From an uncultured Pseudomonadota bacterium (lineage in GTDB: Bacteria; Myxococcota_A; UBA796; JAFGLY01), in contig CALDOK010000195.1 in assembly GCA_937912125.1 (NCBI GenBank), positions 17,384 through 81,383 of the forward strand: a stretch of 64,000 bases of DNA. Direction: 5' to 3'. The notes beneath the pieces were generated by a model, which ran no database searches, was not told the origin of the DNA, and saw nothing but the letters and a program-made list of their open reading frames with translations. How positions within the stretch are numbered: the first letter of the stretch is position 1; each line of letters opens with the position of its first letter. The translations under genes and the position numbers were made by a program. Positions 1-64,000 of the stretch are shown in pieces.

Positions 1-1750
1 GGTTGTTGCCCATCAGGGCGATGTCTGCACCGCCCAGGGCGACCTCGTTGATCACCGCGCCCACGGCCACGCCCACGTCCGCGCTGCGCAGCGCCAGGGC
101 GTCGTTCACACCGTCGCCCACCATCATCACCCGCCTGCCTGCGGCCTGTTCTTCGGCCACCAGCTCGGCCTTGCGCTCGGGCAGCACCTCGGCCTCGAAG
201 TCGTCGAAGCCGAGATCCGCGGCCACCTGGGCCGCCACCGCGTGGCGATCACCAGTGAGCAACACCAGGCGCTTGGCGCCCAGGGCTCGCAGGCCAGCCA
301 AGGCCTCGGCAGCCTCGGGCCTGGGTGTGTCGGCCAGCTCCAGCCAGCCCAGCACCTCGGCGTCCCGCGCTACATAGACCGCGATCCCGCGGCTGGGCTC
401 TACCGCCTCGAAGCCCAGGTCCAGCTCCACCAGCCAGCTCGCCCGGCCCAAGCGCAGCATGCCTTCGTCTGTCTGGGCCTGCACGCCCTGGCCCGCCTGC
501 TCGCGCAGCTGCTGGGGAGGGGTCACCTCGATGCCCCGTGAGCGGGCTGCCTGCACAACGGCGCGGGAGACTGGATGCAGGGAGCCGTGCCCGCAGCGAG
601 CAGCCACCCGCAGCAGCTCAGCCTCGTCCACGCCCTCGCCAGCATGAACCTCCAGCACGGAGAGCGAGCCGAGGGTGACAGTGCCGGTCTTGTCCAGCAC
701 CACCGTGTCGACCTCGGAGACGCGCTCCAGGAAGCTGGAGCCCTTGATCAGGATGCTCCACTTCGAGGCCACGGCCAGGGCGGCCACCATGGCCACGGGC
801 CCCGAGAGCACCAGGGCGCAGGGACAGGCCACCACCAGCACGGCGATGGCGCGGTCCACCTTGCCGGTGGTGAAGAGCACCACCGCCGCCACGCCCAGCA
901 CGATGGGCAGGTAGGCGGTAGCGTAGCGCTCGAGCAGCCGCGTGATGGGAGCCTTGGACTCCTCGGCTTCGCGCAGCAGCTCGATCACACGCCCCAGGGC
1001 GGTGTCGCCGCCCACCCCGCGCACCTCGAGCTGCACCAGGCCGTCGAGGTTGATGGTGCCCGCGAAGACGGGGCTGCCAGGCCCCACGTCCTCGTGCATG
1101 GACTCGCCGGTGACCGAGGACTGATCCACGCTGGAGCGCCCCTGCACCACCACGGCGTCGGCGGGGATGGTCTCGCCAGGGCGCACCACCACCACGTCGC
1201 CCACCCGCAGATCTTCGGAGGCCACGGTGCGCTCGGCTCCGGCCTCGAACAAGGTGGCGGAGCGAGCGTGTAGCTTCTCGATGCCCTCGATGGCGGCGCG
1301 CGCGCCCATGACGCTGCGCTCCTCGAGCAGGTGGCCGACCTCCATCAGCAAGGGCACGAGCCCTGCCGTGGTGAAGTCGCCGATGACCACCGCGGCGAGG
1401 ATGGCCAGCGCGACCAGCTGCTCGGTATAGCTGCCGGGGTCCTTGGAGACGAAGCCCTGAGCCGCCTGGGCGAACACGGGCCAGGCGACGATCACCACAG
1501 CGACCAGCTGCACCATGCCGGCGACGGCGGCCTGGGCGGGCTGGAAGTAGCCCCAACCCCAGCCCAGGGCCAGCAGGCCGCCACCCAGCAGGACCGAGCC
1601 CAAGCGCAGCGCCATCTCGCGCTGCTCGCCGCTGTCGAGGTCCACCCGACGAGCCGCGGCCATGGAGGCCACCTGCCCGACCCTGGGGGGCTCGAGGCAG
1701 CGTTCGGCCCCGTGGCAGGCGGGGTGTTCACAGGGTTGGGTCGTGCTCAC
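1..1750 (-). CDS. P1B-type (heavy-metal) P-type ATPase, N-terminal ~580 aa; the C-terminus lies beyond the left window edge
   Basis: Absent from the ORF track because it has no in-window stop. My reverse-strand translation (codons at 2-4, 5-7 ...) from GTG at 1750-1748 gives VSTTQPCEHPACHGAERC... It then shows TGES (~1105-1125), the CPC membrane metal site VVACPCALVLSG (~805-840), DKTGT (~690-705), the HP motif GSLHPVS and the hinge VGDGVNDALAL (~95-125). It ends ...ADIALMGNN at nt 2. The GTG start abuts the TAA stop (1751-1753) of the upstream SPFH gene. Confidence 0.9.
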   Translation of the reverse strand, partial: MSTTQPCEHPACHGAERCLEPPRVGQVASMAAARRVDLDSGEQREMALRLGSVLLGGGLLALGWGWGYFQPAQAAVAGMVQLVAVVIVAWPVFAQAAQGFVSKDPGSYTEQLVALAILAAVVIGDFTTAGLVPLLMEVGHLLEERSVMGARAAIEGIEKLHARSATLFEAGAERTVASEDLRVGDVVVVRPGETIPADAVVVQGRSSVDQSSVTGESMHEDVGPGSPVFAGTINLDGLVQLEVRGVGGDTALGRVIELLREAEESKAPITRLLERYATAYLPIVLGVAAVVLFTTGKVDRAIAVLVVACPCALVLSGPVAMVAALAVASKWSILIKGSSFLERVSEVDTVVLDKTGTVTLGSLSVLEVHAGEGVDEAELLRVAARCGHGSLHPVSRAVVQAARSRGIEVTPPQQLREQAGQGVQAQTDEGMLRLGRASWLVELDLGFEAVEPSRGIAVYVARDAEVLGWLELADTPRPEAAEALAGLRALGAKRLVLLTGDRHAVAAQVAADLGFDDFEAEVLPERKAELVAEEQAAGRRVMMVGDGVNDALALRSADVGVAVGAVINEVALGGADIALMGNN

Positions 1751-2794
1751 TTAGTCACCCGCAGGGATGGAGAGGCGGAAGCCATCGGGGCCGTAGCGCC
1801 GGCCGTCAGCGGGGGGCGGCACGAAGCGGATGCGACCGGAGCGCGGGAGCGATGCCTCGATGGCCTCGAGGTACAGACGATCCCGGACCACTTGCGGGTT
1901 CTTGCGGTACTCGGCGTACAGGTCGCGCCACATGCCGGCGTCTCCCCGCGCCTGGGCCAACAGCTCGGCGGCGTAGCCCTGGGCCTCGCGCAGGGCCTGG
2001 TCTCGGGAGGCCTTGGCCAGGGGGACTTCTTCTTCGCGCAGCTTCTGAGCTTCCTTGACCTGGGTCTCCATGTCGATGAAGGCGTTCTGGACTTGCTCGA
2101 ACTCCGCCTGGACCTGCCTGGGCGGGGCGAGATCGGTGACCTCCACGGACACCAGCGCCAGCCCGGAGACGGCACGGTCCAGGCGATCCTGCGCGCGCTG
2201 CACCACCTGGATGACGAACTGGGAGCGGCCCTCGGACAGCACGCTGTCGACCTCGACCTCGCCCATGGTGCGCACGGTGGCCGCCATGATGGCGTCGCGC
2301 AGCAGGCGCTCGGGGGACGCCTGGTGCAGGGCGAAGGCCACGGGGTCGTCCACCTGATAGCGGGCCACCATGTCGACCTGGACCACGTTGTGGTCCCCCG
2401 TCAGCGCGTAGCCCTCGAGCACGGGATCGATTGTCTTGCGGCGGGATCGCTCCGCGCCGGGATCACCAGGGCGGCGGTAGTGGAGATCGTAGATCTCGAG
2501 CTCGTAGACCTTCTTGATCTTGACCCGCACCACCTCGTCCATGGGCCGCGGCAGGGTGAAGTGCAAGCCAGGGTGCAACAGCGCGGTGGCCGGGGTGCCG
2601 CCCGCCAGGGCGCCGAAGCGCAGCACGACCGCCACCTCTTCGGAGCGCACGATGATCAGGCCCGAGAAGACGTAGGCCAGCACCAGCGCGAGCACGCCCC
2701 AGCGCAGGTAGCCGAGCCCGAGCTCGAAGGAGCGCAGCACCGGCCCCGAGAAGCGGCGCAGCTCGCTGGCACCATGGGAGGGCGGGGCGATCAT
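1751..2794 (-). CDS. SPFH/band-7 protein, HflK-like
   Basis: Track ORF 1751..3001. I chose the internal ATG at 2794 (MIAPPSHGASELRRF...) because the upstream 69 codons are P/R/S-rich and overlap the preceding gene. One TM helix, an SPFH core, and an HflK-type C-terminal helix (REAQGYAAELLAQARGDAGMWRDLYAEYRKNPQVVRDRLYLEAIE). Confidence 0.85.
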   Translation of the reverse strand: MIAPPSHGASELRRFSGPVLRSFELGLGYLRWGVLALVLAYVFSGLIIVRSEEVAVVLRFGALAGGTPATALLHPGLHFTLPRPMDEVVRVKIKKVYELEIYDLHYRRPGDPGAERSRRKTIDPVLEGYALTGDHNVVQVDMVARYQVDDPVAFALHQASPERLLRDAIMAATVRTMGEVEVDSVLSEGRSQFVIQVVQRAQDRLDRAVSGLALVSVEVTDLAPPRQVQAEFEQVQNAFIDMETQVKEAQKLREEEVPLAKASRDQALREAQGYAAELLAQARGDAGMWRDLYAEYRKNPQVVRDRLYLEAIEASLPRSGRIRFVPPPADGRRYGPDGFRLSIPAGD

Positions 2795-2825
2795 CGCCGG
2801 CCTCCTCGAGCGTGACGGGGGCGCA

Positions 2826-3710
2826 TCACCGCGAGCCCTCCTGGAGCAGATCGAAGGGCGGGCTGTCGGTGCGAAGCACGATGGTGGACTTCTTGCCCAG
2901 CACCTTGTCCATGGACTCCAGGGAGCGCTTGAAGCGGTAGAACTCGGGGTCGAGGCTGTGGGCGTCGGCGTAGGTGCGGGCGGCCTCGGCCTCGGCCTCA
3001 CCGCGGATGCGGGCGGCCTCTTCGTTGGCCTCGGCGCGGATCTGGGCCACCTCGAGATCGGTGTCGGCCCGAATCTTGGCGGCCTCGCGCTCGCCCTCGG
3101 CGCGGAAGCGGGCGGCGTACTGCTTGCGCTCCGCGCGCATCTGCTCGAAGACGTAGCGGGTGTTGCCCTCGGGCAGGGACAGGCGCTTGAAGCCCACCTC
3201 CTCGATGGCCACGCCGTACTTCTCGCCAGCCTTGGTGGCCACGTCGGTGAGGATGGCCTGCTCGATCTCGTCGACCATGAGGTCTTCGGGGGTGGTGGAG
3301 ACCAAGGCGCTGAGATCGTAGCCGCCCAGCACGCTGATCTTGGCGTTGGTGACCAGGCCGTCGAGCTTGGAGTCGGCGGCCTCGACGCTGCCCAGGGACT
3401 GGTAGAAGCGCAGGGGCTCGGACACCCGCCAGACGACGTAGCTGAGCAGGATGACGTTCTTCTTGTCCCGGGTGAGCATCTCGGTGTGGCGGGTGTTGAG
3501 CACCCGGGCGCGGCCGTCCAGCACCACCACCCGCTCGATGGGCCAGGGCAGCTTGCCGTGGAGTCCAGCGTCCTGCACCACGTCGACGGCCCGGCCCAGG
3601 CGCAGGCGGATGGCGACCTCTCCCTCCCGCAGCTGCCAGGTGAAGGCGAAGAAGGTCAAGGCCAGCAGTATGGCGATGCCGATGGAATAACGGAGGATGT
3701 TGTCACGCAT
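2826..3710 (-). CDS. SPFH/band-7 protein, HflC-like
   Basis: Track ORF 2826..3746; ATG at 3710 (MRDNILRYSIGIAILLALTFF, one TM). HflC-type signature RAERKQYAARFRAEGEREAAKIRA ... DPEFYRFKRSLESM. Confidence 0.85.
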   Translation of the reverse strand: MRDNILRYSIGIAILLALTFFAFTWQLREGEVAIRLRLGRAVDVVQDAGLHGKLPWPIERVVVLDGRARVLNTRHTEMLTRDKKNVILLSYVVWRVSEPLRFYQSLGSVEAADSKLDGLVTNAKISVLGGYDLSALVSTTPEDLMVDEIEQAILTDVATKAGEKYGVAIEEVGFKRLSLPEGNTRYVFEQMRAERKQYAARFRAEGEREAAKIRADTDLEVAQIRAEANEEAARIRGEAEAEAARTYADAHSLDPEFYRFKRSLESMDKVLGKKSTIVLRTDSPPFDLLQEGSR

Positions 3711-3730
3711 GGGATCGGCTCCGCAGGCGG

Positions 3731-5413
3731 CTACTCGAGGACCCACAGAGCGCCACCGTCACGCTCGATGCGCGTGTCGATGATGTAGTGGGGGTTGTCC
3801 TGGAGCACCTGCTCCAGAGTCTCGAGGCGCCGCCTGAAGCGGTAGAGCTCGGGATTGGCCGCGTATTCGGCCTCGATGGTCTGAAAAGCGATGGCCTCGC
3901 CCAGGGCCTTGGACAGGCGTCCGGCCCGATCCGCCTCGGCGCGACGGGTGGCCCGCACCGCGTCGGCTTCGGCCTTGGGCAGGGCGCCGTAGCGGTAGGC
4001 CTGGGCCTCCATGGCGTAGGTTCCGCGGTCGATCTGCGCGGCCACCACGGCCTGGTAGTCGTTGGCCACAGCCACCGGCGGATGCAGGCCCAGCAGATCG
4101 AAGGACACCACCTCGATGCCCAGCAGGTGGTCGTCAGCCTCAGCCTGGATCTGTTGGACCATGCTGGCCGAGAACCCGCCGATGTCGAGGGAGAGCACCT
4201 GGTCCAGGGTCTTGTCCACGGTGGCGTCGGTGATCACCCGGTAGGCCAGGGTCTCGAGGCCGATCTCGGGGTTCTGGGTGCCGTAGAGCCAGGCGTGGAT
4301 GTCTCCCACCCGGTAGTGCAGCACGGCGTTGATGGTCACCAGGTCGCGCCCATCGCCCAGCAGCAGGTTGAACTCCTCAGCCGCGTGGTACTGGGTCCAC
4401 AGAGCGTCCGCGCCAGCCTTGGCCTCGGCGTAGCCGATGGGCATCTCCCGCACGCGCTGCACGTCCACCAGGTGTACGCAGTCGAAGGGATAGGGCAGCC
4501 CCAGGTGCAGACCGGGCTGGAGCACATCCTGGGGGTCGACCTTGCCGAAGCGCTCACGCATGGCCTGCTGGGAGGCATCGACCACGACCACCGCGGACAG
4601 CGCCCAGGCCAACAGGGCCAGGCCCGCCATGGAGGGCAGCGCGGCGCGGCGTAGGAAGATCAACGCCCATGAGCTGCGCACGTCGATGCCGGAGCTGCGC
4701 TCCACAGCGGTGAAGACGCTCTGGACCGGGTTGAAGGACGAGCCCAGCAGGCGGCTCATGAGCAGGTCCGCGCCGAAGGCGCTCCCCGCCCGCGGGCGAC
4801 GAACCAGCCCGACCACGCCCATCAGGGCGAGCTCGAGCGCCAGGACGGAGGGCACCGCGAGCAGCACCATGGCGGTGCCAGGCTCGGCGACGGGACGCCC
4901 GACCGCCCGCAGGATGCAGGAGGCGCCAGCCAGCAGCCCCAGCCACACCCCCACACGGGCCGCCGTGGCGAGCCCTGGAGCGTCGGGAAGCTGGACCGCC
5001 GGGGTGGAGTGGTAGTAGCGCGCCAGGACCAGCGCCCCGAAGGCCACCGCCAACAGCAGCGCCCCCAGCCCGGTGTGACCCGCCGCGTTGCTCGCAGGCT
5101 CGAGGGGCCCCCAGATCAACGCTGCGGCCGCAGCCGCGAGGACGACGGCGCCCACAACCAAGCGGATAAGCCCCGGGGTCCTGACCCTTTCGCCAGGCCC
5201 ATCAACGGGTGCTCCCAAGGCCAGTCCGAGGCTGCGGCGAGCCCCCAGCATCAGCCCTATCACCAGCACCCAGTGCAGGCCGGCCGCCACGGCCACCTGG
5301 GAGCCCAGCCACAGCCCCGCCGCGACCACCAGGCCCACGACCACCGCCAGCAGAAGCGGGACCAGCAGCCCGGTGACCTGACGATGGCCTGCGAAGGCTT
5401 CGTTTCTCGACAT
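3731..5413 (-). CDS. Polytopic membrane domain (~300 aa, about 7-8 hydrophobic helices) fused to an HflK-like SPFH domain
   Basis: Track ORF 3731..5533; ATG at 5413 (MSRNEAFAGHRQVTGLLVPLLLAVVVGLVV...). The C-terminal half has an SPFH core (LQPGLHLGLPYPFD..., INAVLHYRV) and an HflK-like tail (ANPELYRFRRRLETLEQVL). First gene of the SPFH/ATPase operon. Confidence 0.8.
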   Translation of the reverse strand: MSRNEAFAGHRQVTGLLVPLLLAVVVGLVVAAGLWLGSQVAVAAGLHWVLVIGLMLGARRSLGLALGAPVDGPGERVRTPGLIRLVVGAVVLAAAAAALIWGPLEPASNAAGHTGLGALLLAVAFGALVLARYYHSTPAVQLPDAPGLATAARVGVWLGLLAGASCILRAVGRPVAEPGTAMVLLAVPSVLALELALMGVVGLVRRPRAGSAFGADLLMSRLLGSSFNPVQSVFTAVERSSGIDVRSSWALIFLRRAALPSMAGLALLAWALSAVVVVDASQQAMRERFGKVDPQDVLQPGLHLGLPYPFDCVHLVDVQRVREMPIGYAEAKAGADALWTQYHAAEEFNLLLGDGRDLVTINAVLHYRVGDIHAWLYGTQNPEIGLETLAYRVITDATVDKTLDQVLSLDIGGFSASMVQQIQAEADDHLLGIEVVSFDLLGLHPPVAVANDYQAVVAAQIDRGTYAMEAQAYRYGALPKAEADAVRATRRAEADRAGRLSKALGEAIAFQTIEAEYAANPELYRFRRRLETLEQVLQDNPHYIIDTRIERDGGALWVLE

Positions 5414-5445
5414 AGAGTTTATCCGATATTCACGACGAGAGAAGA

Positions 5446-6885
5446 GTGGACCGTAACCGATGCGTGGTGGGCAGCCAGGGGCAAGCACGCGCATGGTGCC
5501 CTGGGCTACCCAGCCCATGCTATCCTCTCTCATTGCACTCGGAGCGCCCCGTGCCCAGCATTCCCAGCATCGTGACTGGCACCATCCTCAGCGTCCAGGT
5601 GGCCTCCGGCCCCTCCTGGCTGCCTCGCACCGAGGTCACTCTGCGAACGGACCAGGGCGAGCTGGTGGAGTTCCTGCTCCCAGGCGCCAATGGCGGCCCT
5701 CCCGCGGCGGTGCTGGGCATACCCACGCTGCAGCCCGGGCAGCGCTGGAGCATCGAGCTGGACCTGGCCACCGTGGGGCTGGTGCCCCGAGGCCACGGCG
5801 CAGGGATGCGCTCGCTGGACCCACAGCCCATCTGGAACCTCAACGGCAACCACCTGCCCGATGAGCTCCTGCCCTGGCCCTACCTCATGAACGACCAGGG
5901 CATCGCCAGCGTGGGCGCCGACGCCACCGAGGCCAGCTTCGAGGCCGCCCTGCAGCAGTGGTCCAGCGTAGGCTGCTCCACATTCGCCTTCGCCTACCAA
6001 GGCCGCACCGACGCCCTGGTCGAAGACGACGGGCTCAACGTGATCGCCTGGGAGAACGACAGCTGGGAGTGGCATGCCGACGCCGCCGCCATGAGCGTGG
6101 TGCGCTTCGACATGAGCAGCGGTGAGCCCACCATCCGCGAGACCGACATCCTGTTCAACGGCGTGAACTGGGACTGGGACGCCACCACTGGCACCACCGC
6201 GGCCACCCCCCCAGTGCTCCACGTCGGCTCGGTGCTGGCCCACGAGCTGGGCCACTCCACCGGCATGGACCACGAGTACGAGCAGGTCACCTCCAGCATG
6301 TACCTGGCCTACTTCGGGGGCAGCTGGATGGAGACCCTGTCAGGCGACGACATGCGCGGCCTGTGTGAAAACTACCCCAGCGGCGCCGACTCCTGCGCCC
6401 AGGATCTGGACTGCCAGGGCCTGGACGCCAGCGAGCGCTGGTGCCACGAGCTCGATGGGGTCAAGGTCTGCGACGAGGTTCGTGACCCGGTGGGCGCCGA
6501 GTGCTTCATCGACGACATCAACTGCGAAGAGGTCTGCCTCTTCACCAGCGCCTTCTACTCCCAAGGCAGCTGCGTGGTCGCCTGCCCCGACGGCAACTGC
6601 GAGCCCGGCTTCGTCTGCCAGGACGCCGACTACACCCTGCCCCTGCAGCCCGGCCCGGTCTGCGTGCCCGTCCCCCCCGACACCGGCCTGGACAGCGGCG
6701 ACACCGCGCTGGATACCGGAGCGCCGGCCCCTGACGACACCGGCGACGACGAGCCCGAAGGCTGCGGCTGCGTCGCCTCTGCGACCGCCCCAGCGCTCCT
6801 CCCCTTGCTCTCGCTGCTGGCGCTGACCTCCTGGCGGCGTCGCCGCCCAGCTCTCTCTTCCGTCCACACCCGGAGATCACCATGA
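5446..6885 (+). CDS. Metzincin (matrixin-like) zinc metalloprotease with a Cys-rich C-domain and a MYXO-CTERM sorting tail
   Basis: HExxHxxGxxH = HELGHSTGMDH, followed by the Met-turn SSMY. Cys-rich region CAQDLDCQG...CDEV...CEEVC. Tail GCGCVASATAPALLPLLSLLALTSWRRRR. The start is uncertain (GTG 5446 or GTG 5572). No in-frame start gives a recognisable signal peptide. Confidence 0.8.
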   Translation: MDRNRCVVGSQGQARAWCPGLPSPCYPLSLHSERPVPSIPSIVTGTILSVQVASGPSWLPRTEVTLRTDQGELVEFLLPGANGGPPAAVLGIPTLQPGQRWSIELDLATVGLVPRGHGAGMRSLDPQPIWNLNGNHLPDELLPWPYLMNDQGIASVGADATEASFEAALQQWSSVGCSTFAFAYQGRTDALVEDDGLNVIAWENDSWEWHADAAAMSVVRFDMSSGEPTIRETDILFNGVNWDWDATTGTTAATPPVLHVGSVLAHELGHSTGMDHEYEQVTSSMYLAYFGGSWMETLSGDDMRGLCENYPSGADSCAQDLDCQGLDASERWCHELDGVKVCDEVRDPVGAECFIDDINCEEVCLFTSAFYSQGSCVVACPDGNCEPGFVCQDADYTLPLQPGPVCVPVPPDTGLDSGDTALDTGAPAPDDTGDDEPEGCGCVASATAPALLPLLSLLALTSWRRRRPALSSVHTRRSP

Positions 6886-7979
6886 AAGCCACCCTCGCCG
6901 CGGTCACCCTGCTGCTCCTGCCTGGCAGCGCGCTGGCCGGCTACAAGCTGCTCCAGAACGACGACTTCGTCAGCGGCTCCCACGCCGCCTTCCAGGGGGG
7001 CTTCGTGGCGGGTGAGTGCTGGGGTTCGATCTACACCCCGGCTCCGGGGGACTACCCCTTCGACATGGTGTTCGTCGACGCCCTGATCGGCGGCACAACC
7101 GCCAGCGCCCTGTACAACATCGACATCTACGCCGTGGGCGGCACCAACCTGAACCAGGCGGACTACGTGGACGGGTCGTACCTGTACATCACCGGCTCGA
7201 ACAGCGCCTTCAACCGCGTCGACCTCACCGACCCCAAGCTGGAGGTCACCCTCCCGGCCGTCGAGTCCGGCAACGTCGCGGTGGCCTTCTGCCTGGACGA
7301 CTTCTCGGGCTACCCCGCCATCGCCCGGGACGTCGGGGGCATGGACCACGCCAACCGCAACTACATCTATCTGCCCGACCATAGCTCCTGGTGGCAGTCC
7401 AACCTGTTCGGGATCACCGGAGACTGGATCCAGCGGCTCTGCATCGAGACCGACAGCGTCAGCGCCGACGAGTGCGACGTGGACGCCGACTCGGACGCCG
7501 ACTCGGACACCGACGCCGACGCAGATGCCGACGCCGACGCCGACGCCGACAGCGACGCCGACGCCGACACCGCCTGGGACTCCACCGCGCCCATGGACGA
7601 CCTGTCCCTGATCAGCATCACCCCCGCCGAGATGAGCCTGGGCGAGGCCGTGGACGTGGTGTTGCTGGGGTCGGGCTTCGACGGCGGCATGGACGCCCGC
7701 ATCGGTGGCATCTCGCTGACCGGCATCGACGTGCTCAACGGCGAGACCCTCAAGGGCCGCACCCCCAGCTCCCTGCCCCAGGGCGTCCACGACGTCGAGG
7801 TGGTGCTGGACGGCGACAACGCCTACCTGCCCTCGGCCTTCACGGTGCTGGGCGAGGAGGAGATCGACGACGGCTGCGCCGGCTGCAGCAGCGGCGGCCA
7901 CCCCAGGGGGGCCGGCTGGCTCGGCTTCGGCCTGCTGGGCATGATGGCGCTGGGCTGGCGACGACGCGAACAGCGTTAG
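6882..7979 (+). CDS. Secreted protein with D-A/D-S linker, IPT/TIG-like domain and MYXO-CTERM tail
   Basis: Signal peptide MKATLAAVTLLLLPGSALA. Linker DVDADSDADSDTDADADADADADSDADAD. IPT-like segment ISITPAEMSLGEAVDVVLLGSGF...VHDVEVV. Tail DDGCAGCSSGG...GLLGMMALGWRRR. The ATG overlaps the upstream stop (ATGA at 6882-6885). Confidence 0.8.
   Translation: MKATLAAVTLLLLPGSALAGYKLLQNDDFVSGSHAAFQGGFVAGECWGSIYTPAPGDYPFDMVFVDALIGGTTASALYNIDIYAVGGTNLNQADYVDGSYLYITGSNSAFNRVDLTDPKLEVTLPAVESGNVAVAFCLDDFSGYPAIARDVGGMDHANRNYIYLPDHSSWWQSNLFGITGDWIQRLCIETDSVSADECDVDADSDADSDTDADADADADADADSDADADTAWDSTAPMDDLSLISITPAEMSLGEAVDVVLLGSGFDGGMDARIGGISLTGIDVLNGETLKGRTPSSLPQGVHDVEVVLDGDNAYLPSAFTVLGEEEIDDGCAGCSSGGHPRGAGWLGFGLLGMMALGWRRREQR
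7476..7568 (+). repeat. Imperfect (GAC-GCC/TCG/ACC)n hexanucleotide microsatellite encoding the D-A/D-S/D-T linker
   Basis: Read directly: gacgtggacgccgactcggacgccgactcggacaccgacgccgacgcagatgccgacgccgacgccgacgccgacagcgacgccgacgccgac. Confidence 0.9.
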
Positions 7980-8027
7980 CCCACGGGGTAGAGGGCCAGC
8001 CCCCTCCCCACGCATCTGGGAGATCCC

Positions 8028-8798
8028 ATGCTCCTCGCCACCCACAACGTGAACTCCCTGCGCGCTCGCCTGGATCGGGTCCTGGCCTGGCTCGAGCGGG
8101 TCCAGCCCGACGTGGCCTGCCTGCAGGAGACCAAGGTCACCGACGACCTCTTCCCCCGCGAGCCCCTGGAGGCCCTGGGCTACCACGTCGCCATTCACGG
8201 TCAGAAGACCTACAACGGCGTGGCCATCCTCTCCAAGTCCCCCCTCGAGGATGTGGTGGCCGGCATCGACGGCTTCGACGACCCCGAGGCTCGCAGCCTG
8301 GCCGCCACCACGGCCGGTCTGCGGGTGCGCTGCCTGTACGTGCCCAACGGCAAGGAGATCCCGTCGGACAAGTACGAGTACAAGAAGGCCTGGCTCGACG
8401 CCCTGATGGCGGAGACCCGAGACCGCTGGGACCCCACGCTGCCCGTGGTGCTCACCGGCGACTTCAACATCACCTTCGACGACCGCGACCTGTGGGACCC
8501 CGAAGGCCACCGCGAGGCAGTGTTCCACTCCGCACCCGAGCGCCAGCGGCTGCAGGCCCTGGTCGAGTGGGGCCTGACCGACGCCTTCCGCCTGCACAAC
8601 CAGGAGGCCGGCATCTACACCTGGTGGGACTACCGCCAGGCCTGCTTCCGCCGCGGCATGGGCCTGCGCATCGATCACTTCCTCGTCTCGGCGCCCCTGA
8701 TCCCGCGCTGCCGCTCAGTGACGGTGGATCGCCAGGAGCGCAAGGGCGAGAAGCCCTCTGACCACGCCCCTGTGCTCATGGAGCTTGACGATGCCTGA
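8028..8798 (+). CDS. xthA: Exodeoxyribonuclease III (AP endonuclease)
   Basis: MLLATHNVNSLRARL...DVACLQETK...YNGVAILSK...VLTGDFNI...YTWWDYR...GMGLRIDHFLVS...PSDHAPV. These are the full-length Xth/EEP family motifs. Confidence 0.93.
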   Translation: MLLATHNVNSLRARLDRVLAWLERVQPDVACLQETKVTDDLFPREPLEALGYHVAIHGQKTYNGVAILSKSPLEDVVAGIDGFDDPEARSLAATTAGLRVRCLYVPNGKEIPSDKYEYKKAWLDALMAETRDRWDPTLPVVLTGDFNITFDDRDLWDPEGHREAVFHSAPERQRLQALVEWGLTDAFRLHNQEAGIYTWWDYRQACFRRGMGLRIDHFLVSAPLIPRCRSVTVDRQERKGEKPSDHAPVLMELDDA

Positions 8799-10107
8799 GG
8801 CCGGCGGCGGCTTCCTCATCGCCGATCCCTTCGCCGCCGCCGTGGACGGCATGGGGGATCACCTGGACACCCACCTGCATGTGCGGGTGGACGTGCCCGG
8901 CCGGCTCGACCAGGCTCGGCTCCAGCGAGCCTTGGCGGCGCTGGCGCGGTCCGTCCCCGCGCTGGGTGGGCGCTTCGAGCGGCGCTGGTGGCGCTCCCGC
9001 TGGGCGCTCGATCCTTCTCCCACCTGGCGCATCGACGAGGCGCAGGCGGTCTCGGCCCAGGCCGCCGAGCAGCGCGAGGCCGAACTGTACGCCGAGCCCT
9101 TCGAGCCGCGCGGGAAGCTGCCCGTGCGCCTGGTGCTGCTGCACCTGCCCGACCACGATCGCCTGCTGCTGCGGGTCAGCCACCTGCTGGCCGATGGCGG
9201 CGGGACCAAGAACCTGTGCTATCGCCTGGCTCAATGCTACCGCGGGGTGGGCGAAGATCCGGACTGGTCCCCGGACCTGGCTCCCCACCCCCACCCGCTC
9301 CGCCGGCTGCTGGCTAGCCTCGAGCTCCGCCACCTGCCCGCGATGCTCCTGGGAGCGCTGTCCGAGCTGTTCGACAACCGCCCCATGCGCCCCATGCGCG
9401 TGCCCATGGGCCCACAGGGCCCCGGGACTCCCCGGTACCGGGCCCTGCACCTGCCACCCTCCAGGGTGGCCCGGCTGCGGGCTCGCTGGCGCAGCCAGGG
9501 GGTGACCCTGAACGATCTGGCGGTGGCGGCCTTCACCCGCGCCGTGGTGCTCAGCTTCCCTCGAGCCAACGCCCAGCGCAGCCACGCCGCCCTGGTGGCC
9601 ACCGCCGACCTGCGGCAGTACCAGCCTCCCCTGCGGGATGTGTGCAACTACAGCGCCCTGCGGCCCCTGGTGTTCGGGCGCCTGCCCTTGCCGGCGGCCG
9701 AGGACAACCTGGCGCGGGTGACGAAGGTCACCAAGCCCTGGAAGGCCGGCCGGACCGGCATCCTGCTGGGCATCCCAGTGATCGCGCTGGCCAGCGTCCT
9801 GCCCCACGCCGCGCTGCGAGCCGTGCTGCACCTCATCCTGGGCCGGCTGTTGACCCCCGCGGGCGCCTGCACCGGGCTGACGAACATCGGCCCCATGGAA
9901 GCTGAGGCCCTGGACTTCGGAGACGGCCCCTGCCTCGCCGCACGGGTCATCAGCCCGCTGGCCCCCTCGCCCACCATGATCACCGCGCTCACAGGCTGCG
10001 CGGGGGCACTGGACTTCACCGTGGCCTATCGGGAGCCCACGCTGGACGGGGCGGACGCGCAGCGGCTGATCGACGCCATGGACCGAGAGCTGGCTGCCCT
10101 CGAGTAG
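8791..10107 (+). CDS. Stand-alone condensation-domain-like (HxxxDG) acyltransferase
   Basis: The SHLLADGGG motif sits in the position of the HHxxxDG active site of NRPS C-domain/WS-DGAT-like enzymes. ~439 aa with no carrier or adenylation domain. ATG 8791 lies 8 nt inside the xthA 3' end. Confidence 0.6.
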   Translation: MPEAGGGFLIADPFAAAVDGMGDHLDTHLHVRVDVPGRLDQARLQRALAALARSVPALGGRFERRWWRSRWALDPSPTWRIDEAQAVSAQAAEQREAELYAEPFEPRGKLPVRLVLLHLPDHDRLLLRVSHLLADGGGTKNLCYRLAQCYRGVGEDPDWSPDLAPHPHPLRRLLASLELRHLPAMLLGALSELFDNRPMRPMRVPMGPQGPGTPRYRALHLPPSRVARLRARWRSQGVTLNDLAVAAFTRAVVLSFPRANAQRSHAALVATADLRQYQPPLRDVCNYSALRPLVFGRLPLPAAEDNLARVTKVTKPWKAGRTGILLGIPVIALASVLPHAALRAVLHLILGRLLTPAGACTGLTNIGPMEAEALDFGDGPCLAARVISPLAPSPTMITALTGCAGALDFTVAYREPTLDGADAQRLIDAMDRELAALE

Positions 10108-10170
10108 CCGCTCTTCCCCGCGCGGCTGCGGCACAGTCAACCCCGAACGAAGGTCGCGGGTCGATTGGCA

Positions 10171-10192
10171 CGGTGAGCGGGTATACTCACCG
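10171..10192 (+). promoter_or_regulatory. Perfect 7-bp inverted repeat (CGGTGAG-n8-CTCACCG) in the leader of the small-lipoprotein/rSAM cassette
   Basis: Read directly: cggtgag cgggtata ctcaccg, ~20 nt upstream of the GAGAGGAG ribosome-binding site for ATG 10215. It could be an operator or an RNA hairpin. Confidence 0.35.
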
Positions 10193-10214
10193 GGCACAGA
10201 GAGAGGAGAACCTC

Positions 10215-10424
10215 ATGGACCGCTTCTGGCGCTCGGTTTCTATCGTCATGGGCGCGCTGCTCGCGGCGGGCTGCCCCGTCACCACCAAGTACGGCATCGA
10301 CACCGGTGGCGACTCGGGGGACACCGAGCAGTTCAGCACCGCGGCCGCTCCCGTGGACCTCGAGGCCGCGCCGCTGCCCACCAGCGCCGTGCAGGCGCCC
10401 ATGGCCGAGCTCGTCTCCGAGTAG
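10215..10424 (+). CDS. Small (69 aa) predicted lipoprotein/peptide
   Basis: ATG 10215 is preceded by GAGAGGAG. MDRFWRSVSIVMGALLAAGC (lipobox-like), then a 50-aa acidic, unstructured-looking tail. The TAG stop lies 3 nt before the rSAM GTG start. Confidence 0.55.
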   Translation: MDRFWRSVSIVMGALLAAGCPVTTKYGIDTGGDSGDTEQFSTAAAPVDLEAAPLPTSAVQAPMAELVSE

Positions 10425-10427
10425 CGG

Positions 10428-11510
10428 GTGGGGTTTCGTGCCCGCGCCCGGCGGCGCCTGCTGCCGCTGTATCACCACGCCGTCCGGCGATCGCCGGATC
10501 TGCGCTACCTGTTCTTCGAGATCACCCAGCGCTGCAACCTGGCATGCCAGCACTGCGGCAGCGACTGCACCGCCAGCGCCCAGCACCCAGACCTGCCCGC
10601 AGAGGCCGCGCTCCGCGCCGCCCGCGAGCTGGCCCAGGCCATGGACCCAGCCCGCATCACCGGCGTGATCACCGGGGGCGAGCCCCTGTGTCACCCCGAC
10701 GTCTTCGAGCTGGGAGCCGGGCTGGCCGAGCTGGGGTTCCCCTGGGGCATGGTCAGCAACGGCTGGCTGTGGAGCGCGGAGACCCTGCAGCGCTCCAGCC
10801 AAGCCCACATGACCAGCGTGTGCATCAGCCTGGATGGCCTCGAGGCCAGCCACGACGCCCTGCGGGGCCGAGCGGGCAGCTTCGAGCGGGCGCTGAACGC
10901 CATCGATCTACTGCGGGGCCCGGGCGGCCCGCCGGTGATGGACGTCGTCACCTGTGTACATCCGGGCAACCTGGCCGAGCTCTGGGATGTGCACGACCTG
11001 CTCGTGGCCCATGGCGTGCCCGCCTGGCGGATCTTCACCATCGATCCCATCGGGCGCGGCGCCGCTCCCGCCCTGCAGCTGGACACCCCAGGCTTCCAGC
11101 GCCTGCTCTCCACGGTGGCGGCGCTCAAGCAGGCCAGCCCCATGAAGCTCAACTTCGGCTGCGGCGGCCACCTGGGCTACGCCACCAACCGGGCCGTGCG
11201 CGACGCCGACTACGTCTGCCTGGCGGGCGTGAAGGTGGCGGGCGTGATGGTCAACGGAGACATCCTGGCCTGCCCCAACAACGACCGCAGCCTGGCCCAG
11301 GGCAACATCGCCCGCGACTCCCTGGTCCAGGTCTGGCGGCACGGCTTCGAGCCGTTCCGGGACCGCCGCCTGACCCGCAGCGCCGCCTGCCACGGCTGCC
11401 CCGAGTGGGGTCTGTGCAAGGGCAACGACATGCACCTGTGGGACCCCCAGCGAGGCGAGACTCGCCTCTGCCACTTCCACCAGTACGAGCTCGACAGCTT
11501 CGAGCCCTGA
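10428..11510 (+). CDS. Radical SAM enzyme with C-terminal SPASM domain
   Basis: CxxxCxxC = CNLACQHC within FFEITQRCNLACQHCG; GGEPL; SPASM-type cysteines CLAGVKVAGVMVNGDILACPN ... CHGCPEWGLCKGNDMH ... LCHFH. Confidence 0.88.
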   Translation: MGFRARARRRLLPLYHHAVRRSPDLRYLFFEITQRCNLACQHCGSDCTASAQHPDLPAEAALRAARELAQAMDPARITGVITGGEPLCHPDVFELGAGLAELGFPWGMVSNGWLWSAETLQRSSQAHMTSVCISLDGLEASHDALRGRAGSFERALNAIDLLRGPGGPPVMDVVTCVHPGNLAELWDVHDLLVAHGVPAWRIFTIDPIGRGAAPALQLDTPGFQRLLSTVAALKQASPMKLNFGCGGHLGYATNRAVRDADYVCLAGVKVAGVMVNGDILACPNNDRSLAQGNIARDSLVQVWRHGFEPFRDRRLTRSAACHGCPEWGLCKGNDMHLWDPQRGETRLCHFHQYELDSFEP

Positions 11511-11547
11511 TCTCCCGCTATACTGCAGCGCTGTCGGAGGCCTCGCC

Positions 11548-12381
11548 ATGCGCGCATCGACCGTCATCTCGCTCGCCATGCTCCTGTCCCCTGCCCTGGG
11601 CTGCTCCGAGTGGACCGTGGGCAAACAAGATGACCCACCAGTGCACCAGCACACGGGCCTCGACTCCGACCCGCCCGAGGCCGACGCCGACGCCGACGCC
11701 GATGCGGACAGCGACGCCGACTCCGACAGCGACGCCGACGCGGACCCCCAGGCGGGCTGCGCTGACGGCCAGCGCGAAGGCTTCGAAGACTGGAGCGCCT
11801 ACCCCTCCATCGCCGCCTGCTCAGGCGCCTGGGAGCAGCCCGGCGTCACCCGAGCCGACCTGGCCCCGTCCTGCAGCCGCGGCGCGGGCGACGACTCGGG
11901 CAACACCGAGGGCTTCGGCTGCAGCGCCGCGGATCTGTGCGCCAGCGGCTGGCATGTGTGCGTTGGCAAGGCCGACGTCTCCGGCAAGGCGGGCAGCTGC
12001 GACGCGGCGGTGCCCCATGGCACACCCGACAAGGCGCTGTTCTTCGCGGTGGCGCAGCACAGCGACAGCGACTCGGTGTGCGACGACGGCTCGAGCAACG
12101 GCAACGACGTGTTCGGCTGCGGAAACTTGGGCACGCAGCTGAGCGGCGACCGGGACTGCGGTCCCCTCACCCGGGTGCTGGCCAGCATGAACCCCGGCAC
12201 CTGCGGCTACAACGAGGCCGAGCACCCCCATGGCCCCTGGGCCTGCGCAGGCGGCGACGACAGCCACTACCACGAGGGCGAGCTGGTCACCAAGGTCGCC
12301 TGCCCCGGCACCTCCTGCAGCTACGACGGCAACCCTGTGGGCAACTCCGACAAGGGTGGCGTGCTGTGCTGTAGGGATTAG
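11548..12381 (+). CDS. Cys-rich secreted lipoprotein (16 Cys in the mature domain)
   Basis: A GGAGG RBS precedes the start. MRASTVISLAMLLSPALGC, an acidic DADADADADSDADSDSDADAD linker, then CADGQREGF...AACSGAWEQPG...GFGCSAADLCASGWHVC...VLCCRD. Confidence 0.75.
   Translation: MRASTVISLAMLLSPALGCSEWTVGKQDDPPVHQHTGLDSDPPEADADADADADSDADSDSDADADPQAGCADGQREGFEDWSAYPSIAACSGAWEQPGVTRADLAPSCSRGAGDDSGNTEGFGCSAADLCASGWHVCVGKADVSGKAGSCDAAVPHGTPDKALFFAVAQHSDSDSVCDDGSSNGNDVFGCGNLGTQLSGDRDCGPLTRVLASMNPGTCGYNEAEHPHGPWACAGGDDSHYHEGELVTKVACPGTSCSYDGNPVGNSDKGGVLCCRD
11680..11745 (+). repeat. (GCC-GAC)n-type microsatellite encoding a D-A/D-S linker
   Basis: gccgacgccgacgccgacgccgatgcggacagcgacgccgactccgacagcgacgccgacgcggac. 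Confidence 0.9.
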
Positions 12382-12438
12382 GCAGGTTTCGACCCACACG
12401 CGGCCCACACACCTCGGCCCTCTCCCAGGAAGCGCACC

Positions 12439-13608
12439 ATGAACCTCGCCTTGCTCTCCTTCACCAGCGCCGCGCTGGCGCTGGGCCTGACGGCCTGCTT
12501 CGACAACGACACCAGCACCGACCAGGCCGCGGCGCCGCCGGTGGCCACCCCCATCGCCCCGGCCGTGGGCTCGGTGATGAACGCGCCACCCATGGGTCGC
12601 GAGAACGCGGCTCCCCCGGGCGGTGGTGGACGTGGCGGCCGCGGCGGCGAGCAGCTGAGCGCCGCCGATGTGGACTTCCGGGTCACCAACCCCGTCACGG
12701 GGGTCTCACTGGCCGTCTACGCCGAGCTCCCTAACACTCCCCCCCCCTACAAGGCGGTGGTGGTGGTGCCCGGCGCCATCAAGGACGCCAGCGGCGTGTT
12801 CAACCGACCCGAGATGCGGCAGCCCATCCTCGACAACGGCGTGGCCATCTTCCGCTTCGATCCCGACGGGCGCGGTCAGAGCGGCGGCGAGGAGGACATG
12901 GGCGGCAAGAAGCAGCAGGCCGGCCTGCGGGCGGTCATCGAGCAGATCATCGCGCGCGACGACATCGCCGACGACCAGGTGGGCGTCTTCTCCAACTCGG
13001 TGGGCATCCAGATGGCCGCGGGCGCCCTGGCGGGCGGCCAGACCAAGGCTCGCTTCCTCATCGACTGGGAGGGCCCCTCCTCGAAGGCCTACGCGGCCGG
13101 TTGCGTGAGCGACAGCGACCTGCCGGGCCCACCCTGGCCTCCCGGCCTGGAGTGCGGCGACGACGTCTACTGGGCCGAGCGCGAGGCCGAGCGCAACATG
13201 GCGAAGCTCACCATCCCCTACCAGCGCATTCAGCGCGCTCAGGACCACGTCCATGGCACCGACGCTGGCCACGCCTTCGCCCTGTACCAGGCCGCCCTCG
13301 AGGGCCCCTGCCCCTGGGTGCGCATGAACACCCTCGAGCCCAACCTGGCCGCTGACAAGGTGCAGAGCGCGCCGCGGCCGGACGTGGGCTTCCCCACGCT
13401 GTACGCCTGGTACGGTGACTACGTCGCCGACATGTTCATCGCGATCGACGGCGGCACGCTCCCCGTCCGGGACCACGTCATGTCCGACGGCATGGGCGGC
13501 CCGCCCCAGGGTGGCGCCCGCGGCCAGGGCGGCGGCCAGGGCGGCGGGCAGGGCGGCGGTCGTGGCGGCGGCAAGGGCGGCAAGCGCGGCCCACCCCAGA
13601 AGCGCTAG
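12439..13608 (+). CDS. Lipoprotein, probable alpha/beta-hydrolase fold, with Gly/Arg-rich N-proximal patch and C-terminal tail
   Basis: Lipobox LGLTAC. Nucleophile-elbow-like GVFSNSVG. GGGGRGGRGG near the N-terminus and GGPPQGGARGQGGGQGGGQGGGRGGGKGGKRG at the C-terminus. The fold assignment is tentative. Confidence 0.5.
   Translation: MNLALLSFTSAALALGLTACFDNDTSTDQAAAPPVATPIAPAVGSVMNAPPMGRENAAPPGGGGRGGRGGEQLSAADVDFRVTNPVTGVSLAVYAELPNTPPPYKAVVVVPGAIKDASGVFNRPEMRQPILDNGVAIFRFDPDGRGQSGGEEDMGGKKQQAGLRAVIEQIIARDDIADDQVGVFSNSVGIQMAAGALAGGQTKARFLIDWEGPSSKAYAAGCVSDSDLPGPPWPPGLECGDDVYWAEREAERNMAKLTIPYQRIQRAQDHVHGTDAGHAFALYQAALEGPCPWVRMNTLEPNLAADKVQSAPRPDVGFPTLYAWYGDYVADMFIAIDGGTLPVRDHVMSDGMGGPPQGGARGQGGGQGGGQGGGRGGGKGGKRGPPQKR
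13495..13590 (+). repeat. GGC-rich low-complexity DNA encoding the (G3Q/G3R/G3K) tail
   Basis: ggcggcccgccccagggtggcgcccgcggccagggcggcggccagggcggcgggcagggcggcggtcgtggcggcggcaagggcggcaagcgcggc. Confidence 0.85.
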
Positions 13609-15647
13609 ATCTCGAAGCTCTCCAAGGACCACGCCCCCACACCCTGGTCCACCAAGACGTAGAGCTGCTGCTCGACCGCGGTGCGCAGCACCCGGGGGCT
13701 GCCCGTCTGGACGCAGCTGGGTGCCAGGTCCAGGCTGGCTGCGCACAGCCGGCTCTCGTCCGCTGGGACGTCCACCACCACCCACACCGCCCGCTCGCCG
13801 AGCCACACCGGCGCAAGGTGGGGGTCCGGCGGGAACGGCAGGTCCACCATCGCGGCCCGGCTCCAGCTGCGTCCCTGATCGTCGCTGGACGCCAGCACCC
13901 CGTGTCCTCCCGCGTCGCTGTGGGCCACCGCGGCCAGGTGCAGCGTCCCCGCCTCGTCCACCCGCAGGGCGGGCAGCTCCATGCGCCAGCTCCCCGTCAC
14001 GCCCAGCAGGTCCCCGAGCCCGGAGGCCGCCAGGCTCTGCCAGCGGGGCTGGGCACCCCCGAGGGCCACGCTGCCGACCCAGATGTCCCGGGCATGCTGG
14101 CTGCCGCTGCCCAGGGGGCCCGCTCCCACCGCGGTGATCAGCAGGTCTCCCTCGAGCGCCGCGGCCATGTCCAGGGGGTAGCTCAGATCCGCAGCCATCC
14201 AGCCCGAGGACCAGCTCCCGTCGAACTGTGACACCACCAGGTGCAGATCACCCTCGGTGCCAACCGCGCCGCCATCGGCGGTGCCCGCGCGGTTGTCCAC
14301 CCAGGCTGCCACCACCGTCCCAGCTCCTCCAGCGCGCAGCACCGGGCGCCACAGTGGCCCCACCTGCTCCACCGGGGCCGCGATGGCTTCCCAGCTCGCG
14401 CCGCTGTCGACGCTCTGGGCGCAGCGCGCCACCCAGGTTGTTGAGTCCTCGTACGGAGCCAGGGCCAGCTCCCGAAAGCACACCCAAGCCAGCTCGCCGT
14501 CGCGAGCCATGGCTGGAGCCTCCACCAGGAGCGCCTCGGCGCTGGACAGGCGCGTCCCGCCGACCCACAGGGCGCTGCGGTGCCAAGGATCGTCCTGGTA
14601 GCGCAGCTCCGCCACCAGGCCTCCGGCCAGCGCCAGGTCCGCCAGGCCGCTGCGGCTGGCCGCGACACTGGGCCGAGTCAGCAGGCCACGCTGCACCAGG
14701 CCATCGGCCCAGGGCAGATCCACCCCCAGGATCCCGGCGGCGGTGGGGGCCACGTCGGTGATCAAGAACGGATCGTCCAGATCGACCCCCGCCACCACCT
14801 CGGGACCCAGGGCGAGCGCCGGGATCCGGCGGCAGCCGTTGCAGCTGTCGCCGTGGTGACGCCAGTGGGGATCATCGTCCGAGAGCGAGTGACGCCCGTG
14901 ATCCGCCACGATCATCAGCGTGGTGTCGCCCTGGTAGTGGTGGTGCCCCTCGAGCCAATCCCACAGCTCCGCGATGGGAGCGTCGATGCTGCGCAGGTCG
15001 TCGAGGTAGTCGTCGTCGTCGCCGTAGTGGCCCGAGCGGTCGAGCTGGTGCATGTTGACCAGCGCCAGGCGAGTGGGGAACTCGTCCAGCCGCTCCTGCA
15101 GCCGGGCCAGGACCCGGCGGTCGTCCGGGGAAGGAGACCCGTCTTCGTCCCCCACCCACACCCAGCCCGCCCCCAGAGCCCCAGGCCAGAGGGAGCGCTC
15201 CACGGGACGCACCAAGCCGGTGTTGGCCACCAGCACCACCTGCTCCTCACCGTCGCCCAGCTGCTCCCGGACCGCCTCGAAGAGCGATGGCAGCTGCGGC
15301 CGGTACAGCCCGACCTCGTCGTCGGCCGAGACCGTGGCCAGGGGCTGGCGTCGGCCGCTGATCAGAGCGGCGTGAGCCGGCGTGGTGGTGGTGGCGCCGA
15401 GGTTCCAGGCCTGGCTGGCCCTGGCGCCCTGGGGGAGCAGGCGGGACCAGGTCACCGGCATCAGCTCGGCGGGCGGCTCCCCCGTGGCGCTCGAGGGCTC
15501 GTCCCCGAGTGAGTCCTGGAGGCGCACGCCGTCCATGACCAGGATGATGACGGTGCCGTCGACGCCGTCGGCCCGCTGACAGCCGACCGCCGCGAGCAGG
15601 GCGAGCAGGAGCCGTGGGGCGGGTGGGCGTGGGATCATCGGGGGCAC
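13605..15647 (-). CDS. Lipoprotein: alkaline-phosphatase-superfamily (NPP-type phosphodiesterase-like) domain fused to a BNR/sialidase-like beta-propeller
   Basis: LLLALLAAVGC. NPP-like motifs ILVMDGVR, ATTTTPAHAALISGR (Thr nucleophile position), LDRSGHYG, MIVADHGRH. BNR Asp-box-like SVDSGASW and SSDDQGRSW. The start is GTG 15647 or ATG 15638. Its stop overlaps the stop of the convergent gene (CTAG, 13605-13608). Confidence 0.7.
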   Translation of the reverse strand: MPPMIPRPPAPRLLLALLAAVGCQRADGVDGTVIILVMDGVRLQDSLGDEPSSATGEPPAELMPVTWSRLLPQGARASQAWNLGATTTTPAHAALISGRRQPLATVSADDEVGLYRPQLPSLFEAVREQLGDGEEQVVLVANTGLVRPVERSLWPGALGAGWVWVGDEDGSPSPDDRRVLARLQERLDEFPTRLALVNMHQLDRSGHYGDDDDYLDDLRSIDAPIAELWDWLEGHHHYQGDTTLMIVADHGRHSLSDDDPHWRHHGDSCNGCRRIPALALGPEVVAGVDLDDPFLITDVAPTAAGILGVDLPWADGLVQRGLLTRPSVAASRSGLADLALAGGLVAELRYQDDPWHRSALWVGGTRLSSAEALLVEAPAMARDGELAWVCFRELALAPYEDSTTWVARCAQSVDSGASWEAIAAPVEQVGPLWRPVLRAGGAGTVVAAWVDNRAGTADGGAVGTEGDLHLVVSQFDGSWSSGWMAADLSYPLDMAAALEGDLLITAVGAGPLGSGSQHARDIWVGSVALGGAQPRWQSLAASGLGDLLGVTGSWRMELPALRVDEAGTLHLAAVAHSDAGGHGVLASSDDQGRSWSRAAMVDLPFPPDPHLAPVWLGERAVWVVVDVPADESRLCAASLDLAPSCVQTGSPRVLRTAVEQQLYVLVDQGVGAWSLESFEI

Positions 15648-15723
15648 TGTAGCCGTCGCCCGCGGGGGCCGCGACCTGGCGGCGGTACCCGGAGAGCAGG
15701 CTCAGCGCTCGCCCGGAGACCCC

Positions 15724-17571
15724 TCATCCGGCCGCGATGCGCGCCCTGACCCCCTCGACCGTGAAGCCGAAGTGCTCCAGGCAGGCCTCGAGGCTGCGGA
15801 ACGACGCGCCCCAGCCCCTTGGCTGGACGGCGTGGCGCCTGGGCGCCAGCCCCAGATCCAGGAGCAGCCCATCCAGCCAGGGCCCGAGCACCCCGGGGGC
15901 CCAGCTGTCCTCCACCACCACGACCTGCCCTAGGGGCTGCAGCAGGGCAGCCCAGGCCGCCCGATCCCGCGGCGGAGCGAAGCAGGAGACCACCACCAGC
16001 CCCCAGCCGTCGAAGTCGGGATGTCCCAGGCAGTCCAGGGCGAGCCGGGCGGCCACGGGGCCGGCGCAGACGAAGCAGCGCTCGAAGGAGCGCCCCCGCA
16101 CCAGGGGCGCCAATGGATCGCCGCTGTCGAACAGCCCGCTGTCATCCCCCGCCAACGGCAGCTCCTGAGGGGTGCGGTGGAGCCGGAGGTAGACCGAGCC
16201 CTGCGCGTCGCGGACCGCCCAGTCCAGCTGGCGCTGCGCCTGATCCGGCGTAGCGGGCTCGAGCACGGTGATGCCAGGCAGGGCCTGGAAGTGCAGCCCG
16301 TCGTCCAGGCTCTGGTGACTGCGCCCATCGGAGAAGTAGCACAGGCCGGCGTAGTTGCCGGCGTAGATGGCCCGCGCGTCCATGGACAGGTTCGTGCGCA
16401 CCTGCTCCACGGCCCTGGCCATGAAGGCCGCGTAGGTGGACACCAGGGGTAGTCGGCCTTGCAGAGCCAGGCCGCCGGCGAAGCTCACCATGTCCTGTTC
16501 GCTGATGCCCAGCTGGAAGAACTGGCCACGGCGCGCATGGGGGCCATGGGGCTGGGCGATGGGACCCAGGCCGCAGCTGTCCGCGAGATCCGCGTCCAGC
16601 ACACAGAGGGGCGGGTGCTGGTCCAGCAGCGGCGGGAGACGGCGAGCCACGGCATCGCGGGTAGACAGCAGGCCCGAAGAAACCCGGGGAGGCGGCGCGA
16701 CGGGCTCGGTCTGCAGGTAGGCGCTCAGCACGCGGCTGAAGCCCGGATCGCTGGCCAGGGCGGCCTGTTCACCCAGGATGCCCAGGTAAACATCCCAGCT
16801 GGGCACGCGCCCGTGCCAGGGCTGGAGCTCGCCCAGGGGCACCGTGAAGCGGCTGCCGCCGGCCTTGAGGGTGCGGCAGATCACAGCCCTGGGCCGCCGC
16901 TCGGGGTCGGGCTCGAGGGTGCGGACCAGGGCCATGGGATCGTGCCCGTCCACCTCGAAGACCGAGAAGCCGAGCCCCTGCAGCGCCTTGCCCAGGTCGG
17001 CGACGCCCTTGACCTCGGCGACCTTCCGGGCGCTCTGCCAGCCGTTGAGGTCCACCAGGATCTCCACCTGCAGCAGCCGACGATGGGCGATGGTCTGCAG
17101 CGCTTCCCAGACCTGGCCTTCCTGCATTTCGCCGTCGCCCAGCAGCACAAAGAAGCGGCCGCGGGCCCCACCGCACGCCATGCCCGCCACCTGTGAGGCC
17201 GCCTGCCCCAGGGAGCCCGAGCTCAGCAGGATGCCCGGCGTGCCGCGGCTGCTGTGGGCCTGGGGTGCGCCAGGGCCATCCTTGTAGGCCAGCAGATCGT
17301 CCCGGGACAGCACCCCCAGGCCGTGGAGGCAGGCGTACTGAGCGGCGGCCGCGTGGCCCTTGGACAGCACCACCTGACGCTCGTCCAGCCCGAAGTACAG
17401 CGCCGTGAGGATCTCGGCGGCGGAGAAGCTGGCCCCCAGCCACCCGTGCTGGGCGCTCATGATGCAGGACAGCGCGTTGATGCGCACGAAGGCCGCGATG
17501 GCGCGCAGCCCGTCCTCGGTGCTCGCGTCCTGGCTGGCGTGGTGCTCGGTGCCGACGGTGAACAGGTCCAT
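15724..17571 (-). CDS. Transketolase-family thiamine-diphosphate enzyme (N- and C-terminal halves fused)
   Basis: SKGHAAAAQY, GSLGQAASQVAGMA, LLGDGEMQEGQVWEA (TPP GDG..E motif), LVDLNGWQS, and the Pyr domain LGISEQDMVSFAGGLA...STYAAFMARAVEQVR. Confidence 0.85.
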   Translation of the reverse strand: MDLFTVGTEHHASQDASTEDGLRAIAAFVRINALSCIMSAQHGWLGASFSAAEILTALYFGLDERQVVLSKGHAAAAQYACLHGLGVLSRDDLLAYKDGPGAPQAHSSRGTPGILLSSGSLGQAASQVAGMACGGARGRFFVLLGDGEMQEGQVWEALQTIAHRRLLQVEILVDLNGWQSARKVAEVKGVADLGKALQGLGFSVFEVDGHDPMALVRTLEPDPERRPRAVICRTLKAGGSRFTVPLGELQPWHGRVPSWDVYLGILGEQAALASDPGFSRVLSAYLQTEPVAPPPRVSSGLLSTRDAVARRLPPLLDQHPPLCVLDADLADSCGLGPIAQPHGPHARRGQFFQLGISEQDMVSFAGGLALQGRLPLVSTYAAFMARAVEQVRTNLSMDARAIYAGNYAGLCYFSDGRSHQSLDDGLHFQALPGITVLEPATPDQAQRQLDWAVRDAQGSVYLRLHRTPQELPLAGDDSGLFDSGDPLAPLVRGRSFERCFVCAGPVAARLALDCLGHPDFDGWGLVVVSCFAPPRDRAAWAALLQPLGQVVVVEDSWAPGVLGPWLDGLLLDLGLAPRRHAVQPRGWGASFRSLEACLEHFGFTVEGVRARIAAG

Positions 17572-17597
17572 GGGCTCGTCATAGCCCGGAGCGCGGC

Positions 17598-18662
17598 TCA
17601 GTCGTACTTGTCCGAGACGTAGTCCTCTGAGCTCACCGCGCGCGCCGAGAGGGGAACCAGATCGCAGTCGGCGATGCTCACCACCGCGGTCGCATCACCC
17701 TCCCAAGGGTCGACCTCCTCGATGCGCAGGGCGCAGGCCTCGCCGATAGGCTCGTCGAAGATCAGGGCGAAGTGGCGCACGAAGTGGTGGTGCTCGGGTC
17801 GGTAGATCAGCTGAAAGTAGTCCTCGACGACGAAGTCGACCCCGTCCAGGTCGCCCGAGGCCCGGGAGAAGCGCCCGGGGGCGGTGGCGAAGGTGTTGAG
17901 GCCCAGCTCCAGCTCGAGGGTCGCCTGGCCGCCGTCGAACTCGATGTGGTGGACGTCGTGGTGCCAGCCGGGGTCGCTGCAGGGGGTGAACTGGGTGCTG
18001 GTGACGTCGGTGGCGCTGCCACCCTGGGGGTAGAGGGCGAACTCCCCACCCGCCCCGGTGGTGGGGTCGCTCGGGCCGCCGTCCAAGGCCAGCGCGTCGG
18101 GCGGGGCGTCCTCTGCACCCACCAGCAGCAGGCTGTGTTCCAGCCACCAGACGCCGCCATCCGCTGCAGGCTGGGAGCCCTTCAGAGTCGTGTAGGTGGA
18201 GCCCGACCAGGTGCTGATGCTCACCACGGTGCTGCCCGCCCCATCCATCAACTGGGGCTCGCGCCCGTCTTCCCTGCGCACGCAGAAGGGCAGCGCCAGC
18301 GTGTGCTCCCCTTCCACGACAGGCAGGGGGTAGGCCCCCTCGACGATCCGCAGCAGGGCCTTGGCGTCGCGCTCCTGCTCGAGGGTGCGCCCCTCGTCGA
18401 TGTCGCCGCAGTACACCGCGCGGGCGCCGACCTCCACCGAGCCGGTCCAGGCGGCGTCGCCCACCCAGTCCACAGCGGGCGGGCAGTGCGCCCACTGGGG
18501 ATCGCTGTCGGCGTCCGTGTCGGCGTCAGCGTCGGCATCGGCATCGGCATCCGTGTCGGTGTCGGTGTCGGTGTCGGTGTCGCCCTCGGGGGGAGCCGTG
18601 TCGTCCTTGTCGCCACAGGCCAGCAGGGCCAGCAGGAACAGGGAGAGGGAGCCGCGGTTCAT
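17598..18662 (-). CDS. Lipoprotein of unknown function with D-T/D-A linker
   Basis: Track ORF 17598..18743; ATG 18662 gives MNRGSLSLFLLALLAC (canonical lipobox). This ATG overlaps the upstream stop (ATGA). No family recognised. Confidence 0.7.
   Translation of the reverse strand: MNRGSLSLFLLALLACGDKDDTAPPEGDTDTDTDTDTDADADADADADTDADSDPQWAHCPPAVDWVGDAAWTGSVEVGARAVYCGDIDEGRTLEQERDAKALLRIVEGAYPLPVVEGEHTLALPFCVRREDGREPQLMDGAGSTVVSISTWSGSTYTTLKGSQPAADGGVWWLEHSLLLVGAEDAPPDALALDGGPSDPTTGAGGEFALYPQGGSATDVTSTQFTPCSDPGWHHDVHHIEFDGGQATLELELGLNTFATAPGRFSRASGDLDGVDFVVEDYFQLIYRPEHHHFVRHFALIFDEPIGEACALRIEEVDPWEGDATAVVSIADCDLVPLSARAVSSEDYVSDKYD
18501..18581 (-). repeat. (GAC-ACC/GCC)n microsatellite encoding DTDTDTDTDADADADADADTDADSD
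   Basis: Plus strand reads atcgctgtcggcgtccgtgtcggcgtcagcgtcggcatcggcatcggcatccgtgtcggtgtcggtgtcggtgtcggtgtc. Confidence 0.9.
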
Positions 18663-20812
18663 TCGTCCTCCAGGCGCAGGTAGGGTCGGATCTGCTTGAT
18701 GATGAGGCGGCCGTCGCTCAAGCGCTTCCACTCGGTGTCCCATAGCAGCGCGCCGCCCTCGGGCACCCGCTGGTCCATGGGGTAGACCTGGGTGATGCTG
18801 TGGAGCAGGGCGCCCAGCTCTCCGAGCACCGCGTCCCCCAGCACCTGCTGCCCAGCCATGACCTCGGAGCTTGGCTCGACCCGCAGGATCTCGGTGACCT
18901 CCCCTGCGTCCACCGTGAGCAGCACCCGCTCAGGGGTCACGCCCGCCTCGGCGCTGACCACCTCGAGCTCGCCCACCTGGGCGTTGACCAGGTAGCGATC
19001 GTCGCCTGCGGCGGTGGGGTTGCCCGTGAAGGCCACGACATTGGCCGCCTCGTCCTTGGAGCGGGTGTTGACCAGGATCCCCATGGCCACCTGGCCGTGG
19101 TCGATGCCATACCAGTCCCGCTCGTCCCAGGCGGACATCTTCCACAGGGACGCCCACACCGTGCCCAGGGCCTCCTCGAGGCTCTCCTCCTCGGCCTTGT
19201 CCGGGTCGCAAGCGCTGGGCCCCAGCTCGTCGTCATCCTGACTGTCTGCAGCGCATGCGCTGGTGCTCTCGTACAGGCCCGCACCGTTGAACACCAGGCC
19301 GTCCTCTGCGTTGCTGGAGCTGCGGAAGCGCACCATGGCCAGGCTGGAGCCGAACACCGCGGTGATGCGCTCCCCAAGGGCGGCGACCAGGGCGGGGTCC
19401 TGAGGCGCGGCCAGCATGGCGGCCCGCAGGGCCTCGAGCCGCTCCCGGCGCACGGAGGCGTCGCTCAGGAAGTCGCCGTCCTGGTGCCAGGCCGCCACGG
19501 TCTCGGTGAAGCTGTGCCAGCCCGCGCCTTGGCCCAGGTCGACCTCCCAGCGGTTGGCACCCATGAACGCGTCGTACCAGGCGAAGGGGATCAGAAAGCC
19601 ATCGAGCTGGTAGGCGGAGTCGATGCGCTGGTACAGGGCCGCGAGGTTGCTGCCCTTGGCACCGTAGCGGCACGCAGCCAGGGCGCGGGCCTCGGCGGTG
19701 GCGGTGTCGAGCTCGAGCAGCGTGGGCAGGGCGTCGACGCTGGTGTCCGGAGTGCAGATCTCTACGGGCTCCGGCCGCAGCTCGTCCCACCAAGCCTGCG
19801 CCTCCTCGAGGGTGGCGCTGGCGACGCTCCAGGTCAGCTCGCCGCACTCGAAGCGCACCAGGAGGCCCTCCCAGGAGGCCAGCTCCCGGTGGGGATCCGC
19901 AACGAAGCAGTTGGGAGTGCCGCGGGCCAGGCTGCGCACGTTGAGGTGGGAGAGGTCCCCCTGGCGGGTGCCCGTGACGATGCCGCTCACCACCCGCTCG
20001 AGATCCGTGGGTGCCTCGCTGATGGCCAGGATGTCCTCATAGGTGTAGCCAGCCTGCTGGGTGGCCTCCGCCAGCTCCGCCAGGGTGTACAGCCGCATGG
20101 TGCCGTAGGCGGCCCCGGGGTTGTAGACCTCGTAGGCCAGCTCCTCGAGCCCCCGGATGGGGAATGGAGCCCCGTCCCAGAGGGCCGCGGCGTCGTGCTG
20201 GTTGGCGGTGCCGGGCACCCAGGACAGCTCCCCGATCTCGAAGCGCTCCTGGAGCTGCCGCCAGGCCGCGGCTACGTCGTCCATGGTCACGGTCGCGCTG
20301 ACATCGGCCGGGTCGTCCCAGACCGTGAACCCGTAGAAGAAGCCCTCGCTGTCCAGGAACACCGCGTGGCCGCCCGCGTAGAACTGGCGGGTGTCGGGGT
20401 AGAGGATCAGCTCGTAGTAGCCGGTGGTGGACAGGCCCGCGAAGCTGTCGGGGAAGGCCGTGACCAGGAAGTCGTAGTGGAGCTGGAACCGGTCCACCAC
20501 CATCCACAGGGGGGGCAGCGCCGCGTCGTCCACCGCGGGCACCAGGTACTTGCCCACCTGCAGCTGGTCCACCGCCGTGGAGGGCACGGTGACACGGTCG
20601 TAGGTCTCCTCGTCCGGCACCCGATGCACGCAGACCTCGTAGCCCAGCCGGGCGGCGGCCTGGTCGCAGTGGGGTTCGTCCCCCACGGCGGGGGGCTCGG
20701 TGTCGAGGGGCGCAGCCGTGTCGTCGGGATGGCAGGACAGCACCGCCGCCAGCAGGACCAGCAGTGCCCAGGGCGCTGGGTTGGACCTGGTCGGGGGCGG
20801 GGGCGGGTGCAT
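18659..20812 (-). CDS. Predicted lipoprotein: ~350-aa unknown N-domain plus a PEP-utilising-enzyme/PPDK_N-type ATP-grasp nucleotide-binding domain
   Basis: MHPPPPPTRSNPAPWALLVLLAAVLSC followed by an acidic linker. PPDK_N signatures CRYGAKGSNLAAL, VRFRSSSNAEDGLVFNGAGLYES, MGILVNTRS...NVVAFTGNP...VNAQVGELEVVS, and DTEWKRLSDGRLIIKQIRPY at the extreme C-terminus. No swivel phospho-His domain. Confidence 0.75.
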   Translation of the reverse strand: MHPPPPPTRSNPAPWALLVLLAAVLSCHPDDTAAPLDTEPPAVGDEPHCDQAAARLGYEVCVHRVPDEETYDRVTVPSTAVDQLQVGKYLVPAVDDAALPPLWMVVDRFQLHYDFLVTAFPDSFAGLSTTGYYELILYPDTRQFYAGGHAVFLDSEGFFYGFTVWDDPADVSATVTMDDVAAAWRQLQERFEIGELSWVPGTANQHDAAALWDGAPFPIRGLEELAYEVYNPGAAYGTMRLYTLAELAEATQQAGYTYEDILAISEAPTDLERVVSGIVTGTRQGDLSHLNVRSLARGTPNCFVADPHRELASWEGLLVRFECGELTWSVASATLEEAQAWWDELRPEPVEICTPDTSVDALPTLLELDTATAEARALAACRYGAKGSNLAALYQRIDSAYQLDGFLIPFAWYDAFMGANRWEVDLGQGAGWHSFTETVAAWHQDGDFLSDASVRRERLEALRAAMLAAPQDPALVAALGERITAVFGSSLAMVRFRSSSNAEDGLVFNGAGLYESTSACAADSQDDDELGPSACDPDKAEEESLEEALGTVWASLWKMSAWDERDWYGIDHGQVAMGILVNTRSKDEAANVVAFTGNPTAAGDDRYLVNAQVGELEVVSAEAGVTPERVLLTVDAGEVTEILRVEPSSEVMAGQQVLGDAVLGELGALLHSITQVYPMDQRVPEGGALLWDTEWKRLSDGRLIIKQIRPYLRLEDE

Positions 20813-20854
20813 TCCGGAATGCTACCCGCGGCCCGAGACCGGCACAAGCGCTCA

Positions 20855-22747
20855 TCAGCCCGCGCTGGCGCTCCGGGACCCTCTCCCCACCAGCGCCACC
20901 GCGCCCACTGTGACGGCCGCCATCAGCAGCAGCACCCACAGGGGTGGATCGCCGAACCAACCCAAGGAGCTGGCCAGCACAAGGAAGCCGTTGTGCAAGG
21001 CGTGGATGGTCACGGGGACCCACAGCGACCGACTCCGCAGCGCCGCCGCGCACAGCACCACGCCCAGGATCCCGGTGGGCAGCACCCGGATCAGGTGCAG
21101 GTGGACGGCACCGAACAGCGCCCCCACCACCAGGCAGGCGAGCACAGGCCCCACCGAGCGGCGCAGCAGCCCCAGCAGGGCGCCCCGGAACAGCAGCTCC
21201 TCACACAGGGCCGGCAGCAGCGCGAAGACCAGCACCACCACGGGCAGGCTGGCGTCGAGGGTCATGGACTGCTCGAGGGTCTGCAGGAAGGCGCTGGAGC
21301 TTGGCAGCAGGGGCTCCTGAGCCGCGGCCACCAGCGCGCTCAGGCCGGGAGCGCCCAGGCCCGCCGCCACGGCCAGGCCCAGGTCCACGGAGTGGGGACG
21401 CCGCAGCGCGAGGGTCTCCCGCACAGGCTGGCCCAGCCAGACCAGCGCCCCCACCGCGACGCCCGCCACCAGCACCACCTGGGTGAAGACCATGCCCCAG
21501 AGCAGATCCACGCCCTGCACCCGCTGCCCGAGGAACCACAGCAACAACAGCGCCACCAGGAAGATCCCCAGGACGTCCGGCACGAAGCCGCCGCGGGCCC
21601 GTCGATCCGCGGCCCGTCCACCGCCGTAGAGCACCTCTTCCCGGGCCAGCAGGCGTGCGCCAAGGGCCAAGGCCAGGGCCACGTGCACCGCGGTCGCCGC
21701 GAGGGTGAGCCCCAGGATCCCCACGGGGTAGTTCCCCACCAGGGCCTCCCGCATCACCAGGGCCAGGTTGGTGACGGGCGCCAGGGCCAGGGCATAGCTG
21801 GGCTGGATGGCGGGGAAGGCCGCCACGCCGGCGGCCGCCAGACCCAGGAACAGCAGGGCCACCGCCGCGAACTGCCCCGTCCGGAAGTCGGGCACATAGG
21901 CCGCCACCACCGTGAAGACAGCCGACATCAGCACGGCCAGGGGCAGCAGGAGCAGCAGCAGCAGGGGCATGGCGGCGGTGGGGATGGCGATGGCGTCGCC
22001 GGGGGCCGAGTACAGCCCCGCCGCCAGGCAGGCCCACAGGGTGGTGACCGCCATGGCCGCGGTGATCAGGGCCACCAGCACCACCACCATGAACTTGCCC
22101 AGCAGCACCGCCCGGCGGTCGACCCGGGCCGTGAGCAGGGTCTCGAGGGTCTTGCGCTCCCGCTCCCCGGTGACCAACTGCAGCGAGGTGGACACCCCGC
22201 CGTTCATGGCCAGGAACACCAACATCAGCGGCAGCAGGCGCCCCAGCAGGCCACCCTCGCGCTCCTGGGTGGAGGCCACGTCCTCGAAGTCCACGGGCAG
22301 GACCTCGTCGTGGCGACCGGCCAGCCCCGCGTCCTCGAAGCGCTGCTCCATGTCGGCGCGTCGCTGGCGCCGCAGCACCCGCAGGGCCCGGCGGTGGGCG
22401 CGCCCGCTGGCGCTGTGGGTGGAGTCGTAGTGCACCTCTGCGGGGGCATCGCCCTGGGGCAGCACCACCCTCGCCTGCACCTCGGGGTGTTCGGGGTCCT
22501 GCCAGCCCCGCTCCACCACCTCGACGCGATCCCTGGGCAGCAGCAGCTCCTCGAGCTCCGCCGGGGCCTCGATCACCACGGTGGCCTCGCGACCCTGGCG
22601 CGCGTCACGGGTGCGCAGCTCGCCGGCCGCGTACAGAGCGACAGGCTGCAACAGCACGGGCAGGCCCACCATGGCCAGCAGGGTCAGGGGATCCCTCAGC
22701 TGCATGCGCAGCGAGCCCAAGAAGACGTGGCGGGCCTGCTCGAGCAC
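20855..22747 (-). CDS. ABC-2 (NatB-like) permease fused to a C-terminal CPBP (CAAX/Abi) intramembrane protease domain
   Basis: The N-terminal ~400 aa resemble the upstream permease (GERERKTLETLL motif). The C-terminal domain has all three CPBP motifs: CEELLFRG, LFGAVHL, HALHNG. The GTG start abuts the TAG stop of the ATPase gene. Confidence 0.8.
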   Translation of the reverse strand: MLEQARHVFLGSLRMQLRDPLTLLAMVGLPVLLQPVALYAAGELRTRDARQGREATVVIEAPAELEELLLPRDRVEVVERGWQDPEHPEVQARVVLPQGDAPAEVHYDSTHSASGRAHRRALRVLRRQRRADMEQRFEDAGLAGRHDEVLPVDFEDVASTQEREGGLLGRLLPLMLVFLAMNGGVSTSLQLVTGERERKTLETLLTARVDRRAVLLGKFMVVVLVALITAAMAVTTLWACLAAGLYSAPGDAIAIPTAAMPLLLLLLLPLAVLMSAVFTVVAAYVPDFRTGQFAAVALLFLGLAAAGVAAFPAIQPSYALALAPVTNLALVMREALVGNYPVGILGLTLAATAVHVALALALGARLLAREEVLYGGGRAADRRARGGFVPDVLGIFLVALLLLWFLGQRVQGVDLLWGMVFTQVVLVAGVAVGALVWLGQPVRETLALRRPHSVDLGLAVAAGLGAPGLSALVAAAQEPLLPSSSAFLQTLEQSMTLDASLPVVVLVFALLPALCEELLFRGALLGLLRRSVGPVLACLVVGALFGAVHLHLIRVLPTGILGVVLCAAALRSRSLWVPVTIHALHNGFLVLASSLGWFGDPPLWVLLLMAAVTVGAVALVGRGSRSASAG

Positions 22748-23485
22748 CTAGGCGTCCTCATCCCGTGCGGTCTGGACGAAGTGCACGAAGATGTCCTCGA
22801 GGTAGCGGTGCCCGCTGGCCTCCCGCAGGGCGGGCAGGGTGTCGTCAGCCAGGATGCGCCCCTGGTGCAGGATGGCCACGCGGTCACAGAGGCGCTCCGC
22901 CTCGCTCATGATGTGCGTGGAGAAGAGCACGCAGCGGCCCTCGTCCCGTGCCTGCTCGACGAACTCGAGGAAGCTGCGCGCCACCATCACGTCCAGGCCC
23001 GAGGTGGGCTCGTCCAGGATCAGGATGGGGGGGTCGTGCACCACCGCCCTGGCGATGCTGACCTTCTGGCGCATGCCCGTGGAGAGCCGATCACAGCGCA
23101 CGTGGGCGAAGGGCCCGATGCCGAAGCGCTCCACCAGCTCATCGCTGCGGCGCCTGGGCTCGGTCACGCCCTGCAAGCGAGCGAAGTAGGTGATCATCTC
23201 CCGGGCCGTGAGCCGACCGTACAGGCCTGTGGTGGTGGAGACATAGCCGATGGAGCCCCGCACCCCGGTGGGGTCCTGGCGCACCTCACAGCCGCTCAGG
23301 GTCGCCGTGCCTTCGTCCGGGGCCAGCAGGGTGGCGAGCATGCGCAGGGTGGTGGTCTTGCCGGCCCCGTTGGGGCCAAGCAGGCCGAAGATGGCGCCCG
23401 CCTCGCAGCGGAAGGACACATCATCCACCGCGGTCACCACCCTGGGGCTGTGGAAACGCTTCGTGAGTCCTCTGACCTCGATCAT
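22748..23485 (-). CDS. ABC transporter ATP-binding protein (NatA/ABC-2 type)
   Basis: ATG 23485 gives MIEVRGLTKRF. Walker A GPNGAGKTT, signature LSTGMRQK, Walker B ILILDEPTSGLD. The start overlaps the upstream stop (ATGA). Confidence 0.93.
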   Translation of the reverse strand: MIEVRGLTKRFHSPRVVTAVDDVSFRCEAGAIFGLLGPNGAGKTTTLRMLATLLAPDEGTATLSGCEVRQDPTGVRGSIGYVSTTTGLYGRLTAREMITYFARLQGVTEPRRRSDELVERFGIGPFAHVRCDRLSTGMRQKVSIARAVVHDPPILILDEPTSGLDVMVARSFLEFVEQARDEGRCVLFSTHIMSEAERLCDRVAILHQGRILADDTLPALREASGHRYLEDIFVHFVQTARDEDA

Positions 23486-24660
23486 CGTCCGTGCTCCAGC
23501 CAGGCCAGCCACCGTGGGGTGGCATGCCCGAAGAGGTAGTCCTCCCGGGACAGCACACGGCCTCCCAAGAACATGCCCAGCCCCACAAGGGCCAGGTTCA
23601 CCAAGCCGGTCAGCAGGATGGGGCCTGCGCTCAGCTGTCCCATGATGGCGCCCCGCAGCGCCATGGCGGTCCCGCCCACGGGCACCGCCGCCCAGGCCCA
23701 GCCAGGCTCGAGGCTCGGAATCAAGCAGGGCACAGCCAGGGCCAAGGCGAAGGTCATCACCAGTGTGCCGCGGTTCTGGCCACTCTCGAAGCTACGGGCA
23801 GGCAGCAGCACCAGCCCCATCCAGGCGGCGATAGCCGGGGCCAGCAACACCAGAGCCCCCACCGCCAGACCCAGCTCCACGCTCAGCAGGGGGCCAAGCG
23901 CCAGCAAGCCGTCACCGCCTTCGGACGCCAGGCCGCTCAGGGTCGCCCAGACGGCCACCGCGTTTCCGACCATCGCCAGCAGGCCCGTGATGGAGGCGCA
24001 GAGCAGCTTTCCAGCCACCACGGCCCAGCGGGGCACCGCCGCCACCAGGGTGGTCTCGAGGGTGCCTCGCTCCCGCTCGCCCGTGATGACCTCCACCATG
24101 GGGTAGATGATGGAGATGATCAGGGTGAGCAGCGCCAGCAGGGGGATCACCCGCGCCAGAGCGTCCAGGGCCACGCGCTCCCTGCCCGCGTCGTCGATGG
24201 AGAGGATGGGCCAGGGGCACAGGGCGTCTGTCGGGAGCCCCGCCGCAACGGCCAGCTGCTCCAAGGCCAGGTCGCGCTGGTCGTCCAGCCGCTCTTCCAG
24301 AAGCTCCCGAGCGCGCTCCGAGCGGCCGCGGGTGGATCGATACTTCACCGTGACGCCGCCGTCTGCGCCGTCGGCCTCCACCAGGGCGTCCAGCTCGTCG
24401 GCCTGCAGGGCCCCGAGCCCTCCACCTCCAGGCGTCAGCGGAGGCTCGAGCAGCACCTCCATCAGCGCCGCGGGGGCGTGGATCTCCACCCTCGGGGCCT
24501 GCTGCTCCACCACCCCGGCCTGCAGCATCAGCAGCTGCACCGCGCCCCACAGCAACAGCGGGTAGAGCAGCAGGGGGAAGGCCACCGAATACAGCAGCAC
24601 GTTGGCGTCGCGAAACGCCTCACGCAGCTCCTTGCCGAGCACGGCCAGCACAGCCCGCAC
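23482..24660 (-). CDS. ABC-2 type permease (NatB-like)
   Basis: GTG 24660 gives MRAVLAVLGKELREAFRD. A large extracytoplasmic loop, then GERERGTLETTL and six hydrophobic helices. Confidence 0.8.
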   Translation of the reverse strand: MRAVLAVLGKELREAFRDANVLLYSVAFPLLLYPLLLWGAVQLLMLQAGVVEQQAPRVEIHAPAALMEVLLEPPLTPGGGGLGALQADELDALVEADGADGGVTVKYRSTRGRSERARELLEERLDDQRDLALEQLAVAAGLPTDALCPWPILSIDDAGRERVALDALARVIPLLALLTLIISIIYPMVEVITGERERGTLETTLVAAVPRWAVVAGKLLCASITGLLAMVGNAVAVWATLSGLASEGGDGLLALGPLLSVELGLAVGALVLLAPAIAAWMGLVLLPARSFESGQNRGTLVMTFALALAVPCLIPSLEPGWAWAAVPVGGTAMALRGAIMGQLSAGPILLTGLVNLALVGLGMFLGGRVLSREDYLFGHATPRWLAWLEHGR

Positions 24661-24788
24661 CGCTCACCTCGCGTCGAGTCCTCCATCATCCCAGGTCGAG
24701 GGTGGTGGGCCAAGCGCCGCTCCGGGCTCCCCACGCGGAAGTCCCCCCCGGGGCGGGCCCGGAGGGGACGAGGGCGTCGGGCTGCACG

Positions 24789-25841
24789 CTAGCTCGCCAG
24801 CCGCCGCAGCGCTGCGATCAGGTCCTCGAGCTCGGCCACCAGCGCGCGCTCCTGGGTGACGAAGTGCTGCTGCATGTCGCAGCGCAGGGTCACCTGCTCG
24901 AAGGGCTCCACGTCCACAGCCGTGCGCAGGACGATGTTTCGGGAGCGCTCGCGGAGAGTCAGCTGCACGGTGCCCAGGGGCAGGAACACCACCTGCTCAC
25001 CGCGCCCCTCGATGGACGCCACGCGCCGATCACCCGCGTAGACCTCTACCCGAGCGGCGCCCAGGTTCACCAGGCGCACGGCGCCTTCGCTGGGCAGGGG
25101 CGCCAGGAAGAGCCCACCGTCGTAGGGATCCACGTTCACGCGCTCGGTGGCGATCACGCGGCCGTTCGGGGCGCGGACCACGACCTGAGTCAGGCCGGCG
25201 GCGACGCTGCGCAGGACCTGGGTCTCGCCCTGGGCCAGGCGAATGCTCTGGCGGCCCTCCACCTGCACGTCCACGGGCACGGGCAGCGGGTTGCGCAGCC
25301 GCAGCTCAGCGGTGGCCGGAGCCTGGGCAGCCCAGGTCTCACGCTCGCCGGGCCGCAGGCTCAGCCGTGCGCTGTCAAGCACGCGGTCCGCCTGCCGGAT
25401 CTGCACGCTCACGGCGCCGGGGTCGAGCAGCAACACCCGCACCTGGCCCGCGTCGAGGCCGCCGCGGTCCATGCCATCCACCAGCAGGCGCCCGCTGCGG
25501 CCGGTGGCGTTGCGCACCGTCAGCTGACCCTCGCGGGCTGCCACCAGCACCTGCACGGCGCCGTGGGGGCGGACACGGACGGTCTGGGCCAGCACCGCCT
25601 GGCCGTCGCGGCTGCGCACGCGCACCGAGTGGTCGCCCGCGGGCACCATGAAGTCCCGTCGGCTCTCGGGGGGGATGTCTCCCAGCTCACGCCCGTCCAC
25701 ACTGAGCTGCACGACGCCGAAGCGCTGGTTGTCGAGGGTGATGGTCCCGCTCGCCGGGCGAGCGTCAGCTGGCCATGCGTAGCCGACCGTCCCGATGAGA
25801 AGCAGGGAACCGATGATCATCGCGAGCAGGTGCCGAAGCAT
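24789..25841 (-). CDS. Secreted protein with repeated beta-sandwich (PEGA-like) modules
   Basis: Lies within track ORF 24789..27260. ATG 25841 gives MLRHLLAMIIGSLLLIGTVGYA (alternative ATG 25865). Repeated ~70-aa segments (VPAGDHSVRVRSRDG..., DPGAVSVQIRQADR..., GLTQVVVRAPNGR...). The family call is weak. Confidence 0.6.
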   Translation of the reverse strand: MLRHLLAMIIGSLLLIGTVGYAWPADARPASGTITLDNQRFGVVQLSVDGRELGDIPPESRRDFMVPAGDHSVRVRSRDGQAVLAQTVRVRPHGAVQVLVAAREGQLTVRNATGRSGRLLVDGMDRGGLDAGQVRVLLLDPGAVSVQIRQADRVLDSARLSLRPGERETWAAQAPATAELRLRNPLPVPVDVQVEGRQSIRLAQGETQVLRSVAAGLTQVVVRAPNGRVIATERVNVDPYDGGLFLAPLPSEGAVRLVNLGAARVEVYAGDRRVASIEGRGEQVVFLPLGTVQLTLRERSRNIVLRTAVDVEPFEQVTLRCDMQQHFVTQERALVAELEDLIAALRRLAS

Positions 25842-25973
25842 GCCGACCTCCAAGTACCGAGTCATGGACGGATGAGACTCGCTGCGCCCGACGCCCCTGG
25901 CCCGGGATGCATTCGATGGAATGGCGAGAGGCCGCTTGACGCCCACGGTCGATCGGGGCACAGCAGGCCCTCC

Positions 25974-27872
25974 ATGACGCAGCCATCCGAGCCCCCGAAG
26001 GCCTCTCAGGTCGGTCGCAATGCCGCCATCATCGCCGCGGCGGCGGCGGTTGTGCGCCTGTCGGGCTTGGTGCGAGAGATCATCTTCGCCAACTACTTCG
26101 GCGCGGGGATGAGCACAGACGCCTACAACGCGGCCTTCCGCGCGGCCCAGTTCTTCCGGGAGCTGCTGGCCGAGGGCTCCCTGGCCAACGTCTACGTGCC
26201 CGTCTTCGCCGAGACCGAGCAGAGGGACGGCCCCGCCGCCGCCTGGCGCCTGGCCAATGCACTGCTGGGCATCATGCTGATCGTGCTGGGCGCGATCACG
26301 GTGGGCACCTTCGTGTTCGCCGAGGCCTGGGTCTACGCCGTGGCCTGGGGCTTCGCCGAAGATCCCGAGAAGTTCCAGCTCACCGCCACGCTGACCCGCG
26401 TCCTGGCGCCATTCCTGGCCACGGTCAGCCTGGCCAGCTTGTGCATGGGTATGCTCAATGTGCGGGGGCGCTTCTTCCTGCCGGCGGTGGCCCCGGCCAC
26501 CCTCAACCTCGCGGTCATCATCGCCTGCTTCCTCAAGGGGCCGTGGGAAGCTGCCACGGGCACCGACGGCATCCTGCTGGTCGGAATCGCCTCGGTCATC
26601 GGCGGCGCCGGGCAGTTCCTGGTGCAGATCCCGGCGCTGATCAAGGAAGGCTGGCGCATCCGGCCCAGCCTGAAGGGCCACCCGGCCCTCAAGAAGCTCC
26701 TGCTGTTCATGGTCCCCGCCTTCATCGGCATCACCACCGTGCAGTTCAACCTGCTGGTGGAGTCCCAGCTGGCGTCCCGCTTCGGCGACGGGCCGGTCTC
26801 GTACCTGCAGTACGCCTTCCGCCTGGTGCAGCTGCCCAACTCTATCGTGGCCGCCGCCGTGGGCACCGCCGCCCTGGCCGGGCTGTCCACCCTGGTGGCG
26901 GCGGGACGCCGCGACGACCTCCCGCGGGCCCTGGGCGAGGCCGTCACGCTGAACAGCTTCCTGGTATTGCCCGCCTCGGTGGGGCTCTACCTGCTGGCCG
27001 ATCCCGTCATCTCCCTGATGTACGAACGTGGCGAGTTCAGCCCCGCCGACGCCCAGGCCACCGCCGCAGTGCTCCGCATGTACGCCATCGCCACCTGGGG
27101 CATCGGCATGCACCGGGTGCTCCTGCCCTGCTACTACGCCATCGGCCATCCCTGGTACGCCATGGGCGTCGCCATCGGCACCATGGCCGCCAAGCTGCCC
27201 GTGGCGCTGGTGCTGGTCTACACCCTCGGCCTGGGCTTCATCGGCCTGCCCCTGTCCCACGGCGTGCTGGTCACCGCCGAGGTGGCCCTGCTGTGGTGGG
27301 GCCTGGGTTCACGGGCCGGAGGCCTTCCCCGCCGCGTGTACGGCGACCACGCCCGCATGGCCCTGGCCGCGGCGGTCATGGGCGCGCTGCTGTGGGTCCT
27401 GCGCCCCTGGTCCCAGGGCGTGATGTTGTTGCCCGTGGTCGTCCTGGCGGGCGGTAGCTACTTCGGCGCCGCCCACCTGCTGGGCCTCACCGCCCCCAGT
27501 GAGGTCATCCGCCGCCTGCTGCCCGGCGGCCGGCCCACGGGCCTGCCCCCCACGGTCGATCCCGACACCCGCGCCAACCTGGCTGCGCTGCTGGGCAGCA
27601 AGCAGGGCGCCATGGAGCTGAGTGCCGGCTTCCTGACCATCGAGACCGACGCCGGCCGCTTCGAGCTGCGCGCCGAGCGCGGGGTGCTCACCCTGCGCCG
27701 CACCGGCGACGGCGTCGGCCAGGGCGAGCCCCTCCCCGTCTCCGCCGTGATGCGCATCGGCCAGGGTCCCCCCGCGCTGCACGGCGTCGTCCTCGGGGAC
27801 GGGGCCTACCGAGCCAAGGCCGACGAGGTGGTGGAAGGCCAGCCTCCTGGACCCGTGCTGCCGGTAGCGTGA
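25974..27872 (+). CDS. murJ: Lipid II flippase MurJ (MviN) with a ~100-aa C-terminal soluble extension
   Basis: ATG 25974 lies within the 24702..27872 ORF. GRNAAIIAAAAAVVRLSGLVREIIFANYFGAGMSTDAYNAAFRAAQFFRELLAEGSLANVYVPVF is the classic MurJ N-terminus, followed by 14 hydrophobic segments. Confidence 0.9.
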   Translation: MTQPSEPPKASQVGRNAAIIAAAAAVVRLSGLVREIIFANYFGAGMSTDAYNAAFRAAQFFRELLAEGSLANVYVPVFAETEQRDGPAAAWRLANALLGIMLIVLGAITVGTFVFAEAWVYAVAWGFAEDPEKFQLTATLTRVLAPFLATVSLASLCMGMLNVRGRFFLPAVAPATLNLAVIIACFLKGPWEAATGTDGILLVGIASVIGGAGQFLVQIPALIKEGWRIRPSLKGHPALKKLLLFMVPAFIGITTVQFNLLVESQLASRFGDGPVSYLQYAFRLVQLPNSIVAAAVGTAALAGLSTLVAAGRRDDLPRALGEAVTLNSFLVLPASVGLYLLADPVISLMYERGEFSPADAQATAAVLRMYAIATWGIGMHRVLLPCYYAIGHPWYAMGVAIGTMAAKLPVALVLVYTLGLGFIGLPLSHGVLVTAEVALLWWGLGSRAGGLPRRVYGDHARMALAAAVMGALLWVLRPWSQGVMLLPVVVLAGGSYFGAAHLLGLTAPSEVIRRLLPGGRPTGLPPTVDPDTRANLAALLGSKQGAMELSAGFLTIETDAGRFELRAERGVLTLRRTGDGVGQGEPLPVSAVMRIGQGPPALHGVVLGDGAYRAKADEVVEGQPPGPVLPVA

Positions 27873-27954
27873 CAGGGCGACGTATCCGCCGTGGCGATCG
27901 AAGCACGCGGCGGCTAAGGTCGGGGCGTCATTCCACCTCGAGCGAGGTTCGTCC

Positions 27955-29538
27955 ATGAAGGTCGCGCTGATCAACCCCACGCCCATGGACCACTACGCGC
28001 CCGCGCTGCGAGCGCTGGCCGCCTACCTCAAGGCCCACGGGCACGAAGCGCGCATCATCTTCCTCCCCGCCGACACCTACGGCACCCGCTTCAAGAAGGG
28101 CTCTGCCGCCATCATCCAGGCTCCCCAGCCCATGATCGAGGATCTGCTGGGGCTGGTGGAAGACTGCGACATGGTGGGCATCAGCTTCCTCTCCACCATG
28201 TTCGACATGGCGGTGCAGGCCACCCGCGCCATCCAGAAGCGCTTCCCCGACAAGCCCATCGCCTGGGGCGGCTTCCACCCCACCACCATGCCCCAGCAGG
28301 CGCTGCAGTTCGTGGACATGGTCTGCGTGGGCGAGGGCGAAGAGGCCATGCTCGAGCTGGTGGACCGGCTCGAGGCGGGCAAGGAGCCCTGGGACATCCG
28401 CAACTGGTGGTTCCGCAAGCCCGACGGCCGGGTGGTGGGAAACCCCATCCGTCCGCTCATCCAGGATCTCGACACCATCCCCTACCAGGACTTCGAGCTC
28501 GAGGACGACTGGTCCTACGACGACAAGAAGCAGCGCCTCATCCGCCTGGACTGGGACCGCTGGCGCAACGTCGGCCCCCGCTACATCGACCGCGCCGGCA
28601 CCATGCGCCTGGCCTACAAGACCATGATCACCCGCGGCTGCCCCCACAAGTGCAGCTACTGCGGCGTGGCCTTCGCCCACGACCTCTACAAGGGCCAGCG
28701 CTACCTGCGCCGCCGCTCGGTGGAGCACATGATCGGCGAGATCAAGGCCGTGGTGCGCCGCTGGCCGGAGATCGGCATGGTCCACTTCCAGGACGACGTC
28801 TTCTTCTCCACCTCCACCGCCGAGATCGTCAAGTTCTGCGAGCACTGGAAGCGGGAGATCGGCATCCCCTTCCGGGCCCAGTGCTCCCCCACCACCATCA
28901 ACGAAGAGAAGTACTCAGCGATGGTGGACGCCGGCCACGTCTTCACCGAATTGGGCATCCAGACGGGCTCCGCCGACGTGATGAAGATGTACAAGCGCGG
29001 CATGACCAACGAGCAGCTGCTCAAGGCCGTCAACATCATCACGAAGTACGTCGATAAGACTCAGATCCCCGACTACCACGTCATCCTGGACAACCCCTGG
29101 GAGACCACCGAGGACGTGCTCAAGAACCTGCGGCTGCTGTGGACCCTGCCGACCCCGTACAACCTGCTGCCCTCGAGCCTGGTGCCCTACCCCGGCACCG
29201 AGTTCTACCACAAGACCATCGAGGACGGCTTCGTCACCGACGAGTACAACCAGATCTACCGCAAGGGCTTCCACACCCCCAACGGCTCCTATCTCAACTT
29301 CCTGTTCTTCCTCACCATCTTCAACAACCTCCCCAAGGAGACCGTCGAGTTCCTGGCCCAGGACCGCTTCGTGCGCCTGTTCAACCAGCGCAAGTACGAC
29401 CACTTCTGGGGCAAGGTCTACCAATATGGCGAGGTCTTCAGACAGGTCCAGAAGCTCTCCACCTTCGCCATGAAGGGCAAGCTCCTGGAGATCCCCAGCA
29501 TCCGCGAGCTCAAGCGCGTCGCGAACCAGATGAAGTGA
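27955..29538 (+). CDS. B12-binding-domain radical SAM enzyme (class B) no. 1
   Basis: N-terminal Rossmann-like MKVALINP...VGISFLST...VCVGEGE. rSAM motif ITRGCPHKCSYCG (CX3CX2C). ~527 aa. Confidence 0.85.
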   Translation: MKVALINPTPMDHYAPALRALAAYLKAHGHEARIIFLPADTYGTRFKKGSAAIIQAPQPMIEDLLGLVEDCDMVGISFLSTMFDMAVQATRAIQKRFPDKPIAWGGFHPTTMPQQALQFVDMVCVGEGEEAMLELVDRLEAGKEPWDIRNWWFRKPDGRVVGNPIRPLIQDLDTIPYQDFELEDDWSYDDKKQRLIRLDWDRWRNVGPRYIDRAGTMRLAYKTMITRGCPHKCSYCGVAFAHDLYKGQRYLRRRSVEHMIGEIKAVVRRWPEIGMVHFQDDVFFSTSTAEIVKFCEHWKREIGIPFRAQCSPTTINEEKYSAMVDAGHVFTELGIQTGSADVMKMYKRGMTNEQLLKAVNIITKYVDKTQIPDYHVILDNPWETTEDVLKNLRLLWTLPTPYNLLPSSLVPYPGTEFYHKTIEDGFVTDEYNQIYRKGFHTPNGSYLNFLFFLTIFNNLPKETVEFLAQDRFVRLFNQRKYDHFWGKVYQYGEVFRQVQKLSTFAMKGKLLEIPSIRELKRVANQMK

Positions 29539-30719
29539 CCTCCAAGACCCGGCAGCGCCGCCACACGATCCTCAGGCCCATCCTGGCCTGCGCCCTTTGG
29601 ACGGGGGCGCTGGCGCCGGGTGGGGCCCGGGCCTCGGGGTACTACCTGCTCGAGGCCGACCTGCGTGCGGGCGTGGCCGAGGGGCCGACGGCCGAGGGTG
29701 GGCTGGGCCTGTCGCTGTACTCGGACGAGCTCGCAGCCTGGGTCACCGTGGGCGACGACAGCGTCAGCGGCGGCCGCCGCGTCAAGGAGTGGTGGATCGA
29801 GAGCCGCGTCCTGGGCCCCGTCATGGGCACGCTGCCGCCCTCCATGGCCGCCGCGGGCTTCGATGAGCCTACCCGGGTGGGCAAGGCCAACCTGTGGATT
29901 CCGTTCCGCTCCTGGAGCTTCGGCGCCGACTACACCACCGGTCGCTGGCTGGAGTGGGACGCGTCTCACCACCTGCTGCTCAACCTCACGGCGCTGACTC
30001 GCTTCAGCCACCGCAGGCTGCTCTTCGGGCCCACCGTGGGCATCGGCGCCAACCTCACCTGGTGGGAGGGCTGGCGAGGCGACGACTCCAGGCTCATCAA
30101 CACAGGCAAGATCAGCGCCGAGGCTGGCTGGGTGGCGGGCTTCTGCCTGGGCGACGTGAGCTACGCCCAAGCGCGGCTGCTGACCTGGGTGGACGCCTTC
30201 GGCCTGCACCAACACCAGCTGCGCTTCGCCGGAGTCCTGGGCGTCACCGGCATCGAGCGAGGCGTACCCCTGGGCATCGAGCTGCAGTGGGAGCTGGAGC
30301 GGGGTGACGACACAGTGGACGCCCTGCCCGGAGCCAGCAGCACGGTGTCACTCGCCGCCACCTGGCGGCTCATGCCAAGCAACACACGCGTAGACCCAAA
30401 GGCCGTGATCAAGGCCCTCGAAGGCATCGAAGCTGCGCCGGAAGACCGCTCTCCCCCCCTTCCACTGACAGAGCCGGAGCCAGAGCCGGAGCCAGAGCCA
30501 GAGCCAGAGCCAGAGCTGGAGCCAGAGCTGGAGCCAGAGCTGGAGCCGGAGCCGGAGCCGGAGCCGGAAGCCGCAGCGGACACCGACACCGCACCGCCTG
30601 CCGCGGGCCCGCCCGAGGATGACGACACAGACCCCGAGCCACCGGGGAGCGAGCCGACCGGGCCCCATCCTGACGAGGACCGAGACAGCGGCCGAGGTCC
30701 CCAAGGGCCCTCCCTGTGA
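29535..30719 (+). CDS. Signal-peptide protein, beta-barrel-like body plus E-P/E-L-E-P repeat acidic tail
   Basis: GTG 29535 overlaps the rSAM stop (GTGA). TSKTRQRRHTILRPILACALWTGALAPGGARA, then alternating amphipathic strands (LWIPFRSWSFGADYTTGRWLEW, FAGVLGVTGIERGVPLGIELQWEL), then TEPEPEPEPEPEPEPELEPELEPELEPEPEPEPE. Confidence 0.6.
   Translation: MTSKTRQRRHTILRPILACALWTGALAPGGARASGYYLLEADLRAGVAEGPTAEGGLGLSLYSDELAAWVTVGDDSVSGGRRVKEWWIESRVLGPVMGTLPPSMAAAGFDEPTRVGKANLWIPFRSWSFGADYTTGRWLEWDASHHLLLNLTALTRFSHRRLLFGPTVGIGANLTWWEGWRGDDSRLINTGKISAEAGWVAGFCLGDVSYAQARLLTWVDAFGLHQHQLRFAGVLGVTGIERGVPLGIELQWELERGDDTVDALPGASSTVSLAATWRLMPSNTRVDPKAVIKALEGIEAAPEDRSPPLPLTEPEPEPEPEPEPEPELEPELEPELEPEPEPEPEAAADTDTAPPAAGPPEDDDTDPEPPGSEPTGPHPDEDRDSGRGPQGPSL
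30471..30569 (+). repeat. (GAG-CCR)n / (GAG-CTG-GAG-CCA)n tandem repeat encoding the EP/ELEP tract
   Basis: gagccggagccagagccggagccagagccagagccagagccagagctggagccagagctggagccagagctggagccggagccggagccggagccggaa. Confidence 0.9.
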
Positions 30720-30775
30720 GCCCGCTCGCGCAGCCGCCCCTCGTCGCGTCACATCGAGCCGGCTAAGGGGACTTC

Positions 30776-31387
30776 ATGACCAAGCACCAGTCCGAAGCGG
30801 AGCGCCGCTCCCAGATCCTCGACGCCGCCCGCATCCTGTTCGTGGAGCAGGGCTTCCTGGCCGCCCGCGTCGAGGACATCGCGCGCAAGGCCGGCCTCTC
30901 CAAGGGGGCTGTGTACTTCTACTTCTCGTCCAAGAAGGCCATCTTCGAGGCCCTGGCGGAGCAGGAATACTCACGCACCATCACCTTCCTGCTTCAGGCC
31001 CAGGCGGCGCCCATCCCCGCCAGCCAGAAGCTCTTCATCATGGCGCGCCAATACCTCGACTACTTCTCGGGGCTCGAGGATCCCCCTCGCTTCTTCCTGC
31101 TGATGACCGAGATGGCCATCCGCGACGAGGCGATCCGCGAGAACGTCCAGGCCATCCACGAGCGCTACATCCAGGGCCTGGCCAGCATCATCTCCCAGGG
31201 CTGCGACGAAGGCATCTTCCGGCCGGTGGACGCCGAGTCCCTCTCCACCCTGCTCAAGGCGCTGATCGACGGGCTCTCCGGCCAGTCCGCCGCAGGGCTG
31301 CGGCCCGACGTCAAGCGCCTCAGCTCCGCCGGCATGGACATCATCCTCCACGGCTTGCTCACCAGTGGGGTTCCCTCCCGTGACTGA
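30776..31387 (+). CDS. TetR/AcrR family transcriptional regulator
   Basis: HTH region RSQILDAARILFVEQGFLAARVEDIARKAGLSKGAVYFYFSSKKAIF. Confidence 0.9.
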   Translation: MTKHQSEAERRSQILDAARILFVEQGFLAARVEDIARKAGLSKGAVYFYFSSKKAIFEALAEQEYSRTITFLLQAQAAPIPASQKLFIMARQYLDYFSGLEDPPRFFLLMTEMAIRDEAIRENVQAIHERYIQGLASIISQGCDEGIFRPVDAESLSTLLKALIDGLSGQSAAGLRPDVKRLSSAGMDIILHGLLTSGVPSRD

Positions 31388-31775
31388 CGTCGCTCCCATC
31401 CGCAACGCCACCCGGCACGCGCGCATGCGCTGGTTCGGCGTGGGCCTGTTCCTCGCGGGCGTGCTCGCCATCGGCGCCGCCCTCGCTGGCCTGCCCCTGG
31501 GGATCACCCGCGTCGGTGATGTGTTGGTGTGTCTGTTCGCCACGGGCTTGGGCCTGGGCACCTTTGGCAGCCACAACGACACCGCCCTCGCCTTGCTGCG
31601 CGACAACCGCTGGCACGAGGCGATCCCCCGGGCGCTCGGGCGTGAGATCGACGGCGAGGTGCTCTTCAACCGCCTGGATCTGTCCGAGCTCGAGGCCATC
31701 CCCAAGACCGCCTGGTTCCTCACGGTCGCGGCGCCGCTGGTCTTCGCCTGGGCCGTCTCGCGGCTCGTGTTATAG
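31365..31775 (+). CDS. Small membrane protein (3-4 TM), unknown function
   Basis: Overlaps the TetR 3' end (GTG 31365 or GTG 31380). Hydrophobic segments WFGVGLFLAGVLAIGAALAGL, VLVCLFATGLGLGTF, AWFLTVAAPLVFAWAV. Confidence 0.55.
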   Translation: MGFPPVTDVAPIRNATRHARMRWFGVGLFLAGVLAIGAALAGLPLGITRVGDVLVCLFATGLGLGTFGSHNDTALALLRDNRWHEAIPRALGREIDGEVLFNRLDLSELEAIPKTAWFLTVAAPLVFAWAVSRLVL

Positions 31776-31832
31776 GCGCGACACATCGCCTCTCGACTTT
31801 CTTCTTTCTTCCTCGACCAACAGGAGTTCACC

Positions 31833-32420
31833 GTGGCCATCCTCGACCTCTTCTCCAGCGTCGTCTCCCGCCCTGCGGGCCGCATCCTCGAGAGCTCCGT
31901 CCGCACCCTGGTCAACGATCTCATCCGCGACCACGACCTCGCCTCCGCCGCCGAGGTCGACAGCCTGCGTCGCAGCCTGCGGGATCTCGAGGGCCGCGCC
32001 GACCAGCTCCAGGCCAAGCTCGGCGCCGCCGAGGGCGAGGTGGCCGAGCTGCGCCAGGCCCTGACCAAGGCCGACCAGCAGCTGGCCGAAGCGCGCGAAG
32101 CCCTGGGCTCCGCCAGCGCCAAGCTCGCCACCCACAGCCACGACGAGCCTGCGGCCCCCGCCGCCGAGCAGCCCCTGCCCGAGGCCCGACCCGAGGCCCC
32201 CGCCACCCCCGAGGGCTGCCAGGTGCCCGGCTGCACCGCGAAGCACCGCTCCAAGGGCTTCTGCTCCAGCCACTACCAGCGCTGGCGGCGTGGCACCCTG
32301 GCTGGCTACGTCCTCACCGATGGCTCGGTCACCGTGGGCGAGAAGACCCGCAAGGTGGGCAAGAAGCTCGCCGGCAGGCCCTACCAGGTCGTGGACGGCA
32401 AGCCGGTGGTGGCCGAGTGA
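31833..32420 (+). CDS. Coiled-coil protein with C-terminal Cys/His zinc-ribbon-like motif
   Basis: AGGAG RBS 8 nt upstream of GTG 31833. Heptad-like region SLRRSLRDLEGRADQLQAKLGAAEGEVAELRQALTKADQQLAEAREAL. C-terminal CQVPGCTAKHRSKGFCSSHYQRWRRG. Confidence 0.6.
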   Translation: MAILDLFSSVVSRPAGRILESSVRTLVNDLIRDHDLASAAEVDSLRRSLRDLEGRADQLQAKLGAAEGEVAELRQALTKADQQLAEAREALGSASAKLATHSHDEPAAPAAEQPLPEARPEAPATPEGCQVPGCTAKHRSKGFCSSHYQRWRRGTLAGYVLTDGSVTVGEKTRKVGKKLAGRPYQVVDGKPVVAE

Positions 32421-32428
32421 CGATCTAG

Positions 32429-32448
32429 GGGCGGGCCTCAACCCGCCC
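32429..32448. terminator. GC hairpin (GGGCGGG-cctcaa-CCCGCCC) between convergent genes
   Basis: Read directly, 9 nt after the TGA at 32418-32420. No U-tract follows. Confidence 0.35.
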
Positions 32449-32549
32449 GCCGGGCCAACCCACGGGTGAGTTCACCCGATCACCCATGCGCTGCGGCGAC
32501 ACCTGCGGTCTCGAGCACGGGAGCCGCAGCGAGTGACCGAAGTGCTCGT

Positions 32550-33599
32550 TCAGTTCAACGGCTTCCACGCGCTGCGGGGAAACTCGGACGACGGAGGCGG
32601 CGCCTCGGCCGAGATGACGTAGTTCGCGCGACGGTTGGCCTGTTCGTCCGTCTCGTCCGGCGTAGAGACCGCCAGCGCCGACTCACCGAAGCCCTGGTAG
32701 TAGATGGGCCGGTCGAAGCCAGCGTCGCGGAACCACGCGGCGATGGCCTGGGCGCGATGCTGGCTCAGGACCTGGTTGCCCCCTGCGTCCCCTACGGTGT
32801 CGGTGTAGCCGCCCACGTAGAGGTTCATCTCGATCTGGGTGGCGGAGAAACGCTGGATGACCTCCCGCGCCTGACGCAGGGCGTCATCGAGCTTGGGCGC
32901 CTCGGCGGGCAGGACCTCCCACTTGGCGGTCTCGAAGACGAGGTCCTCATGGGGGATGTCATAGGACCACGGGAAGAGATCCACCCCGGCCCAGAAGCCG
33001 TCGCTGTCGAGCACCTTCACGTGGATACGGAGCACGTCGGTGCCAGGCTCGCTCCAGTCCAAGGAGATCGGGCTGCCCGGCGGCATGCCGCCCACGGGGG
33101 CGCTGCCGTACCCCACCATCTCCCCCGTCTCGCCATAGACCTCGACCTCGGCCTGCTCCACGCTCCGGTCGGCGGTGAGCACGAGGCTGCGGCCCTCCAG
33201 ACTCAGCTGCTCGCGAGGCACCAGGACCTGCATAGGAGGGAGCTGCTGCACCTCGAAGGACAGGGGCATGTCGCCGCTGTCTTCCCCGAAGGTGGCGGAG
33301 AGGGTGCCGCTGCAGGTGACGCGCCCCACCGGGATCTCGATGGGGATCGAGACCAGATCTCCGCTGCCCATGGCGCCGCTGTGGGAGACCTGAGTGCCGC
33401 CGCAGCGCAGCTTCACGGTGTACTGGTCCACGGGAACATAGCCGCGCAGGATCAGGGCGGGATGGGACGAGCCTTCCTGGCCCTTGGCCACGAGCTCCAA
33501 GGTGATGGGCTCGCCGTCCTGGGCGGTGGCCGGGGCCAGCAGCGCGAGGGGGAGCAGGGTACACACGAGCGCGAGCGCGGGGAGTCCGTTGCGGTCCAT
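32550..33599 (-). CDS. OmpA-family protein (secreted N-domain plus OmpA C-terminal peptidoglycan-binding domain)
   Basis: ATG 33599 lies within ORF 32550..33821: MDRNGLPALALVCTLLPLALLAPATA. C-terminal NLYVGGYTDTVGDAGGNQVLSQHRAQAIAAWF...RRANYV. Confidence 0.85.
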   Translation of the reverse strand: MDRNGLPALALVCTLLPLALLAPATAQDGEPITLELVAKGQEGSSHPALILRGYVPVDQYTVKLRCGGTQVSHSGAMGSGDLVSIPIEIPVGRVTCSGTLSATFGEDSGDMPLSFEVQQLPPMQVLVPREQLSLEGRSLVLTADRSVEQAEVEVYGETGEMVGYGSAPVGGMPPGSPISLDWSEPGTDVLRIHVKVLDSDGFWAGVDLFPWSYDIPHEDLVFETAKWEVLPAEAPKLDDALRQAREVIQRFSATQIEMNLYVGGYTDTVGDAGGNQVLSQHRAQAIAAWFRDAGFDRPIYYQGFGESALAVSTPDETDEQANRRANYVISAEAPPPSSEFPRSAWKPLN

Positions 33600-33815
33600 C
33601 GTTTGCCTCCGATTTGCCCCACCTAACCCTCCACTCGCCGGGCGGCGGCGGCCCCCATGGGCCCGACTCCGCGACAGCTTTGTCCCAGCGCCAGCCGCTC
33701 CGTGGGACATTCTGGGGGCATGCGCCCGGGCTCTGAGACCCATGGGTTGCCTCCAGGCTTGCGCTGCCTGCGCCATAATGACCGTTCTTCCACGCATGGC
33801 CCTCCAGCCACAGCC

Positions 33816-33831
33816 TGGCACGGGGTTTGCT
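33816..33831 (+). promoter_or_regulatory. Sigma-54 (-24/-12) promoter upstream of flp
   Basis: TGGCACG-gggt-TTGCT matches the consensus TGGCACG-N4-TTGCW exactly. The -12 GC lies 58 nt upstream of ATG 33888. Confidence 0.6.
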
Positions 33832-33887
33832 TACTGCTCTGGTGTCAACAGAGACCTCCCCCCCCCCATCCTCCCGAAGGAGACACC

Positions 33888-34094
33888 ATGAACGCCATCA
33901 CCCGTTTCGTCCGCGAAGAAGAAGGCCAGAGCACCGTCGAGTACATGCTGCTCATCTCCGTGATCGTCATCGCCATCGTCGCCGCCGCCTACATCTTCAT
34001 CCCGACCTTCCAGCAGGGCGTTCAGGCCCTCGCCGAAGACGTCAAGTCCATCCTGGACACCGGAAAGATCGGCAGCACCGGCACCACCCGCTAG
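33888..34094 (+). CDS. flp: Flp/Fap family type IVb pilin (68 aa)
   Basis: GAAGGAG RBS. MNAITRFVREEEG|QSTVEYMLLISVIVIAIVAAAYIF carries the Flp motif G-x-x-x-x-EY plus a hydrophobic helix. Confidence 0.85.
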   Translation: MNAITRFVREEEGQSTVEYMLLISVIVIAIVAAAYIFIPTFQQGVQALAEDVKSILDTGKIGSTGTTR

Positions 34095-34116
34095 ACTGCG
34101 CGTCTCCTTCGCAATC

Positions 34117-34144
34117 GCGGCAGCCCCGGCCCCGGGGCTGCCGC
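34117..34144 (+). terminator. Perfect 13-bp GC stem hairpin after flp
   Basis: GCGGCAGCCCCGG-cc-CCGGGGCTGCCGC, 23 nt after the flp TAG, followed by gttgtg (poor U-tract). Confidence 0.55.
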
Positions 34145-34207
34145 GTTGTGCATCTCGCGGCCCGCGGCAGCGTGATACCAGGCGCAGCACCACTCGCGAC
34201 CCGGACC

Positions 34208-34945
34208 ATGGCACCACTCCGCTGCACCAGTCTCCTGATCCTGGCTCTGCTGCCCAACGCCGCACACGCAGCCATCATCGGCAACCCCGTGGCCCGCCCC
34301 AGCGCCGGCTGGCTCGCCGTGGGGGTAGCGGCTGACGCCCAGGCTTCGGTCTACGACGCCCGAGACTGTGCGGGCGAGGCCTGCGAGGCCGTGTGGCGTC
34401 CATCGCAGATCGGGGGGCGCCTCGAGCTCGCGCTGCTCCCTGGCCTGGGCCTGCAGGGCGGCGGGGCCTGGATGCGCGAGACCATCAGCGAGGCCACCTA
34501 CGCCGGCCGGGGCGGCGCCTGGTGGGGCGGTGTAGAGGCCGCGATCCCCGTAGGCGACGAGATCCATATCGCCGCCGTGGGCCAGATCGAGCACAGCGCC
34601 ACCCGCGAGCAGGCCAGCGGGAGCACCGAGCTGCTGGGCCGCGCCATCACCACCAGCGTGCAGCTGGCCGGGCTGCTGGCCTGGGCTCCCGAGGATGACA
34701 GCTTCGCCCTGTACGGCGGCGTCGCGTTCGACCCGCTGCATCGGCAGTTCACCGCCCTGTACGACCTGGACGTCGAGCTCGAGCTCTACCCCGCCGCGCC
34801 CTTCGAGGGCGTCGTGGGCATGGAGCTGCGCTCTGGCCCCCTGGGGCTGCCCTGGGCCAGCTCCAGCGGCCACATGGTCGTAGGCATCGAAGCGCGCGTA
34901 GACCGAGGGCTCACTGGCGGCCTCTGGCTGGGCGTGGCGTACTGA
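34208..34945 (+). CDS. Predicted outer-membrane beta-barrel protein
   Basis: ATG 34208 lies within ORF 33827..34945. Signal peptide MAPLRCTSLLILALLPNAAHA, alternating strands, and a C-terminal ...GGLWLGVAY aromatic terminus. Confidence 0.6.
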   Translation: MAPLRCTSLLILALLPNAAHAAIIGNPVARPSAGWLAVGVAADAQASVYDARDCAGEACEAVWRPSQIGGRLELALLPGLGLQGGGAWMRETISEATYAGRGGAWWGGVEAAIPVGDEIHIAAVGQIEHSATREQASGSTELLGRAITTSVQLAGLLAWAPEDDSFALYGGVAFDPLHRQFTALYDLDVELELYPAAPFEGVVGMELRSGPLGLPWASSSGHMVVGIEARVDRGLTGGLWLGVAY

Positions 34946-34959
34946 CGCAGGCTGGGGAG

Positions 34960-38033
<3,074 letters not shown>

Positions 38034-38074
38034 CTAACCCCGTCGGGAGCCTGGAGCATGCCCCAGGCTACGAG

Positions 38075-38572
38075 GTGTGCGTGGAACCCAAGCGCGACCA
38101 GCTCAGCGAGCTCCTGGGCGAGCTCAGGCGGAAGCCGAAGTGCCACGACACCCGCGTCCAGGCTGCCCGCACCGCCCTGGCCCTGTGTTTTCGCGAGGGG
38201 GACCCTCACCTGGCCGACGTGGCCGAGTCCCTGGTCGTGGACGTCCCCCGCCTCACCCCGCGCGCCAAGCGGGCCGAGCTGGACAAGCTCGCCGCTCAGG
38301 CCACCGCCACCCGCCGGGCCGTGGCCATGGCCCACGGCCAGGCTCACGCTGATCCCTCGAGCCTGGCCGAGGCCCTCAGCAGCGACCCCGACCACCTGGC
38401 CGCCGAGGTCGAGCAGCGCCTGCTCGCCGACCAGCCATCCCTGGCCCGCGCAGTGCTCGAGGTCGGCCTGACTCGCCACCGCGAACACCCTCGGCTGCGG
38501 GAGCTGCAGCGCCGCTACCACGAGCGCTGGCCCTGCGGCGCCCCCTGCGCCAAGGCCGGCGCGGACAAGTAG
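38075..38572 (+). CDS. Hypothetical helical protein
   Basis: An ORF with coding-like composition. No motif recognised. Confidence 0.45.
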   Translation: MCVEPKRDQLSELLGELRRKPKCHDTRVQAARTALALCFREGDPHLADVAESLVVDVPRLTPRAKRAELDKLAAQATATRRAVAMAHGQAHADPSSLAEALSSDPDHLAAEVEQRLLADQPSLARAVLEVGLTRHREHPRLRELQRRYHERWPCGAPCAKAGADK

Positions 38573-38620
38573 CGATCCGCCCAGCACGCTCCCGCGGACA
38601 CCCTCTGTCCGAGCGTCTGC

Positions 38621-38649
38621 TTGACAGCCCCCGGTACCAACCGGATAAT
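38621..38649 (+). promoter_or_regulatory. Sigma-70-type promoter TTGACA-17-GATAAT upstream of rho
   Basis: TTGACA at 38621-38626, a 17-nt spacer, GATAAT at 38644-38649. Confidence 0.55.
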
Positions 38650-38711
38650 CTGGCCTCCCCGCCCCCACGTCCCCCCGCATACTCCCCTCCCCTCCCTCCT
38701 CGGCTCCCCCC
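38650..38711 (+). promoter_or_regulatory. C-rich, G-poor leader of rho (rut-like), no Shine-Dalgarno
   Basis: ctggcctccccgcccccacgtccccccgcatactcccctcccctccctcctcggctcccccc. I count 7 G in 62 nt, and most of the rest is C. Confidence 0.45.
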
Positions 38712-39980
38712 ATGGACATCGATCTCAACGACCTTAGATCGCGCACTACGGCGGAGCTGGTCAAGCTCGCACATCAAGCCTCCGTCGAGAAGGCCACCAG
38801 CCTGGGGCGCCAGGATCTCGTGTTCGAGATCCTCTGCGAGCGCATCCCCAAGGGGGCCCAGGTGCCCGGGGCGGGCGTGCTCGAGATCCTCCCGGATGGC
38901 TTCGGGTTCCTGCGCACACCCAGCGCCGGCTACCTGCCTGGTGCCGACGACATCTACGTCTCCCCCTCCCAGATCCGACGCTTCCACCTGCGCACGGGGG
39001 ACTACGTCGAGGGCCGCGTCCGCACCCCCAAGGAGAACGAGCGCTACATCGCGCTCATCAAGGTCGAGCAGGTCAACGGCTACGACCCCGAGCTCCAGGA
39101 CCGCCCCCTGCTGTTCGACAACCTGGTGGCCGAGCACCCATCCCAGCGGATGCTGCTCGAGCACGATCCCGCCGAGCACACCACCCGCTTGCTCGAGCTC
39201 CTGGCGCCCATGGGCCTGGGGCAGCGGGTGCTCGTCCACGGCGACGGCGGCGCCGATGTGCTGCTGCTCTACGCACACATCCTGGCCGGCATCCGGGCCA
39301 ACCACCCCGACGTCATCCCCTTCCTGCTGCTGGTTCAGGCCCGCCCCGAGGACGCCACCGCCGCCGAGGACCTCCCATGCGAGGTCGTGGCCACCACCTT
39401 CGACGAACCCGCCAACCGCCACACCCAGGCTTCCGAGATCGTAGGTGAGCGCGCCCGACGCCTGGCCGAAGCCGGCAAGCACGTCGTGGTGATGGTGCAC
39501 TCCCTCACCCGCCTGTGCCGCGCCTACGAAGAGCTGGCCGGCGGCACCGCCCGCCTGGGCGGCTCGGGCCTCGAGGGCAGCATCCTGGGCAAGCCTCGCC
39601 GGCTACTGGCCGACGCTCGCCGGCTGCGCGAAGGTGGATCCCTCACGGTTTTCGCCTCCCTCACCACGCCCACCAACTCCCGCCTCGATCAGGGCATCCT
39701 CGAGGTCTTCCAGGACACCTCCAAGGTCCGCATCACACTCGACAGCGCCCTCGCCCTGCCGGGTGTGGTTCCGGGCATCGATCCCCTGCGAACGGCCAAT
39801 GGCGGCGCACACCTCCTGCTCCCCGCCGCGCAGCTACGGGCTCATTCTCGCTTGCGCGCCGGCCTGGGCAGCAGCCCTCGCCAGGCCCTCACGATCCTCA
39901 CCAGCGCCCTCGAGTCCCACCTCGACAACGCCTCACTGCTCGATGCCGGGCTTGACAAGGCGACCGAAACGGGCGATTAG
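38712..39980 (+). CDS. rho: Transcription termination factor Rho homologue with degenerate ATPase motifs
   Basis: The N-terminal and RNA-binding domains are near-canonical (VLEILPDGFGFLR, DDIYVSPSQIRRFHLRTGD). The RecA-like half is recognisable (VVATTFDEPANRH, SLTRLCRAY, EGGSLT) but lacks Walker A Lys/Thr and Walker B Asp. Synteny is rho-rpmE-prfA-prmC. Confidence 0.85.
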   Translation: MDIDLNDLRSRTTAELVKLAHQASVEKATSLGRQDLVFEILCERIPKGAQVPGAGVLEILPDGFGFLRTPSAGYLPGADDIYVSPSQIRRFHLRTGDYVEGRVRTPKENERYIALIKVEQVNGYDPELQDRPLLFDNLVAEHPSQRMLLEHDPAEHTTRLLELLAPMGLGQRVLVHGDGGADVLLLYAHILAGIRANHPDVIPFLLLVQARPEDATAAEDLPCEVVATTFDEPANRHTQASEIVGERARRLAEAGKHVVVMVHSLTRLCRAYEELAGGTARLGGSGLEGSILGKPRRLLADARRLREGGSLTVFASLTTPTNSRLDQGILEVFQDTSKVRITLDSALALPGVVPGIDPLRTANGGAHLLLPAAQLRAHSRLRAGLGSSPRQALTILTSALESHLDNASLLDAGLDKATETGD

Positions 39981-40028
39981 GCGCGCCGCGTTTATCCATC
40001 TCCATCCGGACCGCCCGGAGGGCAGGCC

Positions 40029-40247
40029 ATGAAGCCCGATATCCATCCCAAGTACATCGAGTGCACCGTCACCTGTGTGTGCGGCAACTCTTTTGCGACT
40101 CGCTCGCTCAACCCCGAGATGAAGATCGAGATCTGCTCGGCTTGCCATCCCTTCTTCACTGGCAAGCAGAAGATCATCGACACCGCCGGCCGCGTCGAGC
40201 GGTTCATGCGCAAGTGGGGTTTGGCCGAGACCGAGCCGCCCGCGTAG
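40029..40247 (+). CDS. rpmE: 50S ribosomal protein L31 (Zn-binding type)
   Basis: MKPDIHPKY...CVCGNSF...[24 protein letters not shown]. Confidence 0.95.
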
Positions 40248-40273
40248 CCCACGCGCTCGTTTCGACTCTCTCG

Positions 40274-41323
40274 ATGCTCCACGCCCCCCCCCCTGAGGCA
40301 GCCCCCCGACCCTATGTCGGCGGGCAAGCCATCATCGAGGGGGTGTTCATGCGTGCGCCACGGGCGCTGGCCATGGCGGTGCGGCTGCCATCGGGCGAGA
40401 TCACCACTCAGGCCCAGCCCTACACGCCCTTCTTCCAGGGCTACAGGGTCTTCAAGCTCCCGTTCGTGCGGGGCGCCTTTGTGATGATCGATGCCCTGGT
40501 GGTGGGCATGAAGGCCCTGTCCTGGTCGGCGGAGCAAGCCGCCATCGAGGATGGCGGCGGGCCGCTGGACTCCCCCGCCGAGCGCCCCGAGCGGCCGCCG
40601 CTCAAGGACCGCTTGGCCCTGGGCGGCACCATGGCCTTCTCCCTGGTGCTGGGCATCGGTCTGTTCGTGGCCTTGCCGCACCTGCTCACCGACGGCCTGG
40701 GCTGGGCCACCGGCACGGCGCTGGACGTCGAAGGCGCAGCCTTCCACATCGTGGACGGCATCGTCAAGCTGGGGATCTTCCTGGCCTACATCGCGCTGAT
40801 TCGGCGTTCACCCGAGATCTTGCGGGTCTTCGCCTACCACGGCGCCGAGCACAAGACCATCTATGCCTACGAGGCTGGCCTCCCCCTCGAGCTCGAGCAC
40901 GTCCGCAAGCAGACCCGCTTCCACCCCCGCTGCGGCACCAGCTTCATCCTGTTCGTGGTGAGCATCTCCATCCTCGTCTTCGCGGTGGTCTTCCCCCTGC
41001 TGCCGCCGCTCCCCGTCGAGCATCGGCTGCTCAAGAACCTCGCGCAGGTGGCCATCAAGCTGCCCCTCACCCTCCCCGTGGCGGCGGTCAGCTACGAGAT
41101 CATCCGCGCCTCCAGCCGCTTCTACACCAAGGCCGCGGTCTTCCGCTGGCTGGCGCTGCCGGGCCTTGCGATGCAGCGGCTCACCACCGAAGAGCCGGAC
41201 GACGAGCAGCTCGCCGTGGCCATCGCGGCCCTCTCCAGCGCGCTGGCGGTGGAGCAGACTCTCGGGGGCAACGTTCTCGGGCTCGAGGGCGAGGTCTTCG
41301 AGCTGGGGGCACCCTCCTCCTGA
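40274..41323 (+). CDS. DUF1385-family membrane protein
   Basis: ATG 40274 lies within ORF 40061..41323. GGQAIIEGVFMR, the YHGAEHK signature, RFHPRCGTSF, and the conserved position between rpmE and prfA. Confidence 0.8.
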   Translation: MLHAPPPEAAPRPYVGGQAIIEGVFMRAPRALAMAVRLPSGEITTQAQPYTPFFQGYRVFKLPFVRGAFVMIDALVVGMKALSWSAEQAAIEDGGGPLDSPAERPERPPLKDRLALGGTMAFSLVLGIGLFVALPHLLTDGLGWATGTALDVEGAAFHIVDGIVKLGIFLAYIALIRRSPEILRVFAYHGAEHKTIYAYEAGLPLELEHVRKQTRFHPRCGTSFILFVVSISILVFAVVFPLLPPLPVEHRLLKNLAQVAIKLPLTLPVAAVSYEIIRASSRFYTKAAVFRWLALPGLAMQRLTTEEPDDEQLAVAIAALSSALAVEQTLGGNVLGLEGEVFELGAPSS

Positions 41324-41479
41324 CAGGACCGCGTTCTGCAGCCGCCTCCCAGGCGGCGCTATGACGCAGCGACGCAGGTGCCGGCTACACGAACGCTGCC
41401 GAGCGGGTCCACCCTGTCGGCTGCGCCCGCGTTAAGCACACAACCCCGTGTTCCGGGAAAGCTCACCCTGGAGAGACCG

Positions 41480-42568
41480 ATGTTCGACCGACTCAACGAG
41501 GTCCAGGCTCGCGCCGACGAGATCAACAGAAAGCTGAGCGACCCCGATGTAGCCCGTGACCACCGCCGCATGACCGAGCTGCACAAGGAACTGTCCAAGC
41601 TCGAGCCAGTGGTCGAGGTCTACATCGCCTGGAAGCAGAACAAGACGGAGCTGGCAGACGCCCGGCTCATGCTGGACGATCCCGAGATGCGCGACATGGC
41701 CCAGGAAGAGGTCGAGCTGCTCGAGGAGCAGCTCACCCAGTACGAGGCGCAGCTCAAGCTGCTGCTGCTGCCCAAGGACCCCTACGAAGGCCGCAACGTC
41801 ATCCTCGAGATCCGAGCCGGCACCGGGGGCGACGAAGCCGCCCTGTTCGCTGGCGATCTGTTCAGGATGTACAACTACTACTGCGAGCAGAACAAGCTCA
41901 AGTTCGAGGTCTTCTCGGCCCACGAGATCACCGTCGGGGGAGGCGGGGGTCGGTCGGCCTGCGGCTACAAGGAGATCCTCTGCAAGATCTCCGGCGAGGC
42001 GGCCTACACCCACCTGGCCTTCGAGGGTGGAACGCATCGTGTGCAGCGCGTCCCGCTCACCGAGACCCAGGGTCGCGTACACACCTCCGCGGCCACCGTG
42101 GCGGTGCTGCCCGAGGCCGAAGAGGTCGAGATCGACATCGCCCCCAACGAGCTTCGCATCGACGTGATGCGGGCCGGCGGCCCCGGAGGCCAGTCGGTCA
42201 ACACCACCGACTCCGCAGTGCGCATCGTCCACATCCCCACCAACATCACGGTCATCTGCCAAGACGAGAAGTCCCAGCACAAGAACAAGGCGCGGGCCAT
42301 GTCGGTGCTCTCGGCTCGCCTGCTCCAGAGAAAGCAAGACGAAGCCATGGCCGAGGTGACCGCTGCTCGGCGCTCCATGGTGGGCAGCGGCGATCGCTCA
42401 GAGAAGATCCGCACCTACAACTTTCCCCAGAACCGCGTCACGGATCATCGCATCAACCTCACCCTCTACAAGCTCGACCGCGTCATGAATGGCGACCTGA
42501 GCGAGCTGATCTCGGGGCTGCAGGCCAGCAACCAGGCGATGCTGCTCGCAGCTCAGGACGAAGGTTAG
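41480..42568 (+). CDS. prfA: Peptide chain release factor 1
   Basis: ATG 41480. [55 protein letters not shown] motif [24 protein letters not shown]. Confidence 0.95.
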
Positions 42569-42575
42569 CGCGGCC

Positions 42576-43430
42576 ATGGAAGACCTGGGCCGCATCCTGG
42601 CCCTGAGCGCCGACTTCCTCCGGGATCGCGGGGTGGCCAGCGCCAAGCTGGACGCCTCCCTGCTGGTGGGTCACGCCCTGGGCCTCACTCGGATGCAGGT
42701 CTATCTCCAGACGGATCGGCCCCTCGACCAAGCCGAGCTCGACGCCATCCGAGCCCTGCTGCGCCGCCGGGCAATGCGCGAGCCCCTGGCCTACATCACC
42801 GGCCACCGGGAGTTCATGAGCCTGGACTTCTCCCTGCTCCCGGGGCTGCTGGTGCCGCGGCCGGACAGCGAGCTCTTGGTCGAGGCCCTGCTCCGGCGGA
42901 TCCCCGCCGAGCGCGAGGAGCCCCTGTTCGTGGCGGACGTGGGCTGCGGCTCGGGCTGCCTGGGGCTGTCCCTGGCGCACGCCCGGGCCTGTGTGCGCGT
43001 CTACGCCGTGGACCGGTCCAGGCAGGCCCTGGCCTGCACCAAGGCCAACGCAATGGCCCTGGGCCTCGAGGGCCGCGTGGGGCTGCTGGAGGGCGATCTG
43101 CTGGCCCCAGTGCCCAGCGATCGTCCCATCGACTGGGTGCTGTCGAACCCGCCCTACATCCCCAGCGCGGAGCTGGAAGGGCTCGAGCCCGAGGTGGTCC
43201 GCTACGAGGACCGCGGCGCCTTGGACGGCGGCCCCGACGGGCTGGACATCATCCGCCGCCTGCTCCCTCAGGCCGCAGCCCGCGCGCGGGTGGGCATCGT
43301 GATGGAGCATGCCTGGCAGCAGGGCCCTGCCACCGTCGCGCTGGCCCTCGAGGCGGGGTTCGCTGCAGCCGAGACGTCAAAGGACCTGGCGGGGAAGGAC
43401 CGCTGCCTGCTGGCCGTTGTCGAAGCCTGA
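42576..43430 (+). CDS. prmC: Release-factor glutamine N5-methyltransferase
   Basis: REPLAYITGHREF, SAM motif VADVGCGSGCLG, catalytic NPPY (VLSNPPYIP). Confidence 0.9.
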   Translation: MEDLGRILALSADFLRDRGVASAKLDASLLVGHALGLTRMQVYLQTDRPLDQAELDAIRALLRRRAMREPLAYITGHREFMSLDFSLLPGLLVPRPDSELLVEALLRRIPAEREEPLFVADVGCGSGCLGLSLAHARACVRVYAVDRSRQALACTKANAMALGLEGRVGLLEGDLLAPVPSDRPIDWVLSNPPYIPSAELEGLEPEVVRYEDRGALDGGPDGLDIIRRLLPQAAARARVGIVMEHAWQQGPATVALALEAGFAAAETSKDLAGKDRCLLAVVEA

Positions 43431-44927
43431 TCAGACCGTCGCGATCTTGCCAGCACCCACCCACGGGACCTTGCCCAGCACCGAAGACTTGATGATCTCG
43501 GAGAACACCACCGCGCCCCCCATCATCTCCGTGAGCTCTTCCCGGCTCTCGGTCTTGGACAGCTTGCGCTTGAGCAGGTCGGGGCGCAGGTAGAAGCTGG
43601 CGTAGGCCTTGGTGCGCCACTTGCGCAGATCTTCGGCGCTGAATGTCTCGGTCTCGAGCTGAGGCAGCGTGCCGCCCCCGTTTCGGGTGTAGTCCAGCCA
43701 GGGATCGCCCGAGACGTACCCGCGTTCCCGGGAGATGTCGTACAGCTCGGTGGCAGGCAGGATGGTGGCCACGGAGAAGCTGGCCCAGTCCAGGCCCAGC
43801 TCGCAGGAGAAGTCGATGGTGGACTGCAGGTCGTGCACGGTGGCATCGGGGTAGCCCAGCATGAAGTAGCCGCGCGTCTCGATGCCCGCCTCGCGGGCGA
43901 TGCGGAAGGCCCGCTCGCACATCTCGCGGGTGATGCCCTTGTTCATGATCTTGAGCATGCGGTCCGTGCCCGCCTCGACCCCCATGTGGATGGAGCGCAG
44001 GCCCGCAGCCTTGAGCGCCTCGAGCACCTCGCGGTCCACCGTGTCCACCCGGGCGCGGATGTTGAAGCGAACCTTCAGGTCGCGACGCAACACCTCCTCG
44101 GCGAAGCGCAGCATACGCTGCTTGCCGATGGTGAAGGTCTCGTCGAACATGACGATCTCGCGGATGCCCCAGGTCTTCTCGAGCCAGGCCATCTCCTCGA
44201 CCACCGCGTCGATGGAGCGGAAGCGGAGCTTCTCGGAGTAGACCTGCGAGCAGTAGCCGCAGTGCCAGGGGCAGCCCCGGGAGGTGACCATGGTGGCCAT
44301 GGGCTTCAGCACCGTGAGGCAGTGGTAGCGCTCCATGGGCATCAGATCGAAGGCGCTGAACGGGAAACGATCCAGGTCGTGGACAACGGGCCGGGGCGGG
44401 TTGAGCACCACCTCGCCGCCTGGTCGGCGGGACGCCGTGCCCGGCACGTCCCAGGGCTCGTCGCCGTGCTCGAGGCGCTCGCAGATCTCGAGCAGGGTGT
44501 CTTCGCCATCGCCCACGGCGGTGATGTCGATGCACTCCCAGACCAGCGACTCGGTGGGGTAGATGGTCATGTGGGGACCGCCCACCACCACCAGGGCCTT
44601 GGGGATCACGCTCCGCACCAGCTGCGCGATCTGCAACACCGCCGGCCAGCCCAGGGTCTTGCAGGTGAGCGCGACGATCCGGGGGTCGTACTCCCGCAGG
44701 CTGTCGGCGGCCTGCTCGACCAGCACGTTCTCGGCGTGCAGATCGATCATGGCCACCGGGAAGCCGTTCTGGCGCAGCCACGAAGCCAGGCCCCCGAGGG
44801 AGAGGCTGGGGTAGATGCCCATCTTCTCCGCGGCCTTCTGGGACAGAGGCTGCTGATCGGCGGCCTCGTGGTACTTCACGAAGAGCACGCGGGTGCGCTT
44901 GGTGCCGGGGCTGTGTTTGCCGAGCAT
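43431..44927 (-). CDS. B12-binding-domain radical SAM enzyme (class B) no. 2
   Basis: IVALTCKT...VVGGPHMT...AVGDGE; rSAM TSRGCPWHCGYCS (CX3CX2C). Its stop is back-to-back with the prmC stop (TGATCA). Confidence 0.85.
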   Translation of the reverse strand: MLGKHSPGTKRTRVLFVKYHEAADQQPLSQKAAEKMGIYPSLSLGGLASWLRQNGFPVAMIDLHAENVLVEQAADSLREYDPRIVALTCKTLGWPAVLQIAQLVRSVIPKALVVVGGPHMTIYPTESLVWECIDITAVGDGEDTLLEICERLEHGDEPWDVPGTASRRPGGEVVLNPPRPVVHDLDRFPFSAFDLMPMERYHCLTVLKPMATMVTSRGCPWHCGYCSQVYSEKLRFRSIDAVVEEMAWLEKTWGIREIVMFDETFTIGKQRMLRFAEEVLRRDLKVRFNIRARVDTVDREVLEALKAAGLRSIHMGVEAGTDRMLKIMNKGITREMCERAFRIAREAGIETRGYFMLGYPDATVHDLQSTIDFSCELGLDWASFSVATILPATELYDISRERGYVSGDPWLDYTRNGGGTLPQLETETFSAEDLRKWRTKAYASFYLRPDLLKRKLSKTESREELTEMMGGAVVFSEIIKSSVLGKVPWVGAGKIATV

Positions 44928-45139
44928 GGGTCACGGGGGCTGAGGGAGGGCCCAATGTAGCACCGCGAACCCGCGCGGGGTGTCCGCCAGGCTACCGAGA
45001 CCGGGGCCCGCCGGAGGGTCGGCAGACTCCGCCCTGCAGGCAAGCATGATATGAGTGCACCACAGTCCGGGGGCCAGCGGTCCTTGCGCCGTCCTTCCCC
45101 CTGGGACCCTCCCCACCTCATCTCCTCGCTGGAGTGTCC

Positions 45140-46954
45140 ATGTCGAGTGCTTCCTACAAGTCCGTGGTCGAGATGTTCCGCGACCGTGTGAGCTCCACGC
45201 CTGATGCCCAGGCCATGCTCTTCAAGCGCGCTGGCGCGTGGACCCACATCGACTGGCGCGACACGGGCAAGCGGGTGCACGACGTGGCCTGCGGCCTGGT
45301 GGCCCTGGGGCTCGAGAGCGAGCAGCGCTGCTCCATCCTGGCCAAGACCATGCCCGACTGGATCGTGGCGGACATCGGCATCCTCACCGCCGCCTGCGCC
45401 ACCACCACCATCTACCCCTCGAACACCGCCGAGGAGTGCGCCTACATCATCCAGGACTCCGGCACCCGGCTGGTCTTCGTCGAGAACGCCGAGCAAGCTG
45501 ACAAGCTCCGCGGCGTCAAGGACCAGCTCCCCGAGGTGATCAAGCTGATCACCTTCACCGACGGCGCCGACGGCGACTGGGTCATCAGCCTGGACGACCT
45601 GATGGAGCTCGGCCGTGCCTGGGACCAGGAGAACCCTGGCAAGATCGTCGAGATCGGCGACTCCATCGAGCCCGACCACCTGGCCACCATCATCTACACC
45701 TCGGGCACCACGGGCAAGCCCAAGGGCGTCATGCTCACCCACGACTGCTGGGTGTACGAAGGCGAGGCCATCGACAACCTCGACATCCTGCTGCCCTCCG
45801 ACAAGCAGTACCTCTTCCTGCCCCTGGCCCACAGCTTCGCCAAGGTCATGGAGCTCTGCTTCATCCGCATGGGCATCCCCACCGTGGTCGACGGCGACAC
45901 CGATGTGATGGTCAAGCAGCTGGCCGAGACCAACCCCACCTTCATGACCTGCGTGCCCCGCATCTTCGAGAAGGTCTACAACAAGGTGGTCGAGAACGCC
46001 AAAGCCGGCGGCAAGGTCAAGTGGGCCATCTTCCAGTGGGCCCTGAGCGTGGGTCGGCAGGTCAGCAGCCTGCGCCAGCAGCGCAAGGAGCCCTCGGGGC
46101 TGCTGGCTCTGAAGTACAGGCTGGCCGACAAGCTGGTCTTCCACAAGATCAAGGCCCTCTTCGGCGGCCGCATGCGCTTCTTCATCTCCGGCGGCGCCCC
46201 GCTGTCCAAGGAGATCGCCGAGTTCTTCCACGCCGCCGACATCCTGATCCTCGAGGGCTACGGCCTCACCGAGTCCTCGGCCGCCAGCTTCGTCAACAAG
46301 CCCGAGAGCTTCAAGTTCGGCACCGTGGGCCCCACCCTGCCCGGCACCCAGGTCAAGATCGACGACGACGGCGAGATCCTGCTCAAGGGCCGCGGCGTGA
46401 TGCGCGGCTACTACCAGCGCCCCGCCGACACCGCCGAGGTCTTCACCGAGGACGGCTGGTTCCGCACTGGCGACATCGGCAAGGTCGACGGTGACGGCTT
46501 CCTGGCCATCACCGACCGCAAGAAGGACATCATCGTCACCGCGGGCGGCAAGAACGTGGCCCCCCAGAACATCGAGAACTTGCTCAAGGCTCGCAGCCCC
46601 TACGTGTCCCAGATCGTGGTCCACGGCGACAAGCGCAACTACTGCTCGGCGTTGATCACCATCAACGAAGAGTCCGTCGGCAAGTGGGCCACGGAGCAGG
46701 AGATCACCTTCAGCGGCTACGCCGACCTCGCCTCCAAGCCCCAGGTCAAGCAGCTGATCCAGGCCGCGATCGACGGCATCAACTCCGAGCTGGCCTCCTA
46801 CGAGAGCATCAAGAAGTTTCAGATCCTGGACCACGACTTCACCATCGAGTCCGGCGAGCTGACCCCCAAGATGTCCATCAAGCGCAAGGTGGTCGAGAAC
46901 AACCACCGCGAGATCCTCGACGCCTTCTACCAGGGCACCATCGAGCAGATCTAG
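45140..46954 (+). CDS. Long-chain acyl-CoA synthetase (AMP-forming)
   Basis: AMP-binding motif IIYTSGTTGKPKGVMLTH, GYGLTES, TGDIGKVDGDGFLAITDRKKDII, KKFQILD...LTPKMSIKR. ATG 45140 (GGAG 6 nt upstream); the track start is GTG 45134. Confidence 0.9.
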   Translation: MSSASYKSVVEMFRDRVSSTPDAQAMLFKRAGAWTHIDWRDTGKRVHDVACGLVALGLESEQRCSILAKTMPDWIVADIGILTAACATTTIYPSNTAEECAYIIQDSGTRLVFVENAEQADKLRGVKDQLPEVIKLITFTDGADGDWVISLDDLMELGRAWDQENPGKIVEIGDSIEPDHLATIIYTSGTTGKPKGVMLTHDCWVYEGEAIDNLDILLPSDKQYLFLPLAHSFAKVMELCFIRMGIPTVVDGDTDVMVKQLAETNPTFMTCVPRIFEKVYNKVVENAKAGGKVKWAIFQWALSVGRQVSSLRQQRKEPSGLLALKYRLADKLVFHKIKALFGGRMRFFISGGAPLSKEIAEFFHAADILILEGYGLTESSAASFVNKPESFKFGTVGPTLPGTQVKIDDDGEILLKGRGVMRGYYQRPADTAEVFTEDGWFRTGDIGKVDGDGFLAITDRKKDIIVTAGGKNVAPQNIENLLKARSPYVSQIVVHGDKRNYCSALITINEESVGKWATEQEITFSGYADLASKPQVKQLIQAAIDGINSELASYESIKKFQILDHDFTIESGELTPKMSIKRKVVENNHREILDAFYQGTIEQI

Positions 46955-46956
46955 CC

Positions 46957-47517
46957 ATGGGCGCCTCCGATCTGAGCCCCGAGGAGCACCTGGCGGCGGT
47001 CTTGGCCCACGTGGGCTTCGACACCGACCCCGAGTGCGCGGCCACCCCCGCAGCCTTCCTCGGCTTGCTGCGGGGACTCGACCCCCGCCGGGCGGCTCCG
47101 GGCATCACGCTCATCGACGCCCAGTCCACGGATCCCCTCATCCTCCGTGAGGTGCCCTTCCAGTCCCTGTGCGCCCACCACCTGGTGCCGTTCCTGGGCC
47201 ACGCCTGCATCGGGCTGCGGCCGGCGGGGCGGCTGGCGGGCCTGGGCAGCATCGTGCGGCTGCTTCACCACCACGCGCTGCGTCCCCAGGTGCAGGAGCG
47301 GCTGGGTGCCACCCTGGCCGATGACCTCATCCTGCGCCTGGACGCTCGCTCGGTGTTCGTACACCTCAGCGCCCGTCACCTGTGCCTGGAGATGCGGGGC
47401 GCGCGCACGCCAGCCCTGGTCCAGACCCTGGCCTGGCGCGGCGAGGACGATCCCGATCTGCGGGCGCTGCTGGGGGAACCAGCCTCCACGCCCGAGCAGG
47501 GGCCACCGCCCCGGTGA
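46957..47517 (+). CDS. folE: GTP cyclohydrolase I (type 1)
   Basis: ATG 46957 lies 2 nt after the ligase stop. FQSLCAHHLVPF, PQVQERLG, SARHLCLEMRG (Zn ligands Cys/His/Cys). Confidence 0.85.
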   Translation: MGASDLSPEEHLAAVLAHVGFDTDPECAATPAAFLGLLRGLDPRRAAPGITLIDAQSTDPLILREVPFQSLCAHHLVPFLGHACIGLRPAGRLAGLGSIVRLLHHHALRPQVQERLGATLADDLILRLDARSVFVHLSARHLCLEMRGARTPALVQTLAWRGEDDPDLRALLGEPASTPEQGPPPR

Positions 47518-49521
47518 TCACTCGTCGGCGGCGGGCGGGCTCAAGGCCTGCTCCAGCTTGCGTGCCAGGCGGGAGTCGTCCGCGCCGCGGAAGCGGGGCA
47601 GACAGCCCAGGATGATGCCGTCGCCGTCGATGACGAACACGGTGGACATGCCCGGCACCTCGAGCTCCTCGAGGGCGTCACGGCCAGCCCAGGCGATGTG
47701 GTACTCGCGAGGGGGCGCGTCCTGCCAGAAGCTGTCGGACATCCAGGGCCTGTCATCCACCGACAGCAGGAAGAACTGCACGCCCTTGGACTCGTAGGCG
47801 TCGGCCAGATCGTTCAAGGGATCGAGGGTGTCCAGGCAGGCGTCGCAGGTGCTGGCCCAGATGTCGATGACCCGGACGCCGCCGAAGTCGCTCAGGGTGT
47901 GGTCCTCGCCATCGACCTGGATGGTCAGGTCGGGGAACGCCATGCCCACGTTGAGGTGATCCGGAGGCAGGGACTCACCGCCGTGGAAGCTGTCCGGCAG
48001 CCGGGTAGCCAGCCAGGCGTCGAGCCCGCCCGGAGCCCAGCGCTGGGCAGTGAACAGCCGCTCGGCGGCTTCGCGGGCCTGGAGCTCGAGCTCAGGCTCG
48101 TCCGAGGGGCCCATGGCCAGGCCACGCCCCAGGTGCTCGAGGGCCGGGCCCGCCAAGCCCAGCTCGGCGTAGACCAGGCCCAGGTGCAGGTGGAAGACGG
48201 GCTCTTGCTCACGGGACACCAGCAGCACCCGCCGCAGATCTGCCGCGGCCGCGGCGTGGTGACCCAGCAGATGGTTGATCCAGGCGCGGGTGTCGAGCCG
48301 TGCCGCGGTGAGGTGGGCCATCTTGTCCATCCAGGCGTCGTAGCCGTCGATGGAGGGATCCGACTGGGGATCGTAGGCGGTGACCTCGATGAGGGCGGTG
48401 TTGATGGCCTCGAGGGCGGCGCCCAGATCCCGCTGCTGGCTGGCGGCGGTGTAGGCGTAGGTGTTGGCCATGCTGCCGTTGGCCGGCTCGGCCTGCCAGC
48501 CTTCGTAGTAGGCCTTCAGGGCCCGCTTGGGCTTGCCGGCGCGCTCGAGGGCCATGCCAAGGGCTTCCTGGTAGTAGGCGCGGGTGAGCCCGGCCTCGGG
48601 GACGCGGTCTTCGAGGGCCTCGAGCTCGCGCACGGCGACGCCGGCGATGGCCTTGCGGCGCGCCCGGTCGATGCGCGCCTGCAGCGGAGACCATGGGTCG
48701 GTCTTGCGCTGGGCCCACTGGGCCTGGATGCTCCCGGACTGGCGCGGGCCCTTCCAGCCTGGGTCCAGCTCGGTGCAACGCTTGGCGGCCGCCGCCACGC
48801 CGGTGACATCCTCGGCGGCCCTGAAGACGTACAGGGCCGCGTGGACCTGGACCGGGTCATCGGATCCCAGGGCCTTGCGGGCAGCATCGATGGCGTCGGC
48901 GCGAGCCTGGTCGAGCTGGGGACCCTCGGGCTCCACCCCCCACAGGGCCGCCGCGTAGCGCAGCTCCCGAGGACGCTCGGCGTAGAAGGCCGCCAGGTCA
49001 GCGACCAGCCCGGCATCGACGGGCTCGTTGAGGAAGCGCAGCTGCAGGCCGTAGCCCCGGGCCTGGGCGGTGGCGCCAGAGAGGGCGATGATCACCTGGC
49101 GATCGGTGACCTGCTGGAACTCGCAGTGACGCCCGGCTTCGTAGCGGGCACGGAGGGCCAGGAAGCGCGCGTTTTCGTCGGCCGGCAGCGGGTCGACCAG
49201 AGCGGCCAGCTCTTGGCACCAGGGGCCCTTGCCTTCGTGCCGCCACGGCAGCAGGGTGGCCAGGGCGACGCGGGCGGTGACGCTGTCAGGCTCGCGATCC
49301 ACCCAGCTGCGGTACTGAGCCTCGATGGGCGGCCCGTCGCGAACGGTGCGCACCAGCGACCAGATGTACAGGCGATGGGCGTCCAGATCATCCGGGTCCA
49401 GGGCCAAAGCCTGGGCGGCGATGCGCACACCCTCTTCACCGCGGCCGGAGTCGGCCAGGTACCAACCCTGCTCGAGATCGGCAGCGAAGGTGACACCCGC
49501 GAACAGCAAGGACAACAACAC
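47518..49521 (-). CDS. Secreted TPR-repeat protein with C-terminal thioredoxin-like (TlpA/redoxin) domain
   Basis: Signal peptide MLLSLLFAGVTFA. Multiple TPR-like helices. C-terminal VRVIDIWASTCDACLDTL...GVQFFLLSVDD. Its stop is back-to-back with the folE stop (TGATCA). Confidence 0.7.
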   Translation of the reverse strand: MLLSLLFAGVTFAADLEQGWYLADSGRGEEGVRIAAQALALDPDDLDAHRLYIWSLVRTVRDGPPIEAQYRSWVDREPDSVTARVALATLLPWRHEGKGPWCQELAALVDPLPADENARFLALRARYEAGRHCEFQQVTDRQVIIALSGATAQARGYGLQLRFLNEPVDAGLVADLAAFYAERPRELRYAAALWGVEPEGPQLDQARADAIDAARKALGSDDPVQVHAALYVFRAAEDVTGVAAAAKRCTELDPGWKGPRQSGSIQAQWAQRKTDPWSPLQARIDRARRKAIAGVAVRELEALEDRVPEAGLTRAYYQEALGMALERAGKPKRALKAYYEGWQAEPANGSMANTYAYTAASQQRDLGAALEAINTALIEVTAYDPQSDPSIDGYDAWMDKMAHLTAARLDTRAWINHLLGHHAAAAADLRRVLLVSREQEPVFHLHLGLVYAELGLAGPALEHLGRGLAMGPSDEPELELQAREAAERLFTAQRWAPGGLDAWLATRLPDSFHGGESLPPDHLNVGMAFPDLTIQVDGEDHTLSDFGGVRVIDIWASTCDACLDTLDPLNDLADAYESKGVQFFLLSVDDRPWMSDSFWQDAPPREYHIAWAGRDALEELEVPGMSTVFVIDGDGIILGCLPRFRGADDSRLARKLEQALSPPAADE

Positions 49522-49606
49522 GACTCACCTCCTGGTCGAGGAGCGCTGCTCCCCGCGATCACACGCCTTCATAGCGGGTTGGGGCGCGCCCTGCATCGGC
49601 TGGGGG

Positions 49607-50278
49607 TCAGCCCGTGGCGCCTGACCCTGGCGCCCGTGGGAGCACGCGGTAGCGCAGGTAGATCTCCTGCCCGACCACGTCGTGGGACAGCAACTCGAGG
49701 CGAGGCAGCGAGCTGGGATCGAAGCCCGCGCCATCCGCCAGGGTGGGGCCACCCTGCCCGCCCAGGACCAGGGGGCAGAGGGTGACGTTGAGCTCGTGCA
49801 GCAGGTCTGCCTCGAGCAGCTGGGCGATGAGCGCACCGCCGCCCTCGACCAGCAGGTTGCGCACACCGTAGTGGGCGCCGAGGATGCCGACGGCCCAGGC
49901 CACGGTGGGCTCGTGCAGGGCCCGATGTATCGGGGTGCCGGGGGGCAGGCCCTCGAGCTCCGCGTCCGGGCCAGCCAGGAAGACGGGCCGGGTGTGGGGG
50001 TGGGCGTAGAAGCGCCCGCTGCGCGCGCCTGCGCCGCTGCGGGTGAGCACCGCGTTGATCATCGGGGTGGAGCGCGGCTGGCGCACCACCAGCGGATCTT
50101 CGATCAGGGGCAGGCTCCAGGCGCGCCAGGTGCGGCCGCCCACCAGCACCGCGTCGGCCCGGGAGCGCAGCCACGACATGCGGCGCAGGTCTTCGGCCGT
50201 CCCCAGACGCATGTGGTCGTAGTTCACAGGCCCCAGCTTGCCGTCCAGGCTGATGGCCGAGTTCGAGAAGACCTGCAT
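49607..50278 (-). CDS. RibD C-terminal domain / dihydrofolate-reductase-like NADPH reductase
   Basis: MQVFSNSAISLDGKLG...RADAVLVGGRTW...NLLVEGGGALIAQLL. Confidence 0.7.
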   Translation of the reverse strand: MQVFSNSAISLDGKLGPVNYDHMRLGTAEDLRRMSWLRSRADAVLVGGRTWRAWSLPLIEDPLVVRQPRSTPMINAVLTRSGAGARSGRFYAHPHTRPVFLAGPDAELEGLPPGTPIHRALHEPTVAWAVGILGAHYGVRNLLVEGGGALIAQLLEADLLHELNVTLCPLVLGGQGGPTLADGAGFDPSSLPRLELLSHDVVGQEIYLRYRVLPRAPGSGATG

Positions 50279-50281
50279 GGA

Positions 50282-50656
50282 CTAGCCCTCCCGGTAGTCC
50301 TCGGGCACCCGCTCGCACTCCACGGCCACTGATCCCACGTTGGGCATGTCGAAGGGCGCCTTGGTGACCCGGACCTTGGCCCGACCCACGGGGAAGCGGG
50401 TGCACAGGATCCGCGCCACGTCCTCGGCCAGGGCCTCGATGAGCTGGTAGCTGCGCGCGCCGATGTGCTCGACCAGCGCGCGGTTGACCTCGTAGTAGTC
50501 CACGATGCCGTCCGGATCGTCCTCGAGGGCGTTGCGACGGAAGTCGGTCCAGGCCTCGAAGTCCACCACCACCCGCTGCAGGATCTGGCGCTCGTAGTCG
50601 TGAAAGCCGATGTGGCAGTCGAACGAGAGCGCGGTACCGATGACCTTGTCCTTCAT
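50282..50656 (-). CDS. folB: Dihydroneopterin aldolase family
   Basis: ATG 50656 (MKDKVIGTALSF). IGFHDYERQILQRVVVDFEA...IVDYYEVNRAL...LIEALAEDVARIL...VRVTKAP. Confidence 0.75.
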   Translation of the reverse strand: MKDKVIGTALSFDCHIGFHDYERQILQRVVVDFEAWTDFRRNALEDDPDGIVDYYEVNRALVEHIGARSYQLIEALAEDVARILCTRFPVGRAKVRVTKAPFDMPNVGSVAVECERVPEDYREG

Positions 50657-50779
50657 GGGGGCTCCAGGGCGGAGCGTATGCCTAACCGCTCCCCCGTTCA
50701 CCGGGTCGTGGACTCGACGTTGACGATGAGGCCCTGTCGTGGCAGGTTCGAGCACCGGACCACACCCGAGGACTGCTGC

Positions 50780-52270
50780 ATGCGCGCGATGATCGCCTAC
50801 CCGCCGCTGGAAGGGAAGGGCAGCCCCATGCTGACCCAGAACCGGCAGTTCCAGTGGATGTCCAAGCCGAGCTACCTCTACCCCTGCGTCCCGGCCTCAG
50901 CGGCCACCTACCTGAAGAGCCTGGGCCACCAGGTCTGCTGGGCGGACCACATCACCGAGCAGAAGGACTGGGCCCAGTTCGAGCAGCTCGTCCGGGACTT
51001 CCAGCCCGAGCTCATCGCCATCGAGACCAAGGCCCCCGTGGTCCGTCAGCACTGGGCCATGCTGCCCCGCATCAAGGCCCTGTCCCCCGGGGTCAAGACC
51101 GTGCTGTACGGCGACCACGCCGCGGGCAAGCCCGACGAGTCCATGGAGCACAGTGTGGTGGACTACGTGCTCACCGGCGGTGACTACGACTTCTCCATCA
51201 AGGGCATCGTCGACCACCTCGAGAAGGGAACCGCCCTGGGCACGGGTGTGGTGTTCCGCAACGACGACGGCACCTGGGGCAACACCGGCCCCTACGTGCA
51301 CGAAGGAAACCTCGAAGAGCTCCCCTGGGTCGACCGCGACCTGACCAACGCCCACCTGTACTTCGAGAAGTGGAAGAAGCGCCTGCCCTTCATGTGGACC
51401 ATGGCCGGCCGGGACTGCCCGTGGGGCAAGTGCACCTTCTGCTCCTGGACCACCACCTACCCGCGCTTCCGCACCGTAGGCCCCGAGCATCTCCTCAACG
51501 AGATGGACATGCTCATCGACAAGTACGGCGCCAAGGAGATCTTCGACGACTCCGGCTCCCTGCCCGGCGGCGGCTGGCTGCTGCGCTTCCTCGAGGGCGC
51601 CATCGACCGCAAGATGGCCGACAAGATCATCTTCGACTGCAACTTCCGCTACGACTACCTCACCGCCAAGAACACCAAGCTGATGAAGAAGGCGGGCTTC
51701 CGCAAGCTGCTCATCGGGCTCGAGAGCGCCAACGAGCGCACCCTGGACATCCTCAACAAGAACCTCACCCGCGAGCAGATCATCGAGGGCTCCCGGCTGG
51801 CCAAAGAAGCCGGCCTCGAGGTCCAGCTCACGGTCATGGTGGGCTACCCCTGGGAGACCAAGGAAGACGCCTACGAGTCCCTGCGCCTGGCCCGCTACCT
51901 GATGACCAACGGGCTGGCTCACATGCTGCAGGCCACGGTGATCATGCCCTACCCAGGCACCCCCCTGTTCGACCTGTGTCACAAGAACGGCTGGATCCGC
52001 TTCGGCGCCGAGGAGTACGAGCGCTACGACATGACCGAGCCGGTCTGCGAGCTGACCGACATGAACGAGGAAGAGGTCGTGCGCATGGCCGGGCAGTTCT
52101 ACAAGCTGTTCCTGGACCCCCGCTTCTTCATGCGCCAGCTGGCCAACGTGCGCTCCGTCGAGGACATGGACTACATCTTCCGGGGCAGCAAGGCCATCTG
52201 GGGCCACATCAAGGACTTCGCCAAGCTGCGCCGCTGGGATGGCGCCGACGGCAAGGGCGACGACCGCTGA
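50780..52270 (+). CDS. B12-binding-domain radical SAM enzyme (class B) no. 3, with CX4CX2C cluster motif
   Basis: ATG 50780 lies within ORF 50465..52270. LIAIETKAP...VLYGDH...LTGGDYD. Cluster motif GRDCPWGKCTFCSW, which I verified codon by codon (51411-51440). Confidence 0.8.
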   Translation: MRAMIAYPPLEGKGSPMLTQNRQFQWMSKPSYLYPCVPASAATYLKSLGHQVCWADHITEQKDWAQFEQLVRDFQPELIAIETKAPVVRQHWAMLPRIKALSPGVKTVLYGDHAAGKPDESMEHSVVDYVLTGGDYDFSIKGIVDHLEKGTALGTGVVFRNDDGTWGNTGPYVHEGNLEELPWVDRDLTNAHLYFEKWKKRLPFMWTMAGRDCPWGKCTFCSWTTTYPRFRTVGPEHLLNEMDMLIDKYGAKEIFDDSGSLPGGGWLLRFLEGAIDRKMADKIIFDCNFRYDYLTAKNTKLMKKAGFRKLLIGLESANERTLDILNKNLTREQIIEGSRLAKEAGLEVQLTVMVGYPWETKEDAYESLRLARYLMTNGLAHMLQATVIMPYPGTPLFDLCHKNGWIRFGAEEYERYDMTEPVCELTDMNEEEVVRMAGQFYKLFLDPRFFMRQLANVRSVEDMDYIFRGSKAIWGHIKDFAKLRRWDGADGKGDDR

Positions 52271-52282
52271 GGGGCCGAGGGA

Positions 52283-53455
52283 CTACTGGGAGCCGTACCA
52301 GTACAGGGGCTCGCCGACCCCCTCGCTGGCCGTGTAGTACCCGCTCCCGTCCCACGCGAGCGCGATGGCCTCCCCCTTGGCATCGAACACCTCCGGGGTG
52401 CCGCAGGCCGGGGAAGCGAACGCCGTGTGCAGCGGCAGGCTCGGATCCCGCGCGAAGGCCCACACCCTGTCGTGGGTGCGGATCGCCACGATCTGGCCGT
52501 CGGGGGAGACGTCCCCTCCGGTGGCGTCCACATCGCCAGGCAGCGGGTCCGTCCCGAAGGTGAGGCTCCCCATCTGGGTGAGCGCGGTGGGCCCGGTCGT
52601 GGACAAGGGAGCCTGCGCCACGAAGATCCCTGACTCACCGCGGTCGTCCCGATCCCGCTCGACCAGGATGAGATCGCCCGTGAGCGGATCGATCAGCAGG
52701 GTCTCGGCGTCGCGGGGGCCGTCCGGGTAGGTCAGTGTGATGGCCTCGGCGCCCATGATCGCCCCGCCGTCGAAGTCGAGGGGTTCCGGGAAGCGGTACA
52801 CGGTGACGCTGCTTCGGGCCTCACTGTTGTCGCCTGTGTCCCCCACGTACAGGTAGGAGACGCCCTCCTCGGGCCCGGGGCCACGAGCGATGTCCTCCCA
52901 GTCGACGTCCGACACGCCCGCCAGCAGGAACGTGCCCAACAGGCGGGCATCGGTGCTGATGGCGAAGACCTCCGGGCCACGCCCCTGCGCGTCCGAGTGG
53001 CCCCACAGGACGCCTGCCGTCGAGGCCGCGGCGAGCCCTGACACCTCGCCCCAGCCCATGGCGCCCGCCACCGTGGCCTCGGCGAAGCCGGGACAGCTGG
53101 CGAGGACCTCCACGGTCATCTCCGAGCTGTGTCCTCCCTGGTCCACCACGGTCAGTGAGAAGCTGTGGTCGCCCTCGGCGAGCATGGTCGTGGTGACCGT
53201 CTCCCCTGCCACGACCGCGCCATCAGGCAGCGTCCACTCGTAGCCCTCGATGGCCGATCCGCCAGCGCTCGAGCCGAGCCCTGAGAGGACGACCTCGAAG
53301 GGGACGACGCCCACGGTGGGTTCGGCGGTGGCCACCGCCGTCGGCCCGGCGGCGGTATCGGACGGGGAGTCGGAGTCGACGCCGTCGGGGGGCTCGGAGT
53401 CGATGACCTTGGGGGAGCAGGCCACAAGAGAGAGCGCGAGGGAGAGGATGATCAT
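52283..53455 (-). CDS. Lipoprotein with PKD domain and beta-propeller-like C-domain
   Basis: ATG 53455 gives MIILSLALSLVAC. PKD-like VPFEVVLSGLGS...IEGYEWTLPDGA...GDHSFSLTVVDQGGHS. Confidence 0.7.
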   Translation of the reverse strand: MIILSLALSLVACSPKVIDSEPPDGVDSDSPSDTAAGPTAVATAEPTVGVVPFEVVLSGLGSSAGGSAIEGYEWTLPDGAVVAGETVTTTMLAEGDHSFSLTVVDQGGHSSEMTVEVLASCPGFAEATVAGAMGWGEVSGLAAASTAGVLWGHSDAQGRGPEVFAISTDARLLGTFLLAGVSDVDWEDIARGPGPEEGVSYLYVGDTGDNSEARSSVTVYRFPEPLDFDGGAIMGAEAITLTYPDGPRDAETLLIDPLTGDLILVERDRDDRGESGIFVAQAPLSTTGPTALTQMGSLTFGTDPLPGDVDATGGDVSPDGQIVAIRTHDRVWAFARDPSLPLHTAFASPACGTPEVFDAKGEAIALAWDGSGYYTASEGVGEPLYWYGSQ

Positions 53456-53540
53456 GCTTCGATCATGACCAACTCCTGGCGGAATGGCAAAGGCGCAGCT
53501 CCCGCAGAGGTCGATCAGCCGCCCTCGAGACCCCGTCACG

Positions 53541-54527
53541 TCAAGGCCGATCCGTCTCCACCCCCGCCAGGCGTAGACCGAGCCAGCGCAGCGCCTCGGT
53601 GTTCTCCGGCTGGTCGAAGTAGTCGCTGCCCACGCTCCCATCCGACCACTGCTCCTGCCCGTCGTACTCCCAGGCCATGAACATCACGCAGCCAGGTACC
53701 GCGCTCAGGACATAGCCGTACTCGACGATCTCCTCGGCGGACATGGCGTGGCGGTTCTGGGACCAGCCGGGCTGCAAGCTGGAGCCGTCACCTCCATCGG
53801 CGATGTTCAGCCCGTTGACGATCTCGAGACCCAGCTCGTCGGCCGCCGCCATGTTGATGAGCGCATACTCCTCGACGTTGCCATAGTCGGCCATGTACTG
53901 GTTGATCGATGCGTCCAGGTGCTCGAAGCGGCCGCTGGTGGGGTGAGGCACCCGAGCAGCCTCCTCCCGCACGGCCACCTGGAGCCGGGGCAACAAGCCG
54001 TGGCTGAAGCGGGCCATCTCATCGAGCTCGTCCCCGGTGGGAGAGAGGCCCTCGAAGTTCCCGATGTCGTCCAGCAGCATGTGGTAGGCGATCGTGCCGT
54101 CGTCGATGAACTCCTGGACCCCTGAGTCGTTCCAGGGCGCGAGCATCTGCTTCCAGGCCCCGAGATCGAAGTCGCCATCCGCGGTGGTGTAGTAGCCGTG
54201 ATCACCGGCCATGCGGAGGTTGACCCGAAGCCCGGCATCCCGGACCATGGGCAGCAACATGCCGACCCCGTAGCTCGGGCTGTAGGTGGAGGTGTGAAAG
54301 GCCGAGATCCCGAACTGTTCCTGGACTCCGCGCAACCCGTCGGGATCGTGAAAGCCGTTGAGGCCCCACAGGCCAAACGGGATCGGTGGCTGATCGGGGT
54401 CCATCTCCCACTCGTAGAGGTAGCCCGTGTCCGGGAACTGGGCGCCTCCAGTCCAGCAGCCGCTCAGCAGCGCAGGCGCGAGCAGGAGGAGCCATCGGGG
54501 CCGTTGGAAGTACACTGCGAGACGCAC
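53541..54527 (-). CDS. Lipoprotein, unknown function
   Basis: GTG 54527 gives RLAVYFQRPRWLLLLAPALLSGC. No catalytic motif recognised. Confidence 0.6.
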   Translation of the reverse strand: MRLAVYFQRPRWLLLLAPALLSGCWTGGAQFPDTGYLYEWEMDPDQPPIPFGLWGLNGFHDPDGLRGVQEQFGISAFHTSTYSPSYGVGMLLPMVRDAGLRVNLRMAGDHGYYTTADGDFDLGAWKQMLAPWNDSGVQEFIDDGTIAYHMLLDDIGNFEGLSPTGDELDEMARFSHGLLPRLQVAVREEAARVPHPTSGRFEHLDASINQYMADYGNVEEYALINMAAADELGLEIVNGLNIADGGDGSSLQPGWSQNRHAMSAEEIVEYGYVLSAVPGCVMFMAWEYDGQEQWSDGSVGSDYFDQPENTEALRWLGLRLAGVETDRP

Positions 54528-54699
54528 TCGGCCTCCGCGGAGCCAGCGAACGAGGAGATGAACGAACGGGTACGACTACTCTATCGTATTCTCGCCGGGC
54601 TTCTTGAGTCCAAGGCTCGCATCCCCGTGCCGAGGCGGCCGACGGTCCGCGCGTTCGTCCACTGTCTCCGGCCTCCTGGCGGCGTGCCACCGCCCGCCT

Positions 54700-55875
54700 T
54701 CACATCACGAAGAACGAGCCCACCGCCCAGCCCACCATCATACAGGCGTTGAGGGCCGCCAGACCGGCCATCAGCAGCCACCGCAGGCGCGGCCGGTCCC
54801 GCACCGCCAGCGCCAGCCCTAGGAAGATGGGGTAGGCCACGATGGTGTAGCGGGCGTAGGACTCGAGGGGAGCGTAGCTCGCGCCGTTGAGCAGGGGCAC
54901 CCCCAGCAGACACAGCGCCAGGGCGAGCTCGGGCCAGAGCTTGCGCTTGATCAGGGGCGCCAGCGAGGCGAAGCAGGCCACCGCGAAGAGCCACTGGAAG
55001 GTGTTGTAGGCCGAAGGCTGGAGAAAGGGCGCCAGCAGGGGCACCAGCGGGCTCTGGAAGCTGCGGTGCCAGCCCGCCTGCACGTCCAGAAACGCCAAGG
55101 GGTTTCCCACCAGCGAGTGCAGGAAGAGCATGTACAGGGCGGTGCCCAGGGGCACCAGCGCCAGCGACGACAGCCGCAGCCAGGAGCGTGCTCGCCGCAG
55201 GGAGGCCCAGCCGTGGCGCTCCACGAACAGCAGCCCCAGTGGCAGCAGCACCACCAGCCCAACGAAGCGTGTGGCCGTGAGCAGCGCCCCCACCAGCCCC
55301 ACCATCACCCAGCGATCCCGCAGGGCGTAGTGGACGCAGCCCAGCAGCAGCAGCAGGAACAGCGACTCCGTGTACATGGACGAGAACACGTAGGAACCTG
55401 GGAAGAACGCCGCGATGGCAACCACCAGCGAGGCGGTCCTGGCGTCCACACGCTGCTTCACGATGCTCCACAGCAGCAGCAGCGCCCCCAGGAAGCAGAG
55501 GTTGGATACCAGCACGCCGGCCACCAGCGGATGGCCCACCAGGGGCGTGACGAGCTTGCAGATCAGGGGGTAGGCCGGGAAGAACACGTGGTTGGTCTGC
55601 AGCGCGCCGGGCTCGATGACCTCCTGGTAGCCGCGCTCGACGATCCACAGGTACCAGCCCGAGTCCAGGACCCCCCAGATGTCCCACCAGGCATTTTCGT
55701 GGTACCGCCAGACGTAGTGATCCTCGATGGAGGGGCCCAGCACGCCGCGGGTGAGCACGCCCACCACCTGGAGCAACAGGCGCGAGCCCAGAAAGACCGC
55801 CACCGCAAGCGGCACGCCCTGGTCGGCCCAGGAGCCGAGCCGCTGGCGCAGCCACGGGGGGAGCTGAGCGGGCAT
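54700..55875 (-). CDS. Polytopic GT-C-type glycosyltransferase (PIG-V/mannosyltransferase-like)
   Basis: ATG 55875 lies within ORF 54700..56034. DSGWYLWIVERGY, NHVFFPAYPL, ~9-10 hydrophobic helices. Confidence 0.6.
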   Translation of the reverse strand: MPAQLPPWLRQRLGSWADQGVPLAVAVFLGSRLLLQVVGVLTRGVLGPSIEDHYVWRYHENAWWDIWGVLDSGWYLWIVERGYQEVIEPGALQTNHVFFPAYPLICKLVTPLVGHPLVAGVLVSNLCFLGALLLLWSIVKQRVDARTASLVVAIAAFFPGSYVFSSMYTESLFLLLLLGCVHYALRDRWVMVGLVGALLTATRFVGLVVLLPLGLLFVERHGWASLRRARSWLRLSSLALVPLGTALYMLFLHSLVGNPLAFLDVQAGWHRSFQSPLVPLLAPFLQPSAYNTFQWLFAVACFASLAPLIKRKLWPELALALCLLGVPLLNGASYAPLESYARYTIVAYPIFLGLALAVRDRPRLRWLLMAGLAALNACMMVGWAVGSFFVM

Positions 55876-56021
55876 GATGCCTTCCAGGGGGGAGAATGGC
55901 GCGAACGCGGACCGGGCGCAGCCCCCCCTCCTAACCGGATCCCGGAGAGGTCGGAGGGGTATGGGGGCCGCCAGCGCTCCGAATGACCGCCACCGAGGGC
56001 CACTTCCCCCTCTCGCGGCGG

Positions 56022-56051
56022 TTGACAGGTCCACAGCCCCCCCTCTACATT
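56022..56051 (+). promoter_or_regulatory. Sigma-70-type promoter TTGACA-18-TACATT upstream of the molybdenum hydroxylase operon
   Basis: TTGACA at 56022-56027, TACATT at 56046-56051, and GGGAGG RBS before ATG 56091. Confidence 0.45.
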
Positions 56052-56090
56052 GCCCCGTCCCACGCGACGCGGTCCCACACGGGAGGCTCC

Positions 56091-56906
56091 ATGTCCCAGG
56101 GCTTTCACCGCCCCACTTCCGTCCGCCAGGCCCTCGAGCTCCAGGCCGATCTCGGCCCCGATGCGCTCTTCCTGGCAGGCGGCACCGAGATCAACCAGAA
56201 GCACCACCCCCACCGGGCCAGCCACCTCATCTCCCTGGCCGGCCTCGACCTAGGGGGGATCGGCGTCAGCGCCCGCGGCGTGGTGCTCGGCGCCACCCTG
56301 AGCTTCCAGGAGCTGATGGAGGCCCCGCAGGCTCCCCCAGCCCTCGTGCGCGCGGCCGCCAAGCTGGTGAACCGCAACGTCCGCAACGTGGCCACGGTGG
56401 GCGGTCAGCTGGCCACGGGCAAGTCCTGCGGCGACCTCATCCCCTGCCTGGTGGCGCTGGATGCTCGCGTCCTGCTGGCCAACCTCAGCGGCTCGGCCTC
56501 GGTGGCGGTGGCCGAGTACGTCGCCACCAAGCCCGCCGGGCTGATCGTGGCGATCGAAGTCCCCACCCCTTCCGCCGGGCGGGGTGTCGGGCTGGCCAAC
56601 TTCACCCGCACGGCCAACGACCTGAGCGTGATCACCGTGGGCGCCTCGCTCGAGCGAACCAGCGCCGGCGTCCAGGCGCCCATCCTGGCCGTCGGGGGCG
56701 TGGCGGCCACCGCGGTGCGTCTGAGCGCCGTGGAGCAGGCCCTGGCGGGCGCTCCCCTGCCCTCGCGCGCCGTCCTCACGTCCATGATCGCTGCGGCGGT
56801 CCAACCCATCGACGATCTGCGCGGCGGCGCAGCCTTCAAGCGCAAGCTGGCGGGCGAGCTGGCCGCGGACGCCCTGGTCGAAGCCTGGCAGCAGGCAGGG
56901 GAGTAG
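56091..56906 (+). CDS. Molybdenum hydroxylase FAD-binding subunit (YgfM/CoxM/XdhB-like)
   Basis: ATG 56091. FLAGGTEIN, NVATVGGQLA, IDDLRGGAAFKRKLAGEL. Confidence 0.8.
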   Translation: MSQGFHRPTSVRQALELQADLGPDALFLAGGTEINQKHHPHRASHLISLAGLDLGGIGVSARGVVLGATLSFQELMEAPQAPPALVRAAAKLVNRNVRNVATVGGQLATGKSCGDLIPCLVALDARVLLANLSGSASVAVAEYVATKPAGLIVAIEVPTPSAGRGVGLANFTRTANDLSVITVGASLERTSAGVQAPILAVGGVAATAVRLSAVEQALAGAPLPSRAVLTSMIAAAVQPIDDLRGGAAFKRKLAGELAADALVEAWQQAGE

Positions 56907-56908
56907 CC

Positions 56909-59776
56909 ATGAACATCTCCGTCACCCTCAACGGCCAGGCCCGCAGCTACGAGACCACCCAGGGCGAGCGCCTGCTGGATCTGCTGCGCCGCCAGGGCAT
57001 CATCTCGGTGCGCAACGGCTGCGACGGCGAAGGGTCCTGTGGGGCCTGCGCCATTCAGCTCAACGGCCGCCTGGTCAACTCCTGCCTGCTGCTGGCGGCC
57101 CAAGTCGACGGCGGCGTCATCGACACCGTGGAGCGCCTGGGTGACCACGTCACCCTCGATCCCATCCAGCAGGCCTTCGTCGACGCCGGCATCGTCCAGT
57201 GCGGCTACTGCACCCCCGCCATGGTGCTGGCCATCAAGGAGCTGCTGGACCACACGCCCAACCCCAGCCAAGCCGATGTCAAGGACGCCCTGTCCGGCAC
57301 CTTCTGCCGCTGTACCGGCTACCAGCAGGTCTTCGGGGCCGTGCAGCTGGCCGTCGAGCGCCGCCTCGACCCCGCGGCCAGCGCCGCCGATCTTTCCCCA
57401 GAGTTCCGCCCTGAGCTGCGCCTGGTGGGCAAGTCCGGCGGAAAGATCGACGGGCCCTACCTCTCCCGAGGCGGCCGCGCCTTCGTGGACGACTTCGTTG
57501 AGCCCGGCACCTGCGTGCTCAAGATGCTCCGATCCCCCTACGCCCACGCCATCGTCAAGAAGGTCGACGTCAGCAAGGCCTTGGCCCTGCCCGGCGTGGT
57601 CTTCATCGGTACCAAGGACAACTGCCCCGACATCTACTACGGCCAGGCCGGCCAGGGCTTCCCCGAGCCCAGCCCCTACGACCGCAAGATGTTCGGCGAC
57701 AAGGTGCTCCATGTAGGCGACCGGGTGGCCGCCGTGGTGGCCGAGACCGCCGAGATCGCCGCCCAGGCCATGGCCCTCATCGACGTGGAGTACGAAGCCC
57801 TCGAGCCCGTGCTCTCCATCGAAGCCGCCCGGGCCCCCGGCGCACCCATCATCCACGATGGCGAGATCTCCTACGTCGTCGGCGCCCCCGACGACCTGGA
57901 CAACAGCGCCGCCACCCCCGCAGGCGGCAAGGTCATCTACCAGTTCCCCATCCACGGCGACCCCCACCGCAACCTGGCGGCGTCGGTCAGCGGCGGCATC
58001 GGCGATCTGGCCAAGGGCTTCGAAGAGGCCGAGGTCACCCTCGAGCGCGAGTACTACGGCGGCCGGGTGCAGTGCACCCCCGTCGAGCCCCACGTGGTCT
58101 ACTCCCGCATCGAAGAAGACCGCCTGGTCATCCGGGCCTCCACCCAGGTGCCCTGGCACGTGCGGCGCATCATCGCCCGCCTGCTCGATCTCCCAGAGAA
58201 CAAGATCCGCGTCATCAAGGCCCGCACCGGCGGCGCCTTCGGCGCCAAGCAGGACATGGTCCTCGAAGAGGTCGCGGCCTGGTGTACCTGGATGACCGGC
58301 CGCGCCGTGCACTTCCGGTTCACCCGCGAAGAAGAGTTCATCGCCTCCCGCACCCGCCACCCCATGCGGGTCCGGGTCAAGCTGGGCGCCAAGCGCGATG
58401 GCAAGCTCACCGCGGTCTACATGGATCTGCACGCCAACACGGGCCCCTATGGCTCCCACTGCCTCACCGTGCCCATGAACGCCTGCTCCAAGGCCCTTCC
58501 CCTGCTGCTGTGCGACCACATGGGCTTCGACGTACACACCTGGTACTCGAACATCCCCCCCACCGGTGCCTACCAAGGCTACGGCGCGCCCAAGGGCAGC
58601 TTCGCCCTGCAGCTGGCCTGCGCCGAGATGGCCCACGAGCTGGGCATGGACCCCCTGGCCTTCCTCGAGAAGAACCGGGTGCGCGAAGGCGCCATGCTCG
58701 AGATCCTCAAGTGCCTGGGTGAAGGCCGCGAAGGCGTGCCCCAGCTGGTCTACTCCTGTGGCCTCGGGCCCGCCCTCGAGCGGGGGGCCGAGCTCATCGA
58801 GTGGGGCGTGCCCGTCGAGGGCGCCGAGCCCCACATCCAGGTGGGCAAGGGTGTCGCCATCGTGCAGCAGGGCTCCGGCCTACCGGGGCTGGACTCCGCC
58901 AACGCCTGGGTCACCCAGTTCGCCGACGGCACCTTCATGCTCCACTCCGGCGGCACCGATCTGGGCACGGGGCTGGACACCGTGACCGCCAAGATGGTCG
59001 CCGAGATCCTCGAGCTGCCCCTCACGGCTGTCGCCGTCACCGCCGCCGACACCGACGTCACCCCCTTCGACGTGGGCGCCTACGCCAGCTCGGGCACCTT
59101 CTTCTCGGGGGGCGCCGCACAGGACGCCGCCCGCAAGATGAAGGACATCCTGCTCGACGTCGCAGCCGAGATGCTGGTGGAACCCCTCGACAACCTCGAG
59201 CTCGTCTACCCCTGCACGGTCCGTGGCATGAGCGGCCAGGTCAGCTCCGAAGACATCGCCCGCTTCACCCAGACGGGCACCGGCCGCGGCCAACTCACCA
59301 GCGTCGGAAAGTTCATCACCGACAAGGGCAGCTTCCCCTACGGCGCCCACTTCGCACAGGTCGCGGTGGACACTCGCACCGGCAAGGTCACCCTCCAGAA
59401 GTTCTACGCCCTGCAGGACTGCGGCACCCCCATCAACCCCGCCCTGGCCCTGGGCCAGATCTACGGCGGCGCCCTCAAGACCATCGGCTCGGCCATGTTC
59501 GAGGAGATGGTGCTGGACGACAAGGGCCGCTGCCTCAACGCCGATCTGCTGGACTACAAGGTCCCCATGATCAACGACCTGCCCGACGACTTCCGCTGTG
59601 AGCTGGTCTACACCGACGATCCCTTCGGGCCCTTCGGCTCCAAGTCCATCGCCGAGATCTCCTGCAATGGCGCCGCCCCCGCCATCGCCGCCGCCATCCA
59701 CGACGCCGCCGGCGTCTGGATGCGGGAGTGGCCTTTCACCCCCGAGAAGGTCCTGCGGGCCCTGGGCAGCCTCTAG
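56909..59776 (+). CDS. Fused [2Fe-2S] plus molybdopterin-binding subunit of a xanthine-dehydrogenase-family hydroxylase (XdhD/YgfN-like, 955 aa)
   Basis: ATG 56909 lies within the 55874..59776 ORF. CDGEGSCGACAIQLNG...NSCL, QCGYCTPAMV, FCRCTGY, then the a/b-hammerhead and Mo domains (TGGAFGAKQD, GAYQGYGAPKG, YASSGTF, GSKSIAE). Confidence 0.88.
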   Translation: MNISVTLNGQARSYETTQGERLLDLLRRQGIISVRNGCDGEGSCGACAIQLNGRLVNSCLLLAAQVDGGVIDTVERLGDHVTLDPIQQAFVDAGIVQCGYCTPAMVLAIKELLDHTPNPSQADVKDALSGTFCRCTGYQQVFGAVQLAVERRLDPAASAADLSPEFRPELRLVGKSGGKIDGPYLSRGGRAFVDDFVEPGTCVLKMLRSPYAHAIVKKVDVSKALALPGVVFIGTKDNCPDIYYGQAGQGFPEPSPYDRKMFGDKVLHVGDRVAAVVAETAEIAAQAMALIDVEYEALEPVLSIEAARAPGAPIIHDGEISYVVGAPDDLDNSAATPAGGKVIYQFPIHGDPHRNLAASVSGGIGDLAKGFEEAEVTLEREYYGGRVQCTPVEPHVVYSRIEEDRLVIRASTQVPWHVRRIIARLLDLPENKIRVIKARTGGAFGAKQDMVLEEVAAWCTWMTGRAVHFRFTREEEFIASRTRHPMRVRVKLGAKRDGKLTAVYMDLHANTGPYGSHCLTVPMNACSKALPLLLCDHMGFDVHTWYSNIPPTGAYQGYGAPKGSFALQLACAEMAHELGMDPLAFLEKNRVREGAMLEILKCLGEGREGVPQLVYSCGLGPALERGAELIEWGVPVEGAEPHIQVGKGVAIVQQGSGLPGLDSANAWVTQFADGTFMLHSGGTDLGTGLDTVTAKMVAEILELPLTAVAVTAADTDVTPFDVGAYASSGTFFSGGAAQDAARKMKDILLDVAAEMLVEPLDNLELVYPCTVRGMSGQVSSEDIARFTQTGTGRGQLTSVGKFITDKGSFPYGAHFAQVAVDTRTGKVTLQKFYALQDCGTPINPALALGQIYGGALKTIGSAMFEEMVLDDKGRCLNADLLDYKVPMINDLPDDFRCELVYTDDPFGPFGSKSIAEISCNGAAPAIAAAIHDAAGVWMREWPFTPEKVLRALGSL

Positions 59777-59794
59777 CGAACCGAGAGAGACACC

Positions 59795-61291
59795 ATGCAT
59801 CACGAGCGCATCGTCGCCTGCCGCGCCGACTTCGTCCTTCCCCTGGCCCAGCCCGACCCCGGCCTGCGCATCGCCGACGGCTACGTGCTGGCCCGGGGTG
59901 AGACCCTGCTCGAGATAGGGCCCTACACCCCCGCCGTGGGCGAGCGCCTGCTGGCCACCTACGGCGCGCGCCTCGAGGCCATCGGGGGAGCCCTGGTGCG
60001 GCCCGAGACCGCCGACGAACCCCTGCCCCGCCTGCGGGGCGTGATCCTGCCCGGCTTCGTCAAGGCCCACGGGCACGATCACGAGCAGCCCATCATCGGC
60101 GTGGCCAAGGACGAGCCCCTGACAGACTGGCTGGATCACGCGGTCAACCCCTTCACGGGCTTCATCAACAAGCAGCGCACCGAGCTGACCGAGGCCCTGG
60201 GCTGCACGCCGCAGTACGCGACCTACCGCATGGCCCGCCTCTGCGACATCCACTACGGCATCACCTCCTCGATGGTGCACCACTGCAACCACAACAAGTA
60301 CCACCTCGAGGACATCGCGAAGGCCAACGAGGCTGCGGGCACCACCATGATCGTGGCCATCGGTGGCCAGGATCGTTTCTACGTGGCCGAGCTGCTGGAC
60401 AGCCCCAGCGACGCCATGGCCCGGCTCGAGCGCGCCCTGACCATTCAGGCCGGCTGTGAGCGCACCACCTTCTGCCCGGGTCCCGATCAGCTGTTCTCGA
60501 ACAGCCGCGCGGTGCTCGTTCCCCAGAAAGCCTGGGCCCGGGAACACGGCACCCTGTTCCACATCCACAGCTCCGAAGAGCCCAACACCACCCGCTGGTT
60601 CCAAGCCGAGATCGAGCCGGGCATGACCCCGGTGCAGTACGCCGAGTCCATCGGCATCCTCGACGAGCAGTCCGTGCTGGCCCACCAGGTCAACAACGGC
60701 CCGCAGGACCTCGAGATCCTGGCGCGCACGGGCACCCGCGTGGTTCACAACCCTCTGGCCAACACCATCCTGGGCTCGGGCATGCCCCCCATCCTGGACA
60801 TGATGGCCGCCGGGATCCCCGTGGCCATCTCCACCGACGGATCGGGCTCGGCCGACAACCAGAACATCATCGCCGCAGCGCGCCTGGCCGCCCAGTACCA
60901 GAAGGCGCGGCTGCAGGACGCCACTGTCCTGCCCTCCGGCCAGCTGCTGCAGATGATCACCTCGGTGCCGGCGGGCATCCTGCGCCTGCCGCAGGGGGCG
61001 CTCCAGGTGGGCCTGCAGGCCGACTGGGTGGTGCTCGACCTGGACCGCCCCAACCTGTGCCCCACCCGGCTGGACAACGTCATGGAGAACGTCATCTGGG
61101 CGGCGGACGGCGGTGAGATCTCCACGGTCGTCGCCAGGGGCCACTTGCTCAAACACCAGGGGGTTGTGCTACCATTCGCCGATGGCTCCACCCCCCAGGC
61201 CACCATGGCTGCGGTCCAGGAGCTGAGCGAGCGCTTCGCGACCTGGCGCCAGAGCGCGCCGGAGCTGCGGGGCACCGGCGCCCATACCTAG
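59795..61291 (+). CDS. Amidohydrolase-superfamily enzyme (SsnA/chlorohydrolase/deaminase-like)
   Basis: PGFVKAHGHDH (HxH metal motif), LFHIHSSE, VLAHQV, AISTDGSGSADN. Confidence 0.7.
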   Translation: MHHERIVACRADFVLPLAQPDPGLRIADGYVLARGETLLEIGPYTPAVGERLLATYGARLEAIGGALVRPETADEPLPRLRGVILPGFVKAHGHDHEQPIIGVAKDEPLTDWLDHAVNPFTGFINKQRTELTEALGCTPQYATYRMARLCDIHYGITSSMVHHCNHNKYHLEDIAKANEAAGTTMIVAIGGQDRFYVAELLDSPSDAMARLERALTIQAGCERTTFCPGPDQLFSNSRAVLVPQKAWAREHGTLFHIHSSEEPNTTRWFQAEIEPGMTPVQYAESIGILDEQSVLAHQVNNGPQDLEILARTGTRVVHNPLANTILGSGMPPILDMMAAGIPVAISTDGSGSADNQNIIAAARLAAQYQKARLQDATVLPSGQLLQMITSVPAGILRLPQGALQVGLQADWVVLDLDRPNLCPTRLDNVMENVIWAADGGEISTVVARGHLLKHQGVVLPFADGSTPQATMAAVQELSERFATWRQSAPELRGTGAHT

Positions 61292-61308
61292 GAGCCTCCC
61301 CCACATCC

Positions 61309-61938
61309 ATGGGCAGCACAGTCGCCATCGTCTTGGCAGCAGGCTTCGGCTCTCGCATGGGGGCCGACAAGCTGGGCCTGTCCCTGGGCCACTGCAGCAT
61401 CCTGGGCCACACCCTGCGCGCCTACTCTGGCCACGGCTTGGAGTACCGCATCCTGGTCACCCGTCCCGAGCTCCCGCTGCCTCCCGAGGCCGCCAACTGG
61501 CAGGTGATCTTCAACGAACGCTCCGACCGCGGCATGGGCAGCTCCCTGCGTGCTGGCGTGGCCGCGGCGCCTCCCGGCTGCACGGGCTTCCTGCTCGGCC
61601 TGGGCGATCTGCCCGCGCTGCGCAACCCGACCGTGGGGGCCGTCCTGGCGGCCGCACGCACGGCCCCCCTGGGCATGGTGTTCCCCACCTGGCGCGGTCG
61701 CCGTGGCCACCCTGTCTGGCTCCACGCTCGCTACCGCCCAGCGCTGCTGGCAGTCCAGGGTGATCAAGGCGCCAGGGCCCTGCTCCGGGAGTGCTCGGGC
61801 GTGGGTGTCGAGGTGCCCGACCCGGGCTGCGTATTGGACGTGGACACCCCCGACGACCTCGCCAGGCTCGAGCTCCGCGACGGTTCTCCCTGCTGGTGTC
61901 TTGACGATCCTCCCTCTCCGGGGGCTGCGTGCCCCTGA
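61309..61938 (+). CDS. mocA: MobA-like NTP transferase (molybdenum cofactor cytidylyltransferase MocA/YgfJ-like)
   Basis: VAIVLAAGFGSRMGADKL, SDRGMGSSLRAGV, LGDLP, GHPV. Confidence 0.7.
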   Translation: MGSTVAIVLAAGFGSRMGADKLGLSLGHCSILGHTLRAYSGHGLEYRILVTRPELPLPPEAANWQVIFNERSDRGMGSSLRAGVAAAPPGCTGFLLGLGDLPALRNPTVGAVLAAARTAPLGMVFPTWRGRRGHPVWLHARYRPALLAVQGDQGARALLRECSGVGVEVPDPGCVLDVDTPDDLARLELRDGSPCWCLDDPPSPGAACP

Positions 61939-62738
61939 GGGTCCTGATCAAGGGGGCTGGCGAGCAGGCCTCAGGGACCGCCCATCGCCTCTTCCGCTGC
62001 GGCTTCCGGGTGGTGTTGACCGACCGCGAGCAGCCGAGCGCCGTCCGCAGGAGAGTCTCCTTCGCGTCGGCCCTGTACGAAGGCGGGGTAGCTGTCGAGG
62101 GCATCAACGCCCGCGCCTGGACCCTCGAGGGCGCGGTGACGCTGGCGGGTTTCGACTGGCGCCACCTGCCGGTCTTCTGTGATCCCGACGATCAGCTTCG
62201 CCGCCGCTGGCACCCCGACGTGATCATCGACGCCCGCATCCTCAAGCGCAACCAAGGCAACGCCATGGACCAGGCGCCGCTGGTGATCGGCTATGGGCCG
62301 GGCATCGAGGCCGGCCTGCACGTCCACGCTGTGGTGGAGACCAACCGTGGGCATGACCTCGGCCGCATCATCACCCGGGGTGCCGCCGCCGCCGACACAG
62401 GGATCCCCGGGACCATCGCGGGGGTCAGCGAGGGCCGGGTGCTCCGGGCGCCCTGCGACGGAGAGCTGGTAGTGCTGCACGACATCGGGGCCGTGGTCGA
62501 GGCGGGCGAAGAGCTGGCCCGGGTGGCGGGCTCTTCGGTGCACGCGGGCATCGGCGGCATGGTGCGGGGCATGGCCCATCCCGGGCTCCTGGTGCGCAGG
62601 GGCCAGAAGCTGGGCGACGTGGACCCTCGCTGCGACCCCCGGGCCTGCATCACCATCTCGGACAAGGCCCGCACCATCAGCGGTGCGGCCCTCGAGCACA
62701 TCATCACGACCTTCGGGCTCGGCCCCATCGCCCCATGA
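61929..62738 (+). CDS. yqeB: Selenium-dependent molybdenum hydroxylase system protein, YqeB (EF2563) family
   Basis: VLIKGAGEQASGTAHRLFRCGFRVVLTDREQPSAVRRRVSFASALYEG...VETNRGHDLGR...GDV. This is the short ~260-aa form. It overlaps mocA by 10 nt. Confidence 0.7.
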   Translation: MPLRVLIKGAGEQASGTAHRLFRCGFRVVLTDREQPSAVRRRVSFASALYEGGVAVEGINARAWTLEGAVTLAGFDWRHLPVFCDPDDQLRRRWHPDVIIDARILKRNQGNAMDQAPLVIGYGPGIEAGLHVHAVVETNRGHDLGRIITRGAAAADTGIPGTIAGVSEGRVLRAPCDGELVVLHDIGAVVEAGEELARVAGSSVHAGIGGMVRGMAHPGLLVRRGQKLGDVDPRCDPRACITISDKARTISGAALEHIITTFGLGPIAP

Positions 62739-63520
62739 ACGCGGCTGGGCCTCTGGTCCCCGCGCTGGGCCTGCAGCACGCCCGCGCCCCGCGCCTGGTC
62801 CAGATCATCGGCGGCGGGGGCAAGACCACCCTGATGTTCGCCCTGGCCCACGAGCTGCGCTCTGACGGCGCGGCCGTGGTCACCACCACCACCACCCGCA
62901 TCTGGGCGCCCAGCGCCGCGCACTGCCCTGCCCTGGTGCTCACCGCAGAGCACGACGAGGTCCTGCCCGCCCTCCAGCGCGCCCTGGATCGCTGGGGTCA
63001 TGTCACCCTGGGCCAGACCGTCAGCACGGACGGCAAGCTCCTGGGGGTCTCCCCGGCCGTCCTCGAGGGGCTTCAGCGCGACCACCCGGACCTGTGGGTG
63101 ATCGCCGAGTGCGACGGTGCCGCCGGGCGTTCCCTGAAGGCCCATGCCCCCCACGAGCCTGCGCTCGCCCAGATCCCGAGTCTGGTCATCGCGGTGCTGG
63201 GGCTCGACATCATCGGTGCCCCCCTGGACCCGGTTCACGTACACCGCGCTTCGCTGCTGGCCGCACGGCTGGGGCTGGCCCCGGGCACGGCGCTGGGGCC
63301 CGACGCCCTGGCGCTCGCCGTCGCCGGCCCCGGCGGCTACCTCGACCAGCTGCCGCCCGCCGCCCGCGCCTGCCTGCTGCTCACCAAGCTCGACGCCCAG
63401 CGCGAGGCCGGCGCGCGCGCGCTGGTGGACGCCCTCCATACGCACCCCTCCGCGCGCAGGCTGGAGCGTGTGTTGGCCGCGAGTGAGAGCGACATCCGGC
63501 TGATGGCCGCCGGCTGGTAG
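62735..63520 (+). CDS. yqeC: Selenium-dependent hydroxylase accessory protein YqeC family (P-loop)
   Basis: VQIIGGGGKTTLMFALAHEL...AVVTTTTTRIWAP...ECDGAAGRSLKAHAPHEP...LTKLD. The ATG overlaps the yqeB stop (ATGA). Confidence 0.7.
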   Translation: MNAAGPLVPALGLQHARAPRLVQIIGGGGKTTLMFALAHELRSDGAAVVTTTTTRIWAPSAAHCPALVLTAEHDEVLPALQRALDRWGHVTLGQTVSTDGKLLGVSPAVLEGLQRDHPDLWVIAECDGAAGRSLKAHAPHEPALAQIPSLVIAVLGLDIIGAPLDPVHVHRASLLAARLGLAPGTALGPDALALAVAGPGGYLDQLPPAARACLLLTKLDAQREAGARALVDALHTHPSARRLERVLAASESDIRLMAAGW

Positions 63521-63525
63521 GTGCT

Positions 63526-64000
63526 CTAGTCGTCGACCGAGACGTTCCACTCGTACAGGGCGGTCTGGACCCGCGACAGCTGGGGCTCGGAGGGCTTGAC
63601 CTCGGGCTGGCCCTTGTCCAGGTTGTCGCGGCGACCCAGCAAGCCCGCCAGCCGACCGTTGGCCATGCGGAGCTGCCGGATGCCTGCGAAGGCGATCTGC
63701 CTCTGAAAGCGCAGCGCGAAGGGGGTGGCGTTGCGCACCAAGCGCTCGAACACGTCGCGCCCGATCTCGAGAGCCACCACCTGATCCACAGCCCTGACCG
63801 ACGCCGAGCGAGGGGAGCTGTCCACCAGGGACATCTGCCCCACCAGGCTGCCAGGCCCCAGGTTGGCGAGGTGACGGCCCCCTCCCGAGCTGGCCTTGAA
63901 GACCTCGACGTGCCCGGAGAGCAGCACGAAGCACGAGGCGCCAGGGCGGCCTTCCTGGCACATCAGGCTGCCGGGCTCCCAGACCATCAACCTCCCGGCG
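63526..64000 (-). CDS. Cyclic-nucleotide-binding-domain protein (C-terminal part; the N-terminus lies beyond the right edge)
   Basis: EGRPGASCFVLLSGHVEVF...LGPGSLVGQMSLVD..PRSASVRA is the cNMP beta-roll with the PBC-like RSAS. The frame stays open to nt 64000. Confidence 0.7.
   Translation of the reverse strand, partial: AGRLMVWEPGSLMCQEGRPGASCFVLLSGHVEVFKASSGGGRHLANLGPGSLVGQMSLVDSSPRSASVRAVDQVVALEIGRDVFERLVRNATPFALRFQRQIAFAGIRQLRMANGRLAGLLGRRDNLDKGQPEVKPSEPQLSRVQTALYEWNVSVDD

Follow-up and report, generated by a model that had tools for sequence, protein, structure and literature searches.

Which protein does a radical SAM (rSAM)/SPASM enzyme act on when the genes on both of its sides encode putative lipoproteins? 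The question is raised by three consecutive forward-strand genes in the window, by which we mean the whole 64-kb stretch of DNA that was analyzed. The first of them (positions 10215-10424, ATG to TAG, + strand) encodes a small prolipoprotein of 69 aa. A Shine-Dalgarno-like AGGAG (10204-10208, + strand) lies 6 nt 5' of the ATG. The N-terminus, MDRFWRSVSIVMGALLAAGC, matches a PROSITE-type lipoprotein pattern; the predicted signal peptide and lipobox (MDRFWRSVSIVMGALLAAG-C20) are encoded at 10215-10274, with the codon of the lipobox Cys, Cys20, at 10272-10274. Five residues past this Cys begins Lys25-Tyr26-Gly27 (10287-10295), in the context LLAAGC-PVTT-KYG-I. All three residues are invariant in the clade alignment, and we propose this tripeptide as a site of modification. 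Eight Asp/Glu and a single Lys occur among the 49 residues past Cys20, the C-terminus is a 42-residue acidic tail of low conservation, and the protein has no Cys other than that of the lipobox. Only 3 nt separate its stop codon from the start of the enzyme gene.

The second gene (10428-11510, + strand) starts with GTG and encodes the 360-aa rSAM/SPASM enzyme. Its CxxxCxxC cluster motif (C36, C40 and C43; residues 36-43 read CNLACQHC; 10533-10556, + strand) occupies columns that are invariant in 66 homologs, and its SPASM auxiliary-cluster region (C264, C282, C321, C324, C330 and C348; 11217-11471, + strand) has Cys that are invariant or nearly so in the alignments. Pfam scores were 69.6 bits for Radical_SAM and 27.7 bits for SPASM, the latter match covering residues 264-325. 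The AF2 model (pLDDT 94.4, pTM 0.92) resembles peptide- and protein-modifying SPASM/twitch enzymes and has no N-terminal RRE domain. The closest solved folds are SkfB, SuiB, ChlB, anSME and PqqE, among which anSME shows the top full-length likeness (TM 0.70/0.70 over the full length). Because it lacks a signal peptide, we take the enzyme to be cytoplasmic.

These readings agree with an initial annotation of the locus in giving a 69-aa ORF with a good RBS, a lipobox and an acidic tail, placed 3 nt from a 360-aa rSAM enzyme with a SPASM domain. They depart from it in two respects. The small ORF had been started at 10171; we replaced this with the ATG at 10215, since relatives begin at the Met of MDRFWR. 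(An in-frame GTG occurs at 10173, near the earlier start.) The SPASM domain had been called full, which is true of its Pfam profile span (positions 1-67 of 67) but not of its Cys: six of the seven canonical residues are conserved, and the fourth Cys of CX2CX5CX3C is absent.

The best NCBIfam match of the enzyme was TIGR04133 ("rSAM_w_lipo"), at 319.3 bits (E 2.7e-95), below the curated cutoff of 425 bits. The alignment runs end to end (residues 13-351 against profile positions 11-347 of 350), and the runner-up, the heme b synthase AhbD, scored about 200 bits less (115.8 bits). Enzymes of Bacteroidales and Treponema score 452-582 bits, followed at 362-392 bits by those of the remaining myxobacterial lineages (Polyangia, Polyangiaceae and Myxococcales), of Krumholzibacteria and of a single unclassified bacterium; the window's clade, at 319-340 bits (332-340 for its other members), is the most divergent TIGR04133-like branch among those sampled. 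The features of TIGR04133 members (CxxxCxxC, a C-terminal SPASM domain and an adjoining putative lipoprotein gene) are all present. Close relatives of the enzyme are annotated only as "radical SAM protein with 4Fe4S-binding SPASM domain".

The lipoprotein side of this pairing is described by TIGR04134 ("radical SAM-associated putative lipoprotein", lipo_with_rSAM; curated cutoff 39.8 bits). TIGR04133 and TIGR04134, both hypothetical equivalogs in NCBIfam, define exactly this kind of rSAM-plus-lipoprotein pair, contrary to the initial annotation, in which no known precursor family was considered to fit. Searching NCBIfam and Pfam placed the enzyme, if below cutoff, and left the small ORF unplaced: the 69-aa protein had no match of its own in either database, and none to TIGR04134 at E ≤ 1. 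Long-form partners pass the TIGR04134 cutoff (57.7 bits in locus L004, 95.4 bits in L054). The bulk of that model is a C-terminal β-sandwich of ~100 aa (CarboxypepD_reg-like; matches to CarboxypepD_reg in the long-form partners are sub-threshold), which the window protein lacks. Its motif also differs, reading K-Y-G-I-D and not E-Y-G-T-P or C-Y-G-x-P. It shares with bona fide pairs a lipoprotein gene just upstream of the enzyme and a YG soon past the lipobox Cys, and partners of ~60-70 aa are found beside true TIGR04133 members as well, for example at L013 (469.7 bits). On sequence grounds, we assign the window pair to a divergent branch of the widespread two-gene rSAM/lipoprotein system (TIGR04133 plus TIGR04134), and read the small ORF as a minimal form of the rSAM-associated lipoprotein, composed of a predicted signal peptide, a lipobox, a KYG motif and an acidic tail; its lipidation and export are predicted. 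The rSAM/lipoprotein system is frequent in Treponema and in Bacteroidales of the gut and rumen. In the literature searched we found no paper that mentions TIGR04133 or TIGR04134 and no published biochemistry for the pairing.

We compared 86 rSAM loci, including relatives from Bacteroidales, Treponema, Polyangia/Myxococcota and Krumholzibacteria. A lipoprotein gene lies beside the rSAM gene in about 84 of them, nearly always directly upstream, and clustering of the neighboring genes across phyla revealed no other conserved neighbor. A strict lipoprotein test was passed by the ORF directly upstream in 65 of 84 scorable loci; most of the loci outside this set proved alike in architecture when the criteria were relaxed or the genes were inspected by hand. 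Every one of the 65 strict partners carries a YG motif, at most 20 residues from the lipobox Cys in 60 of them, within the consensus [C/E/K]-Y-G-[T/V/I/A]-P. Given a background YG rate of 0.106 per such stretch, the nominal binomial P is 2e-52 for loci that are not phylogenetically independent. The position of YG after the lipobox is a feature of TIGR04134 that we derived from these 65 partners, not a curated criterion.

The partners are between 45 and about 200 aa long, and the lipobox and the short YG motif are their sole universal elements; minimal partners of 45-75 aa exist, the window's included. The motif falls into classes (CYG with no gap to the lipobox, KYG with a short one and EYG with a long one) that follow clades of the rSAM tree, so that enzyme and partner motif class co-diversify. 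The window's small ORF is kept in four relatives (L081, L083, L084 and L001), 1-6 nt from the rSAM gene. Identity within this clade is 76% in the signal-peptide region, 66% in the enzyme and 35% in the tail; for short forms the corresponding values are 74-76%, 66-80% and 28-35%. Across the six frames of the 64-kb window, the small ORF is the only one in which a lipobox is followed by YG within 25 residues. What had been noted as a RiPP-like pairing of a small ORF with an rSAM/SPASM gene is a conserved, translationally coupled gene pair, and the lipoprotein signal of the candidate substrate, which had been thought odd, is both real and the defining feature of the system.

The best explanation of these observations, and one that we consider probable, is a two-gene rSAM/lipoprotein module whose enzyme modifies the Tyr of the precursor's KYG before housekeeping lipoprotein export. 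The small protein is, following RiPP-like logic, very probably the substrate of the rSAM/SPASM enzyme. The 69-aa prolipoprotein would be synthesized in the cytoplasm, where the enzyme would modify Tyr26 of the KYG motif that starts five residues past the lipobox Cys. Its recognition element, or 'leader', is probably the signal-peptide region, which is unusually well conserved. Sec would then export the modified precursor, Lgt would lipidate it on Cys20 and signal peptidase II would cut it, yielding a membrane-anchored acidic lipopeptide of ~50 residues with the modified residue near its lipid anchor. With Sec, Lgt and signal peptidase II performing the processing, a dedicated protease or exporter would be unneeded, and the lack of both, previously listed as a peculiarity of the locus, is not odd if these three suffice. 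Counting against this explanation are the Ile-Asp that follows the window motif in place of the usual x-Pro, the scores of both window genes below the TIGR04133/TIGR04134 cutoffs, and the conservation of only six of the seven canonical SPASM Cys.

Precedent for such an order of events comes from the anaerobic sulfatase-maturing enzymes (anSME: AtsB, ChuR, anSMEcpe), which are of the rSAM/SPASM type and act on proteins in the cytoplasm ahead of Sec export. Like the window enzyme, anSME has an rSAM-plus-SPASM layout and no RRE, and the two are structurally alike, but their sequence identity is only about 15%. The C/S-x-P/A-x-R sulfatase motif is absent from both the small ORF and the 16-Cys protein encoded downstream. 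A nearby gene of the alkaline-phosphatase superfamily (13605-15647, - strand) reads T-T-P-A-H by eye, which we take to be a phosphodiesterase-type Thr nucleophile and not a formylglycine site.

As to the chemistry, our leading, if tentative, guess is that a tyramine unit is cut out at X-Y-G, as in spliceases. Those rSAM/SPASM enzymes remove tyramine at XYG (PMC11414181, PMC11626197, PMC9811515), the motif being defined for spliceotides in two of these studies (PMC11414181, PMC9811515); some splicease systems are binary and do without a separate RRE protein, and for them binding of the enzyme through a leader helix has been proposed (PMC11414181). The PlpX family is named IPR026482 (PMC11002830). 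In spliceases, as here, the rSAM/SPASM gene adjoins that of a precursor with one or several X-Tyr-Gly (KYG in the window), and the splice sites AAMYGVV and an engineered tag, PGYGLPI, resemble the YG-[aliphatic]-P of the present partners. A strict Gly right behind the Tyr is a hallmark of splicease sites. The window enzyme is not, however, of the PlpX type: against TIGR04103, which we take to be equivalent to IPR026482, it scored 103.3 bits (cutoff 725), in a comparison that covered PlpX-type spliceases. This is no better than its scores for AhbD and NirJ2 (116 and 102 bits), so it is the substrate motif, and not the family score, that argues for splicease chemistry. The precursor differs too, in carrying a Sec/lipoprotein signal and not a Nif11/NHLP-type leader. 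Splicease and spliceotide systems such as PlpX/PlpY, PcpX, RhaX/RasX and RcsX were reportedly described by Morinaka in 2018 and Scott in 2022; unlike PlpX/PlpY, the system considered here has no Y protein.

The same module could act on the same substrate through Tyr-Gly chemistry other than tyramine excision, which we regard as somewhat unlikely. The product might be a three-residue cyclophane (Tyr ring to the Cβ of residue +2, as in triceptides) or another C-C, C-O or C-S crosslink, or the reaction might be an epimerization or a cleavage of the Tyr side chain. Such a reaction would accord with an enzyme that is equally far from all characterized SPASM families, that lacks one canonical SPASM Cys, and whose nearest folds (SkfB, SuiB, ChlB, anSME and PqqE) catalyze several different peptide chemistries; a strained Tyr-x-x macrocycle would be compatible with the conserved Y-G-x-P too. 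Set against this are the strict conservation of the splicease-type Gly right behind the Tyr, and the wide variation of residue +2 (T, V, I, A, M, S or P). A link between Cys and Tyr is unlikely, given that anything between 0 and about 60 residues can separate them and that some partners (L002, L034) contain 2-6 XYG repeats with only one lipobox Cys near the motif; several XYG with a single Cys suggest that each XYG is modified locally and not through a Cys-Tyr crosslink.

It is improbable, in our judgment, that the enzyme makes a cofactor or another small molecule (tetrapyrrole-like, as AhbD/NirJ, or sugar-like, as BlsE/DesII), with the lipoprotein as a functional partner in, e.g., binding or delivery and not as a substrate. 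AhbD, NirJ2 and NirJ are the next NCBIfam matches (115.8, 102 and 89.1 bits), they too combine rSAM and SPASM without an RRE, and BlsE and DesII are among the structural neighbors of the model. Yet these scores amount to roughly one fifth of the family cutoffs (500-515 bits), no tetrapyrrole genes are nearby, and heme or cofactor pathway genes are not conserved around the rSAM gene in the 86 loci. The sole conserved neighbor is instead a lipoprotein that retains only the lipobox and YG over its whole range of lengths, and its motif classes track the enzyme tree.

The third gene (11548-12381, + strand) begins 37 nt downstream of the rSAM gene on the same strand and encodes, as annotated, a lipoprotein-like product with 16 Cys, in this case past a lipobox Cys19. 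This 277-aa putative lipoprotein has an orphan domain whose 16 Cys show no variation among 52 homologs. The initial annotation had joined the three genes into one tight cassette, with QhpD-like maturation of the Cys-rich protein. It now appears very improbable that the 16-Cys lipoprotein receives thioether or other crosslinks from the rSAM/SPASM enzyme ahead of its export, in the way that QhpC does from QhpD. Consistent with a cassette are the short same-strand spacing, the absence of a terminator-like site between the two genes and the retention of the 16-Cys gene in the wider neighborhood of close relatives. In those relatives, however, the gene (79-85% identical) is located 3.3 kb from an rSAM gene whose product is 63-76% identical to the window's, and in L081, L083 and L084 the two are separated by four genes on the opposite strand (FUR, a 173-aa protein, ApbE and an OMP). 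This block is absent from the whole window, which marks the adjacency as lineage-specific.

None of the 80 other rSAM loci has a 16-Cys homolog in its stored flanks (up to 4 kb on each side). Homologs at 56-62% identity occur in unrelated contexts with no rSAM gene within 8 kb, and the domain is widespread, alone or fused to PKD-type domains (at least 241 matches). Sixteen invariant Cys in an exported protein whose structure model is confident and compact fit eight disulfides, and most plausibly these form after export. The 16-Cys lipoprotein is an unrelated neighbor outside the rSAM module: of the proposed trio, the small ORF and the rSAM gene co-occur and the 16-Cys gene does not, which leaves thioether maturation of the QhpD kind unsupported. 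QhpD/QhpC does share with the module proposed here an rSAM/SPASM enzyme acting on a protein that is exported afterwards, but in our loci the enzyme is not consistently accompanied by the Cys-rich candidate, the conserved partner has no Cys save that of the lipobox, and there are no dehydrogenase subunits and no dedicated exporter or protease.

Finally, the small ORF can scarcely be a spurious frame beside an orphan rSAM gene: although the window is 69.8% GC with long chance ORFs in every frame, and the ORF has no database family match, its N-terminal 27 residues are conserved at the protein level in relatives whose rSAMs are only 63-76% identical, it is preceded by a good RBS, its stop-start coupling to the rSAM gene is conserved, partner genes in other phyla share its architecture, and the window holds no second lipobox-plus-YG ORF.

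Together, these results give substance to a pairing that previously consisted of two "hypothetical equivalog" database models. To these we add that a lipobox followed by Tyr-Gly is the one element conserved over Bacteroidales, Treponema, Myxococcota and others, that enzyme and motif class co-diversify, and that minimal partners of 45-75 aa exist. It is possible, though we consider it doubtful, that a cytoplasmic rSAM/SPASM enzyme uses the Sec/lipoprotein signal as its leader as well, such that RiPP-style modification is built into the general lipoprotein pathway. If so, a lipid-anchored peptide or protein with an electrophilic α-ketoamide, a group that serves as a protease-inhibitor warhead, would be exposed on the cell surface or in the periplasm, and the window's 69-aa precursor would be a minimal natural substrate. 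Were the reaction tyramine splicing, β-amino-acid/ketoamide formation would extend from secreted RiPPs to membrane-anchored lipoproteins of bacteria that are abundant in gut and rumen; were it different, it would probably be a new rSAM reaction on proteins. Whichever chemistry applies, the module would account for such systems doing without a protease or exporter of their own.

Direct reading of the window DNA placed a 69-aa ORF on the forward strand (ATG at 10215 to TAG at 10424), with AGGAG 6 nt 5' of the ATG, and, starting 3 nt past its stop, the gene for a 360-aa radical SAM/SPASM enzyme (rSAM; GTG at 10428 to 11510, forward strand). Both are in one reading frame, interrupted by a single TAG. 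A 277-aa ORF encoding a putative lipoprotein rich in cysteine (11548-12381) begins 37 nt past the rSAM end. All three ORFs exist with the features described in the initial annotation, except that it had started the small one at 10171: an in-frame GTG lies nearby, at 10173, but the small ORFs of relatives start instead at the Met of MDRFWR, which points to the ATG at 10215. The resulting N-terminus, MDRFWRSVSIVMGALLAAGC, matches a PROSITE-type lipoprotein pattern with Cys20 as the lipobox Cys, and the 49 residues beyond Cys20 are acidic. Read in frame from 10215, the small ORF matched no NCBIfam or Pfam family, and no other ORF in any frame of the 64-kb window combines a lipobox with a YG in the next 25 residues. 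A scan of 9900-12700 found no promoter or terminator.

The rSAM matches the Pfam families Radical_SAM (69.6 bits) and SPASM (27.7 bits; positions 1-67 of the 67-position profile), carries the radical SAM motif CNLACQHC, and lacks one of the seven canonical SPASM cysteines, the one that ends CX2CX5CX3C; the other six are conserved. Its best NCBIfam family is TIGR04133 ('rSAM_w_lipo'), aligned end to end at 319.3 bits (E 2.7e-95) without reaching the curated cutoff of 425; the runners-up, AhbD (heme b synthase; 115.8 bits), the nif11-class maturase TIGR04103 (103.3) and NirJ2 (102), all fall far under their cutoffs. A protein-collection search returned, below a small clade at 57-81% identity, hundreds of proteins at ~40-50%, many of which carry the JGI name 'radical SAM enzyme (rSAM/lipoprotein system)'. 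TIGR04133 scores of the relatives' enzymes are graded, from 452-582 bits in Bacteroidales and Treponema through 362-392 in Polyangia, Polyangiaceae, Myxococcales, Krumholzibacteria and one unclassified bacterium to 319-340 in the window clade, which therefore places the window enzyme on the most divergent sampled branch of the rSAM/lipoprotein family.

An AlphaFold model of the rSAM (pLDDT 94.4, pTM 0.92) resembles peptide- and protein-modifying SPASM/twitch enzymes: among solved folds, SkfB and SuiB matched best by E-value, an anaerobic sulfatase-maturing enzyme (anSME) gave the top full-length TM-score (0.70), and ChlB and PqqE were also matched. Because the radical SAM motif begins at residue 36, the enzyme has no N-terminal RRE domain. 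The radical SAM core is preceded by a strongly basic helix, GFRARARRRLLPLYHHAVRR (residues 3-21; 10434-10490), predicted with high confidence in the model and having the family consensus RxRRxLLPxYQxxxRRxH. This helix may touch the membrane, or else the substrate at its acidic or signal-peptide part.

To define the genomic context of the family, we used 80 loci encoding rSAM relatives (37-80% identity), the best 80 of 597 matches to a search seeded with two rSAM peptide patterns, and added five loci of close relatives. The 80 come from Bacteroidales, Marinilabiliales, Treponema, Polyangia/Myxococcota, Krumholzibacteria and others, with Bacteroidales MAGs dominating, and in locus counts related genomes were each taken as a separate observation. 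Bona fide TIGR04133/TIGR04134 pairs from cultured strains are among them, in Draconibacterium sediminis (L040), Labilibaculum manganireducens (L053) and Maribellus maritimus (L079). At almost every locus a lipoprotein gene lies directly 5' of the rSAM gene on the same strand. A strict test for a signal peptide and lipobox was passed at 65 of 84 scorable loci; most of the 19 that failed share the architecture on relaxed or manual inspection or hold a partner that falls in the clustered lipoprotein family, and we estimate that a partner is present at ~84 of 86 loci in all. When neighboring ORFs of at least 90 aa were clustered across the 86 loci, only this lipoprotein gene accompanied the rSAM from phylum to phylum; genes for an ABC ATPase and a permease were confined to one Bacteroidales subgroup.

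The mature part of every strict partner (65/65) contains Tyr-Gly, within 20 residues of the lipobox Cys in 60 and directly after it (…QAC-YG-TP…) in 29, with the consensus [C/E/K]-Y-G-[T/V/I/A]-P. At the same loci, YG has a background frequency of 0.106 in an equal-length stretch, giving a nominal P of 2e-52, although these loci lack independence. Partner length runs from 45 to ~200 aa. Long forms have a beta-sandwich domain with sub-threshold CarboxypepD_reg matches, and score against TIGR04134 ('radical SAM-associated putative lipoprotein'; cutoff 39.8) at 95.4 bits in locus L054 and 57.7 bits in L004. Short forms are reduced to signal peptide, lipobox, YG motif and acidic tail. The small ORF of the window, laid out as …LLAAGC-PVTT-KYG-IDTGGD…, is such a short form; neither a long-form partner nor a second rSAM copy is present in the 64-kb window. 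Its M1, K25, Y26 and G27 do not vary across the window clade, nor do a few residues of the tail, and identity is 76% in the signal-peptide region, 35% in the tail and 66% in the rSAM enzyme. In a neighbor-joining tree of the enzymes, the partner classes (CYG directly after Cys, short KYG and long EYG) form coherent blocks, the pattern expected of an enzyme and its substrate. The pair is a translationally coupled, phylum-spanning association of an rSAM/SPASM enzyme lacking a signal peptide with a prolipoprotein whose sole universal elements are a lipobox and a nearby Tyr-Gly.

Five loci have two or three partner genes in tandem 5' of one rSAM gene, and every one of these partners contains a YG motif (L014:2787-3971; L049:3162-3983; L076:3111-3948; L077:2884-3975; and L074, where two ORFs end 529 and 18 nt before the rSAM gene begins). 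XYG is also repeated within single partners, six times in that of L002 (159 aa) and three times in that of L034. Together, tandem partners and repeats suggest multi-substrate or multi-site use. The contigs of L001, the closest relative in the genome collection (80% identity), and of L005 are labeled 'uncultured Enterobacterales'; all other relatives found belong to Bacteroidota, Myxococcota, Treponema and similar lineages, and window GC is 69.8%. The labels on these two short contigs probably reflect misbinning or mislabeling.

Lipidation, export, modification site and chemistry are predictions for this pair. On the pattern of conservation, it quite probably constitutes an enzyme-substrate module acting at YG, in which the lipoprotein precursor would be the substrate of the rSAM and the Tyr of the motif its target. 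Modification would occur in the cytoplasm ahead of Sec export; anSME likewise acts on sulfatases that are later exported by Sec. In the short forms, the conserved region of the signal peptide may be what the enzyme recognizes, and Lgt, signal peptidase II and the general sorting machinery would complete maturation, which removes the puzzle, raised in the initial annotation, of a missing protease and exporter.

[quoted passage not shown] Splicease sites (AAMYGVV; engineered tag PGYGLPI) resemble the YG-[aliphatic]-P of the partners, and use of a leader helix has been proposed for binary spliceases without an RRE protein (PMC11414181). Docking of a helix on the enzyme is reported for RhaX/RhaA. 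The window enzyme, however, is no nearer to the PlpX-type family TIGR04103, the one splicease family compared, than to AhbD or NirJ. From motif resemblance, splicing is our leading candidate, held tentatively, and other Tyr-centered radical chemistry (cyclophane formation, crosslinking or epimerization) carries similar weight. A crosslink between the lipobox Cys and the Tyr is disfavored: in some partners XYG occurs two to six times while the lipobox Cys is the only Cys near the motif, and the distance from Cys to Tyr can be anything from 0 to ~60 residues. These observations favor a modification made locally at every XYG.

The initial annotation had joined the 277-aa protein to the pair as a three-gene cassette and proposed it as a candidate substrate, with an analogy to QhpD. 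Synteny and distribution speak against both the cassette and such maturation, which we reject. Relatives with rSAMs 76, 70 and 63% identical to the window enzyme keep the upstream order (M10-like, 360-aa protein, Exo_endo_phos, 438-aa condensation-like protein, small lipoprotein, rSAM), after which come four opposite-strand genes and only then the 16-Cys gene, 79-85% identical to the window copy. The four-gene block (L081:6059-9204; L083:6080-9202; L084:6084-9158) encodes a FUR-family regulator, a 173-aa protein, ApbE and an OMP of ~430 aa. It is absent throughout the 64-kb window, so the 37-nt spacing is a lineage-specific juxtaposition produced by insertion or deletion at the exact junction 11510/11548. 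At the other 80 loci, the stored flanks, which extend up to 4 kb from the rSAM in either direction, contain no 16-Cys homolog, and two homologs (56-62% identity) have unrelated gene neighborhoods in which no rSAM comes closer than 8 kb. To the rSAM/lipoprotein pair, the 16-Cys protein is a bystander.

It contains an orphan domain of ~208 aa (residues 70-277; 11755-12381), which has at least 241 homologs (50-85% identity) that either stand alone or are joined to PKD-type domains, under source labels of Myxococcaceae or Deltaproteobacteria. All 16 Cys beyond the lipobox Cys are invariant in 52 homologs, and in an exported compact domain would most simply form eight disulfides. Searches of Pfam, NCBIfam and PDB sequences gave no match to the domain, and its AlphaFold model (pLDDT > 93 across residues 70-277) matched no PDB fold (best E 2.2).

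Upstream of the pair, a 440-aa protein (8785-10107, forward strand) with weak Condensation and PapA5-type acyltransferase matches bears an HLLADG (HxxxDG) motif; its gene ends 107 nt before the small lipoprotein gene and overlaps an Exo_endo_phos gene (8028-8798) by 14 nt. Among the 86 loci, these two genes lie beside the pair in the window clade only. Further upstream, a 365-aa secreted protein (6882-7979, forward strand; IPT/TIG domain, 22.4 bits) has a long Asp/Ala/Ser repeat, DADSDADSDTDADADADAD…, which the DADADADSD linker of the 16-Cys protein resembles. It ends in CAGCSSGG…hydrophobic…RRREQR, a tail that we take to resemble a MYXO-CTERM sorting signal.

Two other roles for the enzyme were rejected. 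An anSME would require a sulfatase substrate, and a nearby 680-aa lipoprotein belongs to the alkaline-phosphatase (AP) superfamily (13605-15647, reverse strand); in Pfam its homologs match Phosphodiest and give a weak Sulfatase match. At the active site it reads TTPAHAALISGR, like the sulfatase signature with Thr for Cys/Ser and His for Arg (TTPAH, not C/S-x-P-x-R), as in phosphodiesterases, and it therefore gives no reason to invoke an anSME; clustering across the 86 loci showed that other lineages do not keep this gene with the rSAM. A cofactor role like that of AhbD or NirJ is dismissed on scores of about one-fifth of the cutoffs and an unsupportive gene context.

TIGR04133 and TIGR04134 together constitute an in silico description of the rSAM/lipoprotein kind. 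The accessible literature yielded no description of, or experiment on, TIGR04133/TIGR04134 systems, and nothing relevant linking a splicease with a lipoprotein or a YG motif with a lipobox. The window pair falls under both curated cutoffs, and its partner lacks the domain that TIGR04134 mostly describes; it is therefore a variant of this kind rather than a member. We predict that the pair works like a RiPP system in which the lipoprotein machinery of the cell takes the place of leader, protease and exporter. According to the summary in PMC10849128, Scott et al. 2022 (Chem 8:2659-2677) mined YG-rich ORFs beside rSAM/SPASM genes in 189 genera, a set that may already include the rSAM/lipoprotein family; that study reportedly validated 27 splicease-substrate pairs. 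If it does, the window pair would be a new member of a characterized kind.

What the first reader, a model, noticed from the sequence alone, without database searches (positions are those of the whole stretch)
38712..39980. The Rho gene in the canonical rho-rpmE-prfA-prmC locus keeps its RNA-binding domain but has lost every ATPase catalytic signature
The N-terminal half aligns almost residue for residue with E. coli Rho (VLEILPDGFGFLR, DDIYVSPSQIRRFHLRTGD, PKENERYIALIKV). In the RecA-type half the scaffold is still recognisable (GLGQR, ANHPD, VVATTFDEPANRH, SLTRLCRAY, EGGSLT), but the catalytic positions are replaced. Walker A APPKAGKT reads HGDGGADV, with no Lys or Thr. The catalytic-Glu segment LLIDERPEEV reads LLVQARPEDA. 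Walker B ILLDSITR reads VMVHSLTR (Asp to His). The arginine-finger and sensor segments EKRVFPAID and SGTRKEELL read ALPGVVPGID and TANGGAHLL. I translated the other two frames across ~39225-39260 and neither restores GKT or GKS, so a single indel artefact does not explain it. A hexamer that binds C-rich RNA but presumably cannot hydrolyse ATP or translocate would be a pseudo-enzyme. It could act as an RNA chaperone or roadblock, as a partner or regulator of a second active Rho, or be a relic. I am not aware of a described inactive Rho occupying the orthologous locus.
Basis: partly seen in the sequence, partly recalled or inferred. Interest (0 to 1): 0.8.

Follow-up and report, generated by a model that had tools for sequence, protein, structure and literature searches.

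The report
Motor-dead Rho termination factor ortholog
In an uncultured, high-GC, Myxococcota-like lineage, the gene at the normal rho position encodes a well-conserved Rho protein that keeps its RNA-binding head and ring fold but has lost every residue needed to burn ATP, so it is a natural test of what Rho can do without its motor.

Summary
ORF 38712..39980 (+) encodes a 422-aa protein that aligns without gaps to E. coli Rho and is predicted to adopt the full Rho fold (pLDDT 91; TM about 0.9 to Rho structures). The catalytic residues are replaced: K181G, K184V, T185L, D210Q, E211A, D265H, R353G and R366G. This is not an artefact or a relic. At least 14 protein clusters from independent assemblies share the state. 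dN/dS of the ATPase-like half is far below 1 (0.29-0.33 by NG86, 0.05-0.09 by ML), similar to the neighbouring prfA and prmC and lower than ligA. The RNA-binding half is the most constrained segment in the neighbourhood. Synteny (ligA / small ORF / rho / rpmE / DUF1385 / prfA / prmC) matches a sister genome that has a canonical rho, so this gene is the positional ortholog. A PrfA tree suggests one ancestral inactivation followed by further erosion. A conserved near-consensus promoter and an unstructured, almost G-free C-rich leader precede both the dead and the canonical genes, which points to retained RNA-binding autoregulation. I could not determine whether a second, active Rho exists elsewhere in these genomes; no close paralog was found. 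A brief precedent exists in a paper supplement (Thermoleophilia/Rubrobacteria 'Rho-like' proteins). Verdict: a new variant of a known kind, of fairly high interest.

The parts
38621..38649 (+). Near-consensus sigma-70-type promoter, TTGACA-17 nt-GATAAT (11 of 12)
   Evidence: 1 site found in 10 kb against 0.3 expected. The hexamers are the invariant columns in the alignment of rho upstream regions from six related genomes. The same 11/12 promoter precedes the canonical rho in L011.
38650..38711 (+). C-rich, almost G-free, unstructured 5' leader running up to the ATG, with no Shine-Dalgarno; rut-like
   Evidence: GC skew is -0.48. The last 100 nt have C=55 and G=16, the 4th most extreme of 6390 windows. 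It is the only tract in the 64 kb with C>=30 and G<=8 per 60 nt. MFE is -4 kcal/mol over 80 nt with an open centroid. It is conserved upstream of rho* in L002, L003, L004 and L007, and upstream of the canonical rho in L011.
38712..39980 (+). rho* ORF, 422 aa: Rho ortholog without ATPase catalytic residues
38730..38834 (+). Rho_N helical domain (residues 7-41)
   Evidence: Pfam PF07498 scores 24.6 bits, just under the 24.9 cut-off. Helices 5-44 are modelled with pLDDT above 86.
38871..39092 (+). Rho RNA-binding OB fold (residues 54-127) with an intact primary binding site (DGFGFLR, DDIYVSPSQIRRF, ERY)
   Evidence: PF07497 at 3e-34. F64, F66, R68, Y82, E110, R111 and Y112 are invariant in alignment A1. 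50 of 53 universally conserved N-terminal positions are kept. dN/dS is 0.05-0.09 by NG86 and 0.01-0.03 by ML.
39186..39791 (+). RecA/ATP-synt_ab-type domain (residues 159-360): fold kept, active site lost
   Evidence: PF00006 scores 52.9 bits, above the 29.5 cut-off. Foldseek gives TM 0.86-0.92 to Rho structures. Of 143 universally conserved positions in the C-terminal half (E. coli 127-419), 49 are kept, 22 switched to a new conserved residue and 72 became variable.
39240..39263 (+). Walker A equivalent, GDGGADVL (E. coli APPKAGKT)
   Evidence: The loop is variable and acidic within the clade (GDVGADV, ADPAAEV, ADASCDV, SSARAGC, APPGSEG ...).
39330..39353 (+). Catalytic-Glu segment, LVQARPED (E. 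coli LIDERPEE): D210Q, E211A, R212 kept
39489..39506 (+). Walker B equivalent, VMVHSL (E. coli ILLDSI): D265H; the His is invariant in the core clade
39537..39575 (+). Q-loop equivalent, AGGTARLGGSGLE: K283R is invariant, the rest is remodelled; the only low-confidence internal stretch of the model
39669..39689 (+). R-loop equivalent, PTNSRLD: a basic residue (R/K) is mostly kept at position 326
39753..39782 (+). R353 segment, ALPGVVPGID (E. coli AEKRVFPAID): R353G, invariant in the clade
39792..39818 (+). Arg-finger segment, TANGGAHLL (E. coli SGTRKEELL): R366G
40029..40247 (+). rpmE (ribosomal protein L31), a synteny anchor
40274..41323 (+). DUF1385 gene, a synteny anchor
41480..42568 (+). 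prfA (release factor 1), a synteny anchor and the species-tree proxy
42576..43430 (+). prmC, a synteny anchor
35751..37982 (-). ligA (NAD-dependent DNA ligase), the upstream synteny anchor
38081..38572 (+). Lineage-specific conserved ORF (~163 aa, no known family) between ligA and rho*

Best explanation
This is the positional ortholog of rho, and it has become a pseudo-ATPase. It keeps the Rho_N/OB-fold head that captures C-rich single-stranded RNA. It also keeps the RecA-type body that in Rho builds the ring, but the nucleotide site has been erased. Purifying selection acts on both halves, so the protein does a job that needs RNA binding and the scaffold but not ATP-driven translocation.

The most likely mode of action is as follows. 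Rho* assembles like Rho and binds naked, pyrimidine-rich nascent RNA through its primary sites. One of its targets is its own conserved C-rich leader next to the start codon, which would give autoregulation by occupancy rather than by termination. It then acts without a motor, either as a factor associated with the elongation complex that promotes pausing or inactivation (the 'EC-dependent' branch of Rho action), or as a passive RNA-shielding or roadblock protein.

Shown here: loss of all catalytic residues, a retained fold, an intact primary RNA site, purifying selection, orthology, lineage-wide distribution, and a conserved promoter and leader. Inferred: absence of ATP binding or hydrolysis, ring formation, RNA targets, autoregulation, and any effect on RNA polymerase.
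For: Motif loss on a gapless alignment. The P-loop equivalent is variable and acidic within the clade, so it is not under selection as a phosphate-binding loop. The full Rho fold is predicted with pLDDT 91.3 and pTM 0.90, and TM 0.86-0.92 to Rho structures. Of the universally conserved positions, 50 of 53 are kept in the N-terminal half but only 49 of 143 in the C-terminal half, where 22 more are fixed to new residues. For the closest genome pairs, NG86 dN/dS is 0.05-0.09 for the NTD and 0.29-0.33 for the CTD, against prfA 0.19-0.23, prmC 0.28-0.29, DUF1385 0.22-0.29 and ligA 0.41. The ML codon model gives 0.012-0.027 for the NTD and 0.05-0.09 for the CTD. Within the core clade the protein is as conserved as PrfA (about 83-84%) and far more conserved than LigA (about 60%). 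The ligA-ORF-rho-rpmE-(DUF1385)-prfA-prmC-radical SAM synteny is shared with the sister genome L011, which carries a canonical rho. On a PrfA tree all genomes of one clade carry degenerate forms, with further loss (D265, the APPR backbone, R366) towards the core clade. A promoter and an unstructured C-rich leader are conserved before both dead and canonical genes, and the leader is unique in the 64 kb. The literature accepts an EC-dependent pathway in which Rho stalls RNA polymerase before engaging the transcript (PMC11018626).
Against: No biochemistry exists; ATP binding, ring formation and RNA binding are all inferred from sequence and a monomer model. To my knowledge, E. coli Rho mutants at K184, E211 or D265 do not terminate, so a motor-independent termination role has no direct precedent. 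The C-rich leader could simply be a translation-initiation element without a Shine-Dalgarno sequence, inherited from the ancestor. The Q-loop is remodelled and modelled with low confidence, so central-channel RNA binding may be lost. Whether the genomes also encode an active Rho is unknown. The PrfA tree is neighbour-joining without support values, and the Rho-PrfA links rest on matching contig lengths.
Confidence: 0.6

Rival explanations
1. Rho* is the non-catalytic subunit or regulator of a second, active Rho encoded elsewhere in the genome. It would form mixed rings, as the alpha and B subunits do with the beta and A subunits in F1/V1 ATPases, or titrate RNA and RNA polymerase sites.
For: Rho belongs to the same ATP-synt_ab superfamily, in which catalytic and non-catalytic paralogs alternate. 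Two rho genes occur in 116 of 2730 genomes, and hetero-hexamers have been suggested (PMC11347177). The conserved C-terminal scaffold would suit ring incorporation.
Against: There is no second rho in the 64 kb window. The gene sits at the ancestral rho locus. Searching with the lineage's canonical Rho (P0020) found only about 12 close clusters. Every one with an identifiable contig lies beside a PrfA only 60-63% identical to the window's, so it belongs to a sister genome, and no accession falls in the ranges of the two known Rho* MAGs. A horizontally acquired, distant paralog is not excluded, and whole genomes could not be searched.
Confidence: 0.15
2. Rho* is a decaying relic (pseudogene in progress) with no function, in a lineage that has dispensed with Rho.
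For: Rho has been lost repeatedly, for example in Cyanobacteriota, Mycoplasmatota, many Bacillota and Haliangium ochraceum among the Myxococcota (PMC11347177). Half of the universal positions in the C-terminal half have become variable.
Against: The 400-422-aa ORF is intact in 14 or more diverged clusters. dN/dS is far below 1 in both halves and comparable to prfA and prmC. 22 C-terminal positions are fixed to new residues. A strong promoter is conserved. The model is confident.
Confidence: 0.03
3. Rho* is still an NTPase or translocase that uses a non-canonical active site.
For: Some pseudoenzymes have 'migrated' catalytic residues (PMC10211241 abstract). His263 (at D265) and Gly351 (at R353) are invariant, and R212 is mostly kept.
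Against: The P-loop equivalent has no Lys, Arg, Ser or Thr in register, carries Asp or Glu, and varies between close relatives. The positions of E211 and R366 are also variable. No alternative conserved GK[ST] motif occurs anywhere in the protein.
Confidence: 0.05
4. The motif loss is a sequencing, assembly or frameshift artefact.
For: The sources are metagenome assemblies.
Against: A separately stored ENA metagenome contig is nearly identical (3 of 1266 nt differ). Dozens of contigs from ENA, JGI and NCBI give the same states. The alignment is gapless through all motifs.
Confidence: 0.01

Closest known systems
Canonical transcription termination factor Rho (E. coli Rho; PDB 1PV4, 3ICE, 8Q3P; TIGR00767/PRK09376)
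   Same: It has the same three-domain architecture, length and predicted fold (TM about 0.9), the same primary RNA-binding residues, the same genomic position as the rho of a sister genome, and the same kind of promoter and C-rich leader.
   Different: It lacks Walker A K184/T185, the catalytic E211, Walker B D265, R353 and the Arg finger R366. Its ATPase core is only 36-41% identical to canonical Rho, whereas canonical Rho proteins are 69-79% identical to each other across phyla. It scores below the TIGR00767 equivalog cut-off.
'Rho-like N-terminal + RNA-binding' proteins of Thermoleophilia/Rubrobacteria (Conexibacter woesei, Baekduia soli), described in the Moreira et al. 2024 supplement
   Same: These are also full-length proteins (449-472 aa) with a conserved RNA-binding domain and Val/Ala in place of the catalytic Glu, and they were judged unable to translocate.
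   Different: They come from a different phylum and therefore an independent origin. They carry an RxR insertion in the N-terminal region and are said to lack the Q and R loops. No selection, synteny or Walker A/B analysis was reported, and they were dismissed as 'probably not functional'. Here basic residues remain at the Q- and R-loop positions 283 and 326, and purifying selection is demonstrated. I did not compare the sequences directly.
Non-catalytic subunits of rotary ATPases (F1 alpha, V1 B)
   Same: They belong to the same ATP-synt_ab/RecA superfamily, and their ring subunits keep the fold while having lost catalysis.
   Different: Those subunits work in obligate alternation with a catalytic paralog, and F1 alpha still binds nucleotide. 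No partner paralog was found here, and the P-loop is destroyed rather than merely non-catalytic.
Mycobacterium tuberculosis Rho (PDB 7OQH)
   Same: It is a Rho with naturally weakened enzymatic activity that was once proposed to act independently of its motor (abstracts of PMC4499133 and PMC8828861).
   Different: MtbRho keeps all catalytic motifs and was shown to be ATP-dependent. Rho* lacks the motifs altogether.

Membership tests
Transcription termination factor Rho | Rho RNA-binding OB-fold domain with primary-site residues (F62, F64, R66, Y80, E108, Y110 in E. coli numbering) | tested here: met
   PF07497 at 3e-34. The equivalent residues F64, F66, R68, Y82, E110 and Y112 are invariant.
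Transcription termination factor Rho | Rho_N helical domain | tested here: inconclusive
   PF07498 scores 24.6 bits against a 24.9 cut-off. The helices are modelled confidently and superpose on Rho.
Transcription termination factor Rho | RecA-type ATP-synt_ab domain fold | tested here: met
   PF00006 scores 52.9 bits, above 29.5. Foldseek TM is 0.86-0.92 over about 415 columns.
Transcription termination factor Rho | Walker A P-loop GxxxxGK[TS] (K181, K184, T185) | tested here: not met
   It reads GDGGADVL, with K181G, K184V and T185L.
Transcription termination factor Rho | Catalytic Glu211 and Walker B Asp265 | tested here: not met
   E211A (with D210Q) and D265H.
Transcription termination factor Rho | Arg finger R366 and R353 | tested here: not met
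   R366G and R353G.
Transcription termination factor Rho | Secondary RNA-binding site (Q-loop K283/T286, R-loop K326) | tested here: inconclusive
   K283R is invariant and position 326 is R or K in most members, but the rest of the Q-loop is remodelled, T286 is variable and the model has pLDDT about 59 there.
Transcription termination factor Rho | Score above the curated equivalog thresholds | tested here: inconclusive
   PRK09376 scores 347 against a 315 cut-off (pass). TIGR00767 scores 342 against 509 (fail).
Transcription termination factor Rho | Orthologous genomic position | tested here: met
   The ligA-ORF-rho-rpmE-prfA-prmC-radical SAM synteny is shared with L011, which carries a canonical rho.
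Transcription termination factor Rho | RNA-dependent ATPase/translocase activity and hexamer formation | not testable with these tools
   This needs purified protein or a multimer prediction; only a monomer model was possible.
Pseudoenzyme (catalytically dead homolog kept by selection) | The fold of an enzyme family, loss of the catalytic motifs, and evolutionary conservation | tested here: met
   Fold, motif loss, and dN/dS far below 1 at a level comparable to essential neighbouring genes.
Actinomycetota 'Rho-like N-terminal + RNA-binding' group (Moreira et al. 2024) | Actinobacterial origin with an RxR-containing N-terminal insertion and loss of the Q/R loops | tested here: not met
   Rho* has no insertion, is 422 aa long and aligns end to end with E. 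coli Rho. Its lineage groups with Myxococcota-labelled MAGs by PrfA. It shares only the loss of the catalytic Glu.
Non-catalytic ring subunit paired with a catalytic paralog (F1 alpha / V1 B type) | Co-occurrence with a catalytic paralog in the same genome | not testable with these tools
   Whole genomes were not searchable after the single genome scan. There is none in the window, and no close paralog is in the protein database.

The most novel reading that the evidence does not exclude
Rho* is the only Rho in these genomes and still controls transcription without ATP. It would sense naked C-rich nascent RNA and act on RNA polymerase through the EC-dependent, translocation-independent route, or purely by occupancy. 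That would make it a natural separation-of-function variant showing that the Rho ring has a biologically selected activity independent of its motor.
Probability: 0.25. Interest if true: 0.85.

Novelty: new variant of a known kind. Interest (0 to 1): 0.66.

Why it matters
Rho is a textbook ring-shaped RNA motor. Surveys report its ATPase domain as highly conserved among functional Rho factors, and proteins without it have been set aside as non-functional (PMC11347177). This lineage has kept a full-length, motor-dead Rho at the ancestral locus under selection as strong as that on release factor 1, together with its ancestral promoter and rut-like leader. It is therefore a natural experiment for a long-running question: how much of Rho's action on RNA and RNA polymerase is independent of translocation, in other words the RNA-dependent versus EC-dependent pathways. 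The graded series (GRT P-loop, then loss of Glu211 and Lys184, then loss of Asp265 and the Arg finger) also documents, step by step, how an essential motor turns into a pseudoenzyme. The protein is small and could be expressed from synthetic DNA, so the key tests are feasible even though the organisms are uncultured.

Tried and rejected
(1) I looked for a second rho. tblastn of the window found none. P0016, the best-scoring hit outside the clade with an intact P-loop, turned out to be an unrelated Rho with trxA upstream and an internal duplication that looks like an assembly chimera. My last homolog search, with the lineage's canonical Rho P0020, found only sister-genome orthologs. The question remains open.

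(2) Taxonomy. There are no rRNA, tRNA or Rfam features in the window. The NCBI labels are inconsistent (Enterobacterales, Pseudomonadota, Delta- and Alphaproteobacteria). PrfA places the lineage nearest to Myxococcota-labelled MAGs at about 60% identity.

(3) The PMC version of Moreira et al. holds no supplement; the bioRxiv version does. It does not say whether Haliangium ochraceum has a degenerate Rho-like protein.

Pfam and NCBIfam give no match.

(5) The YN00 dN/dS method failed numerically, so I used NG86 and ML.

(6) The intrinsic-terminator scan around the locus found nothing above expectation.

(7) The upstream ORF is not homologous to the B3_4-domain ORF at the same position in the canonical-Rho genome.
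Full report
**1. The observation**

The ORF at 38712..39980 (+) is real and uninterrupted, at 422 aa. Pfam detects Rho_RNA_bind (3e-34), the RecA-type ATP-synt_ab domain (4.9e-14) and a marginal Rho_N. NCBIfam's PRK09376 Rho model passes (347 bits against a 315 cut-off), but the stricter TIGR00767 equivalog fails (342 against 509).

phmmer against PDB aligns residues 4-376 to E. coli Rho with no gap in any motif. In E. coli numbering the residues read K181G, K184V, T185L, D210Q, E211A, R212 kept, D265H, K283R, K326R, R353G, R366G and E368A. Neither point changes the conclusion.

rpmE, DUF1385, prfA and prmC follow the gene, and ligA lies upstream on the other strand.

**2. Not an artefact and not unique to this sequence**

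A separately stored ENA metagenome contig differs from the window at 3 of 1266 nt. The homolog search found a tight clade, P0001-P0015, at 53-100% identity. It comes from ENA, JGI and NCBI metagenomes and MAGs. Below it, identity falls to 48% or less for ordinary Rho proteins. All clade members lack the P-loop Lys/Thr, Glu211 and R353; all but P0015 also lack Asp265, and all but P0013/P0014 lack the Arg finger R366.

An exhaustive profile search of 1.84 billion representatives puts the whole clade in a single 50%-identity cluster with only a few neighbours. Only four GTDB species representatives carry it, and all are MAGs.

**3. Fold**

AlphaFold2 gives pLDDT 91.3 and pTM 0.90. Only the Q-loop region and the C-terminal tail are uncertain. 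All top Foldseek hits are Rho structures, with TM 0.86-0.92.

**4. Selection**

For the closest genome pairs (dS about 0.5), NG86 dN/dS values are:
- rho* N-terminal half: 0.05-0.09
- rho* C-terminal half: 0.29-0.33 (0.20-0.26 for its core)
- prfA: 0.19-0.23
- prmC: 0.28-0.29
- DUF1385: 0.22-0.29
- ligA: 0.41

A maximum-likelihood codon model gives 0.012-0.027 for the N-terminal half and 0.05-0.09 for the C-terminal half. The motif-less domain is therefore constrained about as strongly as bona fide essential enzymes, though 3-6 times less than the RNA-binding head.

I also took the positions that are at least 95% conserved in 92 canonical Rho proteins. The N-terminal half keeps 50 of 53. The C-terminal half keeps 49 of 143, fixes 22 to new residues (D265H, A271C, N275E, K283R, R353G and others), and lets 72 vary. 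The variable set includes most former active-site positions.

The usual Rho pattern, with the ATPase core more conserved than the head, is inverted here. The core is 36-41% identical to canonical Rho, against 69-79% among canonical Rho proteins from different phyla.

**5. Orthology and history**

The gene order ligA(-) / small ORF / rho* / rpmE / DUF1385 / prfA / prmC / ... / B12-radical SAM(-) recurs in P0015 and P0017, and partly in P0018. It also recurs around the canonical rho of P0020 in GCA_020632795.1. Rho* is therefore the positional ortholog of an ordinary rho.

Intermediate states exist:
- a GRT or GRS P-loop only (P0021, P0027, P0031, P0037)
- a GRT P-loop with Glu211 also lost (P0023, P0048)
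- no P-loop Lys and no Glu211, but Asp265 kept (P0018, P0019, P0036, P0017, P0015)
- everything lost (the core clade)

I used PrfA as a species proxy and linked each PrfA to its Rho by shared contig length. On that tree, the core clade, P0015, P0017 and P0018/P0019 form one clade in which every known Rho is degenerate. The sister group holds the canonical forms plus what look like independent partial losses. This fits one ancestral inactivation followed by erosion of the now-useless site. The tree is neighbour-joining without support values, so this is indicative only.

**6. Regulatory context outside the reported coordinates**

A near-consensus promoter, TTGACA-17-GATAAT, lies at 38621-38649; 1 site was found against 0.3 expected. 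It is followed by a leader of about 60 nt that is almost G-free and pyrimidine-rich, and that runs into the ATG with no Shine-Dalgarno sequence.

This leader is the only such tract in the 64 kb and is predicted to be unstructured. The promoter hexamers and the C-rich leader are conserved before rho* in related genomes, and also before the canonical rho of the sister genome.

From my own knowledge, E. coli rho is autoregulated through Rho-dependent attenuation in its leader. The simplest reading is that an ancestral rut-type autoregulatory leader has been kept, and that Rho* still recognises it through its intact primary site.

**7. Mechanism**

I commit to the following. Rho* is a pseudo-ATPase that still binds C-rich single-stranded RNA and still uses its RecA-like body as a scaffold. 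The scaffold probably forms a ring and may retain a basic central channel through R283 and R326. The protein acts without translocation.

Current models allow Rho to associate with elongation complexes and, together with NusA and NusG, to stall RNA polymerase before it engages the transcript (PMC11018626). A motor-less Rho could retain that branch, or could act purely by occupancy on RNA, including its own leader. These steps are inferred, not shown.

**8. Rival explanations**

- *Partner of a second, active Rho.* This remains possible but has no support. There is none in the window. The few close relatives of the lineage's canonical Rho all map to sister genomes.
- *Relic.* This is refuted by the selection results.
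- *Non-canonical ATPase.* This is unlikely, because the P-loop equivalent is acidic and varies among close relatives.
- *Artefact.* This is refuted by the independent assemblies.

**9. Comparison with what is known**

The largest survey of Rho diversity found the ATPase domain highly conserved among functional Rho factors (PMC11347177). It listed Haliangium ochraceum (Myxococcota) as lacking a functional Rho.

Its supplement briefly describes full-length 'Rho-like' proteins in Thermoleophilia/Rubrobacteria with Val/Ala at the catalytic Glu and no Q/R loops, and it regards them as probably non-functional. That is the closest precedent.

The present case is an independent origin in a different lineage. 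It is more extreme, since Walker A, Walker B and both arginines are also gone. It comes with evidence for orthology, purifying selection and retained regulatory signals. I found no paper that treats a natural motor-dead Rho as a functional protein.

**10. Verdict**

The pseudo-enzyme interpretation is supported, and 'relic' is rejected. 'Partner of a second Rho' is untested. The novelty is real but not absolute: this is a new variant of a known kind. I score interest at about 0.66.

Noticed in passing
window 38081..38572 (+); L002 9391-9861, L003 7697-8164, L004 9425-9877, L007 7333-7815, L009 7265-7753: A conserved ORF of about 160 aa with no Pfam or NCBIfam match lies between ligA and rho* (motifs GDPHxADVAE, RRAVAMAH, LARAVLEV). 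It occurs in every genome of the degenerate-Rho clade for which I had upstream DNA, at 42-65% identity and dN/dS about 0.39. It is absent from the flanks of the canonical-Rho sister genome, where an unrelated B3_4-domain ORF sits instead, and from L010. It could be a lineage-specific partner or simply a neighbour.
   Followed up: partly
window 38621..38711 (+); L011 7928-8000: A near-consensus sigma-70 promoter and an unstructured C-rich leader with no Shine-Dalgarno sequence lie upstream of rho*. They are conserved across the lineage, including the genome with a canonical rho, and the leader is the only such tract in the 64 kb.
   Followed up: yes
proteins P0408-P0416 (sister-lineage contigs, for example 42788 bp and 8955 bp, that also carry prfA): Several Myxococcota-labelled sister genomes have a short-form canonical Rho (364-385 aa) that lacks the Rho_N domain but keeps all catalytic motifs.
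   Followed up: partly
proteins P0021, P0027, P0031, P0037, P0128, P0146/P0395, P0177, P0217, P0222, P0239: Other metagenomic Rho representatives show partial active-site loss. Examples are Walker A Lys to Arg (GRT/GRS), Glu211 to Ala, and loss of the Arg finger. P0146 looks like an independent loss of 4 of the 5 core residues in the sister group. Some with 'DARPE' may correspond to the Thermoleophilia-type Rho-like proteins.
   Followed up: partly
proteins P0016 (L006 10001-11635), P0403, P0404, P0407: These Rho proteins of 544-701 aa appear to contain a duplicated stretch of the ATPase domain. In P0016 two P-loop/DERPEE segments follow each other. They are most likely chimeric metagenome assemblies rather than real fusions.
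   Followed up: no
loci L001-L004, L009, L011 (record titles): The NCBI organism labels for this one lineage are inconsistent: 'uncultured Enterobacterales', 'Pseudomonadota', 'Deltaproteobacteria' and 'Alphaproteobacteria bacterium'. The 70% GC content, the delta-type rho-rpmE-DUF1385-prfA gene order and the PrfA similarity all point to a Myxococcota-related uncultured group.
   Followed up: partly
window 43431..44927 (-): A B12-binding radical SAM gene downstream of prmC is part of the conserved synteny block in all related genomes, including the canonical-Rho one. Its function is unknown.
   Followed up: no
window 1..64000: There are no tRNA genes and no Rfam family hits at gathering threshold anywhere in the 64 kb. 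Long spurious antisense ORFs, for example 36462..38471 opposite ligA, are typical of 70% GC DNA.
   Followed up: no
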